Assembly: GCA_020696385.1 (NCBI GenBank)
Contig: JAEHCQ010000003.1
Span: forward strand, 64,001-128,000
Direction: 5' to 3'
Length of the DNA stretch: 64,000 bases
From: Methanobacteriota archaeon
GTDB taxonomy: Archaea; Thermoplasmatota; Thermoplasmata; SG8-5; JAGLSY01
In this document: in pieces, positions 1 through 64,000 of the stretch
How positions within the stretch are numbered: position 1 is the stretch's first letter
Layout of the letters: each line of letters starts with the position of its first letter
Notes under the pieces: generated by a model
Databases searched by the model: none
Told to the model about the DNA's origin: nothing
What the model saw: the letters and a program-made list of their open reading frames with translations, nothing else
Translations under genes and position numbers: made by a program

Positions 1-1
1 C

Positions 2-643
2 ATGCCAAAACCGATCCACGGAGAAAATGGAACTGGCATGCACACACATATGTCCTTGGTCGGCAAGGATGGAAACGCCTTCAATGATCCTGATGATGAA
101 AATGGGTTGAACAAACTGGCCTACAATTATATCGCGGGTCTTCTGCAATATTCCAAGGAGATGAATCCAATCCTCAACTCATGGGTCAATTCCTTCAAAA
201 GACTGGTGCCGGGTTATGAAGCTCCTTGTTACATTGCCTGGGCGACACAGAACCGTTCTGCCTTGATCAGAATTCCAGCCAAGCGTGGCGGAGGGACCAG
301 GATCGAGCTCAGGAATCCAGATCCTGCGGGAAGTCCGTACCTGCAGTTCGCGGTCATGTTAGCTGCTGGCCTCAAAGGTATTGAGGACAATATGCAGCCA
401 CCGGAAAGGGTGGAGAAGGACATCTACAAACTGTCGCAGGCGGAGAGAGCGAAATACAATATCGAATCATTGCCGGATAACCTCGGACACTCGCTCACAT
501 TCATGGAAAAATCCGAGTTAATGCTGGAGACACTGGGGCCGCATATCTTCAATAATTTCCTGTATTTGAAGAGGAAGGAGTGGGATGAGTACAGGACTCA
601 GGTGACGGACTGGGAGATAGATCGGTATCTCAGTATATTGTAG
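2..643 (+). CDS. glnA: Glutamine synthetase type I, C-terminal part (5' truncated by window edge)
   Basis: MPKP..G.NGTGMHTHMSL, NSFKRLVPGYEAP, NRSALIRIP, RIELRNPDP motifs. Confidence 0.95.
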   Translation: MPKPIHGENGTGMHTHMSLVGKDGNAFNDPDDENGLNKLAYNYIAGLLQYSKEMNPILNSWVNSFKRLVPGYEAPCYIAWATQNRSALIRIPAKRGGGTRIELRNPDPAGSPYLQFAVMLAAGLKGIEDNMQPPERVEKDIYKLSQAERAKYNIESLPDNLGHSLTFMEKSELMLETLGPHIFNNFLYLKRKEWDEYRTQVTDWEIDRYLSIL

Positions 644-679
644 GCAGACTGGCTACATACTATATTCCATCAAAGGCAA

Positions 680-819
680 CATGCCCCGTCTGGATGATTC
701 ATAAACCATTCATTAGGGCGGGGTTTTATATTCGATGTGCTAGCGGTTGACAAATACCTACTGGCATATATCAAACCCCGCCCCGATCAAAGCAGGGGCG
801 GGGTAGTTTTCATCCTTTC
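680..819. mobile_element. Small non-autonomous two-hairpin element, copy 1 (IS200/IS605-end-like, PATE/REP-like)
   Basis: Hairpins GCCCCGTC...GGGCGGGG and ACCCCGCCCC...GGGGCGGGGT. Near-identical in reverse orientation to 56693-56840 and related to 34668-34835. Confidence 0.65.
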
Positions 820-843
820 TAAAACCCTAAACACCTCAACCCA

Positions 844-1743
844 TCACCCCTCATACAGCCCCGTCGACAGATACTTCTCCCCCCCATCTGGGAAAAGGGT
901 AAGGATAATTCCCTTACCCTTCGCATTCTCCAACTGGCTGGCTTCCTTCAGGGCAGCGTGTAAAGCACCGCCCGAGCTTATCCCGGCCAGTATTCCCTCT
1001 TTCTTCGCAAGCCGTCTTGCCGTACTGAAGGCCTCCCCCTCACCCACATAAACCGTGCGATCGATAAACTGCCCGTTGTATATCTCCGGGATGGCCTGGA
1101 CATCCAGGTTCTTGAGGCCCTGGAGGGTGTCATCTGGTTTGGGCTGAACTCCCACTACCCTGATATCGGGATAAGCCTCTTTCAGACGCTTTGATAGACC
1201 AGTTATCGTACCACCAGTCCCCACACCAGCAACCAAAATATCGATATGTGGAAAGTCCGCGATTATCTCATCCGCGGTGTAGAGATAATGCGCCAGTGTA
1301 TTGCATTCGTTCTTGTATTGATCCAGCATGACCATGCCTTCTTCCCGAACGGCCTTTTCCGCCCTCTGGATACTACCATCCACCCCCTCTTCTTTCGGAG
1401 TCAGGCGCAGCTCCGCACCCAAAGCCTTGAGCATCTTTATTCTCTCGAGACTCATGTTCTCAGGCATATAGAGGATCAGGCGATAGCCACGCACTGCCGC
1501 TATCATAGCCAGTGCGATCCCCGTATTTCCGCTGGTCGCCTCCACAATTGAGGAATCGGGTTTCAAAAGTCCATCGCGTTCAGCGCATCTGACCATCTCC
1601 AGGCTAGCTCGGTCTTTCACCGAGCCAGAAGGGTTAAAATCCTCCAGCTTGGCATATACCTCGACATTGCCAAAATGCATATTATTCAATCTAACAACGG
1701 GCGTCGCACCCACAAGATCCAGCATACTCTCTACTACAACCAT
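844..1743 (-). CDS. cysK: Cysteine synthase (O-acetylserine sulfhydrylase, PLP-dependent)
   Basis: AKLEDFNPSGSVKDR, EATSGNTGIALA, GVGTGGTITG, GISSG, PDGGEKYLST motifs. Confidence 0.9.
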   Translation of the reverse strand: MVVVESMLDLVGATPVVRLNNMHFGNVEVYAKLEDFNPSGSVKDRASLEMVRCAERDGLLKPDSSIVEATSGNTGIALAMIAAVRGYRLILYMPENMSLERIKMLKALGAELRLTPKEEGVDGSIQRAEKAVREEGMVMLDQYKNECNTLAHYLYTADEIIADFPHIDILVAGVGTGGTITGLSKRLKEAYPDIRVVGVQPKPDDTLQGLKNLDVQAIPEIYNGQFIDRTVYVGEGEAFSTARRLAKKEGILAGISSGGALHAALKEASQLENAKGKGIILTLFPDGGEKYLSTGLYEG

Positions 1744-1949
1744 ATATCACACTCTCCCAAAATCAATGAAGGAGGTTTACTCAAGACAACAGCCAGCGGA
1801 TTCGCTCTTCATAACGAAAATTTTGTTGAAGAGCGTACTGTTGGTCATTGAACTGCCAAAAAGAAAAATGTTATTTATAGTTAACCCCCACTTTTTCTTT
1901 GGCTTAAGCTAAATATAGAGAATACTTAACTAGAAAGCTTCTGATATGC

Positions 1950-2207
1950 TCAAACGATATCTGGCTCACAAGAGCCATCATCGAACAATTCTGTTTCCAA
2001 CCTAAATGTGACATTCATGCCCTTGAGCAATTCATGCACCTTGTCGGCAAAGAAAACAGCTTCATTAACAGTGGCATTGTTATTCCACTCATAAACGAAA
2101 TCATAGTTTCCAGTGGTTGGCTTGAATCCGATATTGCTAAGGCGGTCGACTACTTCCGAAGGCTTTGCACCCTCTGTGCTGAACATCATTGTCATATAGG
2201 TTTTCAT
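1950..2207 (-). CDS. Small hypothetical protein
   Basis: 85-aa ORF from the MKTYMT start, globular composition, divergent from the next gene. Confidence 0.6.
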   Translation of the reverse strand: MKTYMTMMFSTEGAKPSEVVDRLSNIGFKPTTGNYDFVYEWNNNATVNEAVFFADKVHELLKGMNVTFRLETELFDDGSCEPDIV

Positions 2208-2313
2208 TGGTATCAATATGGATATGGCTTCGGGGTGTATTAAACCTTTTGATTTAACTATCAAAATAAATCAGGAGAAAAATACATATTGGCTCCCATG
2301 TTTATCCGACGGT

Positions 2314-2814
2314 ATGAAACCCAAGATCCATGAATCATGTTATATCAATCCAGCAGCCGTCATCATTGGTGATGTGGAGATCGCCGAGGGGTGCTCCGTA
2401 TATGCCGGAGCAGTCATCAGAGCAGATCTAGCCCCAGTCAGAATAGGAGCTGGCTCCAATGTTCAGGAGAACTGCGTGATACATGTTTCCAGGAATTATC
2501 CAGTTACCATCGGCAAGGATGTTTCACTAGGGCATTGTTGTGTTGTCCATGGAGCAACCATACATGATGAAACAATAATCGGAATGAACTCGGTGGTTAT
2601 GAATGGCTCCGAGATCGGTGCTGGCTCCATTGTAGGAGGCAATGCTTTTGTAAGGGATGGGACGAAAGTTCCAGCTGGCAGCATGGTCCTGGGAGTTCCG
2701 GCGAAGATCATCAAGTCGGGAGATGCCAGCTTACTTGAACAGACACGCTTCAATGCAGAGACCTACCACATGCTCAGAGATGAACATCGAGCTGGGAAGC
2801 ATGAACGGTATTGA
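2314..2814 (+). CDS. Gamma-carbonic anhydrase family protein (hexapeptide repeat)
   Basis: Left-handed beta-helix repeats; IRAD, SNVQENCVIH, GHCCVVHG metal-ligand pattern. Confidence 0.9.
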   Translation: MKPKIHESCYINPAAVIIGDVEIAEGCSVYAGAVIRADLAPVRIGAGSNVQENCVIHVSRNYPVTIGKDVSLGHCCVVHGATIHDETIIGMNSVVMNGSEIGAGSIVGGNAFVRDGTKVPAGSMVLGVPAKIIKSGDASLLEQTRFNAETYHMLRDEHRAGKHERY

Positions 2815-2831
2815 ATAGTTGAGGAGCTATT

Positions 2832-2895
2832 TGAGTTCATGGAGTTTGTAGAGTTAACTCCAAAAACTCCCAACTCACTAAACTCTATGAACTCA
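2832..2895. repeat. Imperfect inverted repeat built from GAGTT/AACTC units
   Basis: TGAGTTCATGGAGTTT (2832-2847) and AAACTCTATGAACTCA (2880-2895), with internal palindrome GAGTTAACTC. Confidence 0.6.
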
Positions 2896-2951
2896 TTTAT
2901 TATATCTTATCAATAGTAAACTATATGTGGGTGTGTGTGTTTTTCGTGCCG

Positions 2952-4418
2952 ATGAGAAGCCTCAGGATAATGATGTCGGTTTTTATAGTCGTGGCTTTAT
3001 TTATATCGCTGGCCCCCCTTTCAGAGGCAGCGGATACTGTGCCGCCAGTCACCACATTGACAATTATCGGAGCTCAATGGGATATTGACATTACCAATGT
3101 GTCATATACCTACATCAATTCCACTACCCAATTCAATCTCACAGCCCAGGACGATAATGGAACTATTTCCCAGATATCATACAGGATATGGTATCCGGCA
3201 AGCAATTGGACTGCCTGGACCAATTATTCTAGTAATTTCACCATAGATGCTGATCTTGACGGCTTCCATTACATCGAATATTACGCAATGGACAATGCCA
3301 GCAATAATGAGACCGTGAACAATCAGACGGTCTTTTTCGATGATAACGATCCAAGAATAGAGAGCAATAATCCAATGGACGGTAGCGTGGATATCTCCTG
3401 GGGAACTGATATCTCGATCATATTCAATGAACCCATGAACATATCGTCTGTCGAGAATGTCACTTCAATAGAGCCAGCAGTCGAGATCGATGCTTATGAA
3501 TGGACATCCAATAACACAAACTTGACAATAATTCTAAAGGATAATATGAATCACAGCATGGTCTATACTCTCACAATGGGCATGAATGCATCCGATATCA
3601 TGGGTAGTTTCATTGGATCCAATTATTCCTTTAGCTTTACAATATGGCAGGACTTCGATGATGATGGCCAGCCAGATATCCAGGATGATGATGATGATAA
3701 TGATGGATTCACGGATATCTGGGAAGACTTCATGGAAACATCACCGACAAATGCAACAGATATGCCTGTTGACACAGACAATGATGGAGCACCAGATGGT
3801 GATTGGAACAATTCCCAAGCATGGATGGATCTGGATGATGATAATGATAAAGTTCCTGATCTTAATGATACTTTTCCACTCGACCCCAGAGAGCAGATAG
3901 ACACAGATGGCGATGGTGTCGGAGATTATGCGGACGACGACGATGACGACGATGGTGTGGACGATAACGAGGATGTCTTCCCATTGAATGAGGATGAATG
4001 GGTAGACACCGATGAGGACGGTATCGGCAATAATGAGGACACGGATGATGACAATGATGGCTATGTTGACATCCATGATGCCTTCCCACTGGATGCCACC
4101 GAGTTCCTGGACACTGATAGGGATGGAATTGGCAATAATATCGACACCGACGATGATGGGGACAATGTAACAGATGCAGAGGATCCATTCCCACTTGACA
4201 AATCAGAATGGGCGGACTTCGATGGTGATGGCATCGGAGATAATGGGGATACGGATGATGACAATGATGGCTATGTTGACAGCATTGATCCAGACCCATA
4301 CGATGCAGAAGTAGGAAGATTCAGCGACGGTATTATCTTATTATGGCTCATAATCGGAATTATAGTGGTATTGGTAGGTCTCATGGCCTTCCTTATCGTT
4401 AAAGGGCCTCCACAATAG
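2952..4418 (+). CDS. Secreted, membrane-anchored protein with Ig-like domains and thrombospondin type-3-like Ca-binding repeats
   Basis: Signal peptide; Big_5-like IIFNEPMN; repeated DxDxDGxGDxxDxDDDNDG..D.FPLD; C-terminal TM helix. Confidence 0.85.
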
Positions 4419-4575
4419 ATCTGTAAACTACACTACAGATCACAAATGACCCACATACCAATACCAACCTTGAGAATCTTGAAAGATCACATTTGTGAAA
4501 TAACAGCATATTTGTACGATTTGATATTTCAAAACCTTTATTATCCCATTTAAGATACCCACCTTCGGTGATATC

Positions 4576-5652
4576 TTGTCACATAACAGACTATTCATAC
4601 CTGGACCAACAGAAGCGTTGCCCGAAGTGTTAGCAAAGCAGACCGATTACCTCATTGGCCATCGAAGCAAGGACTTTACAGCCTTGTACACCGGGATCAT
4701 CGGCAAGCTCCAAGAGTATTTTGAGACCGAACAGCACGCGACCGTGTTAACGTCATCTGGAACTATCTGGATGGACATAACTGCCCGCAATATTGTGCAG
4801 AAAAAGGCACTGGCCGGAGTTTGCGGAGCTTTTTCACAGAGGATGGCCAAGACCATTAGCGACTCTGGGAAGGAAGTTGACACCCTGGATGTCGAATGGG
4901 GTCAGGCAATTAAACCAGAGGCTGTTCTTGAGGCACTGGCAAAGGATGATTATGACACAGTTGCCATAGTTCACAATGAAACCTCAACGGGTGTTCGCAA
5001 CCCGGTAGGAGATATTGGCGCGGCCATCAAGAAAGAGTATCCGGATATCATGTTCGTCGTGGATGCTGTTTCCTCAATGGGTGGAAATTACATGGTGCCG
5101 GAGAAGATGAACACTGACATTTTATTCGCATCCACCCAGAAGTGTTTCGCATTACCCCCTGGTCTTTCCATAGCCCTGTATTCGGAAGAGGCAGTGGAGA
5201 GAGCGAGGACCGTACCTGGCCGTGGCTTTTACACCGACCTCGTAGGAATTCATGATTATTATCTCAAGAAACAGCAGAACCCAACCACACCCAATATGTC
5301 CCTGATGTACGCGCTCACATACCAGCTGGACAGGATGCTGGCAGAAGGAGCGAAGGCAAGGCATGACCGCCATGAGCAGATGGCACAGTATACCAGAGCC
5401 TGGGCCAACAGGTACATGGAGATGTTCCCAGAGCCTGGCTATGAATCAATTACAGTATCCACCATTGCCAATACACAGGAGAAGAACATTGGAGATCTGA
5501 ACAAGGAACTGGCAAAGAAAGGATATCAGATCGCGAACGGTTACGGAGCCAAACTGAAAGAGAAAACATTCAGGATCGGACACATGGGAGAATGGAACCT
5601 GGATGATGTCAAGTCATTACTTTGGCATATCGACGAAATATGGGAGCAATAG
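4576..5652 (+). CDS. Class V PLP aminotransferase (alanine-glyoxylate / archaeal phosphoserine aminotransferase-like)
   Basis: LFIPGPT, VHNETSTGV, VDAVSSMGG, STQKCFALPPG, FRIGHMG; directly upstream of serA. Confidence 0.88.
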   Translation: MSHNRLFIPGPTEALPEVLAKQTDYLIGHRSKDFTALYTGIIGKLQEYFETEQHATVLTSSGTIWMDITARNIVQKKALAGVCGAFSQRMAKTISDSGKEVDTLDVEWGQAIKPEAVLEALAKDDYDTVAIVHNETSTGVRNPVGDIGAAIKKEYPDIMFVVDAVSSMGGNYMVPEKMNTDILFASTQKCFALPPGLSIALYSEEAVERARTVPGRGFYTDLVGIHDYYLKKQQNPTTPNMSLMYALTYQLDRMLAEGAKARHDRHEQMAQYTRAWANRYMEMFPEPGYESITVSTIANTQEKNIGDLNKELAKKGYQIANGYGAKLKEKTFRIGHMGEWNLDDVKSLLWHIDEIWEQ

Positions 5653-5672
5653 AAATATCAGGAGGGTGTGAA

Positions 5673-6572
5673 ATGAAAATAATAGTATCGGACAAGCTGG
5701 CAATGGAAGGCGTGCAGAAACTGAAGGATGGCGGATTTGAAGTTCTCGAGGCCTGGGATGAGCCAAAGGACAAGCTGCCAGAGCTGATAGCCGATTGCGA
5801 CGCTATCGTCATCAGAAGCGCGACCAAGGCCACGAAGGAACTCATAGACGCTGGCACCCAGCTCAAAGTAATTGGCAGGGCGGGTATCGGCCTGGACAAT
5901 GTGGACCTGGAGCATGCCAAGGCAAAAGGAATTGTAGTTGTCAATACACCAGCAGCCACCACCGCATCAGTTGCGGAGCTCACATTCACATTGATGCTGG
6001 CCACAGTTCGCGATGTGGTTCGCGGAACTACCGGTATCAAAGAAGGCAAGTGGGAAAAGAAACAGCTCAAGGGCAATGAGGTCTTCGGAAGGACACTGGG
6101 TGTCATCGGTATCGGCCGCATAGGAACTGCTGTGGCCGAGAGAGCCGAAGCCTTTGGAATGAAGATCCTGGCCTATGATCCTTACACAAAGAGCGATAAA
6201 TTCGAAAATGTCGATCTGGACACAATAATAGCACAGAGCGATTTCATCACCCAGCATCTACCGCTTACTCCCGAAACAAAACACATGATCGGTAAGGACC
6301 AGTTCGCCAGAATGAAAGATGGCGTGACCATTCTCAATGTCGCCCGTGGCGGAACCATCGATGAAGAAGCACTATATGATGCGATGGTCAGCGGAAAGGT
6401 GGCCAAGGCCGCACTGGATGTCTTCGAAGTGGAGCCTCCAGTTGACAATAAACTGCTAACACTGCCCAATCTCATATGCACACCCCACATAGGTGCGCAG
6501 ACGCATGAAGGCCAGCTGAGAGCAGGTATCCAGGTTGCCGAGCGCGTGATGGAAGAACTGAACAAATTATAA
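5673..6572 (+). CDS. serA: D-3-phosphoglycerate dehydrogenase (short type, no ACT domain)
   Basis: RAGIGLDNVD, GVIGIGRIG, NVARGG, TPHIGAQT motifs. Confidence 0.85.
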   Translation: MKIIVSDKLAMEGVQKLKDGGFEVLEAWDEPKDKLPELIADCDAIVIRSATKATKELIDAGTQLKVIGRAGIGLDNVDLEHAKAKGIVVVNTPAATTASVAELTFTLMLATVRDVVRGTTGIKEGKWEKKQLKGNEVFGRTLGVIGIGRIGTAVAERAEAFGMKILAYDPYTKSDKFENVDLDTIIAQSDFITQHLPLTPETKHMIGKDQFARMKDGVTILNVARGGTIDEEALYDAMVSGKVAKAALDVFEVEPPVDNKLLTLPNLICTPHIGAQTHEGQLRAGIQVAERVMEELNKL

Positions 6573-6590
6573 TTGATAAGAGGTGAAAAA

Positions 6591-7829
6591 ATGGTAGTAG
6601 TAAGGGCATTCAAAGGTCTCAGACCGAGAAAGGACGTCGCGGACAAAGTGGCATCACCACCATATGATGTGCTGGATTCTGATGAGGCTAGGGAGCTGGT
6701 GAAGACCAATCCAATGAGCTTTCTCCGAGTTGTGAAGCCAGAGGTCGATCTTGATAAGGACATCGACCTGTACAGTGACGAGGTATATCAGCAGGGAGCC
6801 AGCAATCTACAGGCTCTCATAGATGATGGAATAATGGTACAGGATAAGAAAGCCATATACTACTTCTACAAACAGGTGATGGGCGACCATTCACAGGTCG
6901 GCCTTGTGGCTACTGTCGCAGCCACAAATTATGAGAATGACCTCATCAAAAAGCATGAATTCACCAAGCCAGATAAGGAAGCGGACCGAGTAAAACACAT
7001 CATGACGCAGAATGCACAATGTGGACCTGTTTTCCTGACATATCCAGATGATGCGGGGTTCAATAAACTTCAGGAGGAATTCTGCGCGGCCAATGAACCA
7101 TTCGCGGACTTTGTTTCGCCGGATGGTATCGGCCACGTCTTCTGGACGGTCGAGGATAAAAAACTGATAACCGCGATCAAGAAGACCTTTGACAAGATTC
7201 CAGCTCTGTATGTGGCAGACGGCCATCACAGAAGTGCGGCTGGCACTATAGTCGCACAGACCCGAAGATCAGAAAACAAAAAGCACAAGGGTGATGAAGA
7301 ATACAACTTCTTCCTGGCTGTCATATTCCCAAAGAGCAATATGAAGATACTGGCCTACAATCGAGCGGTGGCAGATCTCAATGGACTTTCAAAGGAAGAG
7401 TTCTTTGAAAAGGTGGGCAAGGATTTTCTCATCGCGCCCGATGCTGACCCAGTACCGACCTGCAATCATTTTTACTCCGCTTATATTGATGGCGAGTGGT
7501 TTGGATTGGAGCCACGTTACGGCACATATCCAGCTGACGACCCGGTGAAGAGCCTGGATGCCAGCATACTACAGGAGAACCTGCTCGGACCCATACTGGG
7601 CATTGAAGACCCGAGGACCAGCCAGCGCATAAAGTTCATAGGCGGTATCAGGGGAACACAGGAGTTGGAGAAGCTTGTCAACTCTGGCAAATTCCAGATA
7701 GCCTTCTCCATGCACGCAACTTCTATCAGCGAACTGATGGAAGTTGCGGACAGCGGCAATGTCATGCCTCCCAAATCCACCTGGTTCGAGCCAAAGCTGA
7801 GAAGCGGGCTTGTTGTTCATCAGATATGA
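6591..7829 (+). CDS. DUF1015 family protein
   Basis: VASPPYDV, IKKHEFT, YVADGHHRSAA, MPPKSTWFEPKLRSGL motifs. Confidence 0.9.
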   Translation: MVVVRAFKGLRPRKDVADKVASPPYDVLDSDEARELVKTNPMSFLRVVKPEVDLDKDIDLYSDEVYQQGASNLQALIDDGIMVQDKKAIYYFYKQVMGDHSQVGLVATVAATNYENDLIKKHEFTKPDKEADRVKHIMTQNAQCGPVFLTYPDDAGFNKLQEEFCAANEPFADFVSPDGIGHVFWTVEDKKLITAIKKTFDKIPALYVADGHHRSAAGTIVAQTRRSENKKHKGDEEYNFFLAVIFPKSNMKILAYNRAVADLNGLSKEEFFEKVGKDFLIAPDADPVPTCNHFYSAYIDGEWFGLEPRYGTYPADDPVKSLDASILQENLLGPILGIEDPRTSQRIKFIGGIRGTQELEKLVNSGKFQIAFSMHATSISELMEVADSGNVMPPKSTWFEPKLRSGLVVHQI

Positions 7830-7936
7830 TCTTGTGCATATTGGGCAAATAGTAAGAGGTAAATTACGCCAGAGTTTAGGATGACTCAGGCGTACTCTAT
7901 TAAATAAGATGCTGTCTTTAGGAAAATCGAAGTTTT

Positions 7937-8719
7937 ATGGTTCAGAAGATCAGTGGCATTATTGCAGACCGCGCTTACTCCGAATATGAGAAAAAGCTTG
8001 TCAAAGAGGTTCAGGACGGCAAGACTCCCAATCATCTGGCTATCATCATGGATGGTAATCGACGCTTCGCAATGGAGCTGGGGCTTGGCAAGGCAGAGGG
8101 GCATGTCCAGGGCAAGAACAAGCTGGAGGAAGTTCTAGAATGGTGTTTGGAGGCCGATATTAAAATTCTAACTGTTTACGCATTCTCAACCGAGAACATG
8201 ACCCGCGATTCAGATGAACTGGCCACTCTGATGAAGCTGTTCGAAGAGAGCTTCAGAAAAGTGGCTGTGGACGAGCGTGTGATAAAGAACAAGATCAAGG
8301 TTCGTGTACTCGGGGACACCCAGTTACTTCCAGATAATGTTCAGGAAGCCATTAAGTTTGCCGAAGAAAAGACCAAGGATCATAATAATCATACTTTCAA
8401 CCTGGCCATTGCTTATGGAGGTCGTCAAGAGATCATCATGGCCATCAAGAAGATCGCTGAAAGCGTGAAGAAAGGTGATCTGGAGCCAGCAGATATCAAT
8501 GAAAAGATCTTTGCGGATTTTCTATACACTGCCGACCTTCCGGATCCTGACCTCGTCCTTAGAACATCGGGCGAGGAGCGTATATCCAACTTCCTATTAT
8601 GGCAACTGGCCTATTCAGAATTATACTTCACAGATGTGTACTGGCCAGGCTTTAGAAAGATCGATTTTTTAAGGGCTATAAGAGAGTATCAGAAGAGAGC
8701 AAGAAGATACGGGAAATAG
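7937..8719 (+). CDS. uppS: Polyprenyl (undecaprenyl) diphosphate synthase
   Basis: HLAIIMDGNRR, YAFSTEN, YGGRQEI, RTSGEERISNFLLWQ, RRYG motifs. Confidence 0.95.
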   Translation: MVQKISGIIADRAYSEYEKKLVKEVQDGKTPNHLAIIMDGNRRFAMELGLGKAEGHVQGKNKLEEVLEWCLEADIKILTVYAFSTENMTRDSDELATLMKLFEESFRKVAVDERVIKNKIKVRVLGDTQLLPDNVQEAIKFAEEKTKDHNNHTFNLAIAYGGRQEIIMAIKKIAESVKKGDLEPADINEKIFADFLYTADLPDPDLVLRTSGEERISNFLLWQLAYSELYFTDVYWPGFRKIDFLRAIREYQKRARRYGK

Positions 8720-9064
8720 ACGAGCGAGCAGGCTTGGGCGAATTTTCTTTTTTAAGATGTGCATTTTAGAAATGCATGCATCTTTTTTATCAAGCCAGAT
8801 GGCTTGATTCAGCACTGTAATACTTTTCTTTTAGAGCCCAAGCCAGCACAGCGAGGTAAAAAGAAAAGGCTTACGTGAGTATCAGAAGAGAGCAAGAAGA
8901 TACGGGAAATAAACGAGCGAGCAGGCTGAATCTCAGCAAAGCTGAGCTTTCAGAATCTCGGCATAGCCGAGCTCCGGCGAATTTTCTTTTTTAAGATGTG
9001 CATTTTAGAAATGCATGCATCTTTTTTATCAAGCCAGATGGCTTGATTCAGCACTGTAATACTT
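8684..9064 (+). repeat. Tandem duplication of the uppS 3' end plus a hairpin-rich block
   Basis: 8684-8734 matches 8877-8927 (one difference, TAG vs TAA); 8737-8825 matches 8976-9064. Confidence 0.9.
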
Positions 9065-9134
9065 GTTCTTTTTAAATATGGCAAGTAAGCCATGATCTTT
9101 ATAAATTAAAATTAGCAATTGTGGGCTAATTAAT

Positions 9135-9785
9135 TCAGAATATTGGCCCATAGTCTGCGACGAAATTTATAATTCCAGTCATGACGAACTGCACCGCGAT
9201 GGCAGCCAGTATCAGACCCATTATCCTGGAGAAGGCCAGTGTTCCCATTCTACCGATCCTCTCGAATATCGCTTCTCCATAATACAGAATGAAGTAAGAA
9301 GCAACCATGGTTATCAAGATTGCCAGTATCACCATGAGAGTGGCTGTTAAACTGAACCCATCAGCAGAACCATCAGACATGTAGATCATCACCGTGGTTA
9401 TAGCTCCCGGGCCACCAAACATCGGTACTCCAAGAGGAACGATACCGATGGCCTGGCGGTTCATCGCCTCTTCCTTGTCCTGCTCAGTCAGTTTTGCCTT
9501 GGATCGCGTACCATGCAGCATGGAAAATGCAATGCTGAAGAGTAAAAGACCACCTGCGATCCTGAAAGCTGGAATGGTTATGCTGAATATCTCAAATATA
9601 TAATGGCCAGCAAGGGAAAATGTTACCAGGACCACAAAGGCCACTGTCACGATCTTCCATATGACCGAGTTTCGCTCTTCTCGAGTATAGCCCTCGGTCA
9701 ATGCCACGAAAAATGTCACGTTACCCACTGGATTGACTATGGCGAAGACTGCGATTATTACGGAGATAGCGAAATCAGTATCCAT
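9135..9785 (-). CDS. MarC family integral membrane protein
   Basis: NPVGN, FRIAGGLLLF, IVPLGVPMFGGPGAITT, SRIMGLILAAIAVQF motifs. Confidence 0.92.
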   Translation of the reverse strand: MDTDFAISVIIAVFAIVNPVGNVTFFVALTEGYTREERNSVIWKIVTVAFVVLVTFSLAGHYIFEIFSITIPAFRIAGGLLLFSIAFSMLHGTRSKAKLTEQDKEEAMNRQAIGIVPLGVPMFGGPGAITTVMIYMSDGSADGFSLTATLMVILAILITMVASYFILYYGEAIFERIGRMGTLAFSRIMGLILAAIAVQFVMTGIINFVADYGPIF

Positions 9786-9864
9786 TGAAGCGTGGCAGAC
9801 AGATACTGTATTTAAATATAGTGGCTGAATGAAAAATAAAAAAGAATAATTAAGAGGTATGAGA

Positions 9865-9893
9865 AACACCCGCCAAACGAAAAGGCGGGTGTT
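9865..9893 (-). terminator. Stem-loop downstream of the parvulin cluster
   Basis: AACACCCGCC / GGCGGGTGTT perfect 10-bp stem, followed by U-rich sequence on the minus strand. Confidence 0.55.
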
Positions 9894-9915
9894 ATCTCCT
9901 CATCGAGCACTTCGT

Positions 9916-10206
9916 TTATTTCTTGCCAGTCACCTTTATGATATGATAGCCGAACTGAGATCTAACAGGTCCAGACATCTCCCCTTTTTCAAGAGAGAAA
10001 GCAGCTTCCTCAAAGGGTTTGGCCATCTTGCCCTTTCCAAAGTACCCAAGATCTCCGCCCTTCGCTCTTGAAGGACAGCTTGACCACTTCTTCGCCTGGG
10101 TCTCGAAGCTCGCGCCTTCATTCAATTTCTTGATTATCTTCTCAGCCTCTGATTTCTTGCCAACAAGAATATGACTGGCTCTCACTTTCTTTACATCTTT
10201 AACCAT
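9916..10206 (-). CDS. ppiC: Parvulin-type peptidyl-prolyl isomerase (copy 3)
   Basis: VRASHILV, SCPS..KGGDLGYF, FEEAAF, SQFGYHII motifs. Confidence 0.9.
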   Translation of the reverse strand: MVKDVKKVRASHILVGKKSEAEKIIKKLNEGASFETQAKKWSSCPSRAKGGDLGYFGKGKMAKPFEEAAFSLEKGEMSGPVRSQFGYHIIKVTGKK

Positions 10207-10234
10207 ATGATCACTCTTTATCAAACAATGAACC

Positions 10235-10525
10235 TCAGCGTTTTTTCATCACCCTGATGATATGATAACCGAACTGCGTCCTCACCGGCCCGGATGTTTC
10301 ATCTTTCTCCAGAGAGAACGCAGCCTCCTCGAAGGGCTTTGCCATCTTCCCCCTTTCGAAATAGCCGAGGTCCCCTCCCCGCTTTTTGGAGGGACATTTT
10401 GAATAAGTCTTTGCCAGTGCAGTGAAGTTCGCTCCCTCTTCAAGCTTCTTCAATATCATATTTGCATCTCTTATAGTGCTAACGAGAATATGTCTGGCTC
10501 TGACCTTCTTGATCTCTTTGGCCAT
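10235..10525 (-). CDS. ppiC: Parvulin-type peptidyl-prolyl isomerase (copy 2)
   Basis: VRARHILV, KCPS..RGGDLGYF, TQFGYHII motifs. Confidence 0.9.
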   Translation of the reverse strand: MAKEIKKVRARHILVSTIRDANMILKKLEEGANFTALAKTYSKCPSKKRGGDLGYFERGKMAKPFEEAAFSLEKDETSGPVRTQFGYHIIRVMKKR

Positions 10526-10553
10526 TATATCAGTACCTGACGACGATACAGGA

Positions 10554-10835
10554 TCAGCGCTTGTCCGTCACCATGATGATGTGGTAGCCGAACTGAGATT
10601 CCACTGGCTTGGATATCTCTCCGATCTCCATTGAAAAGGCCGCGTCCTCGAAGGCTTTTACCATTCTTCCCTTTCCAAAGAATCCAAGATCTCCGCCACC
10701 CTTGCCGGATGGGCATGTTGAGAACTTCTTTGCCATATTGGCAAAATCCGATCCAGAGGCAAGTTTTCCACTGACCTTCTGCGCTTCCATTTGAGTTTTC
10801 ACAAGTATGTGACTGGCTTTGACTTCTGTTACCAT
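10554..10835 (-). CDS. ppiC: Parvulin-type peptidyl-prolyl isomerase (copy 1)
   Basis: VKASHILV, TCPSGKGGGDLGFF, SQFGYHII motifs. Confidence 0.9.
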   Translation of the reverse strand: MVTEVKASHILVKTQMEAQKVSGKLASGSDFANMAKKFSTCPSGKGGGDLGFFGKGRMVKAFEDAAFSMEIGEISKPVESQFGYHIIMVTDKR

Positions 10836-10843
10836 AGTAATCG

Positions 10844-10963
10844 AACCACAAATGACACATTGAATATATATTGGTTATGAATCACAGAATTATTATTGAA
10901 TATATATTGATTTTGCAGAACCGCAGAATATTCATTGAATATAATTGGTTAGTAACCACAAAT
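10844..10963 (-). promoter_or_regulatory. Degenerate triple tandem repeat (~36-39 bp unit), each unit with a TATA-like core, upstream of the parvulins
   Basis: ATTGAATATA(T)ATTG at ~10859, ~10895 and ~10934, each preceded by an AACCACA/AATCACA/AACCGCA-like motif. Confidence 0.6.
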
Positions 10964-10982
10964 TGATCTTTGAGTATTACCA

Positions 10983-12683
10983 TCAATTTTTCTGCTTTGC
11001 ATTCTTTTTGTTCTGTATTTTAGCCCAAGAATCCCTGAGGCCAACAGTTCTGTTGAATATGATATTCTCATCGGATGAATCCGGATCAACACAGAAGTAT
11101 CCAGTCCTCTCGAACTGCACAGTATCCCCATGCTTGAGATCCTTTACGGCAGGCTCCACCTTGCAGCCTGCCAGTGTCTTGAGTGAGTCGGGATTGATGA
11201 ACTCCTTGTAATCATGCTCTTTTTCACCAAGGGGATGTTCCACCGTGAAAAGCCTGTCGTATAGGCGTATCTCCGTGTCAATGGATTCGGTCGCTGATAC
11301 CCAATGAATGGTGGCCTTGACCTTGCGGCCATCAGGAGCATTGCCGCCACGACTGTCCAGATCCACGGAGCAATGCAATTCAACAACCTCGCCAGCATCA
11401 TTTTTCACGACATCATTGTATGTCAGCAAGTACGCATATCTTAGGCGAACTTCCCGACCAGGTGCGAGCCTGAAGAATTTCTTGACTGGCTCCTCCATGA
11501 AATCCGCGCGCTCGATGAATATTTCTCGAGTAAAAGGAACCTGGCGACTTCCCGCATCCGGATCCTCTGGATTGTTTATGGCATCCAGCATGTCGATCTC
11601 GCCCTCCGGGAAATTGTCGATAACTATCTTGAGCGGGTCAAGAACTCCCATGACTCGCGATGCTTTTTTATTCAGATCATCGCGAACGCAAGCCTCCAGT
11701 AATTCGAAGGCGATGACATTCGCCTTCTTCGCAATACCTGCTCGAGAGCAGAATTCCTTGACGGCCTCGGGGGTGTAGCCGCGCCTCCGCATGCCACATA
11801 TTGTCGGCATGCGCGGATCATCCCAGCCATTGACAAGCTCCTTGGTCACAAGCTCCTTGAGGAAACGCTTGCTCATTATCGTGTAAGAAACATTCATCCT
11901 GGCAAACTCGATCTGCTGTGGATGATAGATACCCAGCTCATCCAGGAACCAGTCGTAAAGTGGTCGATGATTTTCGAATTCTATCGAGCAAAGCGAGTGA
12001 GTGATACCCTCAATGGAATCCTCCAGGCCATGTGCCCAATCATAAATTGGATAGATACACCATTCGTCACCAGTATGCGGGTGGGTGGCATGCAGGATCC
12101 TGTACATTGGCGGGTCGCGCATATTCATGTTCGGATGCGCCATATCGATCTTCGCCCTCAGCGTCTTGGAGCCATCCGGGAATTCACCCTTCTTCATCCT
12201 CTCGAAGAGATCCAGGCTTTCCTCAACTGATCTTTCACGGTTGGGGCTGTTCCTACCGAGGTTATTGTAATCACCTCGGTATTCCTTCATTTCCTCCGCA
12301 TTGAGGTCGCAAACATACGCCTTGCCTTTTTTGATAAGGTCAATAGCATAGTCATACATCTGCTGGAAATAATCAGATGAGAATAATAGGCGATCCTCGA
12401 AATCCGCACCCAGCCATTTCACATCTTCCACGATGGAATCAATGAATTCCTTTTCTTCCGCAATGGGATTCGTGTCATCGAATCTAAGATTGAATTTACC
12501 GCCATATTCGTCCGCGATCCCGTAATTGACCCAGATGGCCTTCGCACTGCCCAAGTGCAGGTATCCATTTGGCTCTGGTGGAAATCGAGTATGCACTCGT
12601 CCATCGTATTTCTTGGTCTTGAGGTCCTCGTCTATGACCTGTCTTATAAAATCGCGTGATTGGCTTTCTTCCATTGGATTCAC
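10983..12683 (-). CDS. glnS: Glutamine--tRNA ligase (bacterial-type GlnRS)
   Basis: N-terminal FIRQVIDEDL, TRFPPEPNGYLHLGS, HSLCSIEFENHRPLYDW, QIEFARMN, MSKR; GlnRS beta-barrel motifs FFRLAPGREVRLRYAY, KVKATIHWVS, QFERTGYFCVD, FNRTVGLRDSW. Confidence 0.93.
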   Translation of the reverse strand: MNPMEESQSRDFIRQVIDEDLKTKKYDGRVHTRFPPEPNGYLHLGSAKAIWVNYGIADEYGGKFNLRFDDTNPIAEEKEFIDSIVEDVKWLGADFEDRLLFSSDYFQQMYDYAIDLIKKGKAYVCDLNAEEMKEYRGDYNNLGRNSPNRERSVEESLDLFERMKKGEFPDGSKTLRAKIDMAHPNMNMRDPPMYRILHATHPHTGDEWCIYPIYDWAHGLEDSIEGITHSLCSIEFENHRPLYDWFLDELGIYHPQQIEFARMNVSYTIMSKRFLKELVTKELVNGWDDPRMPTICGMRRRGYTPEAVKEFCSRAGIAKKANVIAFELLEACVRDDLNKKASRVMGVLDPLKIVIDNFPEGEIDMLDAINNPEDPDAGSRQVPFTREIFIERADFMEEPVKKFFRLAPGREVRLRYAYLLTYNDVVKNDAGEVVELHCSVDLDSRGGNAPDGRKVKATIHWVSATESIDTEIRLYDRLFTVEHPLGEKEHDYKEFINPDSLKTLAGCKVEPAVKDLKHGDTVQFERTGYFCVDPDSSDENIIFNRTVGLRDSWAKIQNKKNAKQKN

Positions 12684-12816
12684 CTTTTATGGCCTAGGCT
12701 AATTGGAATTACCTAATTAATGTTTCTTTGGCAAACCATTCAAAAAGTAGGGTATCCAAAAAACGGGGTGCCAGGCATTATAAAAAATCATAGATTTTAA
12801 CGGTAAAAAAAGAAAG

Positions 12817-12890
12817 AGCCATTGGAGAGATTTGAACTCCCGACCTGCTGATTACAAATCAGCCGCTCAACCGGGCTAAGCTACAATGGC
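12817..12890 (-). tRNA. tRNA-Thr(TGT)
   Basis: Cloverleaf GCCATTG/CAATGGC; anticodon arm GCTGA-TTTGTAA-TCAGC; T-loop TTCAAAT. Confidence 0.95.
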
Positions 12891-13135
12891 GTATGCATTC
12901 TGTACCAATGGCCATTGTAGGTCGAGCTTCAATGGCGCATGGTATTATTACCCCTGGAAGTTAAATTTATATAAATATCTATTGAATGACAAATCATTGC
13001 AAATGAGTTAAATATCAATTCGTTTTTACACGGTTGCTGAAATATGCAAAATGTGCTCAATTGCCTCGAGGTGTGAACACGGAACTTAAGTTCCTTAGTT
13101 GACACCACTCGGCTGTTGGGTATAAAAAACCCAAC

Positions 13136-13207
13136 AGCCTCGTAGTGTAGCGGTTATCATGGGAGACTCTGGATCTCTCGACTCCAGTTCAAATCTGGAC
13201 GAGGCTA
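13136..13207 (+). tRNA. tRNA-Gln(CTG), archaeal type with A1-U72
   Basis: Acceptor AGCCTCG/CGAGGCT; anticodon arm GGAGA-CTCTGGA-TCTCT; T-arm TCCAG-TTCAAAT-CTGGA. Confidence 0.95.
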
Positions 13208-13554
13208 TATATTTTTATTAATGAGTCCAGATTTGAACTTAGCCCGAAAATGAATATCAACATTTTACAGCTTAATGCTAGGGCGTGAGCGTGGATTCGC
13301 AAGGCTAATCCACGTCATATTCAAAGAGGCTACCATATTTTATCACTTCATAAGTTTGATTTATCTTAACACAGTGAAGATCCATATAAAGAAAATGTAA
13401 ACAATAATAACCGCCGAAATTCCTAAAAATAACAAAAAAAGTTGTGCGAAATAATCCTTTATATACTTTTCTATGGTCTATATTTAAAGGTTATTGCCAA
13501 AAAAATAATACCCACCAAAAGGTCTTTATATCTCCCTTCACAATAACCAAAATG

Positions 13555-13616
13555 GGATTGTGGCAAGGTGTTCGTTCCCTTGATATAGAATACCTTGCTT
13601 CGCCTCCTTATTTTTC
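13555..13616 (+). ncRNA. Putative small RNA A
   Basis: TATA-like CTTTATAT at ~13525; stem GCAAGGTGTTC/GAATACCTTGC; ends in a T-tract; no credible ORF. Confidence 0.3.
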
Positions 13617-13682
13617 AAATAATAGATCAATTATGAAATATAATTTTAAATTTTAATCCAGAAACATATGACATACTCTCAG

Positions 13683-13762
13683 GAAAAAAGGTGAAGCGAA
13701 AGGAAAAAGTAAACTTTATGGGGGAAGAGAGTCTAACAAAATGCCCCTCCGCTTCGTCACCA
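13683..13762 (-). ncRNA. Putative small RNA B
   Basis: Minus-strand CCTTATAT at ~13780; 5' GGTGACGAAGCGGAGGGG pairs with 3' CCTTTCGCTTCACC; followed by TTTTTT. Confidence 0.35.
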
Positions 13763-13878
13763 GCATATTGTAATTAGAATATAAGGTTTACGATTTGTAT
13801 GACGGCATTCTACAGGCAGAGCAATATGATATTGTTATAGTGACTAGGTCATGTCTGCCATTATAATAGTCATGTCAA

Positions 13879-14706
13879 TTATTCCAATTTTTTATGGATA
13901 TAGGAATCTCCTTCTTCCCAATATCTCAACCCATCCACAAGCAGTCCATTCTCATCTCTCAGGAATATCACATCACCGTTATTATTCCATATGGATGAGT
14001 CACTTCCCCAATATACCGTGATATTGGAATCCGTACCAGTTCCGCTTGCGAGAGATATTGAAGTGCCTGGCTCAAAAGTAATATCATCAAATCCATACAT
14101 ATGAGTTGCCTCATCCTTCACATTCCAATAGGTCATGTTGATCGGATCATCCCCATTGTTCGTAAATGTTATTGTCTCATAGTTCAGGCCAGCATCCCCC
14201 GAGAGCTGGATCGGCTGGAAATCGGATATCACCACATCATAAGGAGATGGTTCCCATAGGCCTCTCTTGGCCGCGATGGCCTCAGCCTCAGCCTCCTTTA
14301 GTTCGTCCCAGTATTTCGAATTGGGCTCGATGACATAGACATGGGCATAGCCCGACCTCACCATTTCCAGATTGACATGGACATCCCCCGCCCATACATA
14401 GCGCAGGAGTCGGCCGTAACCGTCCTTATCGGCCACATCGCCCTCCAGCCTTATCTCGCCTCCACCAAGGAGCTCTTCAAGCCTTTCTGTGGCCTTATCG
14501 GCGTATGGCACGCCCCTCTCGGGAGTGTTGATCCCCAGAAAACGTATCGAATCTCCATTCGTGGTCCTGATAGTATCTCCATCGACCACGTAATCCACAT
14601 GAGTGAATTCATCATTAGCACTTGGAAGTATATCCGAAGAAATAAGGATGCCAGCAGCTGCCAGGACCAGAATAATTACAGCTACCGCGATCTTGCCAGA
14701 GGACAT
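13879..14706 (-). CDS. Secreted thermonuclease (SNase) fused to a lamin-tail domain
   Basis: Signal anchor; VVDGDTI, IRFLGINTPE, DGYGRLLRYV, RGLW; LTD motif IWNNNGDVIFLRD..G. Confidence 0.9.
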   Translation of the reverse strand: MSSGKIAVAVIILVLAAAGILISSDILPSANDEFTHVDYVVDGDTIRTTNGDSIRFLGINTPERGVPYADKATERLEELLGGGEIRLEGDVADKDGYGRLLRYVWAGDVHVNLEMVRSGYAHVYVIEPNSKYWDELKEAEAEAIAAKRGLWEPSPYDVVISDFQPIQLSGDAGLNYETITFTNNGDDPINMTYWNVKDEATHMYGFDDITFEPGTSISLASGTGTDSNITVYWGSDSSIWNNNGDVIFLRDENGLLVDGLRYWEEGDSYIHKKLE

Positions 14707-14779
14707 GAACCTGCATAGCCAGAAGGATAATTAAACCTATCTTTGGTGTTGGGAGTCCTCGGTTTTATAGATAGGTTGT

Positions 14780-14858
14780 CTGAAAAGGTAAGATTATCTG
14801 AAAGTAGAAAATTACCTGAAAAAGGTAAGATTGCCTGCGGCAGTTAATACCGCAGGCA
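14780..14858 (-). terminator. Hairpin plus three ~18-bp U-tract repeats downstream of the giant surface protein gene
   Basis: TGCCTGCGG/CCGCAGGCA stem at 14832-14858; CTGAAAAGGTAAGATT-like unit x3. Confidence 0.5.
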
Positions 14859-14897
14859 TTGGCTTTGACTTCAGTGTCCTGTCTAGAATATTCCAGA

Positions 14898-17800
14898 TCA
14901 TTCTTCCTCGCTGGTCTTCATGCTATCAGCACAATCATTGCAGACGAAATCACCTTCTCCATCAGAGGATCCAGTCTTTCCAGACACTCCACAGTACGCA
15001 CATTTGTCCTCTTTTGCTGGTTCAGGCTTCTCCTTATCGCTGCCACCCTTTCTCATGCTGATGACGGTGTTGACAAGAAGCAGGATTATGACTATTATCA
15101 GAAGCAGCATGATGATGTTCTGATTTCCCTGCTGCTCACTTGACTCCGCACCCACCTTGTCCATCACGCTGGCCTCTGCCTCATCCAGACTTTGTGCCAA
15201 TGTGAAGAGATCGGCTCGGATCTCATCCAGTTTTGCAAGCTCTGCAAGAGTGTCATCGATATCTGCCAGGGTTGCATTGATATTATCCTGGAAGTCCATG
15301 ATGTCCTGGTTCAGAGCCTGAAGATAAAGTAGAGCTCCAATGTCATGGGATGATAGATTGGCGGATATCCAATTCAGCCTCTGAGTTAATTCGGCCAGTG
15401 TCAATGAATTGAGGTCACGGATAGTGTCATCGAGTAGAACCAGATCAGCAGTCATATTCTCATCATGAGATACCAGAAGCTCTCTCAGTCCGGCCAGTGA
15501 ATTATTGAGGTCACTGTAGAAGCCATCCACCATGTTCTCAAGATCAACTATCCTGCTGTCCAGGTAGGCAGTGTCTGCATCCAGAGCGGCGATCATATCG
15601 ATCAGCGCAGATGCAAGACCGTCCTGCATCGTGATGTTCAGACCATCCAGATCCATACTGAGACCATCCAATAGAAGGGTCAGGTCAGCTGTCTGATTCA
15701 TTATCTGACTGTACAAAGCGAAGTCCACCCTGGCCAGTTCGTCCATGAAGGTCAGATTAAGGCCATCTATGAGACTGGTCAGGTTTCCCTCGACCTGCCA
15801 TAGGTCCGAATACAGGCTGGCAACTGTCATGTTCAGGTAATCGATGTCCGCCTGAAGATCTGACACACTCATATTCAGCCAGGCAAGATCTATCTGCACC
15901 TGAAGTAGAGTGGCATTGACATAATCAACATCGGCCTGCATAAGATCCAAAGTGGTATTGAAGTCTGCCCAGTAAGCAGATATCTGACCATATGTCATCA
16001 TATTCTCCATTGAGAGATTCGTCATACCGGAATCCATTGCGAATCTCATACTCGCTATGCTCGCATCCATCGCAGATATGTTAAGGTCCTGCGATGACAG
16101 CATTCCGCTTATGTATGATTCTGTGGCCGCCATGTCAGTCCAGGTTGTATTGAACCAGGCATTGGTTTGACTTGTCTGGGCCATAATGTCACCCCAGGTC
16201 ATATTGAACCAATCATTGACCTGACTTGTCTGGGATGACGCATCAGCCCAGGTTGTGTTGAACCAATCATTGATCTGGGATGTCTGGGCTGCCATCGTGG
16301 TATTGTAATGTGCCCAGAACACTGTGAATTCCGCCCTCAGATCATTCAGGGATGACTGCATCGCCAGCTGTGTCATATTAGCAAAGTTCAGATCGTTCTG
16401 GATCTGTGTCATCGTGGTATTCCAGGATGTCCAGTATAGGCTCTGCAATGTATGTGTGTCATTATGCTGGCCCCACATTATCTGGAAATAGTTCTGCATC
16501 GCGGCATCCATACTGGTCAGATTGGCATCCAGCTGTCCAAGATTTCCGGACAGATCGCTCAGAAGCAGGGTGATATTCGCCTCGAAGCCACTCATCTGGC
16601 TCCTGATGCTGGCGCCCTCGGCCTGGATGGTCAAGTTCAGACCATCCATCGTGGTGTTCAGATAGTTCTGATATGCCTGGAAATACAGATGCCAGTTATC
16701 CCATGTTAGATTGAAATCATCCCTGTGTGCGAGCAATTGTGCCAGTATGATATTGGCCGTCGCATCCAAAGATGCAAGATCAAGCTGTACTTGCAGAAGT
16801 GTGGCATTGAGGAAATCAATGTCCGCGCCCAGTGCGGCAGATGTCATATTCCAGTCTGCCCAGTAGAGGCCATGTAGTGCTTGTGTATCATTGTGCTCGT
16901 CCCACATAGACTGGAAATAGGCCTGCATGACCGCATCCATGTTGGTCACATTAATATCCAACTGCCCAAGGTCAGCATCCAGATCATTCAAGAGAGCGGT
17001 CATATTGCCCTCGAAATCATTCATCTGGGTGTATACAATAGCTATCTGGTCCTGAAGTGTTATGTTCAATCCGTCAGTCGTTGTATTGAAATATGACCAG
17101 TATGAATCGAACTGCGCGTCCCATGTTGCCCAGGTTGCATTGAAATCAGTCCAATATGCCTGTATCAGCGCATTGTTCGCAGTCACTGTCGCATTGATAT
17201 CAGTAATTGTCTGGATCCAGCCAACGACCTCGAAGCTGGTTATTCCAATGTAATTGAAGCCAGCTATCTGGGCGTTCACTGCAACGAAGTAGGTTCCTGC
17301 CGCGGGTATGCTGTCACTGTATGTGTAGAGCCCGAATGATGCATCCAGTATGTTCATGGATGCATTGTCCACGATCTTTGTCATGGTGTCGTCAAATATG
17401 GTCACGCTCACATTGGTGAAAGCGTCTGGCACCAATGCCTGACCGTTCTGGGTTACGGATGCCATGATATCATATTCAACACCATTGGCATCGTACTGAA
17501 GACCAGTTGTGACATCCACATTTGTTGGTGGTGTTGTGGAAGATAGGGTCACGGTGACTTCCTTTGACATATCGATTGAAGCAACAGTGGAGCCCATCAA
17601 AAGACCATTATTGGCAATAGCCAAATGCGGTGTATTAGCTGTCTGGCTAGCCTGATCCTCGACATACTCTGTCACAATATTCCATCTGGCATATCCATTA
17701 GCATCGGCATTCACATTGTAAAGCGGTGTATTGAAGATATCAGCGATCTCCACCTGTGCTCCTGGTACTGGCTGCATCATGTCATCACGCACGTACACAT

Positions 17801-20800
17801 CCATGAACCACTGTATCTCAAGTGTGGAGAGCGCATCCATATAATTTATGGATGCCTTGTTAAAGGTCGAGTTCAGTGTCGTGATGTGGCTGTCCTGGTC
17901 CAATGCCAACTCAAAGCCATTGCCAGAGAACGTGAAGTTCTCAATGGTGAAGGTACTGTCAACACCAAAAACACCGGTCGGAGAGTTGGTTATGGTATTC
18001 AGAGACATTGGAGTGGTATAATCAGAACCCCTTACACCCAGTCCAAAAGCCGTAAGTGCGTTCATTGTGTTGCCAGTTATGAGATTGTCACCAGAGTCCC
18101 AAGAATAGATACCTATGGGGCTGCTGGTTATAATGTTCGATATTACAGTGTTGCCGAATGTCCCATCAGACAATCTGATACCTTCAGAGATCGCGCCGGT
18201 AATAGTATTGCCAGATACAAGATTTCCAGTGGATGTAAGAGTGACTAAGACCCCTATCATTGAAGAGCTCATCAAATTGTTTGTAACATAGTTCGAATCT
18301 GAATCACTTAAACTGATATCATTCTGGGCATTGCTATTGAATGTTGAACCGTTGATCACATTGTAATTTGACGATTGTAATCTTATGCCTCGCCATAGGC
18401 TTGAGGTGATCGTGGAGCCCTCGATGGTATTGTAATCACAATTAAAGGCAAACACCCCCCCACTGTCACTGTTCGTGATCACAGTATTGATAATGGTGTT
18501 GTAATCGGCATCACGCAGGTACAATCCATATCCCTCATCGCTATTGGATATCGTCGAGTTGATTATGTAGTTGTTATCTGACCTAAGGTACAATCCATGA
18601 GCATTGCCAGTGAATGTCGCATTGTAGAGAAATACGCCGTTTGCGTATACTTCCACACCTTCATTTGACCAATCCCAGCCGGCATCCCTAATGGTACTGT
18701 TCTCCACCCTGAAGCCAGCACCACTCATCACATTGATAAGATATCCAAAGGTCGTGTTGGACATCACAGTGCTTCCTTCGATTAGATTGAAGGTACCTGT
18801 GGAGTTCACCTGGATAAGATACTGGCCATGGAAGGCATTGTTCATTCTCAGCTCGGTCTCGTCAAGTATCAAAGAACCACCGCTCTCGACCCAAATATCA
18901 CCAGTCTGGTTCCAGAAGGATGGATCCACAGTTAGTGTTCCGCCATTCCTTATGACCAGCTGGCCAGTGAGATTGAATGATGAGTCCCTTATCAGGACAT
19001 CGACACCATCGACGGTGACATCCTCGAAGTACGTCATGTCATCAAGATGTAATTCATCGCCATCACTTGCATTGGCGATGGCTCCCTGTAGTGTATCATA
19101 CCACAATCCCTGGTCCCAATTGAGAACATGCTGGTCAGGATGTAACATATTCCATCCGAATGGGTTGGTATGGGGGAAATAATCAGTTGAGTCACCGTCG
19201 ATCACGTATGGAACATCGACAAAGCCATCCCAGTTTATGTCCGGAGATGTCCAGGTGTCGAAATAATTACCACCCTGGGCATACCCTAGATTGTAGGTGT
19301 TGGCTGCGAAAGAATCCAATATATGCACAGTGTTATTGATGAAATTATTGTGGAATATGTAATTCCCATTGAAGCTGCCAGGTGATGTCACATAAATACC
19401 ATTGGTTCCATCCCTGAAGGTATTATTGCTGATCTCATTGCCATTGGCAGTATTTGCTGAGCCACCATTCCATATCCCATTACCATTGCCAGATACCATG
19501 TTCCATCTTATCAGATTGTTATCTGAGTAATCCCAGATCCTGAATCCAATGCCTGAATTCAAAATGGTATTGTTGTTTATATCACAAAGATCCGTATTGA
19601 CTATATTTATTCCATTGGCCGCATTGTCATAAAAGTCATTATATCGGACAATAACGCCATCGGCACCATTGAGCATCAATCCGTCCAAACCATTCCCGTA
19701 TATCATGTTCTGGAAGACCGTGGCTCCATCGGAGAACAGGTAAAGGCCAGTTCCGGTATTGTTGTAGATCGTGTTATTGGCTATATAATGCGGTGATGTG
19801 GAATCCATCTGGATACCCTGACCACCATTGAATCCAACGGTATTACTCTCGATGATAGCATCATCAGGATAAGATCCCTCAAAGTAAATTCCTGCGCCAG
19901 TGTTGTTGTGGACGTAATTATCGATCACCTCTGCCCAATCAGCATACCAGTAGAAGTTGATACCCTCTTCAGAATTGTAAGATATCTCATTTCTATATAT
20001 CTTATTGGAGTCGCCGTGGTAAACGTAGATACCGATCCTATTGTATTGAATAGTATTGTCAAGTATCTTGTTATTATCACAGTCATCATCTTCCAGTGCT
20101 ATGCCATCTACAGTGCTGTTCGTCACGGTGTTATTGTGTATCGTGTTTAATGTAGAGGTTCCGTACATTGATAATCCATTGGCCGCACTGTTATTGATAG
20201 TGTTCCAGGCAATTATATTGGATGATCCTCTGAAGCGCATTCCATAGCTGTTCGAATCCAATATATCATTATCTCTGAAGATATTCGAGTTACCTGTGGA
20301 GATGATACCATATAGATTGGTATTGATGATCGTGTTATTATGAACCTTTGTTGAGTCACTGGCACTGTACATATCGATACCATAGGAGTTCGTATCGCTG
20401 ATCGTATTATGGGAAATGATATTGTTGGACGCTCCGGTGAAGTATATTCCAGTTGCCCCGCCTGTTATGGTATTGTTGTCGACAATACAATTTGTTGGAC
20501 CATCGATCTGTAATATGTTCTGAGCAGTCGAGGAGGCCGAGAGGTCATTCCAGGTCACATTGTTCCACTGGCTAACACTGGTTATCCTGAGCTGACCAAT
20601 ATTGTCAATGATATCGTTTTGTGTAATGGTGTTAGAATCAGAACCATCAGCAACATAAATTCCCAGGTTGCCATTGTCATATACCATATTGTTCTCGATC
20701 AGGTTGAAATTTGAATTCCAGACAACTCTGATTCCAGTCAATATATTTGAGCCCATTGAACTATTGGCTACATAACTGTAGTTTGAATTATAGTATCCAA

Positions 20801-23800
20801 GGCCAAAGTAATTCCCGGTAACATTGACACTTTCCACTTTGACGTGTTCCGCATACCATATGGCAAGACCAGCATCATTGCCAGAACTACCACTGTTGGT
20901 GATCTTAAACCCAGAGATATTGGCCCAGTCCGATGTGATCTGAGCAGAAGTTCCGGTTCCCAGAGCATCGATGGTGGTATTATCCATGCTGGCTCCGATC
21001 AATGTCAGAGCTTTGCTGACCACGACATTCTCATAATACTCACCCTCGCCCACAGTTATCGTGTGGCCGTCAAGGGTATCTGCATCGTCTATGGCCATCT
21101 GGATGGTCAAGAACTGTTCGCCAGAATCTGTATTGATGACCGAGCCTATGGCATTGGCAAGTGGGAAAGCATCCATATTCAGGCCAATGACATATGGTAC
21201 ATCCACTATGCCATTGAGATCCGCATCTGGTGTCTGCCAGTCATTCCAATAATTACCCTGAGAGAGTATGCTGGATCCCCATGCATTCTCATCCAGCTCA
21301 TAGACCTGGACACCATTGTCAATGAAATTGTTATGATAAAGGATATTGTCATTTCCTTCTTCAATATAAATCCCATATCCGAGATTATCTTGGATCGTGT
21401 TATTTGTAAACATGTTGGTACGGTTCACTTGTAATGTAGCAGCTATCTCAGGTATGGCTCTAAGGAAAGGATAGGATGTGCCTTCATTGATATCCCAAAC
21501 AGTAGTGAAGTCCCAGCCTGTGAATGTTGCTTCTTGCTGCATCTCGACTGTTGTCTTTCCAGTTCCGTCTGCACTAACCAGGTTCCCTGATGCATCTGTA
21601 TCCCAGAAGCAATTGGTGACCGTGCCTATGATATCATATCCGACAAAGCCTCCCACAAAGGAGGTGCCTGTAGCATTGCCCGTGCTGTAGGAGTTCATGA
21701 CCAAGCCTTCATTTCTTCCAACGAAGCCGCCAACTGAGCCACCGACCCCACTGGCACTGCCTGTGCTGTAGCAATTCGTTATTGAATCATCACTCCATCC
21801 GACAAAGCCTCCAATATAATCCTCTCCATTGGCACTACCTGTACTGAAGCTGTTCATGATCGAACCCCAGTTCTCTCCAGCAAAGCCACCGATGGAATCT
21901 CCTGTTCCGGTGGCATCGCCTGTACTGGAGCAGTTCTCGATAGTACCGGCATCGTTCACTCCAATGAAACCGCCAATTGAGAGGTCTCCAAGGACGATAG
22001 TAGTGCTGGAGCATTCTGTTATCAAACCAGCATCATTCCATCCTACAAAGCCACCTACTCCCTGAGAACCGCTCGCATTACCTGCGCTGAAGCAATTTGT
22101 TATCGTACCACCTGTATTTCTTCCAATGAAGCCGCCAACTCTGTGTGTAGTTCCTGTAATATCCCCAGTTGAATTGGAGTTCGTTATTGTTCCTTGGCCT
22201 AGACCCACAAGGGCTCCAACAAACTGATCACCAGTTATGTTGCAGTTGTCCAATATCAGATTGGTAACGGATGAAGGGATACCCAGATAACCGAAAAGTC
22301 CAACATAATCTGTTGCTGGCCTATTGATGAATAGTCCATCGATCTCATATCCTTGGCCATCAAGTGAGCCTGAGAATTGGGTTGCAAGAGTTCCAATTGG
22401 TTCAAAGCCAGCTCCTGCATTCCATGTTGATGTGGCACTTGCATCGATATCATTCATCAAGTAGTAATCCACAGTCAGATCCAAACTCATATTTTGGAGT
22501 TCAAAGACATTGAATATCATATTGGATGGTGCATTTGTTATTTGGAATGGATAACCGCTTCCATCCATTACTGCCCATACAGTAGTGAAATCCCAGCCAG
22601 TGTATGTCGATTGCTGTTGCATCTCGGCCGTGGTCTTTCCGTAAAGATCGACAATTCCTGTGTTGGATCCAAAGCCAGTCATCGATCCAGATGTATCCGT
22701 GTCCCAGAAACATGGGTCGATCGTGCCTTCATTCTCACCTGCGAATGCTCCAATATCTGAATTGCCGGTTGGAATACCCGTGCAATAGCTATTGATGATA
22801 GTTCCGAATATAGAGCCAACAGTGTTGATGCCAACAAAGCCACCGACCTTATTGTATCCGTTCACATCACTAAGACTGTATGAATTATTGATGTAGTATT
22901 TGTTGGTTCCAGCAAAGCCGCCGTAACCATTGCCGGTGGTAGTATTGCCAACAGTGCCTGTGCTGAAACTTTGGACTATCGGGCCTTCATTGAATCCAAC
23001 GAAGCCGCCGACATCTAAAGCACCGTCAACATCCCCAGTGGCCGAGCAATCCTTGATCTCCATGATACCGAAAGATTTGGAGTGAATTCCCACAAAACCA
23101 CCTATGGATGAGGAGAATGTAGAGCTAACGACCTTTGTGCTACTTGAGCTTCCGGTTATCTCGCCATAATTCTCTCCAACAAAGCCACCGATCTGACTAT
23201 TTCCATATAATAAGCCACCAGCACTGCAATCTGTGATAGTTCCAGTGTTAAGTGCCGTTAAGCCTCCTGCCATACCTCCAGAGGTTTGATTTAAGAAACC
23301 AAATGTAGAGCTATCAGATATTGTCGAGCTCCAGGCCTGGCCAACTAAACCACCGAGGTATGATTTTCCTTCGATGTAGATATTGGTCATGTGAACATTT
23401 TGGATCGTCGCGCCCCAAGTGTATCCAAACAATCCAAGATCACTCTCACCTGGACGAACCATTATCAAGCCGTTAATAGTGTATCCTTGACCATCCAGAG
23501 TACCCTGGAATGGACCACTTGAAGATCCAACAGTGACGAAACCCAGACCACCATTCCATGTTGATGTAGCACTTGCATCGATATTATTCATTATCTTATA
23601 GCTGGCTGTCAGATCATCATTCATTTCCTGAAGCTCATTGACATTGGTTATCTGATATGGATCACCAGGAGTTCCCGTGCCAGTACCTGTGAAGAAAGGT
23701 GCAGGAGTTGGAATTGGCTGTGAAGCAGTTCCTACATTTGTCTGACCTATCGTGCTAAATGGCGCATTGTAAGTTCCATTTATGAATATTCCATCACCAG

Positions 23801-26800
23801 TATTTCCGACGATCGTGTTCCTGCTGATATCATTCACAACACCACTGTGGGTTGCGAGATCGTAAAGGTAGAGACCATCGCCATTGTTATTCAATATCAT
23901 GTTGTTTGTAATATCAATGTTAACGGAATAGTTGACAGCTATCCCATCATATCCGCTGTTACCGACAGTGTTGTTCCTCACTGGCGTGTCTTGAGCTTCC
24001 AATAGCCAGATACCGAAGTGACTGCTATTCCAGACCTCATTGTTCTCCACGGTATTGTTGTGGTGTGGGTTGTCATAAGTTCCGCCATAATCATTCAGAA
24101 TAGCAATGCCAGTCCAATTGCTGTTCGTGACATTATTTCCAATGATTTTTGTATTGTCTACCTCATATACTCCCCATAACAAACCAATTCCATAGTTCCT
24201 GCTATCCGAGATAGTATTGTAAAGTATCTGATGATCGCTACCCTGGCCGAAATAAATACCGTGGCTGTTATTCGTGATATTATTGTATCTAACTATATGC
24301 CCCCAGGTATTTCCACCGCCGATTCCGATCCCACCATTATCATAAACATCATTGTACTGATAAATACCATTGTTAGCATAACTCATATAAGCACCATATA
24401 TGTCATTGTTATGAATGGAATTGTTCTCTATGGTATTATAGTTACAACCATAATCATTTCCGATGCCGAAATAATAGTTATCAAATACGTCATTATCCGC
24501 TATAACATTGTAATCTGAATATCTTTCAATATGGATACCACCATCAAAACTGCCCATACCCAGTCCATTGTTGTAGACTGTGTTTTCCCTTACAATATTG
24601 TAATCTGTTATACCAGTGAAAGAATACAGGTTTATGCCGTCCTCGTCATTATCGAAGACGGTGTTATTTGAAACTGTGTTATATCCTGCCTGATAGAGTA
24701 ATATTCCGTTCTCCCTTTGCGAGTCAGAGACAGTGTTATTATCAATGATGTTCCATGATCCAGTAGATACCTGAATTCCATTGTATTCACAGAAAGATAT
24801 CGTATTGTTCAATATCATATTGGAGCTCGTGGACTGAACTCGGATTCCATCATAATCGCTGGCTGTTATTATATTACCCTCAATGGTATTTGAGCTTCCA
24901 GCAGATATCCTGATACCATGCTGAGATCCGTACATGATATTGTCATACACATGAACATTGGTCACAGTGTCCAGGTTAACACCAGCATCTGCACTTAAGC
25001 TGGTTCCGCCATTGGTGACATTGAATCCAGTTATGTTCACCCAGTTGGACTGGATATCCATAACTTTACCGACTCCACTGCCGTCAATTGTTGTATTGTC
25101 CCTGCCAGCTCCCTGTATTGTCAGGGTCTTGTTGACTATGACATTCTCTGTGTATGTGCCTTCTGCAACAATGATCGTGTGCCCATCCACTGTGTTTGAA
25201 TCATCAATAGCTTCCTGGATATCTGAGAATGTATCACCAGTATCGATGTTTTCAACGGGGTCTGCTAAAAATGGCCAGCCACTTGGAGATACCCAGGGGA
25301 AGTCGTCCTGGCCATTGGTGGAAAAGATGGTGTTCCAGGAACCTGCAGATGTCCATTCAATACCCATGTAAGGCGTGTCGCCTATGCCATCGCCGTTACC
25401 ATCAGCACCTGCATAGTCATCCCAGTAGTTACCACCAGATGGAAGTCCATTATCCCAGAATGGATTGCCGCTGTCAAAGGCATGGAATCCAAGGTTGTTA
25501 ATGAAATTATTATTGAAAATGACGGCTCCGATGTTCGGGCCATCCACAGTAATACCATTACCAGCGTTGCCGGAAATGGTATTGTTCTCTATGAAAGCAT
25601 TATCCATATTAGCTCCGATATGAATACCATGTTGCAATGTACCAGTTACATTAAATCCAGATATCTCGACATTTGGTGCACCGATATAGAAACCAATATT
25701 GTTGACACCCTCGCCATCAAGAATGGTATTGTCCTTGTTCTCTCCGGTTATGATCAGTTCCTTGTCGATATTGACAGATTCATTGTATGTTCCGGATTCG
25801 ACAAATATCTCGTGGCCATCCAATGTCTCAGAAGCATCAATGGCTTCCTGAATGGTCCTGTATGTGAAACCAGTGTCCAAATTACTCACTGGAGTCACCC
25901 AATAATTTGCCACCATCCAAGGATAAGCATCCGACCCAGTGCCTGGAATCGCTCGTGCTGTGTCTCCAATGCCATCTGAATTCGCATCTACGCCAATATA
26001 ATCATCCCAATAATTACCACCAGTTGGGAGAGATTGAGACCATATTTGGGTGCCAGAGCCTTCGGAGTAAGCATGCATGGCATTACCAATGAAATTATTG
26101 TTGTATATCTGGGTCTGAGGACCTTGTGAATTTGAAATAAAGTATAAATGGATACCGTATTGGCTGGCGCCAGAGATTGTGTTTCCAATTATCCGATTAT
26201 TGTGGGTGGCACTGAGATAAATGCCTAATGTGCCGCCAGTGATCGTGTTCGATTCGATGATGTTTCCAATACTTGGAAATCTTTGAATGTACATACCATA
26301 TGTATTGGATGTGAATGTGTTATCCTTAATTGAGGTGTAGGATGATTCCCAATCCCATATGCCTCTTGCATTGCTAGTCATTGTATTATTGTTTATGTCA
26401 TTGTGATCGGCTCCCACATATAAGGCAACAGCAGATGAATAACTAGATGTGAATGTATTTCCTGTGATCACATTGTAGGTGGCTCCTTGCAGCAATATAC
26501 CCTGGCCATTGTCATGAATGATATTGTTCTCTATCAAGCAGTGATCGAAATTGTTAATGTAAATTCCACCATTGAGATTATATTGGTATGAATTCTGTAT
26601 TTTGAGATCCTTCACGGTCACATAGTCTGCCTGTATGTTCACAGTGTGCGTGACTAGGCCACCATCTATGATAGTGGTCAACGGATCCTCTCCCTGAAGT
26701 GTGATGGCTTTATCGATCACCACATTCTCAAAGTATGTTCCCGCACTGACCAGGATCGTATGCCCGTCTAGTGTCTCAGAGGCATCAATAGCCTCCTGGA

Positions 26801-26972
26801 TCGTGTTATAGCCAAAACCTGTGTCAATATTCTCCACAAGATATAGGGCATTGTCTTCATCTCCAAGATTCATCCCTATAACACTCACTGGCATTATCAT
26901 CATTACTGCTAATACAATTCCTAATATCTGTTGAACTGATCTCATATTTGTCCTCTCCGATTCATTGTGCAC
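14898..26972 (-). CDS. Giant surface protein (4024 aa): NosD/PbH1 beta-helix repeats, GLUG repeats, Ig-like domain, long coiled-coil stalk, TM anchor and C-terminal CxxC..CxxC tail
   Basis: Signal peptide; repeated IQEAIDAS..DGHTI and NNF..N..GGNYW.D modules; GGFVG.N.G.I..S.STG repeats; helical amphipathic region; IIMLLLIIVIILLLV; CAYC/CNDC. Confidence 0.9.
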   Translation of the reverse strand: MHNESERTNMRSVQQILGIVLAVMMIMPVSVIGMNLGDEDNALYLVENIDTGFGYNTIQEAIDASETLDGHTILVSAGTYFENVVIDKAITLQGEDPLTTIIDGGLVTHTVNIQADYVTVKDLKIQNSYQYNLNGGIYINNFDHCLIENNIIHDNGQGILLQGATYNVITGNTFTSSYSSAVALYVGADHNDINNNTMTSNARGIWDWESSYTSIKDNTFTSNTYGMYIQRFPSIGNIIESNTITGGTLGIYLSATHNNRIIGNTISGASQYGIHLYFISNSQGPQTQIYNNNFIGNAMHAYSEGSGTQIWSQSLPTGGNYWDDYIGVDANSDGIGDTARAIPGTGSDAYPWMVANYWVTPVSNLDTGFTYRTIQEAIDASETLDGHEIFVESGTYNESVNIDKELIITGENKDNTILDGEGVNNIGFYIGAPNVEISGFNVTGTLQHGIHIGANMDNAFIENNTISGNAGNGITVDGPNIGAVIFNNNFINNLGFHAFDSGNPFWDNGLPSGGNYWDDYAGADGNGDGIGDTPYMGIEWTSAGSWNTIFSTNGQDDFPWVSPSGWPFLADPVENIDTGDTFSDIQEAIDDSNTVDGHTIIVAEGTYTENVIVNKTLTIQGAGRDNTTIDGSGVGKVMDIQSNWVNITGFNVTNGGTSLSADAGVNLDTVTNVHVYDNIMYGSQHGIRISAGSSNTIEGNIITASDYDGIRVQSTSSNMILNNTISFCEYNGIQVSTGSWNIIDNNTVSDSQRENGILLYQAGYNTVSNNTVFDNDEDGINLYSFTGITDYNIVRENTVYNNGLGMGSFDGGIHIERYSDYNVIADNDVFDNYYFGIGNDYGCNYNTIENNSIHNNDIYGAYMSYANNGIYQYNDVYDNGGIGIGGGNTWGHIVRYNNITNNSHGIYFGQGSDHQILYNTISDSRNYGIGLLWGVYEVDNTKIIGNNVTNSNWTGIAILNDYGGTYDNPHHNNTVENNEVWNSSHFGIWLLEAQDTPVRNNTVGNSGYDGIAVNYSVNIDITNNMILNNNGDGLYLYDLATHSGVVNDISRNTIVGNTGDGIFINGTYNAPFSTIGQTNVGTASQPIPTPAPFFTGTGTGTPGDPYQITNVNELQEMNDDLTASYKIMNNIDASATSTWNGGLGFVTVGSSSGPFQGTLDGQGYTINGLIMVRPGESDLGLFGYTWGATIQNVHMTNIYIEGKSYLGGLVGQAWSSTISDSSTFGFLNQTSGGMAGGLTALNTGTITDCSAGGLLYGNSQIGGFVGENYGEITGSSSSTKVVSSTFSSSIGGFVGIHSKSFGIMEIKDCSATGDVDGALDVGGFVGFNEGPIVQSFSTGTVGNTTTGNGYGGFAGTNKYYINNSYSLSDVNGYNKVGGFVGINTVGSIFGTIINSYCTGIPTGNSDIGAFAGENEGTIDPCFWDTDTSGSMTGFGSNTGIVDLYGKTTAEMQQQSTYTGWDFTTVWAVMDGSGYPFQITNAPSNMIFNVFELQNMSLDLTVDYYLMNDIDASATSTWNAGAGFEPIGTLATQFSGSLDGQGYEIDGLFINRPATDYVGLFGYLGIPSSVTNLILDNCNITGDQFVGALVGLGQGTITNSNSTGDITGTTHRVGGFIGRNTGGTITNCFSAGNASGSQGVGGFVGWNDAGLITECSSTTIVLGDLSIGGFIGVNDAGTIENCSSTGDATGTGDSIGGFAGENWGSIMNSFSTGSANGEDYIGGFVGWSDDSITNCYSTGSASGVGGSVGGFVGRNEGLVMNSYSTGNATGTSFVGGFVGYDIIGTVTNCFWDTDASGNLVSADGTGKTTVEMQQEATFTGWDFTTVWDINEGTSYPFLRAIPEIAATLQVNRTNMFTNNTIQDNLGYGIYIEEGNDNILYHNNFIDNGVQVYELDENAWGSSILSQGNYWNDWQTPDADLNGIVDVPYVIGLNMDAFPLANAIGSVINTDSGEQFLTIQMAIDDADTLDGHTITVGEGEYYENVVVSKALTLIGASMDNTTIDALGTGTSAQITSDWANISGFKITNSGSSGNDAGLAIWYAEHVKVESVNVTGNYFGLGYYNSNYSYVANSSMGSNILTGIRVVWNSNFNLIENNMVYDNGNLGIYVADGSDSNTITQNDIIDNIGQLRITSVSQWNNVTWNDLSASSTAQNILQIDGPTNCIVDNNTITGGATGIYFTGASNNIISHNTISDTNSYGIDMYSASDSTKVHNNTIINTNLYGIISTGNSNIFRDNDILDSNSYGMRFRGSSNIIAWNTINNSAANGLSMYGTSTLNTIHNNTVTNSTVDGIALEDDDCDNNKILDNTIQYNRIGIYVYHGDSNKIYRNEISYNSEEGINFYWYADWAEVIDNYVHNNTGAGIYFEGSYPDDAIIESNTVGFNGGQGIQMDSTSPHYIANNTIYNNTGTGLYLFSDGATVFQNMIYGNGLDGLMLNGADGVIVRYNDFYDNAANGINIVNTDLCDINNNTILNSGIGFRIWDYSDNNLIRWNMVSGNGNGIWNGGSANTANGNEISNNTFRDGTNGIYVTSPGSFNGNYIFHNNFINNTVHILDSFAANTYNLGYAQGGNYFDTWTSPDINWDGFVDVPYVIDGDSTDYFPHTNPFGWNMLHPDQHVLNWDQGLWYDTLQGAIANASDGDELHLDDMTYFEDVTVDGVDVLIRDSSFNLTGQLVIRNGGTLTVDPSFWNQTGDIWVESGGSLILDETELRMNNAFHGQYLIQVNSTGTFNLIEGSTVMSNTTFGYLINVMSGAGFRVENSTIRDAGWDWSNEGVEVYANGVFLYNATFTGNAHGLYLRSDNNYIINSTISNSDEGYGLYLRDADYNTIINTVITNSDSGGVFAFNCDYNTIEGSTITSSLWRGIRLQSSNYNVINGSTFNSNAQNDISLSDSDSNYVTNNLMSSSMIGVLVTLTSTGNLVSGNTITGAISEGIRLSDGTFGNTVISNIITSSPIGIYSWDSGDNLITGNTMNALTAFGLGVRGSDYTTPMSLNTITNSPTGVFGVDSTFTIENFTFSGNGFELALDQDSHITTLNSTFNKASINYMDALSTLEIQWFMDVYVRDDMMQPVPGAQVEIADIFNTPLYNVNADANGYARWNIVTEYVEDQASQTANTPHLAIANNGLLMGSTVASIDMSKEVTVTLSSTTPPTNVDVTTGLQYDANGVEYDIMASVTQNGQALVPDAFTNVSVTIFDDTMTKIVDNASMNILDASFGLYTYSDSIPAAGTYFVAVNAQIAGFNYIGITSFEVVGWIQTITDINATVTANNALIQAYWTDFNATWATWDAQFDSYWSYFNTTTDGLNITLQDQIAIVYTQMNDFEGNMTALLNDLDADLGQLDINVTNMDAVMQAYFQSMWDEHNDTQALHGLYWADWNMTSAALGADIDFLNATLLQVQLDLASLDATANIILAQLLAHRDDFNLTWDNWHLYFQAYQNYLNTTMDGLNLTIQAEGASIRSQMSGFEANITLLLSDLSGNLGQLDANLTSMDAAMQNYFQIMWGQHNDTHTLQSLYWTSWNTTMTQIQNDLNFANMTQLAMQSSLNDLRAEFTVFWAHYNTTMAAQTSQINDWFNTTWADASSQTSQVNDWFNMTWGDIMAQTSQTNAWFNTTWTDMAATESYISGMLSSQDLNISAMDASIASMRFAMDSGMTNLSMENMMTYGQISAYWADFNTTLDLMQADVDYVNATLLQVQIDLAWLNMSVSDLQADIDYLNMTVASLYSDLWQVEGNLTSLIDGLNLTFMDELARVDFALYSQIMNQTADLTLLLDGLSMDLDGLNITMQDGLASALIDMIAALDADTAYLDSRIVDLENMVDGFYSDLNNSLAGLRELLVSHDENMTADLVLLDDTIRDLNSLTLAELTQRLNWISANLSSHDIGALLYLQALNQDIMDFQDNINATLADIDDTLAELAKLDEIRADLFTLAQSLDEAEASVMDKVGAESSEQQGNQNIIMLLLIIVIILLLVNTVISMRKGGSDKEKPEPAKEDKCAYCGVSGKTGSSDGEGDFVCNDCADSMKTSEEE

Positions 26973-27335
26973 GCAAATCGCGTACCTTAACTCTGTTACA
27001 ACACGGGATTAACAGATTATTAATATAGTTATGCACTAATAAAAATAAATATGAATATATGTATATAATGCACCATATAATAATTAACGATGGTTAATGA
27101 AACTATTGTAATAATAAAATGTTAATTATTATATGCAAAACGCACCATTATTACACCCAATGATGCGGAAAGATAACTAAAAAATAAGATATAAAGCAAA
27201 AGCGCCGAGGGGGAGACGAGCAAAGATGTTTCTTTGCGAGCAAGACCAAAAATGTTACATATTCCAGCGATGACTTTTGGTTGTAGTTTTCGAATCGACC
27301 CCTCAGCGCTGGCTATCAATATTAAAATGCAAAAG

Positions 27336-27455
27336 CGCCGAGGGGGAGATTCGAACTCCCGAGGTGAAACACCACCGGCTTTCTGACCCAGAAATGAAAT
27401 GAAATGACATTTCTGAATTCGAGGCCGGCGCCCTACCGGACTAGACTACCTCGGC
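27336..27455 (-). tRNA. tRNA-Ser(CGA) with a 37-nt intron at position 37/38 (intron 27381-27417)
   Basis: Acceptor GCCGAGG/CCTCGGC; anticodon stem CCGGC-CT-CGA-A|intron|A-GCCGG; long variable arm GGTG-TTT-CACC; T-arm GGGAG-TTCGAAT-CTCCC. Confidence 0.92.
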
Positions 27456-27642
27456 TTTTGGTTTATATATTCAGAGAGGTAGGAAAGTACGGGTTAGGCC
27501 CGTGAGTGAAACGTCAGGGCCGGTTACCGGACTAGACTACCTCGGCATATGCTAAGTTCCCTGTAATATCACCAATTATAAAATCTCACCTATCAAACGA
27601 AAAGGTTATTTCTATTCCGGCAATACGGGTGTCGGTGAGCCC

Positions 27643-28980
27643 ATGGCCCAGAATAATGAAGAAAAGCAGATGCTGGATTATCTCGGCATAGATTCGGTAG
27701 AGAGACTGTTCGATGACATACCAGAGCAGGTCAAGGTAGATGGACTTGACCTTCCATGTGGTGTTTCCGAGCTGGAAGTAAAAAGGCAGCTCGGGAAGAT
27801 ACTGAACAGGAATGTTTCGGTGGACGATATCCCTTCATTCCTCGGCTCTGGAACCTATGATATTTACATCCCTTCAGCAGTGGGCGCGATACTGGGCCGC
27901 TCCGAATTTTATTCATCCTATACACCTTATCAGCCAGAAACCAGCCAGGGCATGCTGCAATCGATGTTCGAGTACCAATCAATGATGAGCGAATTGACTG
28001 GAATGGAAGCAGTCAACAATTCGATGTATGACTGGGCGACCGCGCTTGGAGAGGCGATTCTTATGTCCGCACGCCTGAAAAAAGGCGGACAGTTCCTTGT
28101 TCCTCGTATGATAAGCGCATCAAAGCGCTCGGTCCTTGACAATTATGTTGATGGGGCCGGGATACAGATCGTGGAAATTGGCCATGATGAGAAGACTGGC
28201 CAGTTGGATCTTGATGATCTGAAATCGAAGATCACACCTGAAACAATTGGGGCCTATGTGGAATCACCCAATATGTTCGGCGTATTCGAGGAGAAGATGG
28301 AGCAATTCAGGGAGATACTGGCCGACAGAATAATGGTAGTCGGAGCAAACCCGCTTTCCCTGGCGATCGCAAAACCACCCGGGGAGCACGGGGCGGACAT
28401 AGTGATAGGCGATGGCCAGATCTTTGGAAATCCCATGAACTATGGAGGGCCGCATTTGGGCTTTTTCTCTTGTAAGAAAAAGCTGGTCAGAAAGATGCCG
28501 GGCAGAATTGTAGGATTGACACATGACACTGATGGCCAGCAGGCTTATTGTATGACCCTGCAGACCCGTGAACAGCATATTCGCCGTGAAAAGGCAACAT
28601 CCAATATCTGCTCCAATGAAGCATTGACCACACTGGCTGCCGCGGTCTATATGTCATTGAAAGGCGGAAAAGGACTTCAAGAACTGGCCATGGAATTAAT
28701 GGAGAAGGCCAGTGCTCTGGGCCAGCGTCTATCGACCATCGAAGGCGTGAGGACACCCTGCTTTGATGGATATTCATTTAATGAGATAACAGTAGAATTA
28801 CCTGCCTCCGCCAGTATAATATTTGACGAACTGGCAGAGAGGAATATCATCGGCGGAAAGCCTCTCGCCGATGTGCCCGGAATGGAGAATATGATGGTCT
28901 TTGCGGTGACTGACAAGACCACGGATGGCGATATAGAGAAGCTGGCTACTGCTCTTAATGAGATACTGGGGGCGATTTGA
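27643..28980 (+). CDS. gcvPA: Glycine dehydrogenase (decarboxylating) subunit 1
   Basis: SYTPYQPE.SQG.LQ..FEYQS, NNSMYD.ATA, LQTREQHIRREKATSNICSN motifs. Confidence 0.95.
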   Translation: MAQNNEEKQMLDYLGIDSVERLFDDIPEQVKVDGLDLPCGVSELEVKRQLGKILNRNVSVDDIPSFLGSGTYDIYIPSAVGAILGRSEFYSSYTPYQPETSQGMLQSMFEYQSMMSELTGMEAVNNSMYDWATALGEAILMSARLKKGGQFLVPRMISASKRSVLDNYVDGAGIQIVEIGHDEKTGQLDLDDLKSKITPETIGAYVESPNMFGVFEEKMEQFREILADRIMVVGANPLSLAIAKPPGEHGADIVIGDGQIFGNPMNYGGPHLGFFSCKKKLVRKMPGRIVGLTHDTDGQQAYCMTLQTREQHIRREKATSNICSNEALTTLAAAVYMSLKGGKGLQELAMELMEKASALGQRLSTIEGVRTPCFDGYSFNEITVELPASASIIFDELAERNIIGGKPLADVPGMENMMVFAVTDKTTDGDIEKLATALNEILGAI

Positions 28981-30465
28981 ATGCGAGAGCAAAGCGATTG
29001 CATTCAAGAGCTCGAGCGAAGTGAGAGGTCCAGATATAGACAGGCAAGGCACGATGAACCACTCATAATGGAGCTGGCGGATATCTGTGTGAATGAACCG
29101 ATCACTATCAAGCTCCCGGAACATCTGGCTCGTAAAGATAGATTGAATATACCCTCACTTTCTGAAAGCGAGGTGGTCCGCCATTACACGGTTCTCAGCC
29201 AGATGAACTTCGGTGTGGACAGTGGATTCTATCCACTCGGTTCCTGCACCATGAAATATAATCTCAAGGTATCCGAGGAGATAGCGAATATGGCAAAGGC
29301 CAGCATGCTGCACCCGGACCAACCTGAAGGGATGATACAAGGCACTCTACAGGTCATGCACGAGCTCCAGGAAATGCTCTGTGAGATAGGCGGCATGGAC
29401 GCTGTCACCCTGCAACCAGCGGCTGGAGCTCATGGGGAATTCACTGGCATGCTGATAACCAAAGCATATCACAAGAAAAGAAATGATGACCAGAGAACGG
29501 AGGTCATCATGCCCGACTCAGCTCATGGAACCAACCCGGCCAGTGCGGCAATGGCAGGTTATGATGTCATCACCATTCCGTCGAACAATGGAATGGTGGA
29601 CCTGGAAGCGCTTGAGTCCGCGCTTTCAGAAAAGACAGCGGCTTTCATGCTGACCAACCCGAATACATTGGGGATCTTCGAGACCGATGCGGTTAAGATA
29701 GCCAGCATGGTTCATGATGCCGGGGCTTTGATGTATTATGACGGGGCAAATTTCAATGCCATCATGGGGAAGACATCCCCTGGAAAAATGGGATTCGATA
29801 TCGTTCATTTCAATCTTCACAAGACCTTTGGAACCCCTCATGGCGGTGGCGGACCGGGAGCTGGACCTGTAGGTGTGGTGCAGAAATTGACTGACTTCTT
29901 ACCAGTGCCAGTCATCAAGAAAGATGGCAATTCTTTCAAACTTGATCATGATATACCAGATACCATCGGCAAGGTGCAGGGATATTATGGTAATTGGGCT
30001 GTGATCCTCAGAGCTTACACCTTCATCATACTGCATGGGGGCAATGGCCTGAAGCAGATATCCGAAAGAGCTGTTTTGAATGCGAACTATCTAATGAAAA
30101 AAGTGGAAGCCACGATGGACATCCCATACCCCGGTTTGAAAAAGCATGAGTTCGTCGCATCTGCCAGTTGCATGAAGGACAGAGGTGTGAGAGCACTTCA
30201 TATCGGAAAAAGATTACTTGATTTCGGTTTCCATTCACCAACGGTATATTTCCCGATGCTTGTGGAAGAAGCACTTATGATCGAGCCCACGGAGAACGCG
30301 TCCAAGGCAACACTGGACGCGTATGCTGACGCACTCACCAGTGCATGCGTGGAAGACCCAGAATTGCTTGCTGGAGCGCCTTATAATACATCTGTTCGGC
30401 AGATCAGCGAGAAAGAAGCTGCGAAGAATCTCATATTATCTTACAAGATGATGAATGTCAAGTAA
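28981..30465 (+). CDS. gcvPB: Glycine dehydrogenase (decarboxylating) subunit 2
   Basis: YPLGSCTMKYN, QPAAGAHGE, SAHGTNPASA, NLHKTFGTPHGGGGPG motifs. Confidence 0.95.
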   Translation: MREQSDCIQELERSERSRYRQARHDEPLIMELADICVNEPITIKLPEHLARKDRLNIPSLSESEVVRHYTVLSQMNFGVDSGFYPLGSCTMKYNLKVSEEIANMAKASMLHPDQPEGMIQGTLQVMHELQEMLCEIGGMDAVTLQPAAGAHGEFTGMLITKAYHKKRNDDQRTEVIMPDSAHGTNPASAAMAGYDVITIPSNNGMVDLEALESALSEKTAAFMLTNPNTLGIFETDAVKIASMVHDAGALMYYDGANFNAIMGKTSPGKMGFDIVHFNLHKTFGTPHGGGGPGAGPVGVVQKLTDFLPVPVIKKDGNSFKLDHDIPDTIGKVQGYYGNWAVILRAYTFIILHGGNGLKQISERAVLNANYLMKKVEATMDIPYPGLKKHEFVASASCMKDRGVRALHIGKRLLDFGFHSPTVYFPMLVEEALMIEPTENASKATLDAYADALTSACVEDPELLAGAPYNTSVRQISEKEAAKNLILSYKMMNVK

Positions 30466-30655
30466 TGATGGACGATAAATGGAGATCGATCTCCCATAAT
30501 GGGTGGAAACGAGTTTCCCATAATGGAGAAGCATATTTCATATATTGAATAGAAGCGGTCTCTCGTAATGGATAGAAGTGAATTTCCAGTAATGATCATG
30601 TTGGCTAAGTACAGAAACATAGTTATATTGACATTACATCCTAACCAGGTCGAGT

Positions 30656-32452
30656 ATGTCAGCAAAGTCAGCCAAGAAATACAGAGAGAGATTGGAAGGC
30701 TCCTACAGATTGATACGCATAAAGAAGGTCAAGAGGATGTTCTTTCTCATCCAGATCATCATTGCTATTGCTATCGCATGCGCAATATCATATCTCGACG
30801 GAATGAGGTTCGAGCCCTTCTTTTTCCCTACTGACACTTTCCTTTTCATATCCCTTATTTTCATGGTCGCGATGGCTGGAGAGGGTGTTTATTTCAAAGG
30901 AGTGGAGGTGAAGTTCACAAAATCAAAGAGCCGCCGATTCCTTATAGCCAGGAACTCCATTCGAGCTTCTGGTGTCACGATCATCCTATCTGCATTGTTG
31001 ATCGCCATGCTATTACTTCCATTGACCGATGAATATCTATCAGATACATTCGAGAATGATCTGGAAAATCGGGGTGAGAACATCCCCCTGGACCTTGGAC
31101 CATATGGAAGTGATGATGACACAGCCATGTTCGAATTGGTATCCCATCACCCACTTGGCCTGGTGAGACTTAATAATCTGGTTGTCTCGGTAAATTCTAT
31201 AGAGACACTGGATCTTGATATCACCATAAGGAATGAAAAGAGCAGAGACCTCATATCAAGGCCTTTGTACAGTAATCAAGAGAATACCTATGATCTGATC
31301 GAATATTCCAGTTCCAATCTTGAGCTGAATGCCATCATTGAGAACACGGATGATACGACCCCAGCAATTGGAGCCTTCGATTACAGCATAGATTATGGAA
31401 TGTCCACAACCTTCACCTTGTTGATACCCATCATCCTTGTAATCATGGTGATCATCCAGATGGTGTCAATATCCATCATGCTACCACTAAGGGAATTGTA
31501 CGCTTCCTCTTCCATATACAGCAAGAATTATGTACAGGAGAAGGAAGAAGGCGTGGAGAAGATGTCCGAGCGCATGAAGGCTGAAAAACTGGCAAAGCAG
31601 AAGGAGGAGGAAGAACAAGCCGCTCTGGCAGAGACCATAGATATGGCCGAATTAGAGGCCACACTGGCTCCTCCACCGCCTGTGAAGGTTAAAGAAGCAG
31701 ATAAAGGCCCGGTCACAAAGATGGGCGATCTGGATGCAGATCTCCAAGAAGAGGCGGATATCGCCTGCCCCAAATGTGGGGAATTGAACAGCCCACATGC
31801 GGCCATGTGTTTCGTCTGTGGAAATCCAATGGTGGTCGCCGATACCATAGTGGACATTAATGAGATAATAGCCAGGGGAGAAAATTCCATCATTGCGAAG
31901 AAATATGCCGAGGCTACCAGATTCTTCGATGAGGCCATCAGGCATGATAATACAAATGAGAAGGCCTTGCTAGGAAAGGGTAAGGCCCTGAACCTGGACG
32001 GTAAATGGGGAATCGCCATCCAGTATGTTAATACGGTCGTCAATATGAATCCAAATAATGTGGATGCACTTCTTTTGAAAGGCCAGATACTTGAAGCAAG
32101 AGGCAAAACAGAAATGGCGCTCGAGATCTATGACAAGATAATGATCATAGACCCGACGATCAAGATAGCGGCTTCCAAGAAAGAGGAGCTGGCTGTGGAA
32201 ATAGAGGATATGATCATCGCCGCGGCAGCAACACAATCTGAGGGTGTGGCAATGACAGGAGATGCCGTGGAAGAGGATGAGCAGGCGGTTGTCGAGTCAT
32301 TCATGGAACTTCCAGGTATCGGGCTGGCCAAAGCATCAGCACTTTATCAGGCAGGGTTCACCAATATGAACCAATTAAGATCTGCCAGCGAGGAAGAACT
32401 GACAAAGGTAAAGGGCATCAGCGCAAGACTGGCAAAGAAGATCAAAGGATAG
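30656..32452 (+). CDS. Membrane protein with zinc ribbon, TPR repeats and a C-terminal helix-hairpin-helix domain
   Basis: About four TM segments; CPKC..CFVC; three TPR-like repeats; LPGIGLAKA...VKGIS HhH pair. Confidence 0.8.
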   Translation: MSAKSAKKYRERLEGSYRLIRIKKVKRMFFLIQIIIAIAIACAISYLDGMRFEPFFFPTDTFLFISLIFMVAMAGEGVYFKGVEVKFTKSKSRRFLIARNSIRASGVTIILSALLIAMLLLPLTDEYLSDTFENDLENRGENIPLDLGPYGSDDDTAMFELVSHHPLGLVRLNNLVVSVNSIETLDLDITIRNEKSRDLISRPLYSNQENTYDLIEYSSSNLELNAIIENTDDTTPAIGAFDYSIDYGMSTTFTLLIPIILVIMVIIQMVSISIMLPLRELYASSSIYSKNYVQEKEEGVEKMSERMKAEKLAKQKEEEEQAALAETIDMAELEATLAPPPPVKVKEADKGPVTKMGDLDADLQEEADIACPKCGELNSPHAAMCFVCGNPMVVADTIVDINEIIARGENSIIAKKYAEATRFFDEAIRHDNTNEKALLGKGKALNLDGKWGIAIQYVNTVVNMNPNNVDALLLKGQILEARGKTEMALEIYDKIMIIDPTIKIAASKKEELAVEIEDMIIAAAATQSEGVAMTGDAVEEDEQAVVESFMELPGIGLAKASALYQAGFTNMNQLRSASEEELTKVKGISARLAKKIKG

Positions 32453-32507
32453 TTTTTATAAAGATAAGAATAAGAATATTGGCTATTATATCATATACAA
32501 GTATTGC

Positions 32508-33347
32508 TCAATCAAGGGATGTAAGTGCACAACATCCATCCCTTTCATTATACTTGATAGTCTCATCATCCAGCTTTTTTCTGAACCTGCCCGAGGGCAT
32601 TGCCAGTGCCTGCAATCTGCCAGATCTTGCCAGCTCGACAGGTATCTCCAGGTTCCGGGGTCTCATGCATCCGATCCCCAGCTTGATATTATCCGGTAAT
32701 CTCTCAGTCGCATATCCCAGGACCTCGTAGAAATATTCCACATCCACCGAAGTGGAATGATCGAGCCCCGGAGTTTGCATGAGCGCGTTCAGAACCACCA
32801 TCTTGGGATTGAAATCCGCTATCATGTCAATGGCCGCGCCCTCTCCGGAATCCAATCCACGATCAAGGCCAATGGTCACATGCGGAACATAATTCAGTTC
32901 CGCATCTTCCAATCTTGACATCAGTGCTTCAAAATCCCAGGGGCCAGCATCCAGGCCGTAGACATTCTTCACGGCCTGTTGGGAGCCGCAGATATCGATG
33001 GAAACGATATCTGGTTTTATCTTATTCAGGGCCAGTATATCATCCGGACCTATCAGGCCAGTATGCATATTCAAGATCAGATCAGTGTCCTGTTTTATCC
33101 GAGCCAGTGTTTCATAATGGTTATCCAGGGGAACTTTTCCCTTTGTGTCGCATCCTCCGCTTATCAGCATGCCGATGCCGGAATTGGCGGCCAGTTCAAT
33201 TGCTTTGTTGTACAGAATATTGGGATCACTGGCCGGTGTCATGTGCTTAAGAAATGCGCCTTGGCAATGCCGGCATTCCAATTCGCATTCTGTGTCAGTC
33301 ACCGATACAGAAAGAAAATTCCTGCCAGGATGGTAAAGAGTGAGCAT
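32508..33347 (-). CDS. Radical SAM protein (biotin synthase-related uncharacterised subgroup)
   Basis: CELECRHC (CxxxCxxC), LISGG, VPHVTIGL, GCMRP, C-terminal GCC. Confidence 0.85.
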   Translation of the reverse strand: MLTLYHPGRNFLSVSVTDTECELECRHCQGAFLKHMTPASDPNILYNKAIELAANSGIGMLISGGCDTKGKVPLDNHYETLARIKQDTDLILNMHTGLIGPDDILALNKIKPDIVSIDICGSQQAVKNVYGLDAGPWDFEALMSRLEDAELNYVPHVTIGLDRGLDSGEGAAIDMIADFNPKMVVLNALMQTPGLDHSTSVDVEYFYEVLGYATERLPDNIKLGIGCMRPRNLEIPVELARSGRLQALAMPSGRFRKKLDDETIKYNERDGCCALTSLD

Positions 33348-34601
33348 TCACATCGCCTCGCTGGCATATCTGACCTTTATGAGGCCGTAGCCGTAATAGT
33401 CATCGTGCGGAGTATCCTGGTCGTCCAGTTTTTCAGAGGTTTCCATCAGGATCGTCTTGAGCTCGACCACCTTTTCCGGGCCTGTCTTAATCATGTAGCT
33501 CGGGTGAGCCTCGAGAAGAAGTGCCAGTGATCCAGATACGAAGGCAGCTGCCGGGGAAGTGCCATCAATATCGACATAGCTCTCATCGAGGTACGTGGTG
33601 GCTATCCTCACACCTGGAGCGACGATCTCCGGCTTCATATTCGGATCCTCCCTGTCATCACTCGACATCCGGGGTCGACCATCATTGTCACCAATTGAGC
33701 TGAAGTCCGCGATTGTCAGCGAGCTATCAATCGCGCCGACAGCGATGACCAGTTCCTCGGTTGCTGGACTTCCCACATCACCATCATCATCCAGGCCATC
33801 ATTGCCTGCGGAAGCGACCACGAATATACCGCTATTGGCCGCCTTACGAGCGGCCAATTTGACCTCGTCACTGTCCCAGAACCGTTTTGATTCGGGACCG
33901 CCCAGAGATAGTGAAATAATATCCGCGCCATCAGAAAGATCGCCATCACCATTCGGATCCATACAAAATTCTATGCCAGATACAACATCCGCGGGGTCTC
34001 CAAGGCCATCGGAATCTATGGCCTTGACAACTATGAGCTTTGCCTCATTGGCAATTCCCTGAAGGTCACCATCTGCGATGATTATGCCGGCCATGGCAGT
34101 CCCGTGGCCGTCGTCATCGTATGGATCGGCCTCCCCATTGACATAATCCTTCCACTCCATAATGCAATTCGGGTCTATGTCTGGATGAGTAGTATCAATG
34201 CCGGAATCCACAATGCCTATCACGATACCATTTCCGTGATAGCCAAGTGCATTCATCTCATCAACCTGGGTGACATCACATGCCCACTCAGAACATGTGA
34301 TGTCCGTGCTTGGGTTTAACCAATCAGGTAAGCCACTATTATCAGGCAGGACGAATACCCAGTAGTAGAGAAATACAAGGCAGAAAACAATAACAACCAC
34401 CAGAAAGATTATGAAAACCTGTTTGAGAATATTGGTTCTCCTACCTGGCACACCACGGCCAGCGGTTGGATGTGGTTGCGTAGGCGCAGTTTGCGCAGGC
34501 GCAGTTTGCGCAGGCGCATTGGAAGGCGGCTGCGACGATGGTGGTGGAGGAGGCGGTAGAGTTGATGCAGGAGATGATGGTGGCTGTTGCATATTCATCA
34601 T
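33348..34601 (-). CDS. Membrane-anchored subtilisin-family (S8) serine protease with Pro-rich N-terminus
   Basis: Catalytic motifs IVDSGID, GHGTAMAG, GTSPAAAFVSG; a single TM after the Pro-rich tail. Confidence 0.92.
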   Translation of the reverse strand: MMNMQQPPSSPASTLPPPPPPSSQPPSNAPAQTAPAQTAPTQPHPTAGRGVPGRRTNILKQVFIIFLVVVIVFCLVFLYYWVFVLPDNSGLPDWLNPSTDITCSEWACDVTQVDEMNALGYHGNGIVIGIVDSGIDTTHPDIDPNCIMEWKDYVNGEADPYDDDGHGTAMAGIIIADGDLQGIANEAKLIVVKAIDSDGLGDPADVVSGIEFCMDPNGDGDLSDGADIISLSLGGPESKRFWDSDEVKLAARKAANSGIFVVASAGNDGLDDDGDVGSPATEELVIAVGAIDSSLTIADFSSIGDNDGRPRMSSDDREDPNMKPEIVAPGVRIATTYLDESYVDIDGTSPAAAFVSGSLALLLEAHPSYMIKTGPEKVVELKTILMETSEKLDDQDTPHDDYYGYGLIKVRYASEAM

Positions 34602-34667
34602 TATAGATATAGTGAATTAAAGATATAAACATATAGATGACAGAGCATATTTCAGCAATAGCATATG

Positions 34668-34835
34668 CATTCGAGCATGCCCCGTCCCGAGTGACGCAGG
34701 GGCGGGGTACTATATTCGATGACCCAGCGAGTGACAGTTGCGATGTCCCAGCAAAAAGATGAACTCCTCGCTCCCCTAAAAGCGAGGAGGGAATGAAGCC
34801 CCGCCTCGATTAAAGCAGGGGCGGGGTCTTTATCC
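34668..34835. mobile_element. Small non-autonomous hairpin element, copy 2 (with an extra internal hairpin)
   Basis: ATTCGAGCATGCCCCGTC..GGGGCGGGGT..TATATTCGATGACCCAG and GCCCCGCC.CGAT.AAAGCAGGGGCGGGGT shared with the other copies; extra stem CTCCTCGCT/AGCGAGGAG. Confidence 0.6.
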
Positions 34836-34898
34836 ACACCCAGCTTAACAAATCCGAGCAAATCAGCGCAGTGAGAATTGCAAAAAAATGAGTACGAT

Positions 34899-35216
34899 TC
34901 AAACCCCGAACCCATCATCCAACTGGCTTCTGGCTTCCTTCTGCAATGTCAATTCCTCTTCCCACTGGTCAAGTGTGTCGAAGGTTTCTTTCAAAAGTCT
35001 AAGGCAATCTATGCATATCCATCGCTTCCCGATATTCTTCATGGATCTCTTTCTATAGCATATCTCATCGCAGAGCCAGCAGGTGTGCATTTCTTTGGTA
35101 CGGTGCTCCGCGTAGGCTTCCATCTTCCGACCCTCGACAATGCTCTCTATGACCATTCGTCTGCGATCGGTCTCCTCGGTCTTGAGGTCAGGGGTTTGCT
35201 GTTCTTCATCTGCCAT
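34899..35216 (-). CDS. Hypothetical zinc-finger protein
   Basis: CWLC...CIDC motif followed by a helical acidic tail. Confidence 0.7.
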   Translation of the reverse strand: MADEEQQTPDLKTEETDRRRMVIESIVEGRKMEAYAEHRTKEMHTCWLCDEICYRKRSMKNIGKRWICIDCLRLLKETFDTLDQWEEELTLQKEARSQLDDGFGV

Positions 35217-35459
35217 GTGATAGCCTTACTGAATTTGTACCATACCACTCTAGCATGGTGCGAATTATGTAAGGACTCAAATAAGGCCTTAGCCTTGTGG
35301 AGTCCTCGCATCCTTACGATTGTAGATAATGATTGAACATATAAATTTGTCCCTCGATATTATCAAAACATAATTGTGCAAAAAAATGAACAGCCAGTAT
35401 AATATTTATATTATGAATTACATTGACTTGCTTATACTATTTAGGACGCGGGTGATTAC

Positions 35460-38400
35460 ATGCATTCTGAAGATATGGACAAAAATGTTAACAATGATGA
35501 ATTTGATAGTGACATCTCAATTGATGAAATAGAAGTTATTGACGATACTGTTAAAATCGATACCATTGATAATGATAAAATCATTGATGATACAGGTAAA
35601 ACTGATATCATTGTCGATGATGAGATCATTGACGATGATGAGATCATTGACGATGATAAGATCATTGACGATGATAAGATCATTGATGATGATGATATCA
35701 TTGACGATGATAAGATCATTGACGATGATAAGATCATTGATGATGCGGAAACCATCGATGAAACAGAGATCATCAATGATAGCGAACCAGAGGCCGACAC
35801 AAAAAAGCCAACTACCAAAAGCAGTGGTCATAAAGCAAGCAAGAAGATCAACAAGAATGCATTGGCATCTATCTTCATCGTTATCATCATGATATCAGGA
35901 TCCTTCTATGCTGGCATACTTTACGGCATGGAGGATAAGGACTCGGATCAGGTAATTGATAAATATGATTTTGAGACTGATTCCTTTGATAACGGAGCAA
36001 CACTGATCCGGAAGGATGTGAAGATCCCTGAAGAGTCCGACGAGGTCTCGGAGATCACCATAACCAATGACACGATCTCCTTTGATTATTCCACAGATAC
36101 TGGGGCTCCAGATTACTCCGAAGGAGATATCGTCACAGGAACTGATGGCGATGGGTATCTCAGAAGGATCGTCAACATTACCAATGAAGACGGCAAGGTC
36201 GTGGCTGACACGGAGCCAGTGGGTCTTGACGAGGTGATCCTGAAAGGCGAGTTCAATGCCACTGATAGCCTTATGATAGACAATGGCACAAGAGGATGGG
36301 ATCTGACATCGATCAATCATCAAGAGATCAAGATAGATACACCAATTGCTAGCGGTGTCATTTCCACAAAATTCTATTATGAGGAATTTTCAGCCTATAC
36401 CTACGCCAGGTATGACTGGGGATTGAAGGAATTCACATACTCGCTCCATGAAAAAATGGTCTTTGAAATAGATTTTAATATTACATTGAAGGGCGAATGG
36501 AAATTCGACCCAAAGGATATGCCTGGATTATTCCCACAGCCCAAATTCAATTCATTCACCATCTGGCTTGGCGGAATACCTTTGGTCATGCAGCCGCAAT
36601 TCGAATGGGGCCCGATCATCGAATTGGCAGCAAATGGTCAATTCAATACAGGTGTGAAAGTCACTGTTGATAGAACATCTGGATTGTCATTCTATGATGG
36701 GAAATGGACGGATCTTGCTTCGGAGTCACGTACCGAGGAATGGAAGCCGATGACATTTGTCTTCAGCTTCACTGCAAAATTAGGGATCTATGCGGATTTC
36801 GAAATACTTCTATACGGTGCTGTTGGCCCTTTCATTAGAGGAGAAGTATATTTCTTATTTACCTGGACGCCCACCACGAATCCAACCTTGAATATCGATT
36901 TCGTGCTTGATATTTACGCAGGCCTGAGGTTCAAGATCGAATTCAATTACTGGAGCTGGTCCTTCTGGGGTGGATGGAAACAGAAAACAGGAACTCTGTT
37001 CAGTATTGAGCAATCTATGCACATATTCAATTTGAGAGTCGATGTATATGATAGTCCATACGAATGGCCTCCTGAACCTCCGAATAACCTAAGAGCGGAG
37101 GTTCCGGACCCAAGCCAAGAAGAGATCTGGGTCAGGTTCGATCCCATTGAAAACGAAAGATGGCCAGAGGCCTCGAGATGGAATATATACAGGAACGGAG
37201 AGCGATTGGTATTCCATACCAATCCCTATTCAGGGATCGAGGTAGATTATATCAAGCCAATGTTTTCAAGAAGTGCCAGGTATAATGAGGTCCTCAGTCA
37301 AAAGATGTTCCTTGAAGATGATCAGCTACCTGAACCTGGAGAGGAGACTTTCATAATCTGGGGTAGATCCATAGACCTGTTTGATGATGGTGCATCCGAG
37401 GTCATATTTATCGATAAGAATGTGGAACCTGGTGAGACGTACGTATACCACATAATTCCTTCAAGCTATCGTGGGGAAGGAAATATCAGTGATTTCGCTG
37501 TTATCAGATTCCCGACGAATCCATCCGTGCCAAGAAGCTTCACCGCTTCCCCATCATGGAACGAGACAGGTCCCGGAAATTTCTCACACAATATCACCTT
37601 GACATGGCAGGAGCCAGATGATGATGGTGAACTACCAATTGAGAATTACATGCTCTACAAGGGGACACAGCCAGATTTCATGAACACTCAAACCTACCAA
37701 ACCTTCACACTGGACAATGTAACCTCCTATGTGGATGAAGATGTGGTCAAAGGCCAGTCGTATTATTACATGATAATGGCCGGTAATGGTCATCTCTGGA
37801 GTTCTCGCACTACTGAGATTACAACAACCGCCTTCACACCACCCGGATCCATATCCAATCTGACCGCGATCTCAGGGGACGATTATGCGAACATGACCTG
37901 GGTAGCTCCAGATGATGACGGTGGATCACCGATCACAGGTTATCAGATACAAAGGAACCCGGAACCAAAAACCTTCCTTGTTGGCAATGTAACCAGTTTC
38001 AATGATACCAGCGTTACAAATGGAATTACCTACACATACTCCATCACTGCCGTTAATGAGGAGTTCGGCGCCACCACGCCAGTGGTCGTATCCTCCACAC
38101 CTCTAAGCACGCCTTCCGCACCATACGACCTGAATGCGGTCGAAGGAGTAGCGTCTGTTGATCTTTCATGGAGCCCTCCATCGGATATTGGAGGTTCGCC
38201 AGTGACCAATTACAACATATACAGAGGCACAACGCCAGGTAATGAAGTTTTCATTACCCAGATAGGTGACCTGACCAATTACAATGACCCGGGTCTTGTC
38301 AATGGCCAGGTATATTATTACAAGGTAAGTGCGGTCAATATCGTTGGTGAGAGCGGTCTTTCAACCGAGATTAGCTCAATTCCGAGAACAATTCCGGATG

Positions 38401-41400
38401 CGCCACAGACATTGACAGTCACTGCTGGCGATGGCTATGCGGATCTTTCATGGAGTGCGCCAGCATTCGATGGTGGTTCAGGTGTCACAGCATACAAGAT
38501 ATACAAGGGAACCGCACCAGGTGGTGAGGCATTCTTCGTCCAGATAGGCAATACACTGGGCTATAATGATACGGCCGTGGCCAATGGCCAGGTGTATTAT
38601 TACCAGGTTACCGCAGTTAATGTCGCTGGAGAAGGAGCATTATCAAATGAGGCCAGTGACACACCTGGACGAATACCAGATGCACCACAGACACTGACAG
38701 TCAATGCGGGAGATAGTTATGCGACACTTAATTGGCTGGCTCCAGCCTTTGATGGTGGCTTCCCGGTGACGAATTACAGAATATACAGGGGAACAAGCCC
38801 CGGTGGTGAGGCATTCCTTGTCATGATAGGTAATTCACTAACCTTCAATGATACTTCTGTGACCAATGGCCAGATATATTATTATCAGGTTGCCGCGGTC
38901 AATTCAGAGGGCGAGGGATCCATATCGAATGAGGCCAGCGATACACCGCTGGCCATCTCATCAGCCCCACTCACACCCTCCACCATATCAGGGGACCAGT
39001 ATGTGCAATTGAGCTGGACAATACCAGCGGACAATGGCGGCACCCCGGTGACGAATTACAGAATATACAGGGGAACAAGCCCTGGTGGAGAGACATTCCT
39101 CATCGAGATAGGCAACCAGCTTAGCTACAATGATACCGCCCTGGCAAATGGCCAGATATATTATTACAGGGTATCTGCAAAGAATGTAGTAGGTGAGGGG
39201 GCAATGTCATCCGAGGTCAGTGATACACCTCTGGCCATTCCAAACTCCCCTCAATCCCTTGTGGCAGTACCTGGCGATACCATAGTGGATCTCGGCTGGA
39301 ACGCACCAGCCATTGATGGCGGGACACCAGTGACCAATTACAATATCTACAGAGGAACAAGCCCAGGTACCGAGGTATTCCTTACCCAGATAGGTCCAGT
39401 GACCACATACAATGATAATACTCTGGTAAATGGTCAAATATACTATTATCAGGTAAGCGCGGTCAATGTGATCGGAGAGGGAACTCTATCCGGTGAGACA
39501 TCGGCGATCCCGGTCAATGTACCTGGAACCCCATTGAACCCAGTCACTACGGATGGTGATGAATATGTCGATATCACATGGGATGCACCATCAGATATTG
39601 GCGGAACTCCAGTTGTGAATTACCGCGTGTACAGGGGAACGAGCCCAGGCACGGAGGTATTCCTGACCGAGATAGGCAATATCACCAATTTCAATGACAC
39701 TGGCCTCGTCAATGGCCAGTCATATTATTATCAGATCAGCGCAGTCAATGCGGTCGGTGAAGGAGCCCTATCAACAGAGACCAACGGAACAGCCAGAGCA
39801 ACCCCAGATGCTCCAACCGGCCTGGTAGCGATTGCCAATAATGGAGGCATGAACCTCACCTGGCAGCCGCCGCTTATAGACGGCGGATTCCCGGTACTGG
39901 ATTATTCCGTATATCGAGGTACATCGCCAGGAAACGAAGTTTTCCTCGCTTCTGTAGGCGGTCCAACAACAAGCTTCGATGACAGTGGTTTGATAAATGG
40001 CCAGATATATTATTACAAGGTCACGGCGAGCAATATTGTCGGAGAAGGTGGCATGTCGAACGAGGCCAGTGATATTCCAAAGGCCGTACCTTCTGAGCCT
40101 TTGTCCCTGTCAACAACCTCTGGCGCGGGATATGTCGAGCTCAGCTGGCTGGCACCTTCAGATCCTGGAGGCGGAACGATATCCAATTACAACATATACA
40201 GAGGAATGGCAGAAGGCGGTGAGATGTTCCTCACCCAGATAGGAAATGTCACGACCTACAACAATACTGGATTGATCAATGGCGATACCTATCACTACAA
40301 GGTCACGGCAGCCAATGAGATAGGAGCAGGACCAATGTCCAATGGTGCCAATGACACACCACTGGCACCTCCATCCGAACCATATGGATTGGCAACTGAG
40401 AGCGGTGATGGATATGTGAACATCACCTGGCAAGTGCCATCTCTCGATGGAGGAACAACGATCACCGGCTACCGTATATATCGAGGTACTTCTCCAGGAG
40501 GAGCGGTATTCCTCACTCAGATAGGAAATATACTCTATCTGAATGACACTGGCCTGACCAATGGCGTCACCTATTATTACAATGTCAGCGCGGTCAATGT
40601 GATAGGCGAAGGCCAATTATCTTCAGAGACTGACGACACACCACATGACCTGCCTACTGCTCCACAGACATTGTCAGCAATTGCTGGCGATGAATATGTC
40701 AATCTAACATGGGCGGCTCCAGCTGACCTGGGTGGATTCCCAGTCATCAATTACAAGATATACAAGGGAACCAGCCCAGGTACCGAAGTGTTCCTTACAC
40801 AGATCGGCAACCTGACATATTTCACAGACACTGCGATAAATGGCTGGACCACTTACTATTACAAGGTAAGTGCAGTGACCGGCATTGGAGAAGGCCCATT
40901 GTCCAATGAGGCCAATGACTCGCCGAACTCGAAGCCAGATGCACCATCCAATCTGGCAGAGGTATCTGGTGTCACCTTTGTGAATCTGACATGGGATGCG
41001 CCTCTTGATGGTGGTTATCCCGTGACCAATTACAATATCTACAGAGGGAACACATCGGGAACTGAAACATACCTGGCCACGGTCGGAGTCCAGCTTTATT
41101 ACAATGATTCCGCACTTAGTCCGTGGGATGATTATTACTACACGGTAAGCGCGATAAACCTGCTTGGCGAGGGACTCAATTCCAGTGAGATATTTGGAGT
41201 TCCACAGTGCGTTCCATATGCACCCCAGAACCTCACGGCCTTCATCAATAATGTGGTGATCGACCTGACATGGGATGATCCTGCATTATTCACCCCCATA
41301 GATTCATATTACATATACAGGGGCAATGAGAGCGGCAATCTGACATATTATGATCAGGTGTTCTACCCAGATACAACGTACACCGATGAAAATCCGATAT

Positions 41401-42227
41401 TCAACCAGATACATTTCTATGCAATTGCAGGTGTGAATATCGCAGGTGTGGGGGCAATGTCCAATGAGGATAATATAACGATCTCACCACCGATTGGCCC
41501 CATCTCGATAGATGGAGATATTGACTTCGCCGCTCAGGCAGTGACCTATGGGTGGGCAGGAGCTGGTATTCCTCTCGATCCATATATCATCGAGAATGTG
41601 GATATCGATTCCACCACAGGTGATGGAATAACCATAATGAACACAAATGCGGACTTCATAATCAGATATGTCAATATATTTGGAGACCAGTCCTTCGGTG
41701 GAATTACCTTGATGAATGTCAATAATGGAGCAATAGAGAATACCACCATGGAGTTCAATTTTGGAGGGATCATACTTGACACGACCTCGAACATCAAGAT
41801 CCGTGACAGCAGGATCTCGAACAATACCATGGATGCCGTAATGATATTCGCATCCAGTAATATCGATTTCATAAAGAACAATATATCCAATTCTGCCACT
41901 GGGATCATGTTTGATACGTCAAATAATATCAATATCACATTCAATGACATATGCAATAATAGTAATGGGGTAATGATAGATATGAACTCCAATACCAATG
42001 TGATCATCTATAACAATTTCATCGGGAACACGGTGCAGGCAATGGATGAGGACATGAGTATGAGCAATATTTGGGATGATATGTCCTTCAGTGGAAATTA
42101 CTGGAGCGATTATACGGATGTGGATATCGCACCAATGGATGGTGTCTGGGACACCCCGTATTTCATATCTGGCGCGGCCTCCGCAATGGATACCTTCGCA
42201 TTGGTGGACCCTGTTATTCCGCCCTGA
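35460..42227 (+). CDS. Large type-II membrane surface protein with a fibronectin type III array and C-terminal NosD-like beta-helix
   Basis: Acidic repeats then a TM segment (ALASIFIVIIMISG); more than ten W..P..DGG.P.TNY.IYRGT...YYY.VSAVN.VGEG FN3 units; C-terminal NNF.GN..GNYWSDY. Confidence 0.9.
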   Translation: MHSEDMDKNVNNDEFDSDISIDEIEVIDDTVKIDTIDNDKIIDDTGKTDIIVDDEIIDDDEIIDDDKIIDDDKIIDDDDIIDDDKIIDDDKIIDDAETIDETEIINDSEPEADTKKPTTKSSGHKASKKINKNALASIFIVIIMISGSFYAGILYGMEDKDSDQVIDKYDFETDSFDNGATLIRKDVKIPEESDEVSEITITNDTISFDYSTDTGAPDYSEGDIVTGTDGDGYLRRIVNITNEDGKVVADTEPVGLDEVILKGEFNATDSLMIDNGTRGWDLTSINHQEIKIDTPIASGVISTKFYYEEFSAYTYARYDWGLKEFTYSLHEKMVFEIDFNITLKGEWKFDPKDMPGLFPQPKFNSFTIWLGGIPLVMQPQFEWGPIIELAANGQFNTGVKVTVDRTSGLSFYDGKWTDLASESRTEEWKPMTFVFSFTAKLGIYADFEILLYGAVGPFIRGEVYFLFTWTPTTNPTLNIDFVLDIYAGLRFKIEFNYWSWSFWGGWKQKTGTLFSIEQSMHIFNLRVDVYDSPYEWPPEPPNNLRAEVPDPSQEEIWVRFDPIENERWPEASRWNIYRNGERLVFHTNPYSGIEVDYIKPMFSRSARYNEVLSQKMFLEDDQLPEPGEETFIIWGRSIDLFDDGASEVIFIDKNVEPGETYVYHIIPSSYRGEGNISDFAVIRFPTNPSVPRSFTASPSWNETGPGNFSHNITLTWQEPDDDGELPIENYMLYKGTQPDFMNTQTYQTFTLDNVTSYVDEDVVKGQSYYYMIMAGNGHLWSSRTTEITTTAFTPPGSISNLTAISGDDYANMTWVAPDDDGGSPITGYQIQRNPEPKTFLVGNVTSFNDTSVTNGITYTYSITAVNEEFGATTPVVVSSTPLSTPSAPYDLNAVEGVASVDLSWSPPSDIGGSPVTNYNIYRGTTPGNEVFITQIGDLTNYNDPGLVNGQVYYYKVSAVNIVGESGLSTEISSIPRTIPDAPQTLTVTAGDGYADLSWSAPAFDGGSGVTAYKIYKGTAPGGEAFFVQIGNTLGYNDTAVANGQVYYYQVTAVNVAGEGALSNEASDTPGRIPDAPQTLTVNAGDSYATLNWLAPAFDGGFPVTNYRIYRGTSPGGEAFLVMIGNSLTFNDTSVTNGQIYYYQVAAVNSEGEGSISNEASDTPLAISSAPLTPSTISGDQYVQLSWTIPADNGGTPVTNYRIYRGTSPGGETFLIEIGNQLSYNDTALANGQIYYYRVSAKNVVGEGAMSSEVSDTPLAIPNSPQSLVAVPGDTIVDLGWNAPAIDGGTPVTNYNIYRGTSPGTEVFLTQIGPVTTYNDNTLVNGQIYYYQVSAVNVIGEGTLSGETSAIPVNVPGTPLNPVTTDGDEYVDITWDAPSDIGGTPVVNYRVYRGTSPGTEVFLTEIGNITNFNDTGLVNGQSYYYQISAVNAVGEGALSTETNGTARATPDAPTGLVAIANNGGMNLTWQPPLIDGGFPVLDYSVYRGTSPGNEVFLASVGGPTTSFDDSGLINGQIYYYKVTASNIVGEGGMSNEASDIPKAVPSEPLSLSTTSGAGYVELSWLAPSDPGGGTISNYNIYRGMAEGGEMFLTQIGNVTTYNNTGLINGDTYHYKVTAANEIGAGPMSNGANDTPLAPPSEPYGLATESGDGYVNITWQVPSLDGGTTITGYRIYRGTSPGGAVFLTQIGNILYLNDTGLTNGVTYYYNVSAVNVIGEGQLSSETDDTPHDLPTAPQTLSAIAGDEYVNLTWAAPADLGGFPVINYKIYKGTSPGTEVFLTQIGNLTYFTDTAINGWTTYYYKVSAVTGIGEGPLSNEANDSPNSKPDAPSNLAEVSGVTFVNLTWDAPLDGGYPVTNYNIYRGNTSGTETYLATVGVQLYYNDSALSPWDDYYYTVSAINLLGEGLNSSEIFGVPQCVPYAPQNLTAFINNVVIDLTWDDPALFTPIDSYYIYRGNESGNLTYYDQVFYPDTTYTDENPIFNQIHFYAIAGVNIAGVGAMSNEDNITISPPIGPISIDGDIDFAAQAVTYGWAGAGIPLDPYIIENVDIDSTTGDGITIMNTNADFIIRYVNIFGDQSFGGITLMNVNNGAIENTTMEFNFGGIILDTTSNIKIRDSRISNNTMDAVMIFASSNIDFIKNNISNSATGIMFDTSNNINITFNDICNNSNGVMIDMNSNTNVIIYNNFIGNTVQAMDEDMSMSNIWDDMSFSGNYWSDYTDVDIAPMDGVWDTPYFISGAASAMDTFALVDPVIPP
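35604..35745 (+). repeat. 18-bp coding tandem repeat (IIDDD[K/E/D]) of about 8 units
   Basis: ATCATTGACGATGATAAG-type units. Confidence 0.85.
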
Positions 42228-42293
42228 TCTTCCCATTTCCAACCAAATCTTTATTTAACGCAATCTATTTCCACCTCGCGCACAGGTGAGAGA

Positions 42294-43433
42294 ATGGAAT
42301 TTGGACTGAACAAAGAACAGGAGATGATGAGGAACACCATCAGAGAATTCGCTCTGAATGAAATTGAGCCCATCGCAGCTGAGATCGACGAGAATGCCAC
42401 CTTCCCGGTGGATACCGTCAAAAAGCTGGGAGAGCTTGGCTTCATGGGAATGACCGTGGCAAAGGAATACGGCGGAGCTGGCATGGACGATGTGAGCTAT
42501 GCGATCGCGGTCGAGGAGATATCCCGAGTATGCGCGAGTCACGGCGTCACAGTGTCCGTGAACAATTCTCTGGTATGCTGGCCCATTAATAAATACGGCA
42601 CAGAGGAACAGAAGCAGAAATATCTCATTCCACTGGCCCGCGGTCAGAAACTGGGATGCTTTGGATTGACAGAGCCAAATGCAGGAACTGATGCATCTGG
42701 TCAGGCAACCATTGCCGAGAAGAAAGGCGACAAATGGGTGATAAATGGCTCAAAGATATTCATCACCAATGGAGCCAATGCCGATGTGGCTGTCATCTTC
42801 GCAATGACGGACAAGTCCAAAGGCACTCGCGGAATAAGCGCGTTCATTATCGAGAACACGTTCCCAGGTTTTTCACTTGGGACCATTGAGAAGAAGATGG
42901 GTATCCGTGGATCCTGCACAGCTGAGCTTGTTTTCGAGAACATGGAAGTTCCTGAAGAGAATATGCTTGGAAAGGAAGGCAGGGGCTTTGGTATCGCGAT
43001 GTCCACGCTGGACGGTGGCAGGATAGGAATTGCCGCCCAGGCATTGGGAATCGCACAAGCCGCGATGGATGCCAGTGTTCAATATGCCAAGGAGAGAGAA
43101 CAATTCAGAAAGCCACTGGCAAAGTTCCAGGCAATACAGTGGTTCCTTGCAGATATGGCGACCGAAATAGATGCTGCCAGGATGCTTGTTTACAAGGCGG
43201 CATTTGACAAATGGCAGAAGAAGCCATATACAGTGTCAGCGGCAATGGCAAAGCTATTCGCATCTGACATATGCATGAACGCCACCAGGAACGCGATCCA
43301 AATCCACGGTGGATATGGATATATCAAGGATTACGCAGTAGAGAGATTCTACAGGGATGCGAAGATAACTGAGATTTACGAAGGAACTTCTGAGGTCCAG
43401 AAGATGGTCATTTCAGGAGCATTATTGAAATAA
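42294..43433 (+). CDS. bcd: Acyl-CoA (butyryl-CoA-type) dehydrogenase
   Basis: FGLTEPNAGTDA, GSKIFITN, LDGGRIGIAAQ, QIHGGYGY, KITEIYEGTSEVQ motifs. Confidence 0.9.
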   Translation: MEFGLNKEQEMMRNTIREFALNEIEPIAAEIDENATFPVDTVKKLGELGFMGMTVAKEYGGAGMDDVSYAIAVEEISRVCASHGVTVSVNNSLVCWPINKYGTEEQKQKYLIPLARGQKLGCFGLTEPNAGTDASGQATIAEKKGDKWVINGSKIFITNGANADVAVIFAMTDKSKGTRGISAFIIENTFPGFSLGTIEKKMGIRGSCTAELVFENMEVPEENMLGKEGRGFGIAMSTLDGGRIGIAAQALGIAQAAMDASVQYAKEREQFRKPLAKFQAIQWFLADMATEIDAARMLVYKAAFDKWQKKPYTVSAAMAKLFASDICMNATRNAIQIHGGYGYIKDYAVERFYRDAKITEIYEGTSEVQKMVISGALLK

Positions 43434-43448
43434 TTTGGAGGAAATAGA

Positions 43449-44234
43449 ATGAACATTATTGTATGTATCAAGCAAGTACCGGACACCACGGACGTTAAGA
43501 TCGATCCGAAGACAGGAACACTCATCAGGGATGGAGTGCCAAGCATTGTGAACCCAGATGACAAACATGCAGTTGAGGAGGCTCTTCGCCTGAAGGAGAA
43601 GTTCGGTGGAAAGGTCACCGCTCTCTGCATGGGACCGCCACAAGCTGACGACGCATTGAGAGAGGTTTCCGCAATGGGTGTGGATGATCTCATTCTGCTA
43701 AGTGACAGGGCCTTCGCAGGTGCTGACACATGGGCAACATCCTATGCACTGGGTATGGCGATAGGGAAGATCGAGTACGATCTGGTCATATGCGGAAGGG
43801 AAGCCATAGACGGCGATACCGCACAGATCGGCCCCCAGCTTGCAGGATGTCTCGATATCCCCCAGATAACCTATGTCAAGAATGTGGAGATGGGCGATGG
43901 CAAGATCCTTTGCGAGCGCGCCCTTGAGGACGGTTACGAAAAGATCGAGGCAAGCCTTCCAGCACTTATCACTGTCATATCTGATCTGAACAAGCCCAGA
44001 TACCCATCAGTGGGTGGCATAGTTGAAGCTTACAGAGAGAAAGAAGTAAAGGTATGGAATGCCGAGTTCATCGGCGCAGACCAGGAACTTCTTGGTCTGA
44101 AGGGATCTCCAACCGAAGTGAGAAAAACTTTCGCGCCAGAGCCAAAGGGAGATGGTGAGATACTTCAGGGAAGCACGGACGAAATGGCCAAACAACTGGT
44201 CACTAAACTTGTAGATAAGAATATTTTGAGGTGA
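43449..44234 (+). CDS. etfB: Electron transfer flavoprotein beta subunit
   Basis: CIKQVPDT, SDRAFAGADTWAT, GREAIDGDTAQIGP, GLKGSPT motifs. Confidence 0.95.
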   Translation: MNIIVCIKQVPDTTDVKIDPKTGTLIRDGVPSIVNPDDKHAVEEALRLKEKFGGKVTALCMGPPQADDALREVSAMGVDDLILLSDRAFAGADTWATSYALGMAIGKIEYDLVICGREAIDGDTAQIGPQLAGCLDIPQITYVKNVEMGDGKILCERALEDGYEKIEASLPALITVISDLNKPRYPSVGGIVEAYREKEVKVWNAEFIGADQELLGLKGSPTEVRKTFAPEPKGDGEILQGSTDEMAKQLVTKLVDKNILR

Positions 44235-44239
44235 TATTT

Positions 44240-45484
44240 GTGGCTGTTATTAAAATTGATGAAGATGCATGTATCGGATGCGGCATATGTGTGAACAAAT
44301 GCCCAGATGCTTATGACCTGAATGATGACCAGAAAGCTATCGTGAAGAACCACAATGCCCCATGCGCACAGATCGGAGCAGATGATTGTCCGGTCGGCGC
44401 TATCGAGATCACTGGCGAGATCGTGCCAAGCGAAGCACCTGCACCAGTAGCTGCTGCCGCTCCAGTGGCAGCACAGCCAACAGGAGATTACAAAGGCGTG
44501 ATGGTCTTTGCAGAGCAGAGAGGCGGAGAGATCAAGAAGGTGACGATAGAGCTTCTTGGACGCGGCCGTGGACTGGCTGATGACCTGGGCGTGGAACTAT
44601 CCGCAGCTCTAATGGGTCATAATGTGGAAGGACTGGCCAAGGATCTTATCGCAAGAGGCGCTGATAAAGTTTACGTTATCAACGATGCAAAACTTGAGAA
44701 TTACAATACTGGTGGCTATACAAAGGCAATGAGCAAGCTCATAAACACAGAGAAGCCCGAGATCGTCCTTTACGGTGCGACACATATCGGCAGGGATCTG
44801 GCTCCAAGGATCGCCAGGGAATTGCATACGGGACTTACAGCTGACTGTACAGAGCTTACCATAGATCTGGAGCAGAGATTATTGCTTCAGACAAGACCAG
44901 CATTCGGCGGAAATATTATGGCCACCATCATGTGCCCGAACCACAGACCACAGATGTCAACCGTTCGCCCAGGCATAATGAAGGAAATGGATGCAGACCC
45001 GGCAAAGACTGGCCAGGTCGTCAACTTTGATGCTGGATTAATAGATGCGGACATAACCACAAGGATCATCGAGATCATCAAGGAGAAGAAGTCAGTAGCT
45101 GGCCTTGAGGATGCGAAGTTCATAGTATCTGGTGGAAGGGGTGTCGGCGGTGCAGATGGTTTCAAGACCATTCAGGCACTGGCAGATGTTCTGGGAGCAG
45201 AAGTGGGCGGATCCAGGGTGGCAGTCGAGAAAGGCTGGATATCCAAGGATCAACAAGTGGGCCAGACAGGAAAAAGTGTCAGGCCAGCTTTGTACATCGC
45301 CTGCGGAATATCAGGTTCGATCCAGCACCGTGCTGGAATGCAGAACGCGGACTTCATCGTGGCAATCAATAAGGACCCGAATGCCCAGATATTCACTGTG
45401 GCTGACATTGGTATTGTTGGCGACCTGTTCGATGTACTGCCAAAGTTGATAAATGAGCTTAAGGCAGCTAATATCGGTGCATAG
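44240..45484 (+). CDS. etfA: Electron transfer flavoprotein alpha subunit with N-terminal [4Fe-4S] ferredoxin domain
   Basis: CIGCGICVNKCP..C..CPVGAI, then an Ala/Pro linker, then GLTADCT, RPAFGGN, QVGQTGK, CGISGSIQH, AINKD. Confidence 0.93.
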   Translation: MAVIKIDEDACIGCGICVNKCPDAYDLNDDQKAIVKNHNAPCAQIGADDCPVGAIEITGEIVPSEAPAPVAAAAPVAAQPTGDYKGVMVFAEQRGGEIKKVTIELLGRGRGLADDLGVELSAALMGHNVEGLAKDLIARGADKVYVINDAKLENYNTGGYTKAMSKLINTEKPEIVLYGATHIGRDLAPRIARELHTGLTADCTELTIDLEQRLLLQTRPAFGGNIMATIMCPNHRPQMSTVRPGIMKEMDADPAKTGQVVNFDAGLIDADITTRIIEIIKEKKSVAGLEDAKFIVSGGRGVGGADGFKTIQALADVLGAEVGGSRVAVEKGWISKDQQVGQTGKSVRPALYIACGISGSIQHRAGMQNADFIVAINKDPNAQIFTVADIGIVGDLFDVLPKLINELKAANIGA

Positions 45485-45544
45485 GTAATAGATACAAAAT
45501 AACTGGATGCTCTTCAAGGGCATCCAGTCACTCTTAATTTCTTT

Positions 45545-45802
45545 TTATTCATTATCACGCTTGAAGATCATGTAGTAAGCGGCAATTATGATACCAACTA
45601 TGAAAACGATAATTATGATCGGAACAATGTTATCGAAGATCCATACCAATACAACATCCACGATTATCTCCATGAAAATGAATATGAGTAACAGTGCGAC
45701 AAGGCCGCCTACCATACCGATCATATAGCCTGTATACCTCAGTGTTTCCCTGAGCTTGCTTTCTGGTTCAGGTTGTGGTGGATACATGGTTAACTCCGAC
45801 AT
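45545..45802 (-). CDS. Small membrane protein
   Basis: Two hydrophobic helices. Confidence 0.6.
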   Translation of the reverse strand: MSELTMYPPQPEPESKLRETLRYTGYMIGMVGGLVALLLIFIFMEIIVDVVLVWIFDNIVPIIIIVFIVGIIIAAYYMIFKRDNE

Positions 45803-45935
45803 ATTATCAATTGACTAAAAATGTATATGAAAATCCCATATGAAAAGTTTGGGGAGCGTATTTGCCGCCCCCCATTCGTTTGTTTTCCATCCCTGTTATT
45901 TCTTCTGAATATGAACTCAGATGAAGATCAGGATA

Positions 45936-46085
45936 TCAGTATCTGTCTCTTCGGGGTGGTCTGTGCTTCTGGTAGCAATCCCTGCAGTATACTGGTCTTC
46001 CTTCTGACGGCTTGAATGGCACTTCGCACTCATTTCCACAATCGGAGCATGTTGCCTTGTGCATCTCTCTATCTCTATTATACAT
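45936..46085 (-). CDS. CxxC-x17-CxxC domain small zinc-binding protein
   Basis: REMHKATCSDCGNECEVPFKPSEGRPVYCRDC; SD-like AGGAG upstream of the ATG at 46085. Confidence 0.88.
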   Translation of the reverse strand: MYNRDREMHKATCSDCGNECEVPFKPSEGRPVYCRDCYQKHRPPRRDRY

Positions 46086-46232
46086 TATTTTATCTCCTAT
46101 TTCACTCATGCCAAAGGATAATCCATCAGCATATGAGTGATGGTTCATTCACAATACTGTATATAATGATATGCACAGATACACAGTGAAATACGGTCAT
46201 AATAAATTGAAATATCTATAATATAAAAGTGG

Positions 46233-46260
46233 GGGCTCTCCGTGATTTTTCGGAGAGCCC
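46233..46260 (-). terminator. GC-rich hairpin plus U-tract after pnp
   Basis: GGGCTCTCCG/CGGAGAGCCC stem, followed on the minus strand by CCACTTTT. Confidence 0.65.
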
Positions 46261-46295
46261 GATTCATTTATGCATTGCCGGGAGACGAGGTGACC

Positions 46296-48554
46296 TTATC
46301 TGCGATCCCTGTTGTCGCGTCCACCGCTTCTGCGGTCCCTACCGCCATCGCGACCGCCTCTTGATGGTGGCCTTCTCTCACGCTTTGGGGGCTCTACATA
46401 TCCCTCTGGCTGTGGTATGAGGGATTTCATTGAAACCTCCACCTTGCCGCGCTCGATCTTGATGATCCTGACCTTCACCTTGTCGCCTTCCTTCAGTTTG
46501 TCAGAGACATTCTCTGTTCTTTCCCAGGCGATCTCCGATACATGCAGAAGTCCATCTGTGTTTCCAAAGAGATTGACAAAGGCTCCAAAGTTCATGATCT
46601 TGACAACTGTGGCCTCCTCAAAGACATCGCCGACTTCGGCCTCTCTGAGCAGTTCCTTTATTGCCGCCTCGGCCTTCTCGGCCTTCTCGGCATTGTCAGA
46701 TGTTATGAGAACCAATCCACTGTCCTCCAGATCGATCTGGACATCGTATTCCTCGGTCAAGGCCCTTATGACCTTTCCACCAGGTCCGATGACCTCTCTG
46801 ATCTTCTCCGGGTCGATCATGAATGATGTTATCCTTGGTGCATATGGTGACATCTGCTCCCTTGTTTTTGGTATGCACTTCTCGATGACATCGATGATCT
46901 CATTTATGGCCTTCCTCATTGGAGGCATTGTGGCCTTGACCATTTCCTTGGATATTCCTCTGGTTTTGGTATCCATCTGAACTGCTGTAAGACCATCGCG
47001 GGTTCCAGTGAATTTGAAATCCATTCCACCGTCACCGTCTTCAAGATCCTGAAGATCGGTAAGTATTTTCCAAGCCTTGCCGTCAGATGCACAACCCATA
47101 GCAATCCCTGCTACTGGTTTCTTGATCGGAACACCAGCATCCATCAGAGCAAGTGTGGAACCACATGTGGCCCCCATTGATGATGAACCATTGGAGCTCA
47201 TAACTTCGCTCACGACCCTAACTGTGTAAGGGAATTCCTCACCCTCTGGGATCATTGGCAGAAGTCCTTTCTCTGCAAGGGCACCGTGACCGATATCCCT
47301 TCTGCTGGCTCCACGCAATGGCTTGACCTCTCCCACACTAAATGGTGGGAAATTGTAGTGGTGGAAGTACTTCATAGTTCCATCACTTTCCATGCTCTCG
47401 ATGGACAGGTCATCACCAGGTGATCCAAGTGTGACAATTGACAAAACCTGAGTTTCTCCCCTTGAGAATAGACCAGTACCGTGTGTTCTTGGCAGAAGAC
47501 CGACATCAGCTTTTAGTTCTCTGATCTCGTCCAGCTTACGGCCATCGACCCTGAGGTCTTTGTCCAGTACAGCCCTTGTGACCTGCTGTTCGATGAATGG
47601 GAAGAAGAATGCCTTCAACAATCCTTTCAGATATTCCGCGGTCGCCTCTTCATCCCTTTCTGGTGTGGCCAGCTTTTTCTTGAAATCATTGACCAATATC
47701 TCTTCCAATCCCTTCAGGATATCCTTTCTCTCGCCTTTTGTTCCTTTCGGGGTATTGAACAGGTATTTGTCAAGATGTGGTATCGCGGCTTTCTTCAACT
47801 GCTCGATCACTGGAGCATCAGATTCCGCTGTGCCTTCTTTCATGATTATCTCATCAGGTCCGGCCTTTGGCTTTCCAACTTCCTTTCTGATACCATCAAT
47901 AAACTTGGCCAGAGGTCCTAAGGCCTCCATTCCTGCCAAGATTCCGTCAGTTATCTGAGCATCAGTCAATTCATTAGAATCCGAGTCAATATTTGTTATC
48001 CTCTCGCCGTCACCCATAAGGACCATGTTCAGGTCAGAGTATTCCAGCTCATCGACTGTTGGGTTGATGACGAACTCGCCATTAACCAGACCGACCCTGA
48101 CACCGCCTATTGGCCCGTCGAAGGGTACCTTGGATATGTGAAGCGCAGTGCAAGCTGCTATCATCGCGGCTATGTCTGGCTTATTTGCGTGATCCATACA
48201 AAGTGGTGTGCATATGACCTGTATATCATTCCTCATCAACTGCGGGAACAGAGGCCTCAGACCCCTATCGATCTTTCTGCTTGTCAATACAGCTTCATTG
48301 GAAGGCCTGCCTTCCCTCTTCAGGAACCTTGGTCCCTTGATCTTTCCTGCAGCGTAATACTTCTCTTCATAATCCACCATAAGCGGGAAGAAGTCCATAC
48401 CTGGCCTTGCTCTTGTGGCCATGCTGACCGTCGCTAATACGACCGTCTCTCCCATCTGCACAGTGACCGAGGCATCTGCCTGGTTTGCTATTCTTCCAGT
48501 TTCCACTATTAATTTCGTTCCATCTATTTCTGTTTCGAACTTTTTTATTTCCAT
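46296..48554 (-). CDS. pnp: Polyribonucleotide nucleotidyltransferase (bacterial-type PNPase with two RNase PH domains, KH and S1)
   Basis: ETGRIANQA, DFFPLMVDYEEKYYAAGKI, REGRP, RVDGR, HGTGLFSRGETQ, HHYNFPPFSVGE, SNGSSSM, GMDFK; KH IREVIGPGGKVI; S1 FGAFV..DGLLHVSEI. Confidence 0.95.
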   Translation of the reverse strand: MEIKKFETEIDGTKLIVETGRIANQADASVTVQMGETVVLATVSMATRARPGMDFFPLMVDYEEKYYAAGKIKGPRFLKREGRPSNEAVLTSRKIDRGLRPLFPQLMRNDIQVICTPLCMDHANKPDIAAMIAACTALHISKVPFDGPIGGVRVGLVNGEFVINPTVDELEYSDLNMVLMGDGERITNIDSDSNELTDAQITDGILAGMEALGPLAKFIDGIRKEVGKPKAGPDEIIMKEGTAESDAPVIEQLKKAAIPHLDKYLFNTPKGTKGERKDILKGLEEILVNDFKKKLATPERDEEATAEYLKGLLKAFFFPFIEQQVTRAVLDKDLRVDGRKLDEIRELKADVGLLPRTHGTGLFSRGETQVLSIVTLGSPGDDLSIESMESDGTMKYFHHYNFPPFSVGEVKPLRGASRRDIGHGALAEKGLLPMIPEGEEFPYTVRVVSEVMSSNGSSSMGATCGSTLALMDAGVPIKKPVAGIAMGCASDGKAWKILTDLQDLEDGDGGMDFKFTGTRDGLTAVQMDTKTRGISKEMVKATMPPMRKAINEIIDVIEKCIPKTREQMSPYAPRITSFMIDPEKIREVIGPGGKVIRALTEEYDVQIDLEDSGLVLITSDNAEKAEKAEAAIKELLREAEVGDVFEEATVVKIMNFGAFVNLFGNTDGLLHVSEIAWERTENVSDKLKEGDKVKVRIIKIERGKVEVSMKSLIPQPEGYVEPPKRERRPPSRGGRDGGRDRRSGGRDNRDRR

Positions 48555-48557
48555 TTT

Positions 48558-48750
48558 TCCAACTCCTTATCTACCAACTCGAAAGTAAATTATAAAATCA
48601 AATTAAACCAATAATCCATCAGCCAGCAATCAAACAAGCGTCCAAAAGTCCAACATCCAACAATCCATCAGTCCAACTAACCAACAATCCAACATTCTCG
48701 AATCCATTTTTCCATCATATTATTTTTCTATTCCAACATGTTTCCAATAT
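48558..48750 (-). promoter_or_regulatory. Long pnp 5' leader with periodic GTTGGA-like repeats
   Basis: TCCAAC-like hexamers on the plus strand, ~8-nt period at 48641-48693; TATA-like CTTATAT (minus) at ~48820. Confidence 0.5.
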
Positions 48751-48955
48751 CATTACAAACATTTTGGTTCTTTCATCTATATTACTTCTTATAGTTAAGA
48801 TAGGCGAGATACTTAATGCATATAAGGGTTTCTATTAATATATTCATATTCAATAAATATCATTGTTTTCCTAAGCTGAATCTGAGCAAATTTAATTATA
48901 GTTAGCTTATCCAAACTCCCAAATACTTGAAATATACTTACGAGTCAGTGATATC

Positions 48956-50059
48956 ATGGTAGATAAGAGAGTGGAAAACCTAGCCAAACTGCTTGTTAAT
49001 TATTCGATCGATGTTAAGAAAGGACAGGAAATTATTATTTCCAGCCCTCCTGACGGGGCACCACTGGCACTTCAAGTTTACAGGGAAGTGCTCAATGCAG
49101 GAGCCCACCCCTTGATGATGCCTTCTCTAGACGGCGCGGCCGAGATCTTTTACAAAGAAGCTTCAGATGAACAGTTGAAATTCGTATCACCCTACAGGAA
49201 GTTCCTGTTGAAGAATGTAGATGGCTATGTTGGAATATCGGCAGCCGTCAATACAAGAGAAATGTCCGGAGTGGACCCGAAGAAGATGGGAATGGTCTCT
49301 GGAGCCAATGCCGAGATATCCAAGATCGTCGGCGAGCGCAGTGCTACTGGCGAGTTCAAATGGGTCGGCCTCATATATCCCACACAGGCACAGGCACAGG
49401 AGGCCAGCATGTCACTTACAGAATATCAGGATTTCGTTTATTCCGCTTGTCTGGCCGACAAGCGGGACCCCATCGCGGAATGGAAAAAGGTCAAGAAGGA
49501 GCAGGACAAGATGGTCAAGGTCCTTAACAAGATAGAAAAACTTCATTTCATCGGCGAGGACACTGACCTTATCATGTCTGTCAAGGGCCGTCTATGGGAG
49601 AACTGCTGTGGCGAGAAGAACATGCCGGATGGAGAAGTGTTCACTGGGCCAGTTGAAAACTCAGTTGAAGGAAAGATAAGATTCACTTTCCCAGGTATCT
49701 ACATGGGCAAGGAGGTCGAGGACATCTACCTTGAGTTCAAGAAAGGTAAGATAGTCAAGGCAACAGCAGAAAAGGGAGAAGAACTTCTGAAGAGCCTTAT
49801 CGCGGTCGATGAGGGTTCAAAGCGTCTGGGAGAGGTTGCCATCGGAACCAACCACGGTATCAAGAAGTTCACCAATTCCATTCTATTCGATGAGAAGCTG
49901 GGTGGAACCATCCACATGGCTATTGGCCGCGGTTTCCCAGAGACCAAGTCGAAAAACGAATCTGGCGTGCACTGGGACATGATCAAGGACATGAAGAAAG
50001 GCGGCGAAATATACGGAGATGCTGAATTGATCTATAAGAATGGTAAATGGCTCAAGTGA
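48956..50059 (+). CDS. Aminopeptidase, M29 (thermophilic metalloprotease / AmpS) family
   Basis: NMPDGEVFTGP, LGEVAIGTN, LFDEKLGGTIHMAIG, SGVHWDMI motifs. Confidence 0.92.
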   Translation: MVDKRVENLAKLLVNYSIDVKKGQEIIISSPPDGAPLALQVYREVLNAGAHPLMMPSLDGAAEIFYKEASDEQLKFVSPYRKFLLKNVDGYVGISAAVNTREMSGVDPKKMGMVSGANAEISKIVGERSATGEFKWVGLIYPTQAQAQEASMSLTEYQDFVYSACLADKRDPIAEWKKVKKEQDKMVKVLNKIEKLHFIGEDTDLIMSVKGRLWENCCGEKNMPDGEVFTGPVENSVEGKIRFTFPGIYMGKEVEDIYLEFKKGKIVKATAEKGEELLKSLIAVDEGSKRLGEVAIGTNHGIKKFTNSILFDEKLGGTIHMAIGRGFPETKSKNESGVHWDMIKDMKKGGEIYGDAELIYKNGKWLK

Positions 50060-50080
50060 GCCATTTCCAGTGGGGGGAAA

Positions 50081-50839
50081 ATGGAAAAGAAGATACAGGT
50101 CATCACTGTAGCAATCATTATCACAATAGTGATCGCCAGCCTTCTTTTTTTCAATCTGGAAAGCATAGACCCAAATGCGGATCCAGATAGAGACGGCCTA
50201 ACAAATGAACAAGAGAAACTACTGGGTTCGGACATAAACCACAAGGACCTGTTTATCGAAGTTGATTACACAGAGGGTTATGACTTGCCTTTTATTGATG
50301 ATGCATTGGCAAACCTTACGGCCTATTATGCAGAAAAGGATATCACGGTTCATGTGGACTCCAATAGCCCAACGAACATTGTTCCTACAAATCTTGGAGC
50401 TGATGACCCCTTTGTCATAGGCATGCAGGAGGAAATTGAAGAGAAATACCACGACCACAATACTACACATGTCTATCTTCTTATCACCAAACCAACAGTA
50501 TATGATGGGCAGATGGGGGGTGCCAATCCAGAATGGGGTTCAACCGTTTATGTATACAAAACTCATCCAAACGTGACCTTCCTGACTGAGAGATCCATAT
50601 TCCACGAGATAGGGCATACCATTGGTGTCGGGCTTCATGATGATCAAGGCGATAATGAAGTATATTGCACTGATGTGAACTGCTCGATGGGCCAGGGTCG
50701 ATTACATGGATACTGTGATGATTGCTGGGAAAGTGTTCTTGCCCCGGATGATGAATATCCAGTCATCCAATTGACCCATGCCAGGCTGTGGGACAAGTGG
50801 TCTGTGGATGAGCCAATAAAAGATCAGGAGACTGGATAA
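50081..50839 (+). CDS. Membrane-anchored zinc metalloprotease-like protein
   Basis: Signal anchor; DxDxDGL; HEIGHTIGVGLH zinc motif; CSM Met-turn-like. Confidence 0.7.
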   Translation: MEKKIQVITVAIIITIVIASLLFFNLESIDPNADPDRDGLTNEQEKLLGSDINHKDLFIEVDYTEGYDLPFIDDALANLTAYYAEKDITVHVDSNSPTNIVPTNLGADDPFVIGMQEEIEEKYHDHNTTHVYLLITKPTVYDGQMGGANPEWGSTVYVYKTHPNVTFLTERSIFHEIGHTIGVGLHDDQGDNEVYCTDVNCSMGQGRLHGYCDDCWESVLAPDDEYPVIQLTHARLWDKWSVDEPIKDQETG

Positions 50840-50859
50840 TTACGAATATCTTAAAATCA

Positions 50860-51246
50860 TTGAAAATAAAGAAATGGAAGCCTGACCATTCGAGAGAAGC
50901 ACTACCGGAAAGAGATTGGCCAGATAGTGTCATCACCTTATCAAAAGATAATTTCGAGGAATTCATTGATAAGTATCCTGTATCTGTCATTGATTTCTGG
51001 GCAGAGTGGTGCGGACCCTGCAAGGCGATGGACCCGATCATAACACAGCTATCGATCGAATACAAAGGCAGGGTGGCTTTTGGAAAGGTCGATATTGAGC
51101 AAGATAAGGAAATAGCGAAGAAATATCATGTCATGGGTATTCCGAAATTCATTATCAGCAGCCACAGCCAGAAGATATGCACATTGACAGGAACCAAGAC
51201 CCTGGATGATATGAAGAAGATCATCGACGAGATACTGAGCAGGTAG
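50860..51246 (+). CDS. trxA: Thioredoxin
   Basis: DFWAEWCGPCK and GIP motifs. Confidence 0.88.
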   Translation: MKIKKWKPDHSREALPERDWPDSVITLSKDNFEEFIDKYPVSVIDFWAEWCGPCKAMDPIITQLSIEYKGRVAFGKVDIEQDKEIAKKYHVMGIPKFIISSHSQKICTLTGTKTLDDMKKIIDEILSR

Positions 51247-51414
51247 TGAAATTTGAGGTGTTTTAGGGATAGTGGTAATGCCAGCGCGCCAGCATTGGTT
51301 CTCGCCGTCGGAGAGTGGGAGTGGGAAGAGGGGAATTGAGAGAAATTTTACTTTCGCCCACCCTCCGAAATACTTTAAATGCCTCAGAGTATATCTTCAT
51401 GTAGGAGTGTTTGA

Positions 51415-52266
51415 ATGAGCGAAGAAAAAGCATTGGTGGTATTCCAAGATATAAAGATCCGGAGAGTGTGGTTCAATGAAGAATGGCATTATTCTGTCAC
51501 CGACATCATTGCGATACTAACAGACAGCAAGGATGAAATGGCCTACTGGCGAAAGTTGAAACAACGTGAACCGCAACTCGTGACGATCTGTCACGGTTTG
51601 AAGATGCCAGCAAAGGATGGAAAGATGCGTTATACAGACTGTGTTAACACGAAGAATGCATTCAGACTCATTCAGTCTATTCCGTCCAAGAAGGTTGAAC
51701 CATTCAAGCAATGGCTGGCCCAGGTGGGAAAAGATAGGATCGACGAGATCGAAAATCCAGAGATTGCTCAAGACCGGGTAAGGGAGTATTACGAGCTAAA
51801 AGGCTATCCGAAAGAATGGATCGAAAAAAGGCTCAGAGGAATAGCGATACGCCAGGATCTTACAGACGAATGGAAAGGCAGGGGAGTCGAAGAACAAAAA
51901 GAATTTGCCATATTAACAAATGAGATTACAAAGGCAACCTTCGGGAAGAATGTGAAGGAATACAAAGAATTCAAGGCCCTGGAAAAAACAAGCCAGAACC
52001 TTAGGGATCATATGACCGACTGGGAATTGATACTTACCATGGTCGGCGAGAAAGCTACTACCGACATCACGATCTCAAAAGATTCAGAAGGATTCGACGA
52101 ATGCAAGGGATCGGCCATTGAAGGTGGCACGATCGCCAGGAACACTAGAAGGGAGATTGAAAAGAAGACAGGCCAATCACTAGTGTCAAACAAAAATCAT
52201 CTTCAATTGGCACAGAAGGAACAAAAAAGAATTAAACAACAAAATACAGATGATGATGAATCATAG
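51415..52266 (+). CDS. BRO-N domain protein (phage antirepressor-like)
   Basis: IRRVW..EEWHYSVTDII, YWRKLK, RLIQSIPSKK.EPFKQWLAQVG, NLRDHMTD.EL motifs. Confidence 0.85.
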   Translation: MSEEKALVVFQDIKIRRVWFNEEWHYSVTDIIAILTDSKDEMAYWRKLKQREPQLVTICHGLKMPAKDGKMRYTDCVNTKNAFRLIQSIPSKKVEPFKQWLAQVGKDRIDEIENPEIAQDRVREYYELKGYPKEWIEKRLRGIAIRQDLTDEWKGRGVEEQKEFAILTNEITKATFGKNVKEYKEFKALEKTSQNLRDHMTDWELILTMVGEKATTDITISKDSEGFDECKGSAIEGGTIARNTRREIEKKTGQSLVSNKNHLQLAQKEQKRIKQQNTDDDES

Positions 52267-52319
52267 GTACGGAATGCTTTTGAATAAAACATCTGGCTCA
52301 CAGCTCATGGAGACACAAT

Positions 52320-52847
52320 ATGCGCGATAGAAGATTCATAGCAGTACACAGGGGCGGACCGCTCACAATAGAAAACCACCGCGCACTAATGAACTGGGCG
52401 ATAAAATGCTCGGAGCACGTATTACATCTTATTCCAGATGATATCGACAATAGACTGGCCCACGCTCTCCAGACTGCGAAAGAATGGAAAGAAGGAAAGG
52501 TCAAGACAGGCGAGTGCATGAAAGCGTCAGTCGCCGCCCACGCGACAGCCAGAGAATTATCAGACCCAGTTAAGATAGCAGTTGCGAGATCAATCGGCCA
52601 GTGTGTGGCAACAGCCCACATGGCGGATCATTCAATGGGAGCCGCACTCTACGCCCTCAAGGCTGTGAAGCTGGCTGGAGGGGATGTGGAGGGGGAGAGG
52701 GAGTGGCAGGAGGGGGAAGTGGGGAAGTTGCCGGAGGAGTTGGTGGGGGTTGTGGAGGGGGCGATTAGGGAGAAGAGAGAGGGGGGTTGGGGTTTTAGGG
52801 GCAGGTCCAGTCAATTATTCCTCAGAAGAGGTATGTACCTGGTGTGA
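52320..52847 (+). CDS. Imm5-like putative immunity protein (3' end G-biased, possibly extended)
   Basis: HRALMNWA..C.EHVL, AAHA.AR, ARSIGQCVATAHMADH, ER.WQ motifs. Confidence 0.75.
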   Translation: MRDRRFIAVHRGGPLTIENHRALMNWAIKCSEHVLHLIPDDIDNRLAHALQTAKEWKEGKVKTGECMKASVAAHATARELSDPVKIAVARSIGQCVATAHMADHSMGAALYALKAVKLAGGDVEGEREWQEGEVGKLPEELVGVVEGAIREKREGGWGFRGRSSQLFLRRGMYLV

Positions 52848-52867
52848 TGGTGAGAAACAATTTGAAA

Positions 52868-54658
52868 TCATCTATAATTATCTGGATTTAGTAAAATGTG
52901 TGATATTAAACTTCTTGCATTCTCAGATAATTCATGAAAGTAAATCTGTTCAGCAATGTCCTTCGCTTTATTTAAGTAACCAATCGCCTCTTTTTTATTC
53001 CCATCATGGTATTGTATATAACCCAGGTGGAAATAGCAAAGGGCTTCAAGTTGCAAATTGTCTGAATATGTTTCTAATGATTCGTTAAAATGCACAGCAG
53101 CACTTTCATATTTATCTGATTTAAAATAAGCTATCCCAATATTGTATAGATTATCTGCAATCCCTTTTTTATTACCTATAGAACGATTTAATTCAAGAGA
53201 ATCATTTAAATAATTAAATGCTACCTGAAAATCAAGTTTTTTAATGTATACTCCACCTATCGAACCTAATGTATCAGCTATTCCCTCTTGAAATTTGATA
53301 TTTTTAAGTATCTCTAGGGCCTTGTTTAAATATTCAAGAGCTTGGGGCAATTGGTCAAAATCATTATAAAGTTCTCCAATCTGAAATAAAGATAGGGCTT
53401 CCTCTTTTACTAAACCGAGTTGTGTATATATTTCTAGACACTTAGAATAATAGCTATATGCTTTATCAAATTCATAATTATATCTAAATAATACCCCTAT
53501 ATTCCCATATACACTTGCCACTCCTCTCGCGCTGTCTATCTTTTCAAAAATTTCCAGTGCCTTTTTATAAGATTCTATTGCCCCATCAAAGTTATAGGCA
53601 TTCATATGTATATTTCCAATATTGTTATGGATTGTTGCTATGTTTACATCTTCATTAATTTCTTCTGCAATTTCTAATGCTTGCTGAAAATAAGATAATG
53701 ATTCTTTAGGATTGCCAGTTATTCTGTATATGTTACCAATATTATTTAAGTTTGAAAGAACACCATGCTTATTTCCTTCTGCTGTGTTAATTTTCAAAGC
53801 CTTCTTTAAATTATCTAATCCTGCTTCATAATTACCTAAAAAAGAATTAGTGATTCCTATTCCACCATAGCCGATAGCCTTTGAGTTTACCTTAACAGAG
53901 CCCTCAGCCTTGTCCGCAACTTTAATTATTGTATTATAGATTCCTTTTGCTTCTTCGTACTTTGCGATGATTGAGTAACAATTAGCTAGAGGTATTAATG
54001 TAGATAATTTATCAGATGGAGATAATGTGTACAATCTAAGTATGTTATTAAGTTCCTCAACTCCTTTTTCATATTCTTCACCAAGGCAATAAATTAAGGC
54101 CTGAATTATGTTTTCTCGTACAGTCTTATCATCTGACTTTGGTAATTCACCTTGCCAATATAATGCCCCTTTATTGTCTGTGCCTAATTGAGTCTGAAAG
54201 ATGTAATAATAACCATTAAAGGCAATATCATCTAAATCGTCTATATTGAGTTTGTCAAACCCAATTGTATTTTCTCCTTGTTCTCTCCATTTAGGGTTTT
54301 TCACAGACAATATTTCTCTGATATATTGCTGTGCAAAGGCATAATAAAAGTCGAACTTGCCCGATCTCTTAACACCTAAAATGATAATTATCGGAGAACG
54401 AGAATCTTCATAATAATGTAAATGCTTAGTTTCTATGGATTTTTTTGCTTTTTTATCTCGTGCGATGTCCTTGTTAGTACCTTTTACTTGAACCCATAGT
54501 ACTTTATTAGTTACTTTTCCATCATCTACAATTTCAATTGTTAAATCAATCCCAACATCAGGTTCTATATCTCTTACAATCCAACTTGGCGGTAATAAAC
54601 TTCTAAAAGCTAAACGAGATTCATATTCAAGTTCCTGTTCTTTTGTTCTCTGCATCAC
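52868..54658 (-). CDS. DUF4365 (PD-(D/E)xK-type nuclease-like) domain fused to a long TPR array; low GC
   Basis: DVGIDLTIE...WVQVKGT motif; about nine TPR repeats (LNNIGNIY...ALEI). Confidence 0.8.
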   Translation of the reverse strand: MMQRTKEQELEYESRLAFRSLLPPSWIVRDIEPDVGIDLTIEIVDDGKVTNKVLWVQVKGTNKDIARDKKAKKSIETKHLHYYEDSRSPIIIILGVKRSGKFDFYYAFAQQYIREILSVKNPKWREQGENTIGFDKLNIDDLDDIAFNGYYYIFQTQLGTDNKGALYWQGELPKSDDKTVRENIIQALIYCLGEEYEKGVEELNNILRLYTLSPSDKLSTLIPLANCYSIIAKYEEAKGIYNTIIKVADKAEGSVKVNSKAIGYGGIGITNSFLGNYEAGLDNLKKALKINTAEGNKHGVLSNLNNIGNIYRITGNPKESLSYFQQALEIAEEINEDVNIATIHNNIGNIHMNAYNFDGAIESYKKALEIFEKIDSARGVASVYGNIGVLFRYNYEFDKAYSYYSKCLEIYTQLGLVKEEALSLFQIGELYNDFDQLPQALEYLNKALEILKNIKFQEGIADTLGSIGGVYIKKLDFQVAFNYLNDSLELNRSIGNKKGIADNLYNIGIAYFKSDKYESAAVHFNESLETYSDNLQLEALCYFHLGYIQYHDGNKKEAIGYLNKAKDIAEQIYFHELSENARSLISHILLNPDNYR

Positions 54659-54724
54659 ACTTCTCTCGTTAGTGAATAGGATACACTCCTTAAATCCATT
54701 TCCATTATTCCTTCTTAATATATT

Positions 54725-55405
54725 TCAAGAAATACCATACATCTCAATTCCTTTTCCTTCAGGATCAAGCTCATCGATATATTTTTTCATTGCACTGATT
54801 TGATGTCCAGCTGGTTGCCAATTCTTAATCATATTTTTTGCTATTAATAGAGAATAACTAGTCATTTTTAATTCTTCTTTTGCATTTTCTTGTGTGAAAT
54901 CATCTGGCCCAATGACATTACCATATTCAATATCTATATACATAGCCACTTCCTTTTTTGATTGCATATTCCCATACCGATCTAAAATATGATCTGGAAT
55001 AGGGCCTTCAGATAATTTATTTACAAAATCAAGAGCTTCTTCTTCATTATCTGGCCCATCTGCGCCAAATTCTCCTTTTTTGATTGCCTCACTGACTTTT
55101 GAAACAGTATACCACATAAGCGCCTGTAAATATTGTTTTTTCTTATGATTTACTGTAATCGTGTTTCGCTTCTTTTTATTTGATTGAACAAGATGAGTTA
55201 GTTCTAATTGTAAGGCATTTGATATTGTATGATAATAAAATGCTTTACCAATTTCTTCTTCAGCCAGAACGCATAGAGCATAAATATGACCATAATTTCT
55301 ATCATTGAGAAACAAGCATAAAGCATCAAGATAATATTCTTCACCATTCTTTAATGATGAGTCTCTAGCCTCATTTATGAGATTAAGATGCTGTTGATTA
55401 ACCAT
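54725..55405 (-). CDS. AbiV-family (HEPN-like) abortive infection protein; low GC
   Basis: LAEEEIGKA, HKKKQ, K..AMYID pattern typical of the AbiV family. Confidence 0.7.
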   Translation of the reverse strand: MVNQQHLNLINEARDSSLKNGEEYYLDALCLFLNDRNYGHIYALCVLAEEEIGKAFYYHTISNALQLELTHLVQSNKKKRNTITVNHKKKQYLQALMWYTVSKVSEAIKKGEFGADGPDNEEEALDFVNKLSEGPIPDHILDRYGNMQSKKEVAMYIDIEYGNVIGPDDFTQENAKEELKMTSYSLLIAKNMIKNWQPAGHQISAMKKYIDELDPEGKGIEMYGIS

Positions 55406-55422
55406 ATTTCTTCCTTCTCACT

Positions 55423-55486
55423 CCCCAATCCCCTTCCCAGCATTTAAACCTGTGCGCGCGCTTGCACTTTTTAGCATGCTGGAAAT
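55423..55486 (-). repeat. 64-bp direct repeat, copy A (contains TTTAAA promoter-like core)
   Basis: 61/64 identical to 56594-56657. Confidence 0.9.
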
Positions 55487-55496
55487 GAGTATACTC

Positions 55497-56570
55497 TCAA
55501 CCAATTGGCTGTTTAGGTGGAGGTAAATTTTGTTTTGTTTTCTTTGATTTAAAGAAAATATTTACAAACATACCTACTGAGAAGATCACAATTATTATTG
55601 ATGTAGCAGATAAGAATGGGAGTCCACCCTCATCATCAGGATAATATCCTTCAGGAATTGAAATACTAGCATCCAAATTGCTCAATATTGCTACCTCTGC
55701 TGATGTCGAAATTAATTCACCATTTTCTCTGTCATCTGCTCTTGTACCAAAGATAGGTTCCAACTCAGATATTGGGATCTTTCCTGTGATAGCATTTGAA
55801 TCCTCACCTATCCAATCGATATCCGAATAATAACCTGCATAAACGTAGAATTCAACTATTTTTACATCTATTGTTTGAAGAACATATTTCATATTAGACA
55901 GTGATATGTCTAAATCATCACCTGTTATTGCTGAATTGGAAATTTGCAGATTATTAGAATAATCCGTATTTAAATTGTAGTTATCACTTGAAGAAGAACT
56001 TAAGGCAGAGCCAGCATAATTGATTTTTCCATCAACAGACGAAGATGTTGTCACTTCTAAATCAAACTGAAAACGTAAATCAGCATCGATATAATATTTC
56101 TGGAGTATGATATCGATTTCTTTGTGCCATGTCATAACGGTTATTTGGCTAGTTTTTGCAGGTGATGTTTTATCACCAATTGGCACCGTCATTGAAATTG
56201 AAGTCCTGGGAAATACAATCGATTTCTCATATAATTGATACCCGAAAACTGTACAATCTGCCTGACCATTAAATTCATACCAGATTTCACCAGGCATCCC
56301 TCTAGCTTCTATAGAGATCTCAATTGTTTCTCCAGGGGTAATTGTTGTTGGATAGGACATTTCTACTTCAATTGGGCATTTGATTCCACCACCTATGTAA
56401 AAATCTGCACTCACAGACATTGGACCTACAGACTCAGAAAAATCTGCAGATATTTCACCTGAATGTCCAAAATCAACTATCTGGGTTTTTGAAGTAGCCG
56501 AGGTATTTTGCGGTAATAAAATACACATAAATAATAGCAAGCATACAATCAATGACACATATTTTTTCAT
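55497..56570 (-). CDS. Secreted, membrane-anchored hypothetical protein with a PGF/PEF-CTERM-like tail; low GC
   Basis: MKKYVSLIVCLLL signal peptide; GLPFL then TM then KSKK tail. Confidence 0.75.
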   Translation of the reverse strand: MKKYVSLIVCLLLFMCILLPQNTSATSKTQIVDFGHSGEISADFSESVGPMSVSADFYIGGGIKCPIEVEMSYPTTITPGETIEISIEARGMPGEIWYEFNGQADCTVFGYQLYEKSIVFPRTSISMTVPIGDKTSPAKTSQITVMTWHKEIDIILQKYYIDADLRFQFDLEVTTSSSVDGKINYAGSALSSSSSDNYNLNTDYSNNLQISNSAITGDDLDISLSNMKYVLQTIDVKIVEFYVYAGYYSDIDWIGEDSNAITGKIPISELEPIFGTRADDRENGELISTSAEVAILSNLDASISIPEGYYPDDEGGLPFLSATSIIIVIFSVGMFVNIFFKSKKTKQNLPPPKQPIG

Positions 56571-56593
56571 CTTCCACATTCCCTTACCCCACC

Positions 56594-56657
56594 CCCCAAT
56601 CCCCTTTCCACCATTTAAACCTGTGCGCGAGCTTGCACTTTTTAGCATGCTGGAAAT
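56594..56657 (-). repeat. 64-bp direct repeat, copy B
   Basis: 61/64 identical to 55423-55486. Confidence 0.9.
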
Positions 56658-56692
56658 AGATATCTGGGTGTGCCAGCGTATCGAGATAAAGG

Positions 56693-56840
56693 CCAAAGGA
56701 TGAAAACTACCCCGCCCTGCGCTGAGCTTGGACGGGGCTTGAGAATACCAGTTTGTATTTGTCAACCACTGGGTCATCGAATATAAAACCCCGCCCTGAT
56801 GAATATTCTATGAATCATCCAGACGGGGCATGCTCGAATA
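56693..56840. mobile_element. Small non-autonomous two-hairpin element, copy 3 (inverted relative to copies 1 and 2)
   Basis: AACTACCCCGCCC...GGACGGGGCTTG and AAACCCCGCCC...AGACGGGGCATG; reverse-complement match to 680-819. Confidence 0.65.
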
Positions 56841-56928
56841 TAAAACGCCGACACCCAACCAAAATATCTTTATTACGTAACTTAGTTTCATGCTTACTTA
56901 TGTGCAAAACGACCATATACTATTGTAG

Positions 56929-57585
56929 GTGAAAAAAATGACAAATAAATCAAATAAGATCTACAATAGAATTGAGAGCGAAATCAGATCCCTATTCGGG
57001 ATCACGGTGATCAACCTGGTCATGGCCGCACTGGTCATGGCGATGGGGATCAGCTTTGGTATTGACCAGATACTTCCAGCACTGGATGCGGGCAATTGGA
57101 TCGTAATTCCCTTTGCTGCAATTATCGGCATAGTGATGGCCGGGGTAGGGATATGGTGGATAATTTCCACGGTTGGCGTTCTGGAAAGCGTTAGTAATAT
57201 CCAGGATCAGTTCGAGTCCTTCGGTGCCAGGGAAAGTGTTACGGAGACCGATCTAACGCAGAGCGTGGTTCAATTAATGTCAACGTACCGTCTGAAGAAG
57301 CCGACGATCAAGAAGATGATGACAGTGAGTTATTGGGGAAGTATCCTCTTTTTTGTCGGGGGTATTCTGCAGGCACTGGCTTTCATCGTCCAGTGGGTCG
57401 ATGGTATCGATCAATTGGCTTTGATAACTGGAATAGTTGGTCTGGTCGTCATATTCTGCATGTCGGCTGCCTTTTTCCTCGTGCACAGGAAATACGAGTC
57501 ATATACCAGGGTGTACGATAAGAGAATTCTAAAGAACAAAAGATCAGAAAAGGCTCTGGAAGAAAGTATGGGAGGCCTTGAATGA
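56929..57585 (+). CDS. Hypothetical four-TM membrane protein
   Basis: Four hydrophobic segments; overlaps the downstream HTH gene (ATGA). Confidence 0.7.
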   Translation: MKKMTNKSNKIYNRIESEIRSLFGITVINLVMAALVMAMGISFGIDQILPALDAGNWIVIPFAAIIGIVMAGVGIWWIISTVGVLESVSNIQDQFESFGARESVTETDLTQSVVQLMSTYRLKKPTIKKMMTVSYWGSILFFVGGILQALAFIVQWVDGIDQLALITGIVGLVVIFCMSAAFFLVHRKYESYTRVYDKRILKNKRSEKALEESMGGLE

Positions 57586-57854
57586 AAGGGCGCAGGACCC
57601 AGTATGAGATATACTGGGAAATTTTGGTTTACTGCAGGGAGCCAAGGACCTTCACGAGCATCATCAACAGATGCGACCTCAACTCGAAGAAAGGGCAGCA
57701 ATACCTGGGATTTCTAAACAAAAAGAATTATCTGGATATAATGGAAGAGAAGAACAAGACCTACACGACGAACCAAGGTGGCAGGGATTATATCTCGATA
57801 TTCAATAAACTATATTTGAATCTCTTTGATGAAAGGCCTGGATTTAAGTTGTGA
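57582..57854 (+). CDS. Archaeal winged helix-turn-helix transcription regulator
   Basis: RRTQYEIYWEIL..C..P.T.T.II.RCDLN...YL..L...Y.TT..G pattern. Confidence 0.8.
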   Translation: MKGRRTQYEIYWEILVYCREPRTFTSIINRCDLNSKKGQQYLGFLNKKNYLDIMEEKNKTYTTNQGGRDYISIFNKLYLNLFDERPGFKL

Positions 57855-57924
57855 TGGGTGTACCATCACCCCACTAGCAAAAATACTATAACCTCGTTCA
57901 TAATCTCAATAGATTGTTAACAAG

Positions 57925-60849
57925 GTGAGGAAGATGAAAAAAGCAGCCGTATTGATTATAAGCTTTGCAATGATCTTCAGCTCTTTCTTTATGATGCTGG
58001 ACATGAACGGGAATGTCGAGGGTAAGGATATTGTTCCTGCTCCACTATTCTCAGGACTGGGAACAGGATCCCTCGCAGACCCATATCAGATAACTGATGT
58101 TAACCAGCTTCAGGAAATGGAAATGGATCTGCATGCCAATTATACTTTGATGAATGACATCGATGCCAGTGCGACAGCAGGCTGGAATTTTAATGCCACC
58201 TCCTTGGAATTTGAGGGCTTCGATCCAATCGGCGTGTCATGGTTAACATCGTTCAATGGAACCTTGGACGGCCAGAGCTTCAAAATAATCAACCTGACCA
58301 TCAACCGCCCGGCAACAAGTTATGTGGGTTTGTTCGGATTCATGGGCGATACAGCTGAAATTATCAATACTGCTTTGATCAACAATAATATCACAGGAAA
58401 TAATTCAGTTGGTGGCTTCGTTGGATATAATCTTGACGGCACCATATTGAACTCCTACAGCACGGGGAATGTCAGCGGGAATAATTTTATTGGCGGCTTT
58501 GCAGGAGATAATGGTGGCGGCACGTTCATGAGCTGCTACAGTACATGTAGTGCCAGCGGAATGAGTTATGTTGGCGGCTTTGCAGGAAGTGGTCATGGCA
58601 GCATCACGAACTGCTACTCAACCGGAAATGTCACCGGAGGTTGGAATGTTGGCGGCTTCATCGGAACTAATAGTTGCACGATCACGAACTCCTACAGTTC
58701 GGGTAGTGCCACCGGGAATGAATTTTACGGCTACATGGCTGGAGGCTTCGTTGGATTGAATTATGAAACCATCACGAACTGCTACAGCACGGGGAATGCC
58801 GATGGAACTGTCGGTATGGAGTATATTGGCGGCTTCCTTGGATATAATTGTTATGGCACGGTCTCGAACTCCTACAGCACTGGTAGTGCCACCGGAACTA
58901 TGGAGTCTGTTGGCGGCTTCTGCGGATATAATGATAATGGCACGGTCAAGAGCTCCTACAGCACAGGCAGTGCCAACGGAACAACTTGTGTTGGCGGCTT
59001 CGTTGGATCTAACTTCTTTGGCAATATCACGAACTCCTACAGCATAGGCAGTGCCGATGGAACTGGAAATAATATTGGCGGCTTCCTTGGATTTAACTTC
59101 TTTGGCAATATCACGAACAGCTCCAGCACTGGTAGTGCCAGTGGGGATGACTTTGTTGGCGGATTCTCTGGGTATAGTGTTGGCGAAGACATCCTGAATT
59201 GCTACAGCACAGGTAGTGCTAGTGGAAATTGGCTTGTTGGCGGCTTTATTGGATATCAAAATAGCACCCACACCAGGAGCTGCTATAGCATCGGCAGTTC
59301 CAGCGGAATAAGTCAATATGGCGACGGCGGATTCGCTGGAGCTAGTGGCGGTTTGATCACGGATTGCTACTGGGACATGCAGGCCTCTGGAAATCTGACC
59401 AGTGATGGACAAGTATCTGGAAATATTACTGTCGAGATGAAACAACAAATAACATACACTAATAGCTGGGGGAATATCTATGGCTGGGATTTCATAAATG
59501 ATTGGGGAATAATTGAGACCATGACATATCCCTTCCTTATTCCAATGATCCCTCTGATAACCACAACTGATGTTATTGGAATGTATGACACATATGAGGA
59601 TGACCTGTATTCTGTCGATCTTCAAGCCGATATGTCCCCTGTGCCGGGCATCGCTTCCTCCATTACATGGTCGATAATGAGTAATGCCAGTTGGCTTTCC
59701 ATTGACAATAATGGCCTATTGTCCGGGGTGCCGATCAATGAGGATTTGGGCATTTACAAGGTGAATGTTACAGCAACAGATTCTGTTGGAAGAATTGGCT
59801 ATTATAACTTCACCCTGGCTGTGGAGAATACCGCACCCTGCATTATAACCAGTGATGTCAGCACCACCAATACCGACGCATTGTACGAGGTGGATTATGA
59901 TTCAAACGATGACCCAAGCACCACATGGAGCCTGGCCGGGAATGCTACCGGCTGGCTTTCAATTGATAATGATGGTATTCTTTCTGGAACCCCAAGCAAT
60001 ACTCAGGCTGGCACCTATAATGTAGAAGTGACAGTCAATGACGGAAATGGCGGAATAGACACCAATATTTTCACCCTCACAGTGAATCTGGACTCCGATA
60101 ATGATGGTATTGCAGATATAACCGACCTTGACGATGATAATGATGGCACACCAGACATAAATGACGATTTACCATTCGACCCTACTGAAAACACTGACAC
60201 CGACAGCGACGGAATCGGCAACAATGTAGATCTAGATGATGATAATGACGGATGGAATGATGCCATCGAAATAGCAGGGGGCTTTGACCCCTTGGATGAT
60301 ATAGATTATCCAACAGACGAGGATGACGATGGTATTGCAGATTTCATGGACCCTGACTTCCTCACTGTGACCGAGTACAATAACATCACCCTCTACAACA
60401 ACGGAACAGCGAACCTCACTGCGGACTCCGACGGCGACGGATGGAGTGATATAGTTGAGATGCTGGCGGGCACAGATCCAGAGGATGATACCACAATGCC
60501 TTCTGATGCAGACGGAGATGGAATAGCAGATTTCATGGATACAGATTTCCTCACAACCGAAGTTGAGGTTCTGGTTCCCGAATATAATAACAATACCATC
60601 TGGAACAATGGTACTGCCGATCCACAAACTGAAACCATCACCGAGACCCCGGTATGGGCATGGGGAGCTGTGATCGCGGCGGTTGTCTTGGGAGTACTGG
60701 CAGCTATTGGATTCATGCGCGGTGGTAGTGGTGGAAAACCGGAACTGGATAGTGCATCCGAGCAAGAGCAAGAGCAAGAGCAAGAGCAAGAGCAAGAGCC
60801 CGATGGTGATGCAGTGGATGAGAGCGACGAGCCCAGCTTAACAAACTGA
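57925..60849 (+). CDS. Surface protein with GLUG repeats, Ig/cadherin-like domains, TSP3-like repeats and a TM anchor
   Basis: GTGS.ADPYQI, GGF.G.N repeats, WLSID..G.LSG.P, DxDxDG repeats, C-terminal TM. Confidence 0.88.
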   Translation: MRKMKKAAVLIISFAMIFSSFFMMLDMNGNVEGKDIVPAPLFSGLGTGSLADPYQITDVNQLQEMEMDLHANYTLMNDIDASATAGWNFNATSLEFEGFDPIGVSWLTSFNGTLDGQSFKIINLTINRPATSYVGLFGFMGDTAEIINTALINNNITGNNSVGGFVGYNLDGTILNSYSTGNVSGNNFIGGFAGDNGGGTFMSCYSTCSASGMSYVGGFAGSGHGSITNCYSTGNVTGGWNVGGFIGTNSCTITNSYSSGSATGNEFYGYMAGGFVGLNYETITNCYSTGNADGTVGMEYIGGFLGYNCYGTVSNSYSTGSATGTMESVGGFCGYNDNGTVKSSYSTGSANGTTCVGGFVGSNFFGNITNSYSIGSADGTGNNIGGFLGFNFFGNITNSSSTGSASGDDFVGGFSGYSVGEDILNCYSTGSASGNWLVGGFIGYQNSTHTRSCYSIGSSSGISQYGDGGFAGASGGLITDCYWDMQASGNLTSDGQVSGNITVEMKQQITYTNSWGNIYGWDFINDWGIIETMTYPFLIPMIPLITTTDVIGMYDTYEDDLYSVDLQADMSPVPGIASSITWSIMSNASWLSIDNNGLLSGVPINEDLGIYKVNVTATDSVGRIGYYNFTLAVENTAPCIITSDVSTTNTDALYEVDYDSNDDPSTTWSLAGNATGWLSIDNDGILSGTPSNTQAGTYNVEVTVNDGNGGIDTNIFTLTVNLDSDNDGIADITDLDDDNDGTPDINDDLPFDPTENTDTDSDGIGNNVDLDDDNDGWNDAIEIAGGFDPLDDIDYPTDEDDDGIADFMDPDFLTVTEYNNITLYNNGTANLTADSDGDGWSDIVEMLAGTDPEDDTTMPSDADGDGIADFMDTDFLTTEVEVLVPEYNNNTIWNNGTADPQTETITETPVWAWGAVIAAVVLGVLAAIGFMRGGSGGKPELDSASEQEQEQEQEQEQEPDGDAVDESDEPSLTN
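60761..60798 (+). repeat. Coding microsatellite (GAGCAA)n encoding EQ repeats
   Basis: About six perfect units in the cytoplasmic tail. Confidence 0.85.
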
Positions 60850-61016
60850 TGTCTCTGCATGAGGTCTATTTATTTTTGATCTTCCAATGCTTTAGCTATT
60901 TTTTCCAGTCCACTATAGATTATTCCGCCTCCTACTACGAATCCTACAAATACCATAGTGCCTGCAATTATGTATGCGATCTCAATGTCCATCTATTCAC
61001 TTTCTTCGTCACTCTA

Positions 61017-61277
61017 TCAAGCCTTATCCACCCATTTATCCTTGTTCTTTAACCCCACGCTCATGTAGATGACTCCGATGACCAGGATGCCCATGAATAC
61101 CGGGCTGACTGTGGCTGAGAAGATGATACCCAATGGTATCAATGAGATCCCCAGGGTGTACAGGGCCTTGTAATCTGTTTGTTTATCCATGCCCTGTTTT
61201 CTACGATGTGTGGCTACTATTGCCCCCAGAACAAGGGTGATGATCAATGCTGTTAATATTAAGATAATTAATTCCAT
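61017..61277 (-). CDS. Small membrane protein
   Basis: Three hydrophobic segments; TDY...G and GL.NKDKW motifs. Confidence 0.7.
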   Translation of the reverse strand: MELIILILTALIITLVLGAIVATHRRKQGMDKQTDYKALYTLGISLIPLGIIFSATVSPVFMGILVIGVIYMSVGLKNKDKWVDKA

Positions 61278-61384
61278 TTATTCACCTGCTCTATAATAAG
61301 AATATTGCTTTTAGAGTATATAATAAAACTGGAAAGTAATGACCATTTTTGAATCAATTCAGGCGTGAGGGGCCTAATCCTGTT

Positions 61385-62032
61385 CTATTCACCTGCAAGC
61401 TTCCATCTCTCTGCTTCCAGCCTATCATCTTCGGCCTCATCCCCCTTATCCAGAGCCTCAAATGCCTTAGCTCTTGCTGAATAGGCTCTGACAAGCCCCT
61501 GCCAGTTCTCAATTGGGAGAAGAATGTCCAGGGCCTTTGTAGATGAAATAACAATCTCATCCGCTCCTCCTGGAATGATTCCAGCTCCCACTAGGTCGGA
61601 TCTCAATATCCAGTACCAGCCGAGACCTTGCTTGTGATCGAAATCATCTTCTTTCTCGAAGAGGAGCTTTGCCTCCTCCATGAGTTCGAGCCCTTTCTCG
61701 ATCTTCCCACTCATGAAATTGGTCGCGCTGTAATCTATCAGGTTCCTGCCCAGGGTGAGGCTGTTCCCACATTCCCTGGCTAACAGGATCCCACGCTCAC
61801 TGACCTCAACAGCATCTGGCAGGCGGTCGATTTGCCTGAATATATTGGCCTGGCGCATGAGGCAGTAGGCCATCACTCTTTTGAACTCAGTTTCTGGGAC
61901 TGTATTATCTAAATTGTTGATCTCTATCTCGACATCCTGGTAGACCTTGAGGGCGCCTTCCAGGTCGTCCTTGCACTCGAGGTTCATCAGTGCATTCTCG
62001 ATCTCTTCTTCCAAGTTCTTGATATCTTTCAT
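61385..62032 (-). CDS. Hypothetical all-helical (TPR-like) protein
   Basis: Helical repeat pattern; translationally coupled to the upstream gene. Confidence 0.65.
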
Positions 62033-62955
62033 ATAGATTTCACCACGGTTATAACAACATGACCCTTTTTATGTCCTTTGTCAACATATTTGTGGGCCTC
62101 CACGATCTGCTCCATCGGGTAAGTCCTGTCTATGACTGGCCTTATACTTCCCTTTTCCACCAGTTCTTTCAGAAGGACCAGGTCTTGTGTCGTCAGCTTG
62201 TCTCCGTATTTCTTATGGACATCAAGATATTTTCCACCTTCCTTCAGACACTTTTTGCCTTGTGAGGCCGAGGTCTTGTGTACTGCATCAAAGACAATAT
62301 CATACTTTTCGCCAGTCTGGGTGTAATCTTCCTTGGTGTAATCAATTACCTTATCTGCCCCTAGGGATCGGACCAATTCCAAATTGCTGGTACTGCACAC
62401 TCCTGTGACCTCTGCTCCATAATGCTTGGCCATCTGCACGGCATAGGTACCTACACTTCCAGAAGCGCCATAGATGAGAACTTTCTGTCCCTTTTGGATA
62501 TCAGCCTCCTTTATGGCGGCCATTGCTGTAACCCCGCCAGTGGGAACGGCTGTGGCTTCCTGGTAGGTCAGATTTGTGGGTTTCAATGCCACCAGGCCTC
62601 CTTTTTCCCCTCCGCCGTCCTCGGGCATACACTTGTACTCGGCATAACCACCGAACCCAAAGCCAGTCATTGCAAAGACCTGGTCGCCTGGCTTGAATTT
62701 TTTCACGCCCTTGCCTACTGCTTCGACTTCCCCAGCACACTCCATTCCCAGTACTGTGAATTTCTTGGGTCTGAAGAGACCATTGACCAGCCTTACGAGA
62801 AATGGATCTGCCTTTCGCAGTCTGGTATCTCCTACATGGGCTGTCGTCGCATGTACTTTTATCAGTACCTCATTGCTCTTGGGTACTGGCTTTTCAACCT
62901 CTTTGAGTTGGAGGACTTCCGGCCCTCCGTAATTCTCATACACAATTGCTTTCAT
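62029..62955 (-). CDS. NAD(P)-dependent MDR-family oxidoreductase (quinone oxidoreductase-like)
   Basis: [38 protein letters not shown] motifs. Confidence 0.9.
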
Positions 62956-62957
62956 TC

Positions 62958-63698
62958 TTATTCCACCTGAGATTCTGAAATAGTGTTTGATGCATTAAAT
63001 CCTTTGGCTATAAGCCAGACTGCGAAGACCATTTCCTGGACCGCTATGGGCAGGGACATGATGGCCGGGTCATATCCAAAGAATGTGGCTACACCATAAA
63101 CGAATACCATGGCTGCTCCAATAAATCCCCAGCCAGCAAGCCAACGAGGTACCAGACCTGCCCTGTGCACCTGATAGTATATTACCAGTCCACCGAGTCC
63201 AAGGAATATCATCGTCCCTATCCTGAAGGCCAGGTCATAATGGCCCATTAGCTCCGATGATTGGGCTACAAAAAGAGCGGTGTCTGTTCCAGAGGAAACA
63301 TAGTCCTGACTCAGTGCCACAATATCCATAATATAAATTATTGCTATTAATATGAAAACAGTTTCCAGTATCCTGAAAATACCATAGCTTGCTGCCAGGG
63401 TCTTGTTTGACTCCTTGAGTACAGGGTACATGTAAATGCCAATTCCGGCAACTGAGGCTGCCAGTATCATCCAGCAAACCATGGATATTGCCATTGAACC
63501 CTGATTCTCAGCAACCACGATGGGATCGATGGTCTCCCCTAGGAGGGGGAACATGAAGATTATGGCAACAAAGGTTATTGCGGTTGCCAGTATGAACAGG
63601 TATCCCACTATTTTTGCGGTCTTCCTGCTGTTTGCGTTCTCCTTTCCAAGCACATTTTTTGTCATATTTGTCATATTTATGTTTTCCATATTCATCAC
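62958..63698 (-). CDS. DUF4386 family membrane protein
   Basis: [38 protein letters not shown] motifs. Confidence 0.82.
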
Positions 63699-63799
63699 CT
63701 TTTTGTTTTCTATCTAAAACAGAGTATGCTTCCAAATTACACAATGTTTGAGCCATACATATCTTGTAGTTTAAATACGATGGGCGCGATCAGGGTAAT

Positions 63800-64000
63800 A
63801 TGAGAAAAGTAGTCATTGAAATCAAACCCAATGAGATTACAAGAGAAGCAAGCAGATCAACTTTTGAGAATATCTATTCATATGAAGTTCTGGAAGTAAT
63901 AAAGATCGATTATGCTGGCGGCATATTTGTTGATATAATAGAATGTACCACAAAAGAGGATGTCTTGATTAAAGACCTAAAGATCATAGGCAATATGGAG
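63800..64000 (+). CDS. Partial CDS (3' truncated), possibly a transcription regulator
   Basis: Open frame MRKVVIEIKPNE... running to the window edge, divergent from the DUF4386 operon. Confidence 0.5.
   Translation, partial: MRKVVIEIKPNEITREASRSTFENIYSYEVLEVIKIDYAGGIFVDIIECTTKEDVLIKDLKIIGNME

Follow-up and report, generated by a model that had tools for sequence, protein, structure and literature searches.

A bacterial-type glutaminyl-tRNA synthetase encoded near an archaeal-type tRNA-Gln in Thermoplasmatota

Introduction

The locus described here raises the question of how a glutaminyl-tRNA synthetase (GlnRS) gene of bacterial type comes to lie near a tRNA-Gln gene in an archaeal genome, and whether its product could use that tRNA. 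Reviews up to 2022 describe GlnRS as absent from archaea and explain this by archaeal tRNA-Gln, with its A1-U72 pair and A73, being unusable by bacterial and eukaryotic GlnRS (PMC9499178, PMC8007984). The E. coli tRNA-Gln identity set, given here in part after PMC9499178, comprises U1-A72, G3-C70 and G73. GlnRS genes have been reported in Heimdallarchaeia (bioRxiv 10.1101/2024.07.04.601786), which resemble the present case as archaea with a GlnRS gene. No published description of a Thermoplasmatota GlnRS was found in the literature searched.

The window, i.e., the whole stretch of DNA that was analysed, comprises 64,000 nucleotides (positions 64,001 to 128,000 of contig JAEHCQ010000003.1, assembly GCA_020696385.1). 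The features discussed below are as follows, in window coordinates:

10983..12674, minus strand: glnS, bacterial-type glutaminyl-tRNA synthetase, 563 aa (TIGR00440 and alignment with E. coli GlnRS structures)
11865..11879, minus strand: KMSKS signature, here I-M-S-K-R, aligned with E. coli VMSKR
11970..11972, minus strand: Asn238, aligned in the structure alignment with E. coli Asp235, the reader of acceptor-stem pair 3-70
12546..12557, minus strand: HIGH signature, here H-L-G-S, residues 43-46; first His and Gly kept, second His replaced by Ser
12680..12686, minus strand: Shine-Dalgarno-like AAGGTGA, read from the sequence, spaced 5 nt from the ATG at 12674
12816..12890, minus strand: tRNA-Thr(UGU), called by ARAGORN; same strand as glnS, 132 nt upstream of it
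13136..13207, plus strand: tRNA-Gln(CUG) of archaeal type, called by ARAGORN; presumed GlnRS substrate

Results

Gene structure and identity of the synthetase

The original prediction described a complete class I synthetase of 566 aa with GlnRS-specific motifs. That open reading frame was found (10983..12683, minus strand, read from a GTG at 12683), and every quoted motif is present in its translation. The ATG at 12674 is the likelier start, since it is preceded by AAGGTGA at a 5-nt spacing and the 563-aa gene call (P0001) agrees with it.

A profile search of the encoded protein against NCBIfam gave 698.2 bits for the glnS model TIGR00440 (cut-off 425.8), whereas the archaeal gltX model reached 377.9 bits, under its cut-off of 401.75. 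The match to NF011291 (811 bits) spans profile positions 9-567 of 769 and ends there, indicating that the protein has no YqeY tail. Pfam analysis revealed a Rossmann-type class I Glu/Gln catalytic domain (PF00749, residues 30-338) followed by two beta-barrel anticodon-binding domains, with matches to PF03950 (341-441) and PF20974 (458-533). The protein aligned end to end with E. coli GlnRS structures (residues 6-556, 667-670 bits); the scores were 446 bits against human GlnRS and 191 bits against the archaeal-type GluRS 3aii. At the level of sequence, these comparisons confirm the protein as a complete class Ib GlnRS. Together with the phylogeny described below, they place it with GlnRS and not with archaeal GluRS.

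The window enzyme shares its length class, its domain order and the lack of an appended N- or C-terminal domain with E. coli GlnRS (GlnS; PDB 1GTR/1QTQ, 1QRS). It differs from that enzyme in its archaeal host, in the HLGS sequence at the HIGH site, and in having Asn for Asp235, Tyr for Leu136 and Met for Ile129. The presumed substrate differs as well, with A1-U72, C3-G70 and A73 in place of the U1-A72, G3-C70 and G73 of E. coli.

Catalytic signatures and glutamine-pocket residues

The predicted alteration of HIGH to HLGS was found at 12546-12557 on the minus strand. The second His of this signature is kept in all 73 bacterial relatives and in 11 of the 15 archaeal copies. Among the variants, the same-genus genome G002 also carries HLGS and G001 carries HIGS, while a second archaeal pair (locus L016, from genome G010, and locus L019) has HIGN. 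Enzyme activity could be lower with Ser at this position, and decay of the signature to HLGS or HIGS might mean that the GlnRS of this genus is weakened or repurposed, with Gln-tRNA still made by GluRS and the GatDE amidotransferase described below. The conservation of the His and the intact state of that amidotransferase speak for such a reading. Against it, glnS shows a dN/dS of 0.049 over 555 codons relative to G002 (0.076 relative to G001), and the KMSKS signature is retained. So are the aligned glutamine-pocket residues: R33, Y214, C232 and Q257 correspond to E. coli R30, Y211, C229 and Q255, which we take to be the residues selecting glutamine over glutamate. In addition, G010 combines a HIGN GlnRS with no gatD, gatE or gatB-type match, leaving GlnRS as the only route detected there. 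Other class I synthetases function with a residue other than His at the second His position of HIGH. A weakened or repurposed enzyme is thus very improbable in our judgement, and we infer that the window GlnRS tolerates both the HLGS and the Asn238 substitutions.

The best PDB match of the window GlnRS was a chain carrying Asn at position 235 (1QRS). Asn at this position was considered as an archaea-specific adaptation and rejected: besides 13 of the 15 archaeal rows, 15 of the 73 bacterial ones have it. Only one alignment column, that of window residue 516, cleanly divides the archaeal from the bacterial GlnRS in the same set of rows.

Host and integrity of the locus

The host of the window GlnRS is an archaeon. 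The bin, 2.28 Mb in size with 94.5% completeness and 0.39% contamination, carries genes for archaeal GluRS, GatD and GatE, and the closest named homologues of the window GlnRS come from metagenome-assembled genomes (MAGs) of Thermoplasmata/Thermoplasmatota. GC content is 0.49-0.50 for glnS and 0.43-0.49 for its neighbours.

One explanation of such a gene would be an assembly or binning artefact that misplaced a bacterial gene into an archaeal bin, and the bin does hold a stray 716-bp contig (C16, GC 0.557) with a GlnRS fragment. This fragment is 75-80% identical to GlnRS of Myxococcota/Zixibacteria and just 56-67% identical to the window GlnRS. Linkage across glnS was judged by synteny with G002, an independent assembly from the same genus: window positions 3001-21566 are collinear with its contig C32 (~85% nucleotide identity over glnS and the two tRNA genes), so that the same neighbours flank the gene on both sides. 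The gene moreover lies deep, 75 kb, within a contig of 261.6 kb, and its orthologues in the phylum form a clade of their own. The shared gene order excludes a chimeric contig, and we regard an artefact as having next to no probability.

Distribution and phylogeny of archaeal GlnRS

Of 41 relatives searched, 19 have a GlnRS scoring over the cut-off. In a wider sample of 301 Thermoplasmatota genomes, 56 have one, representing 35 of 137 genera. The original prediction of a lineage with direct glutaminylation was therefore borne out as to the enzyme and needs widening as to its extent, which is not peculiar to one genome. A GlnRS of bacterial type is thus a native gene in much of one archaeal phylum, whereas the reviews make the lack of this enzyme a defining feature of Archaea.

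Phylogenetic reconstruction, from which a motif filter left out 5 of the 80 homologue loci (L035, L045, L072, L080 and L096), recovered all 15 archaeal GlnRS rows examined as one clade (SH-aLRT 100). In a tree that included seven eukaryote-type GlnRS and the genome's own GluRS, both of these fell outside the bacterial-type GlnRS, and the archaeal clade, with the window protein, lay inside them; the E. coli and YqeY-fusion types branched deeper. The nesting within bacteria received SH-aLRT values of 82-87 in a quick tree search. In two trees built without eukaryotes and rooted on the GluRS of this genome alone, the archaeal sequences had instead formed a grade at the base, below the bacterial ones, an arrangement attributed to a branch of length 10 and dismissed because adding the seven eukaryote-type sequences turned the grade into a nested clade. 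The proposed membership of the GlnRS clade is upheld by this phylogeny. The topology fits a single old transfer of GlnRS from bacteria, its direction read from the tree. The nearest GlnRS relatives belong to Planctomycetota, Chloroflexota and other uncultured bacteria, with 56-65% identity in named genomes and up to 70% among metagenomic proteins.

tRNA-Gln genes linked to glnS

The predicted distance of ~450 bp between the synthetase and tRNA-Gln(CUG) was measured as 452 bp. The tRNA, as called by ARAGORN, carries A1-U72, G2-C71, C3-G70, A73 and the anticodon loop CUCUGGA, so the archaeal bases A1-U72 and A73 are retained as had been claimed. A tRNA-Thr gene, which the original prediction did not mention, sits between glnS and tRNA-Gln.

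Of 14 archaeal loci, 6 have a tRNA-Gln gene close to glnS, as do three further genomes; among bacteria, such a gene adjoins glnS in 9 of 78 loci. The nine bacterial genes are linked to GlnRS of the same subfamily and have a weak 1-72 pair: U1-A72 in eight, unlike the A1-U72 of the archaeal ones, and A1-U72 in one. Position 73 is G in five of them and A in four. In some bacterial enzymes of this kind, moreover, the residue aligned with Asp235 is Asn or Val. The requirement for U1-A72 and G73, which the original prediction had set against the archaeal tRNA, thus holds for E. coli specifically and not for all of these bacterial pairs; the occurrence of A73 and A1-U72 in bacteria suggests that the barrier to the use of archaeal tRNA-Gln by GlnRS is lower than had been assumed.

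Coexistence with GluRS and a divergent GatDE

Searches of the genome for gltX, gatD and gatE, as the original prediction proposed, detected all three above their cut-offs: archaeal GluRS at 599.6 bits, GatD at 504.5 (cut-off 324) and GatE at 350.5 (cut-off 319.55). The gatE-gatD operon lies on contig C44, with open reading frames overlapping by 4 nt, and both genes are intact (dN/dS 0.03-0.09). As this intact, selected operon is kept, GlnRS is not demonstrably required in this genome.

The retention of GluRS, GatD and GatE genes recalls the indirect pathway of the M. thermautotrophicus type (non-discriminating GluRS plus GatDE). The GatE found here differs from that of the type: it falls in a "b" clade of paralogues that separates from the canonical proteins with 100/100 support, and sits there on a branch of length 1.61. 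Its profile match covers positions 2-554 of 622, and Pfam detected only GatB_N and no GatB_Yqey tail. No canonical GatE copy was found in this genome. Coexistence with GatDE, which had been suggested, thus holds for the presence of the genes, but the enzyme is a divergent paralogue (GatDE-b) instead of the canonical one. GatDE-b was also considered as an Asn-tRNA amidotransferase and rejected, since AsnRS is encoded (420 bits, cut-off 342.6) and neither GatA nor GatB was found in this genome.

Apparent amidotransferase loss among GlnRS-bearing relatives

With gatD absence called at E ≤ 1e-90 and cross-tabulated by hand against GlnRS, 20 of the 56 genomes with GlnRS had no detected gatD, as compared to 19 of the 245 without GlnRS, 12 of which belong to one family with gatD scores at the threshold. 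Eight GlnRS-bearing genomes of family f4, one with a partial copy, had neither gatD nor gatE, and a gatB model search gave no match, and hence no GatB/GatE-type protein, in five of them. Absence of gatD and gatE in relatives is called on MAGs that are 77-93% complete. Four genomes of family f35 also lacked both genes at the thresholds used and were counted against the case for replacement by GlnRS.

The tRNA-Gln genes of the GatDE-less f4 relatives still have A1-U72 and A73, and both CUG and UUG genes are present in GatDE-less relatives. Because GlnRS-bearing genomes without amidotransferase retain these bases, GlnRS very probably charges archaeal-type tRNA-Gln. The comparison with these relatives also lends support to the suggestion that the enzyme may have adapted to the acceptor stem of archaea. 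In some relatives the indirect, two-step pathway typical of archaea seems to have been lost.

We consider it likely, on comparative grounds, that the window encodes a functional, native GlnRS of bacterial type, acquired once from bacteria, which glutaminylates archaeal tRNA-Gln directly and coexists with GatDE-b. A Thermoplasmatota ancestor would have gained glnS once, and the gene would then have been inherited or spread across many families. Its product would attach glutamine directly to host tRNA-Gln with A1-U72 and A73, in this genome alongside GluRS and the divergent GatDE paralogue, and in relatives without detected amidotransferase as the sole route.

GlnRS thus appears to displace GatDE in several lineages while tRNA-Gln keeps its archaeal identity bases. 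Genomes with GatDE only, with both routes and with GlnRS only would form a natural series for studying how an aminoacylation pathway is replaced. The series allows one to ask which residues retune acceptor-stem recognition, with the Asp235 and Leu136 positions and the HIGH variant as candidates, and bears on when GluRS must turn discriminating. GlnRS/tRNA pairs with unusual identity rules could also be of use for genetic-code engineering.

An odd tRNA-Gln-like gene linked to gatE

The genome contains three tRNA-Gln-type genes: the CUG gene near glnS, a normal UUG gene on contig C22, and an odd UUG-type gene on C44 with an A1/A72 mismatch, 25 nt upstream of gatE. All five genomes that make up the long-branch subclade of GatE-b show linkage of the odd gene to gatE-gatD; in four it immediately precedes gatE, and in G017 it lies ~1.8 kb away. 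Beside other GatE loci, 19 of 20 had no tRNA gene, the sole one being in G018. Across the five genomes, all 100 structure cells of the odd tRNA are paired, with compensatory changes in 8 of 20 pairs.

This arrangement might reflect a division of labour, in which GlnRS serves part of the tRNA-Gln pool (e.g., the linked CUG species), GluRS and GatDE-b serve the rest or the odd RNA only, and the two routes are insulated. Such insulation would leave GlnRS to supply translation on CUG and UUG, while GatDE-b, as a fast-evolving paralogue that has lost the canonical tail domain, would pair with the odd RNA as its dedicated partner in an aminoacyl-tRNA system of non-translational or regulatory role. 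The positions of the three genes, the conserved linkage of the odd one and the purifying selection on GlnRS, GatE and GatD point this way. However, where relatives have no GatDE, the CUG and the UUG tRNA-Gln must each rely on GlnRS alone, and G017 and G018 (70% and 72% complete) carry GatDE-b and the odd tRNA with no GlnRS detected; in these two, GatDE-b may be an ordinary amidotransferase. We therefore hold a division of labour to be unlikely, and its regulatory form equally so, and prefer direct glutaminylation of the host tRNA-Gln by GlnRS.

Searching for the odd tRNA with the sequence AGGTCTTGCACCT yielded 13 matches, spread over 12 of the 41 genomes, along with 7 control matches. The sequence was discarded as a marker, as just four matches were tRNAs and the rest lay within a protein-coding gene. 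On the regulatory reading, the odd tRNA-Gln-like RNA would probably serve the ribosome poorly. Its 1-72 mismatch is invariant in the five genomes, and in four its anticodon loop, which has C33 and C37, reads UCUUGCA.

The glnS gene and its product

Judged by its sequence, the glnS gene of the window is a real, native and selected glutaminyl-tRNA synthetase (GlnRS) gene of bacterial descent in Thermoplasmatota. Its neighbourhood is laid out as follows (tRNA genes called by ARAGORN):

9135-9869: MarC-family membrane protein gene, after the PpiC-type trio
9916-10835, minus strand: three tandem paralogues (93-102 aa), PpiC-type parvulin prolyl isomerases, directly downstream of glnS
10983-12683, minus strand: glnS, 566 aa counted from GTG
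12816-12890, minus strand: tRNA-Thr(TGT)
13136-13207, plus strand: tRNA-Gln(CTG)
13879-14706, minus strand: 275-aa protein with a staphylococcal-nuclease domain and a lamin-tail domain

An ATG at 12674, nine bases past the GTG, is the likelier start, because AAGGTGA precedes it at a 5-nt spacing and the public gene call (P0001) has 563 aa. The protein scored 698.2 bits against the NCBIfam glnS model TIGR00440 (cut-off 425.8) and 377.9 bits against the archaeal gltX model, under its cut-off of 401.75. The match to the NCBIfam GlnRS/YqeY fusion model (811 bits) was confined to profile positions 9-567 of 769, and the window GlnRS therefore lacks the YqeY tail. Pfam recognized a catalytic domain of the class I E/Q type together with the two beta-barrel domains that bind the anticodon; the HIGH and KMSKS signatures read HLGS and IMSKR. 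The original prediction of a complete GlnRS with an HLGS motif near tRNA-Gln(CTG) was borne out by TIGR00440, Pfam, ARAGORN and motif reading, with the addition of the intervening tRNA-Thr, which it had not listed.

In a comparison with solved structures, E. coli GlnRS gave an end-to-end alignment with the window GlnRS (residues 6-556, 667-670 bits); next came P. aeruginosa at 665 bits, D. radiodurans at 494, human at 446, yeast at 393 and an archaeal GluRS at 191. E. coli R30, Y211, C229 and Q255, the residues selecting glutamine, aligned to window R33, Y214, C232 and Q257. By these matches, the enzyme itself belongs to the known GlnRS family.

The HIGH motif reads HLGS in G002 as well, and HIGS in G001. 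The second His is present in 73/73 bacterial and 11/15 archaeal alignment rows, being replaced by Ser in two (genus of the window) and Asn in two (L016, L019). L016 (HIGN) comes from genome G010, which has no match to gatD, gatE or gatB-type models; since this HIGN enzyme is the sole Gln-tRNA route detected there, a variant HIGH motif is very probably compatible with activity. Nei-Gojobori dN/dS of glnS was 0.025/0.518 = 0.049 against G002 and 0.076, with saturated dS, against G001.

Ownership by the archaeal genome

The window spans G000:C33:64001-128000. Its bin (2.28 Mb, 50 contigs) is 94.5% complete with 0.39% contamination, and glnS lies ~75 kb inside a 261.6-kb contig. Window positions 3001-21566, including glnS, both tRNA genes and both flanks, are collinear at ~85% nucleotide identity with C32, a contig of the independent congeneric genome G002; this collinearity confirms the linkage and speaks against a chimeric contig. 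The GC content is 0.49-0.50 for glnS and 0.43-0.49 for adjacent coding sequence. The bin also carries archaeal genes for GluRS (599.6 bits), GatD (504.5 bits) and GatE (350.5 bits), and the closest named homologues of the window GlnRS belong to Thermoplasmata/Thermoplasmatota MAGs. The window glnS is not contamination and is native to the archaeal genome.

A stray contig of the source genome (G000:C16; 716 bp, GC 0.557, 10 N) holds a bacterial GlnRS fragment with 75-80% identity to Myxococcota/Zixibacteria GlnRS but just 56-67% to the window protein, and is probably a bin contaminant. The gene at 13879-14706 has no counterpart in the syntenic G002 region and thus marks an indel between the two species.

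Distribution and phylogeny of archaeal GlnRS

In a sample of 41 relatives (G000 counted), 19 had a GlnRS above the cut-off, as did 56 of 301 Thermoplasmatota genomes, each at least 80% complete; these 56 span 35 of 137 genera. Among the families, the cut-off was passed, for example, by 22/38 genomes in f35 and 12/15 in f38, and by no genome in f9 (0/37), f20 (0/21) or f45 (0/47).

Three trees were built with IQ-TREE (LG+C20, quick search, SH-aLRT support). The first (89 rows) comprised the window protein, 14 Thermoplasmatota loci, 73 of the 80 best named loci (two Thermoplasmatota loci and five removed by a motif filter were omitted) and the genome's own GluRS; a single branch with support 100 had every bacterial row on one side. 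The second tree (52 rows, E. coli glnS added) gave the same split with support 99. In both, the GluRS root, of length 10, rendered the archaeal rows a basal grade. The third tree (59 rows) drew on cluster representatives from a 1.84-billion-protein search; the N-terminal domain PF04558 marked seven of these as eukaryote-type, one of the seven being named as a plant GlnRS. Rooted between eukaryote-type GlnRS and all others, it united 15/15 archaeal rows in a single clade (support 100) that nests within bacteria, in the vicinity of Chloroflexota and Planctomycetota (an indecisive support of 87), with E. coli, a gammaproteobacterial representative and YqeY-fusion types on deeper branches.

The window protein thus falls inside bacterial-type GlnRS in the third tree, with eukaryote-type GlnRS outside, in agreement with the bacterial type originally proposed. 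The simplest reading would be a single transfer of GlnRS from bacteria to Thermoplasmatota. The branching inside the archaeal clade departs from the family codes, which points to likely later transfers within the phylum. The Plasmodium-type GlnRS (P0123, P0126; 865 aa, without PF04558) lay inside bacterial-type GlnRS, apart from the other eukaryote-type sequences.

The excerpt of PMC9499178 (2022) states that [quoted passage not shown] and puts this down to distinct archaeal tRNA-Gln identity elements; that of PMC8007984 (2021) says likewise. The corresponding part of PMC5388404 (2016) describes the archaeal genomes analysed there as lacking GlnRS, and that of PMC8762117 (2022), citing Di Giulio 2020, assigns the indirect route to "almost all archaea". 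Heimdallarchaeia are archaea with a GlnRS gene as well, adjoining cox genes according to a preprint excerpt (bioRxiv 10.1101/2024.07.04.601786). In main-text excerpts of the literature on GlnRS and Thermoplasmat*, no published account of GlnRS in Thermoplasmatota was found; GenBank automatic annotation already labels these Thermoplasmata MAG proteins "glutamine--tRNA ligase". The case is noteworthy for its archaeal host, the archaeal identity set of the tRNA-Gln and the apparent GatDE loss in some lineages.

A divergent GatDE coexists with GlnRS

G000 encodes AsnRS (420.3 bits; cut-off 342.6), and neither GatA nor GatB was found in it; AsnRS and GlnRS together give it the direct route for both amide amino acids. 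It also carries a gatE-gatD operon preceded by a tRNA-Gln-like gene, hereafter the odd tRNA:

G000:C44:183951-184024: odd tRNA, 25 nt upstream of gatE, Rfam tRNA model 47.2 bits
G000:C44:184049-187272: gatE (607 aa) and gatD (467 aa), ORFs overlapping by 4 nt

Between G000 and G002, dN/dS was 0.086 for gatE and 0.029 for gatD, indicating purifying selection. The 350.5-bit GatE match covers profile positions 2-554 of 622 only, with GatB_N alone shown by Pfam. The GatE loci surveyed were the C44 operon and L132-L151, and in a careful tree the 24 GatE sequences split 100/100 into a canonical clade, a (12 rows), and a divergent paralogue clade, b (12 rows). Thermoplasmata thus hold two GatE clades, of which b has its own GatD; G005, G022, G027, G029 and G031 carry both, one copy per clade. 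GatE of G000, G001, G002, G017 and G018 forms a long branch (1.61) within b, and no a copy was found in these five genomes. G000 GatD is closer to b-linked GatDs (52-53% identity versus 37-46%). By these relationships, the GatDE coexisting with GlnRS in G000 is a divergent paralogue, and canonical GatDE seems to be gone. The coexistence with GatDE first suggested therefore stands as to gatE-gatD and GluRS in a GlnRS-bearing genome, but not as to a canonical GatDE.

The odd tRNA has an acceptor stem like that of tRNA-Gln(CUG), but with an A1/A72 mismatch, followed by A73; its anticodon loop, UCUUGCA, gives anticodon UUG with C33 and C37. In G001 and G002 it immediately precedes gatE; the G017 copy is 1.8 kb away on the upstream side, and the G018 version, 61 nt upstream, combines the mismatch and A73 with a canonical loop, GUUUGAC. 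Across the five genomes in which it is linked to divergent gatE-gatD (G000 and L113, L114, L115, L143), the mismatch is invariant and the UCUUGCA loop occurs in 4/5. In their alignment, 100/100 structure cells are paired, compensatory changes affect 8/20 pairs, and the covariation score was not reached by any shuffle. A normal tRNA-Gln(UUG) is encoded on C22 of G000. The odd tRNA underlies two readings that are considered improbable: a division of labour, in which GlnRS would serve part of the tRNA-Gln pool and GluRS with the divergent GatDE the rest or only the odd tRNA, and a pair of insulated systems.

GlnRS without detected GatDE in relatives

Eight f4 genomes of the 41-genome sample, 77-93% complete, bear GlnRS (G007, G010-G014, G016 and a partial copy in G015). 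No gatD or gatE was found in these eight, save a 39.8-bit asparaginase-like match in G007; in five of them there was also no match to the gatB model, by which GatE too is recognized. Three f4 genomes in which GlnRS went undetected carry gatD (G017, G018, G019), accompanied by gatE in G017 and G018.

Hand cross-tabulation of GlnRS and gatD in the phylum sample (gatD called at E<=1e-90)
GlnRS-positive genomes (n=56): gatD found 36, not found 20
GlnRS-negative genomes (n=245): gatD found 226, not found 19

Because the genomes are mutually related and the bins incomplete, the table is a pattern, not a statistic. Of the 19 double negatives, twelve come from f28, a family with gatD scores at the very threshold, and four from f35. 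By gene content, GatDE appears to have been lost in some Thermoplasmatota lineages.

The GatDE-less genomes retain tRNA-Gln with CUG (G007, G010, G012, G013) and UUG (G011, G012) anticodons, and their acceptor stems, AGCCCCG...CGGGGCU-A or AGUCCCG...CGGGACU-A, have A1-U72 and A73. This retention is the strongest available evidence that GlnRS charges archaeal-type tRNA-Gln, and the window enzyme quite likely does so too.

Acceptor-stem recognition

The window tRNA-Gln has A1-U72, G2-C71, C3-G70 and A73. A tRNA-Gln gene lies ~0.1-4 kb from glnS in 6/14 archaeal loci, also in G007, G010 and G012, and such linkage occurs in 9/78 bacterial loci. The first pair of the linked bacterial tRNAs is U1-A72 in eight and A1-U72 in one (Chloroflexota), hence weak in 9/9. 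Position 73 is G in 5/9 and A in 4/9, so bacterial enzymes of this subfamily already handle A73, and the barrier to a bacterial GlnRS using archaeal tRNA-Gln may have been low.

Asp235 of E. coli GlnRS reads the G3-C70 pair. The window GlnRS has Asn238 at this position, and its best PDB match, 1qrs_A, which we take to be the D235N relaxed-specificity mutant, is a chain with Asn there. Of the 15 archaeal rows, 13 carry Asn in this column and 2 carry Asp; the 73 bacterial rows divide into 35 with Asp, 17 with Val, 15 with Asn and 6 with another residue. In nine bacterial enzyme/tRNA pairs, a small sample, Asp goes with G3 in 3/4 and Val with non-G3 in 4/5, which suggests that this residue co-varies with the 3-70 pair; one archaeal Asp-bearing GlnRS is linked to a C3 tRNA.

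Several f4 genomes have a partial second tRNA-Gln(CUG), the 5' two-thirds, ~150 bp from the intact gene:

L019, 1984-2056: partial tRNA-Gln(CUG)
L101/L104 (G007:C8:71266-71323): partial tRNA-Gln(CUG)

Follow-up and report, generated by a model that had tools for sequence, protein, structure and literature searches.

Bacterial PNPases and the archaeal exosome are the closest described counterparts of the locus reported here. According to the available sections of PMC5416783 and PMC7144898, the exosome (Rrp41/Rrp42 with Rrp4/Csl4) shares with PNPase a homologous PH ring, phosphorolysis and RNA tailing; it differs in being built from separate subunits and in carrying a G[S/T]R phosphate motif where PNPase has S[S/T]S. 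In halophiles and some methanogens a bacterial-type 3'-5' exonuclease, RNase R, substitutes for a lost exosome, and the exosome or RNase R are the only archaeal options given in the available text of PMC7144898. PNPase was stated to be absent from archaea in papers of 2017 and 2022 (PMC5416783, PMC8836086) and is treated as bacterial in PMC11641769 and PMC11201974, as far as the accessible parts of these four papers go. The phrase 'all domains of life' in the accessible text of PMC13572404 refers to homologues, and 'archaeal PNPase', in the literature passages available, can mean the exosome.

The accessible part of PMC7414124 discusses the exosome of Undinarchaeota and leaves PNPase unmentioned. 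We found no report of a true PNPase in archaea in the literature, of which large annotation tables, bioRxiv supplements and subscription reviews might hold a mention; supplements of PMC9287336 (five files), PMC9585477 (one file) and PMC7414124 (three small files) gave no matches for an archaeal PNPase. In GenBank, many proteins of the clade described below are already labelled as PNPases of Thermoplasmata.

Here we describe a full-length PNPase gene, pnp, on the reverse strand (46296..48554) of a 64,000-nucleotide stretch of archaeal DNA, the whole of which is referred to as the window. Our preferred reading, to which we give a probability of roughly 0.8, is that of an intact, long-resident PNPase, likely a homotrimeric phosphorolytic RNase and RNA tailer working parallel to a complete exosome, and likely acquired from Patescibacteria in a single ancient transfer. 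As an enzyme, this PNPase is a textbook member of its family; what is new is the archaeal host, the presence alongside the exosome and the series of exosome losses among relatives. Also new is a conserved, predicted 5' leader of ~240 nt with 15 UUGGA/AUGGA repeats.

The pnp gene and its product

The 752-aa ORF (P0001) has no internal stops and scores 817 bits, exceeding the cut-offs of both TIGR03591 (525) and PRK11824 (471). Two other assignments were ruled out. The Rrp41 and Rrp42 profiles score 103 and 41, below their cut-offs of 319 and 280, and the true Rrp41 and Rrp42 lie on another contig, C22; the actinobacterial GPSI/PNPase profile (TIGR02696) gives 547 against 1107.

Pfam places two RNase_PH domains, a KH domain (residues 576-634) and an S1 domain (639-708) on the protein, while the alpha-domain family PF03726 has no match at E<=1e-3. 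An AlphaFold monomer model, built on a 52-row alignment (pLDDT 87.9, pTM 0.81), supplies a three-helix domain at residues 244-332, between the two PH domains. The PH1-alpha-PH2-KH-S1 order given by a sequence-only reading of this DNA is thus found in a single chain, with the helical domain drawn from the model and not from PF03726. The best PDB matches of the model are all PNPases (5yjj, 8zaw, 7ogk and 4am3 among the solved ones), to which identity by structure alignment is ~40%. On the reverse strand of the window, the first PH domain (approximately residues 4-226, delimited by Pfam, model and invariant columns) occupies 47877..48545, the helical linker 47559..47825, the second, catalytic PH domain 46875..47558, the KH domain 46650..46835 and the S1 domain 46431..46640, the last two placed by Pfam and model alike. 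A tail rich in R, G and D (residues ~721-752, 46299..46394) is predicted to be disordered, with pLDDT at ~50 or lower; it had been called RGG-rich, which describes its composition well enough, though it holds only one strict RGG and three GGR.

The available text of PMC5416783 names, in E. coli PNPase, the RNA-binding arginines R93, R97, R100, R398 and R399, and H403, and named metal ligands are D486/D492 in E. coli and Q546/D548 in M. smegmatis, together with K494 (available parts of PMC5416783, PMC8284320). In P0001, R93, R97 and R100 of the first PH domain and R418, R419 and H423 of the second are invariant across the 52 aligned sequences, as are the phosphate-binding S[S/T]S motif (SNGSSS, S457-S459) and D506, D512, Q526 and D528 with K514. 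The motifs RBRI, RBRII and PBR were found in 121, 121 and 120 of the 121 closest sequences. One departure lies in the metal-binding loop D506-K514 (47013..47039, reverse strand), where GGMDFK replaces the usual GDMDFK, as it does in 114 of the 121; the replaced Asp is a non-ligand that sits between metal ligands. This exchange of a conserved loop Asp for Gly may count against a working enzyme, though it is common to 29 of the 30 closest PNPases from the bacterial class discussed below.

Against two orthologues from the same genus, the dN/dS of pnp is 0.051 (G002) and 0.064 (G003), which shows purifying selection. The claim that this ORF is a PNPase of 752 aa is borne out by both profile cut-offs, by domains and residues, and by structural matches; judged from its sequence and predicted fold, P0001 is confirmed as a bacterial-type PNPase encoded by an intact, strongly conserved gene. 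With bacterial Pnp it shares the five-domain chain, the fold and the residues that bind RNA, phosphate and metal, and it differs in its archaeal host, an archaeal-type promoter candidate, the GGMDFK loop and the complete exosome alongside. By analogy with known members of the family, three subunits would form the PH ring, KH and S1 would capture single-stranded RNA and feed it to PH2, and PH2, with Mg2+ and phosphate, would release NDPs or, in reverse, add tails.

Host and gene neighbourhood

Completeness of the source genome is 94.5% and contamination 0.39%; the contig that contains the window is 262 kb long. Our marker scan of this contig covered nine proteins, eight of them chosen from its 82 ORFs, and found eS8, Cbf5, archaeal CMP kinase, prefoldin beta and archaeal HPT, all above cut-off. 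The nearest named records to the pnp protein come from Thermoplasmata or Thermoplasmatota archaea, and at least 120 homologues range from 56 to 96% in identity, clear of the bacterial sequences, which reach ~54% at most.

Downstream of pnp lies a syntenic etfA-like gene (44231..45484, forward strand), and upstream a divergent gene (48956..50059, forward strand) with no NCBIfam match at 1e-10, presumably aminopeptidase-like. In all four other genomes of the family, pnp sits beside the etfA flank, the divergent gene or both, so that the gene order is retained in sister genomes. Compared with 179 genes of similar length, pnp ranks at the 48th percentile in GC3 (0.501) and at the 82nd in codon-usage distance, in agreement with the earlier impression that its base composition resembles that of the flanking genes.

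Several other features of the window and genome deserve mention. A glutamine-tRNA ligase (10983-12683, reverse strand) scores 698 against the TIGR00440 cut-off of 426. Since archaea are usually taken to lack GlnRS, this may be another case of an imported information-processing gene. The pnp contig also encodes a RhlE/CshA-like DEAD-box helicase (L329:36-1598, forward strand), below all cut-offs, which may be a PNPase partner. Two ORFs are very large: one of 4024 aa (14898-26972, reverse strand) and one of 2255 aa (35460-42227, forward strand), the latter by eye resembling a surface protein, with numerous fibronectin-III-like repeats. A low-GC stretch at ~52800-56800 (32-39%), which holds a TPR-rich protein, may be a recent insertion. 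Two small parvulin-type peptidyl-prolyl isomerases stand in tandem at 9916-10525 (reverse strand), and elsewhere in the genome (C46:40524-40723) there is an intergenic tandem repeat with a unit of ~62 bp.

Signals around pnp

All signals described here are read on the reverse strand. The proposed Shine-Dalgarno sequence holds: AAGGAG lies at 48563..48568, 8 nt before the ATG, and is alike in G002 and in the related locus L024. The archaeal TATA-like element proposed upstream fared less well. A proximal candidate, TTTTATAA (48590..48597), exists in this genome and is not conserved in G002, while a distal one, GAAACCCTTATATG (48819..48832), which resembles the BRE/TATA consensus of archaea, is kept in all four available family leaders and is therefore the better candidate. 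The pnp promoter thus likely lies ~265 nt upstream, as far as sequence conservation can tell, and not at the proximal element. Matches to sigma-70 promoters were near chance (11 vs 7.4±2.9). Beyond the stop codon, a 10-bp GC-rich hairpin with a short U-tract (46223..46260) may be a terminator or a 3' protective stem. The hairpin of the proposed terminator stands, its stem (46233-46260) being conserved in G002 and mostly so in G003; the U-tract that follows, CCACTTTT, is weak. Terminator-like sites numbered 7 in our scan against 2.9±1.7 in shuffles.

If GAAACCCTTATATG is the promoter, a leader of ~240 nt is implied (48555..48795), and we regard it as a candidate regulatory element. It is the genome's densest 200-nt window for (T/A)TGG(A/T) on the sense strand, with 15 copies; in the remaining three leaders of the family the counts are 17, 16 and 10. 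For each of the four, none of 2000 dinucleotide shuffles matched the motif count, a result to be read with the motif having been picked after sequence inspection and the four leaders coming from kin genomes. The last 170 nt of the leader are 91-92% identical to those of L024, where identity at four-fold coding sites is 36%, and two control spacers gave 69-78% aligned identity; the G002 leader aligns poorly and retains the repeats. The RNA is not significantly structured (fold z -1.37), and reading the leader revealed no conserved upstream ORF. Among the rows listed, other archaeal pnp leaders have 0-7 copies, the repeat-rich leader being confined to the source genome's family among the leaders compared. 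A metagenome scan for pnp returned two loci only, at 64-65% identity, and added no leaders from this family. With a motif chosen post hoc, kin genomes and an RNA of no unusual structure, a function for the leader is offered as a lead only; we speculate that a protein may bind the repeats and thereby set the level of PNPase, which might in this way regulate itself. Separately, families f50 (L153, L156, L159) and f2 (L109, L117) share GC-rich pnp-leader blocks that look by eye like conserved structured RNAs and are unlike the repeat leader of the source genome.

Origin of the archaeal PNPases

Archaeal PNPases form one clade with support 100 in each of three trees (182-row FastTree, 60-row LG+G4 and a quick 42-row mixture-model tree), and in each this clade lies, with support 98-99, inside that of the Uhrbacteria class. 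By this name we mean the class of Patescibacteria that holds a Ca. Uhrbacteria genome, presumably ABY1. The 103 non-duplicate proteins among the best 120 matches all join the archaeal clade, and the nearest named bacterial representatives are Uhrbacteria and Patescibacteria. PNPases of the Uhrbacteria class reach 54% identity, and 29 of the 30 closest carry the motif D[LI]QD[LMVF]EDxxGGMDFK, shared by the archaeal clade as DLQDLEDxxGGMDFK; their upstream sequences differ, and a long stem stands between them and the archaeal clade.

In AU tests, monophyly of Patescibacteria without the archaea was rejected (p=0.0005), and holding the Uhrbacteria class together without the archaea was not (p=0.156), so that the archaea may be either nested in this class or its sister. 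The bacterial rows were picked by similarity (the best 30 of 81 genomes of the class, the best 30 of 101 of the phylum, and 17 named and 68 unnamed others). On this sampling the trees place the donor side in Patescibacteria, and one old transfer out of this phylum is the likely source of the archaeal enzyme. Under LG+G4, monophyly was rejected for the PNPases of the source order (p=0.030) and of the source class (p=0.011), while family labels change 11 times on the PNPase tree, the minimum possible. Because the tree departs from taxonomy, some transfer of PNPase between archaea is likely as well. Codon usage, synteny, dN/dS and the trees together support the earlier suggestion that the gene was acquired horizontally and has since ameliorated.

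Distribution in archaea

Rather than being peculiar to this genome, pnp is an old, clade-wide trait. It occurs, full-length or split between contigs, in 17 of the 21 genomes of the source order. In the class sample it was found in 25 of 401 genomes, one of these with a fragment (160 aa, G152) and the rest limited to three families of the source order and three other families; in the phylum sample it was found in 32 of 401, of which 31 lie outside the source class and 19 belong to the 20 genomes of family f50. One family of the source order (f3, two genomes, 91-92% complete) gave no PNPase match. The sequence-only reading would have yielded to evidence that PNPase is already documented as widespread in this lineage: the genome data do show it so, and we found no paper that documents it.

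In G015 (L017 / L115), pnp has a single in-frame TAG near residue 505, which could reflect an error of sequencing, a defective gene or a codon that is read through. A cluster of the same PNPase clade (P0110, with P0289-P0291) bears the names 'Candidatus Undinarchaeales' and 'Methanopyri', one of them on 15 contigs, and a spread of archaeal PNPase beyond Thermoplasmatota is possible.

The exosome in the source genome and its relatives

The source genome carries an intact psmA-SBDS-rrp4-rrp41-rrp42-rpl37ae operon on contig C22, where the psmA, SBDS, rrp4 and rpl37ae labels are our own assignments from sequence. Its Rrp41 is above cut-off and keeps the RR, GTR and two Asp motifs, and Csl4 is present. 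We did not find RNase R in this 94.5% complete genome, nor did a beta-CASP search of it yield a clear candidate for RNase J; that search returned a 408-aa member and a 638-aa protein which, by its length, we take to be aCPSF1-like. It had been proposed that PNPase replaces or supplements the exosome. With the exosome operon and Csl4 intact, the gene content supports supplementation here; replacement appears in other classes of the phylum.

Within the source class, 23 of the 24 PNPase-positive genomes have Rrp41 above cut-off with intact motifs, and the exception is 61% complete. Outside it, Rrp41 was matched in 12 of 31 PNPase-positive genomes, above cut-off in nine. Rrp41 was missing from 19 of 32 PNPase-positive as against 9 of 369 PNPase-negative genomes of the phylum sample and, at completeness of at least 90%, from 9 of 12 as against 2 of 254, though these counts overstate the association of PNPase with exosome loss, kin genomes not being independent. 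In 16 of 18 Rrp41-negative genomes examined, SBDS and rpl37ae are 98-179 bp apart, a clean deletion of rrp4-rrp41-rrp42; in the other two, neither gene lies within 1.5 kb, and G477 has no SBDS match. Three further genomes (G540, G537 and G472; loci L238, L239, L240 and L334) retain an rrp41 without catalytic aspartates, and G540 and G472 have, in addition, a break in the exosome operon behind rrp4.

A psmA+SBDS tree requires four changes to account for the loss or decay of the exosome. Well-supported branches force at least three of these, and within family f66 the genomes with a degenerate Rrp41 branch earlier than those with a deletion. Exosome loss has thus occurred three or more times in another class-level group, with one family carrying a catalytically dead Rrp41 on its earlier branches. 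PNPase appears, from gene content, to replace the exosome in other classes of the phylum. There are exceptions to this pairing: G549 (83% complete) has a deleted exosome, yet no PNPase match, and no Rrp41 match was obtained in two high-quality genomes that are PNPase-negative.

The catalytically inactive core of the eukaryotic exosome relies on added nucleases. The rrp41 genes of G540, G537 and G472 recall that core, although theirs may simply be decaying. Compared with the archaea that use RNase R, the stand-in in Thermoplasmatota would be a phosphorolytic homologue of the exosome, PNPase, and coexisting, dead and deleted states of the exosome are all visible.

Competing explanations

Contamination, misassembly or a bacterial contig can be dismissed with near certainty as the source of pnp. 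Its closest neighbours, an acyl-CoA dehydrogenase and ETF, are admittedly not domain-specific. However, the flanks recur in four other assemblies, which excludes misassembly at the pnp borders; eS8, Cbf5, prefoldin and other archaeal proteins on the contig exclude a bacterial one; and the 120 homologues are set apart in identity from bacteria. Synteny, archaeal markers, typical composition and low dN/dS lead us to reject a recent arrival too. We judge it unlikely, with less assurance, that a single entry close to the base of Thermoplasmatota was followed by strictly vertical descent, with many losses and no transfer between archaea. One archaeal clade on a long stem and the minimal number of family changes agree with such a history, but it is at odds with the rejected monophyly of order and class, with the ~92% of sampled phylum genomes that have no PNPase match, and with the cluster within the clade named Undinarchaeales. 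Our preferred reading, one old transfer from Patescibacteria, allows for some later exchange among archaea.

That PNPase has already replaced the exosome in the source genome is very improbable: the apparent cases in other classes lend the notion some appeal, but it is contradicted at the gene level by the presence of rrp4, rrp41, rrp42 and csl4 and by the motifs kept in Rrp41. A further alternative is a PNPase retained for a task outside the reach of the exosome, such as RNA chaperoning, removal of oxidised RNA, tailing or supply of NDPs, with exosome loss only partly its effect. Bacterial PNPases do have non-degradative roles, and pure redundancy would not favour the two intact systems seen in nearly all PNPase-positive genomes of the source class; against this stand the decay or deletion of the exosome almost only where PNPase occurs and the invariance of all degradative residues, and we hold this account to be doubtful. 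We consider it probable that the source genome makes a working PNPase that acts in parallel with its exosome. The loss series suggests broad overlap between the two, enough perhaps for PNPase to render the exosome dispensable, while the retention of both machines in the source class leaves room for a distinct PNPase job. A bolder proposal, to which we give somewhat less than an even chance, is that in Thermoplasmatota an imported CPR enzyme has taken over RNA decay completely, several times independently, through PNPase beside an active exosome (as here), beside a dead one and alone. It would parallel the inactivation of the eukaryotic core, and in the source family the repeat leader would control PNPase through an archaeal RNA-binding protein or PNPase itself.

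Significance

A conserved clade of archaeal PNPases overturns the stated absence of this enzyme from archaea, and offers a likely example of the passage of an information-processing enzyme from CPR bacteria to archaea. Since relatives range from having both machines, through a dead exosome, to PNPase on its own, the interchangeability of PNPase and exosome becomes directly testable.
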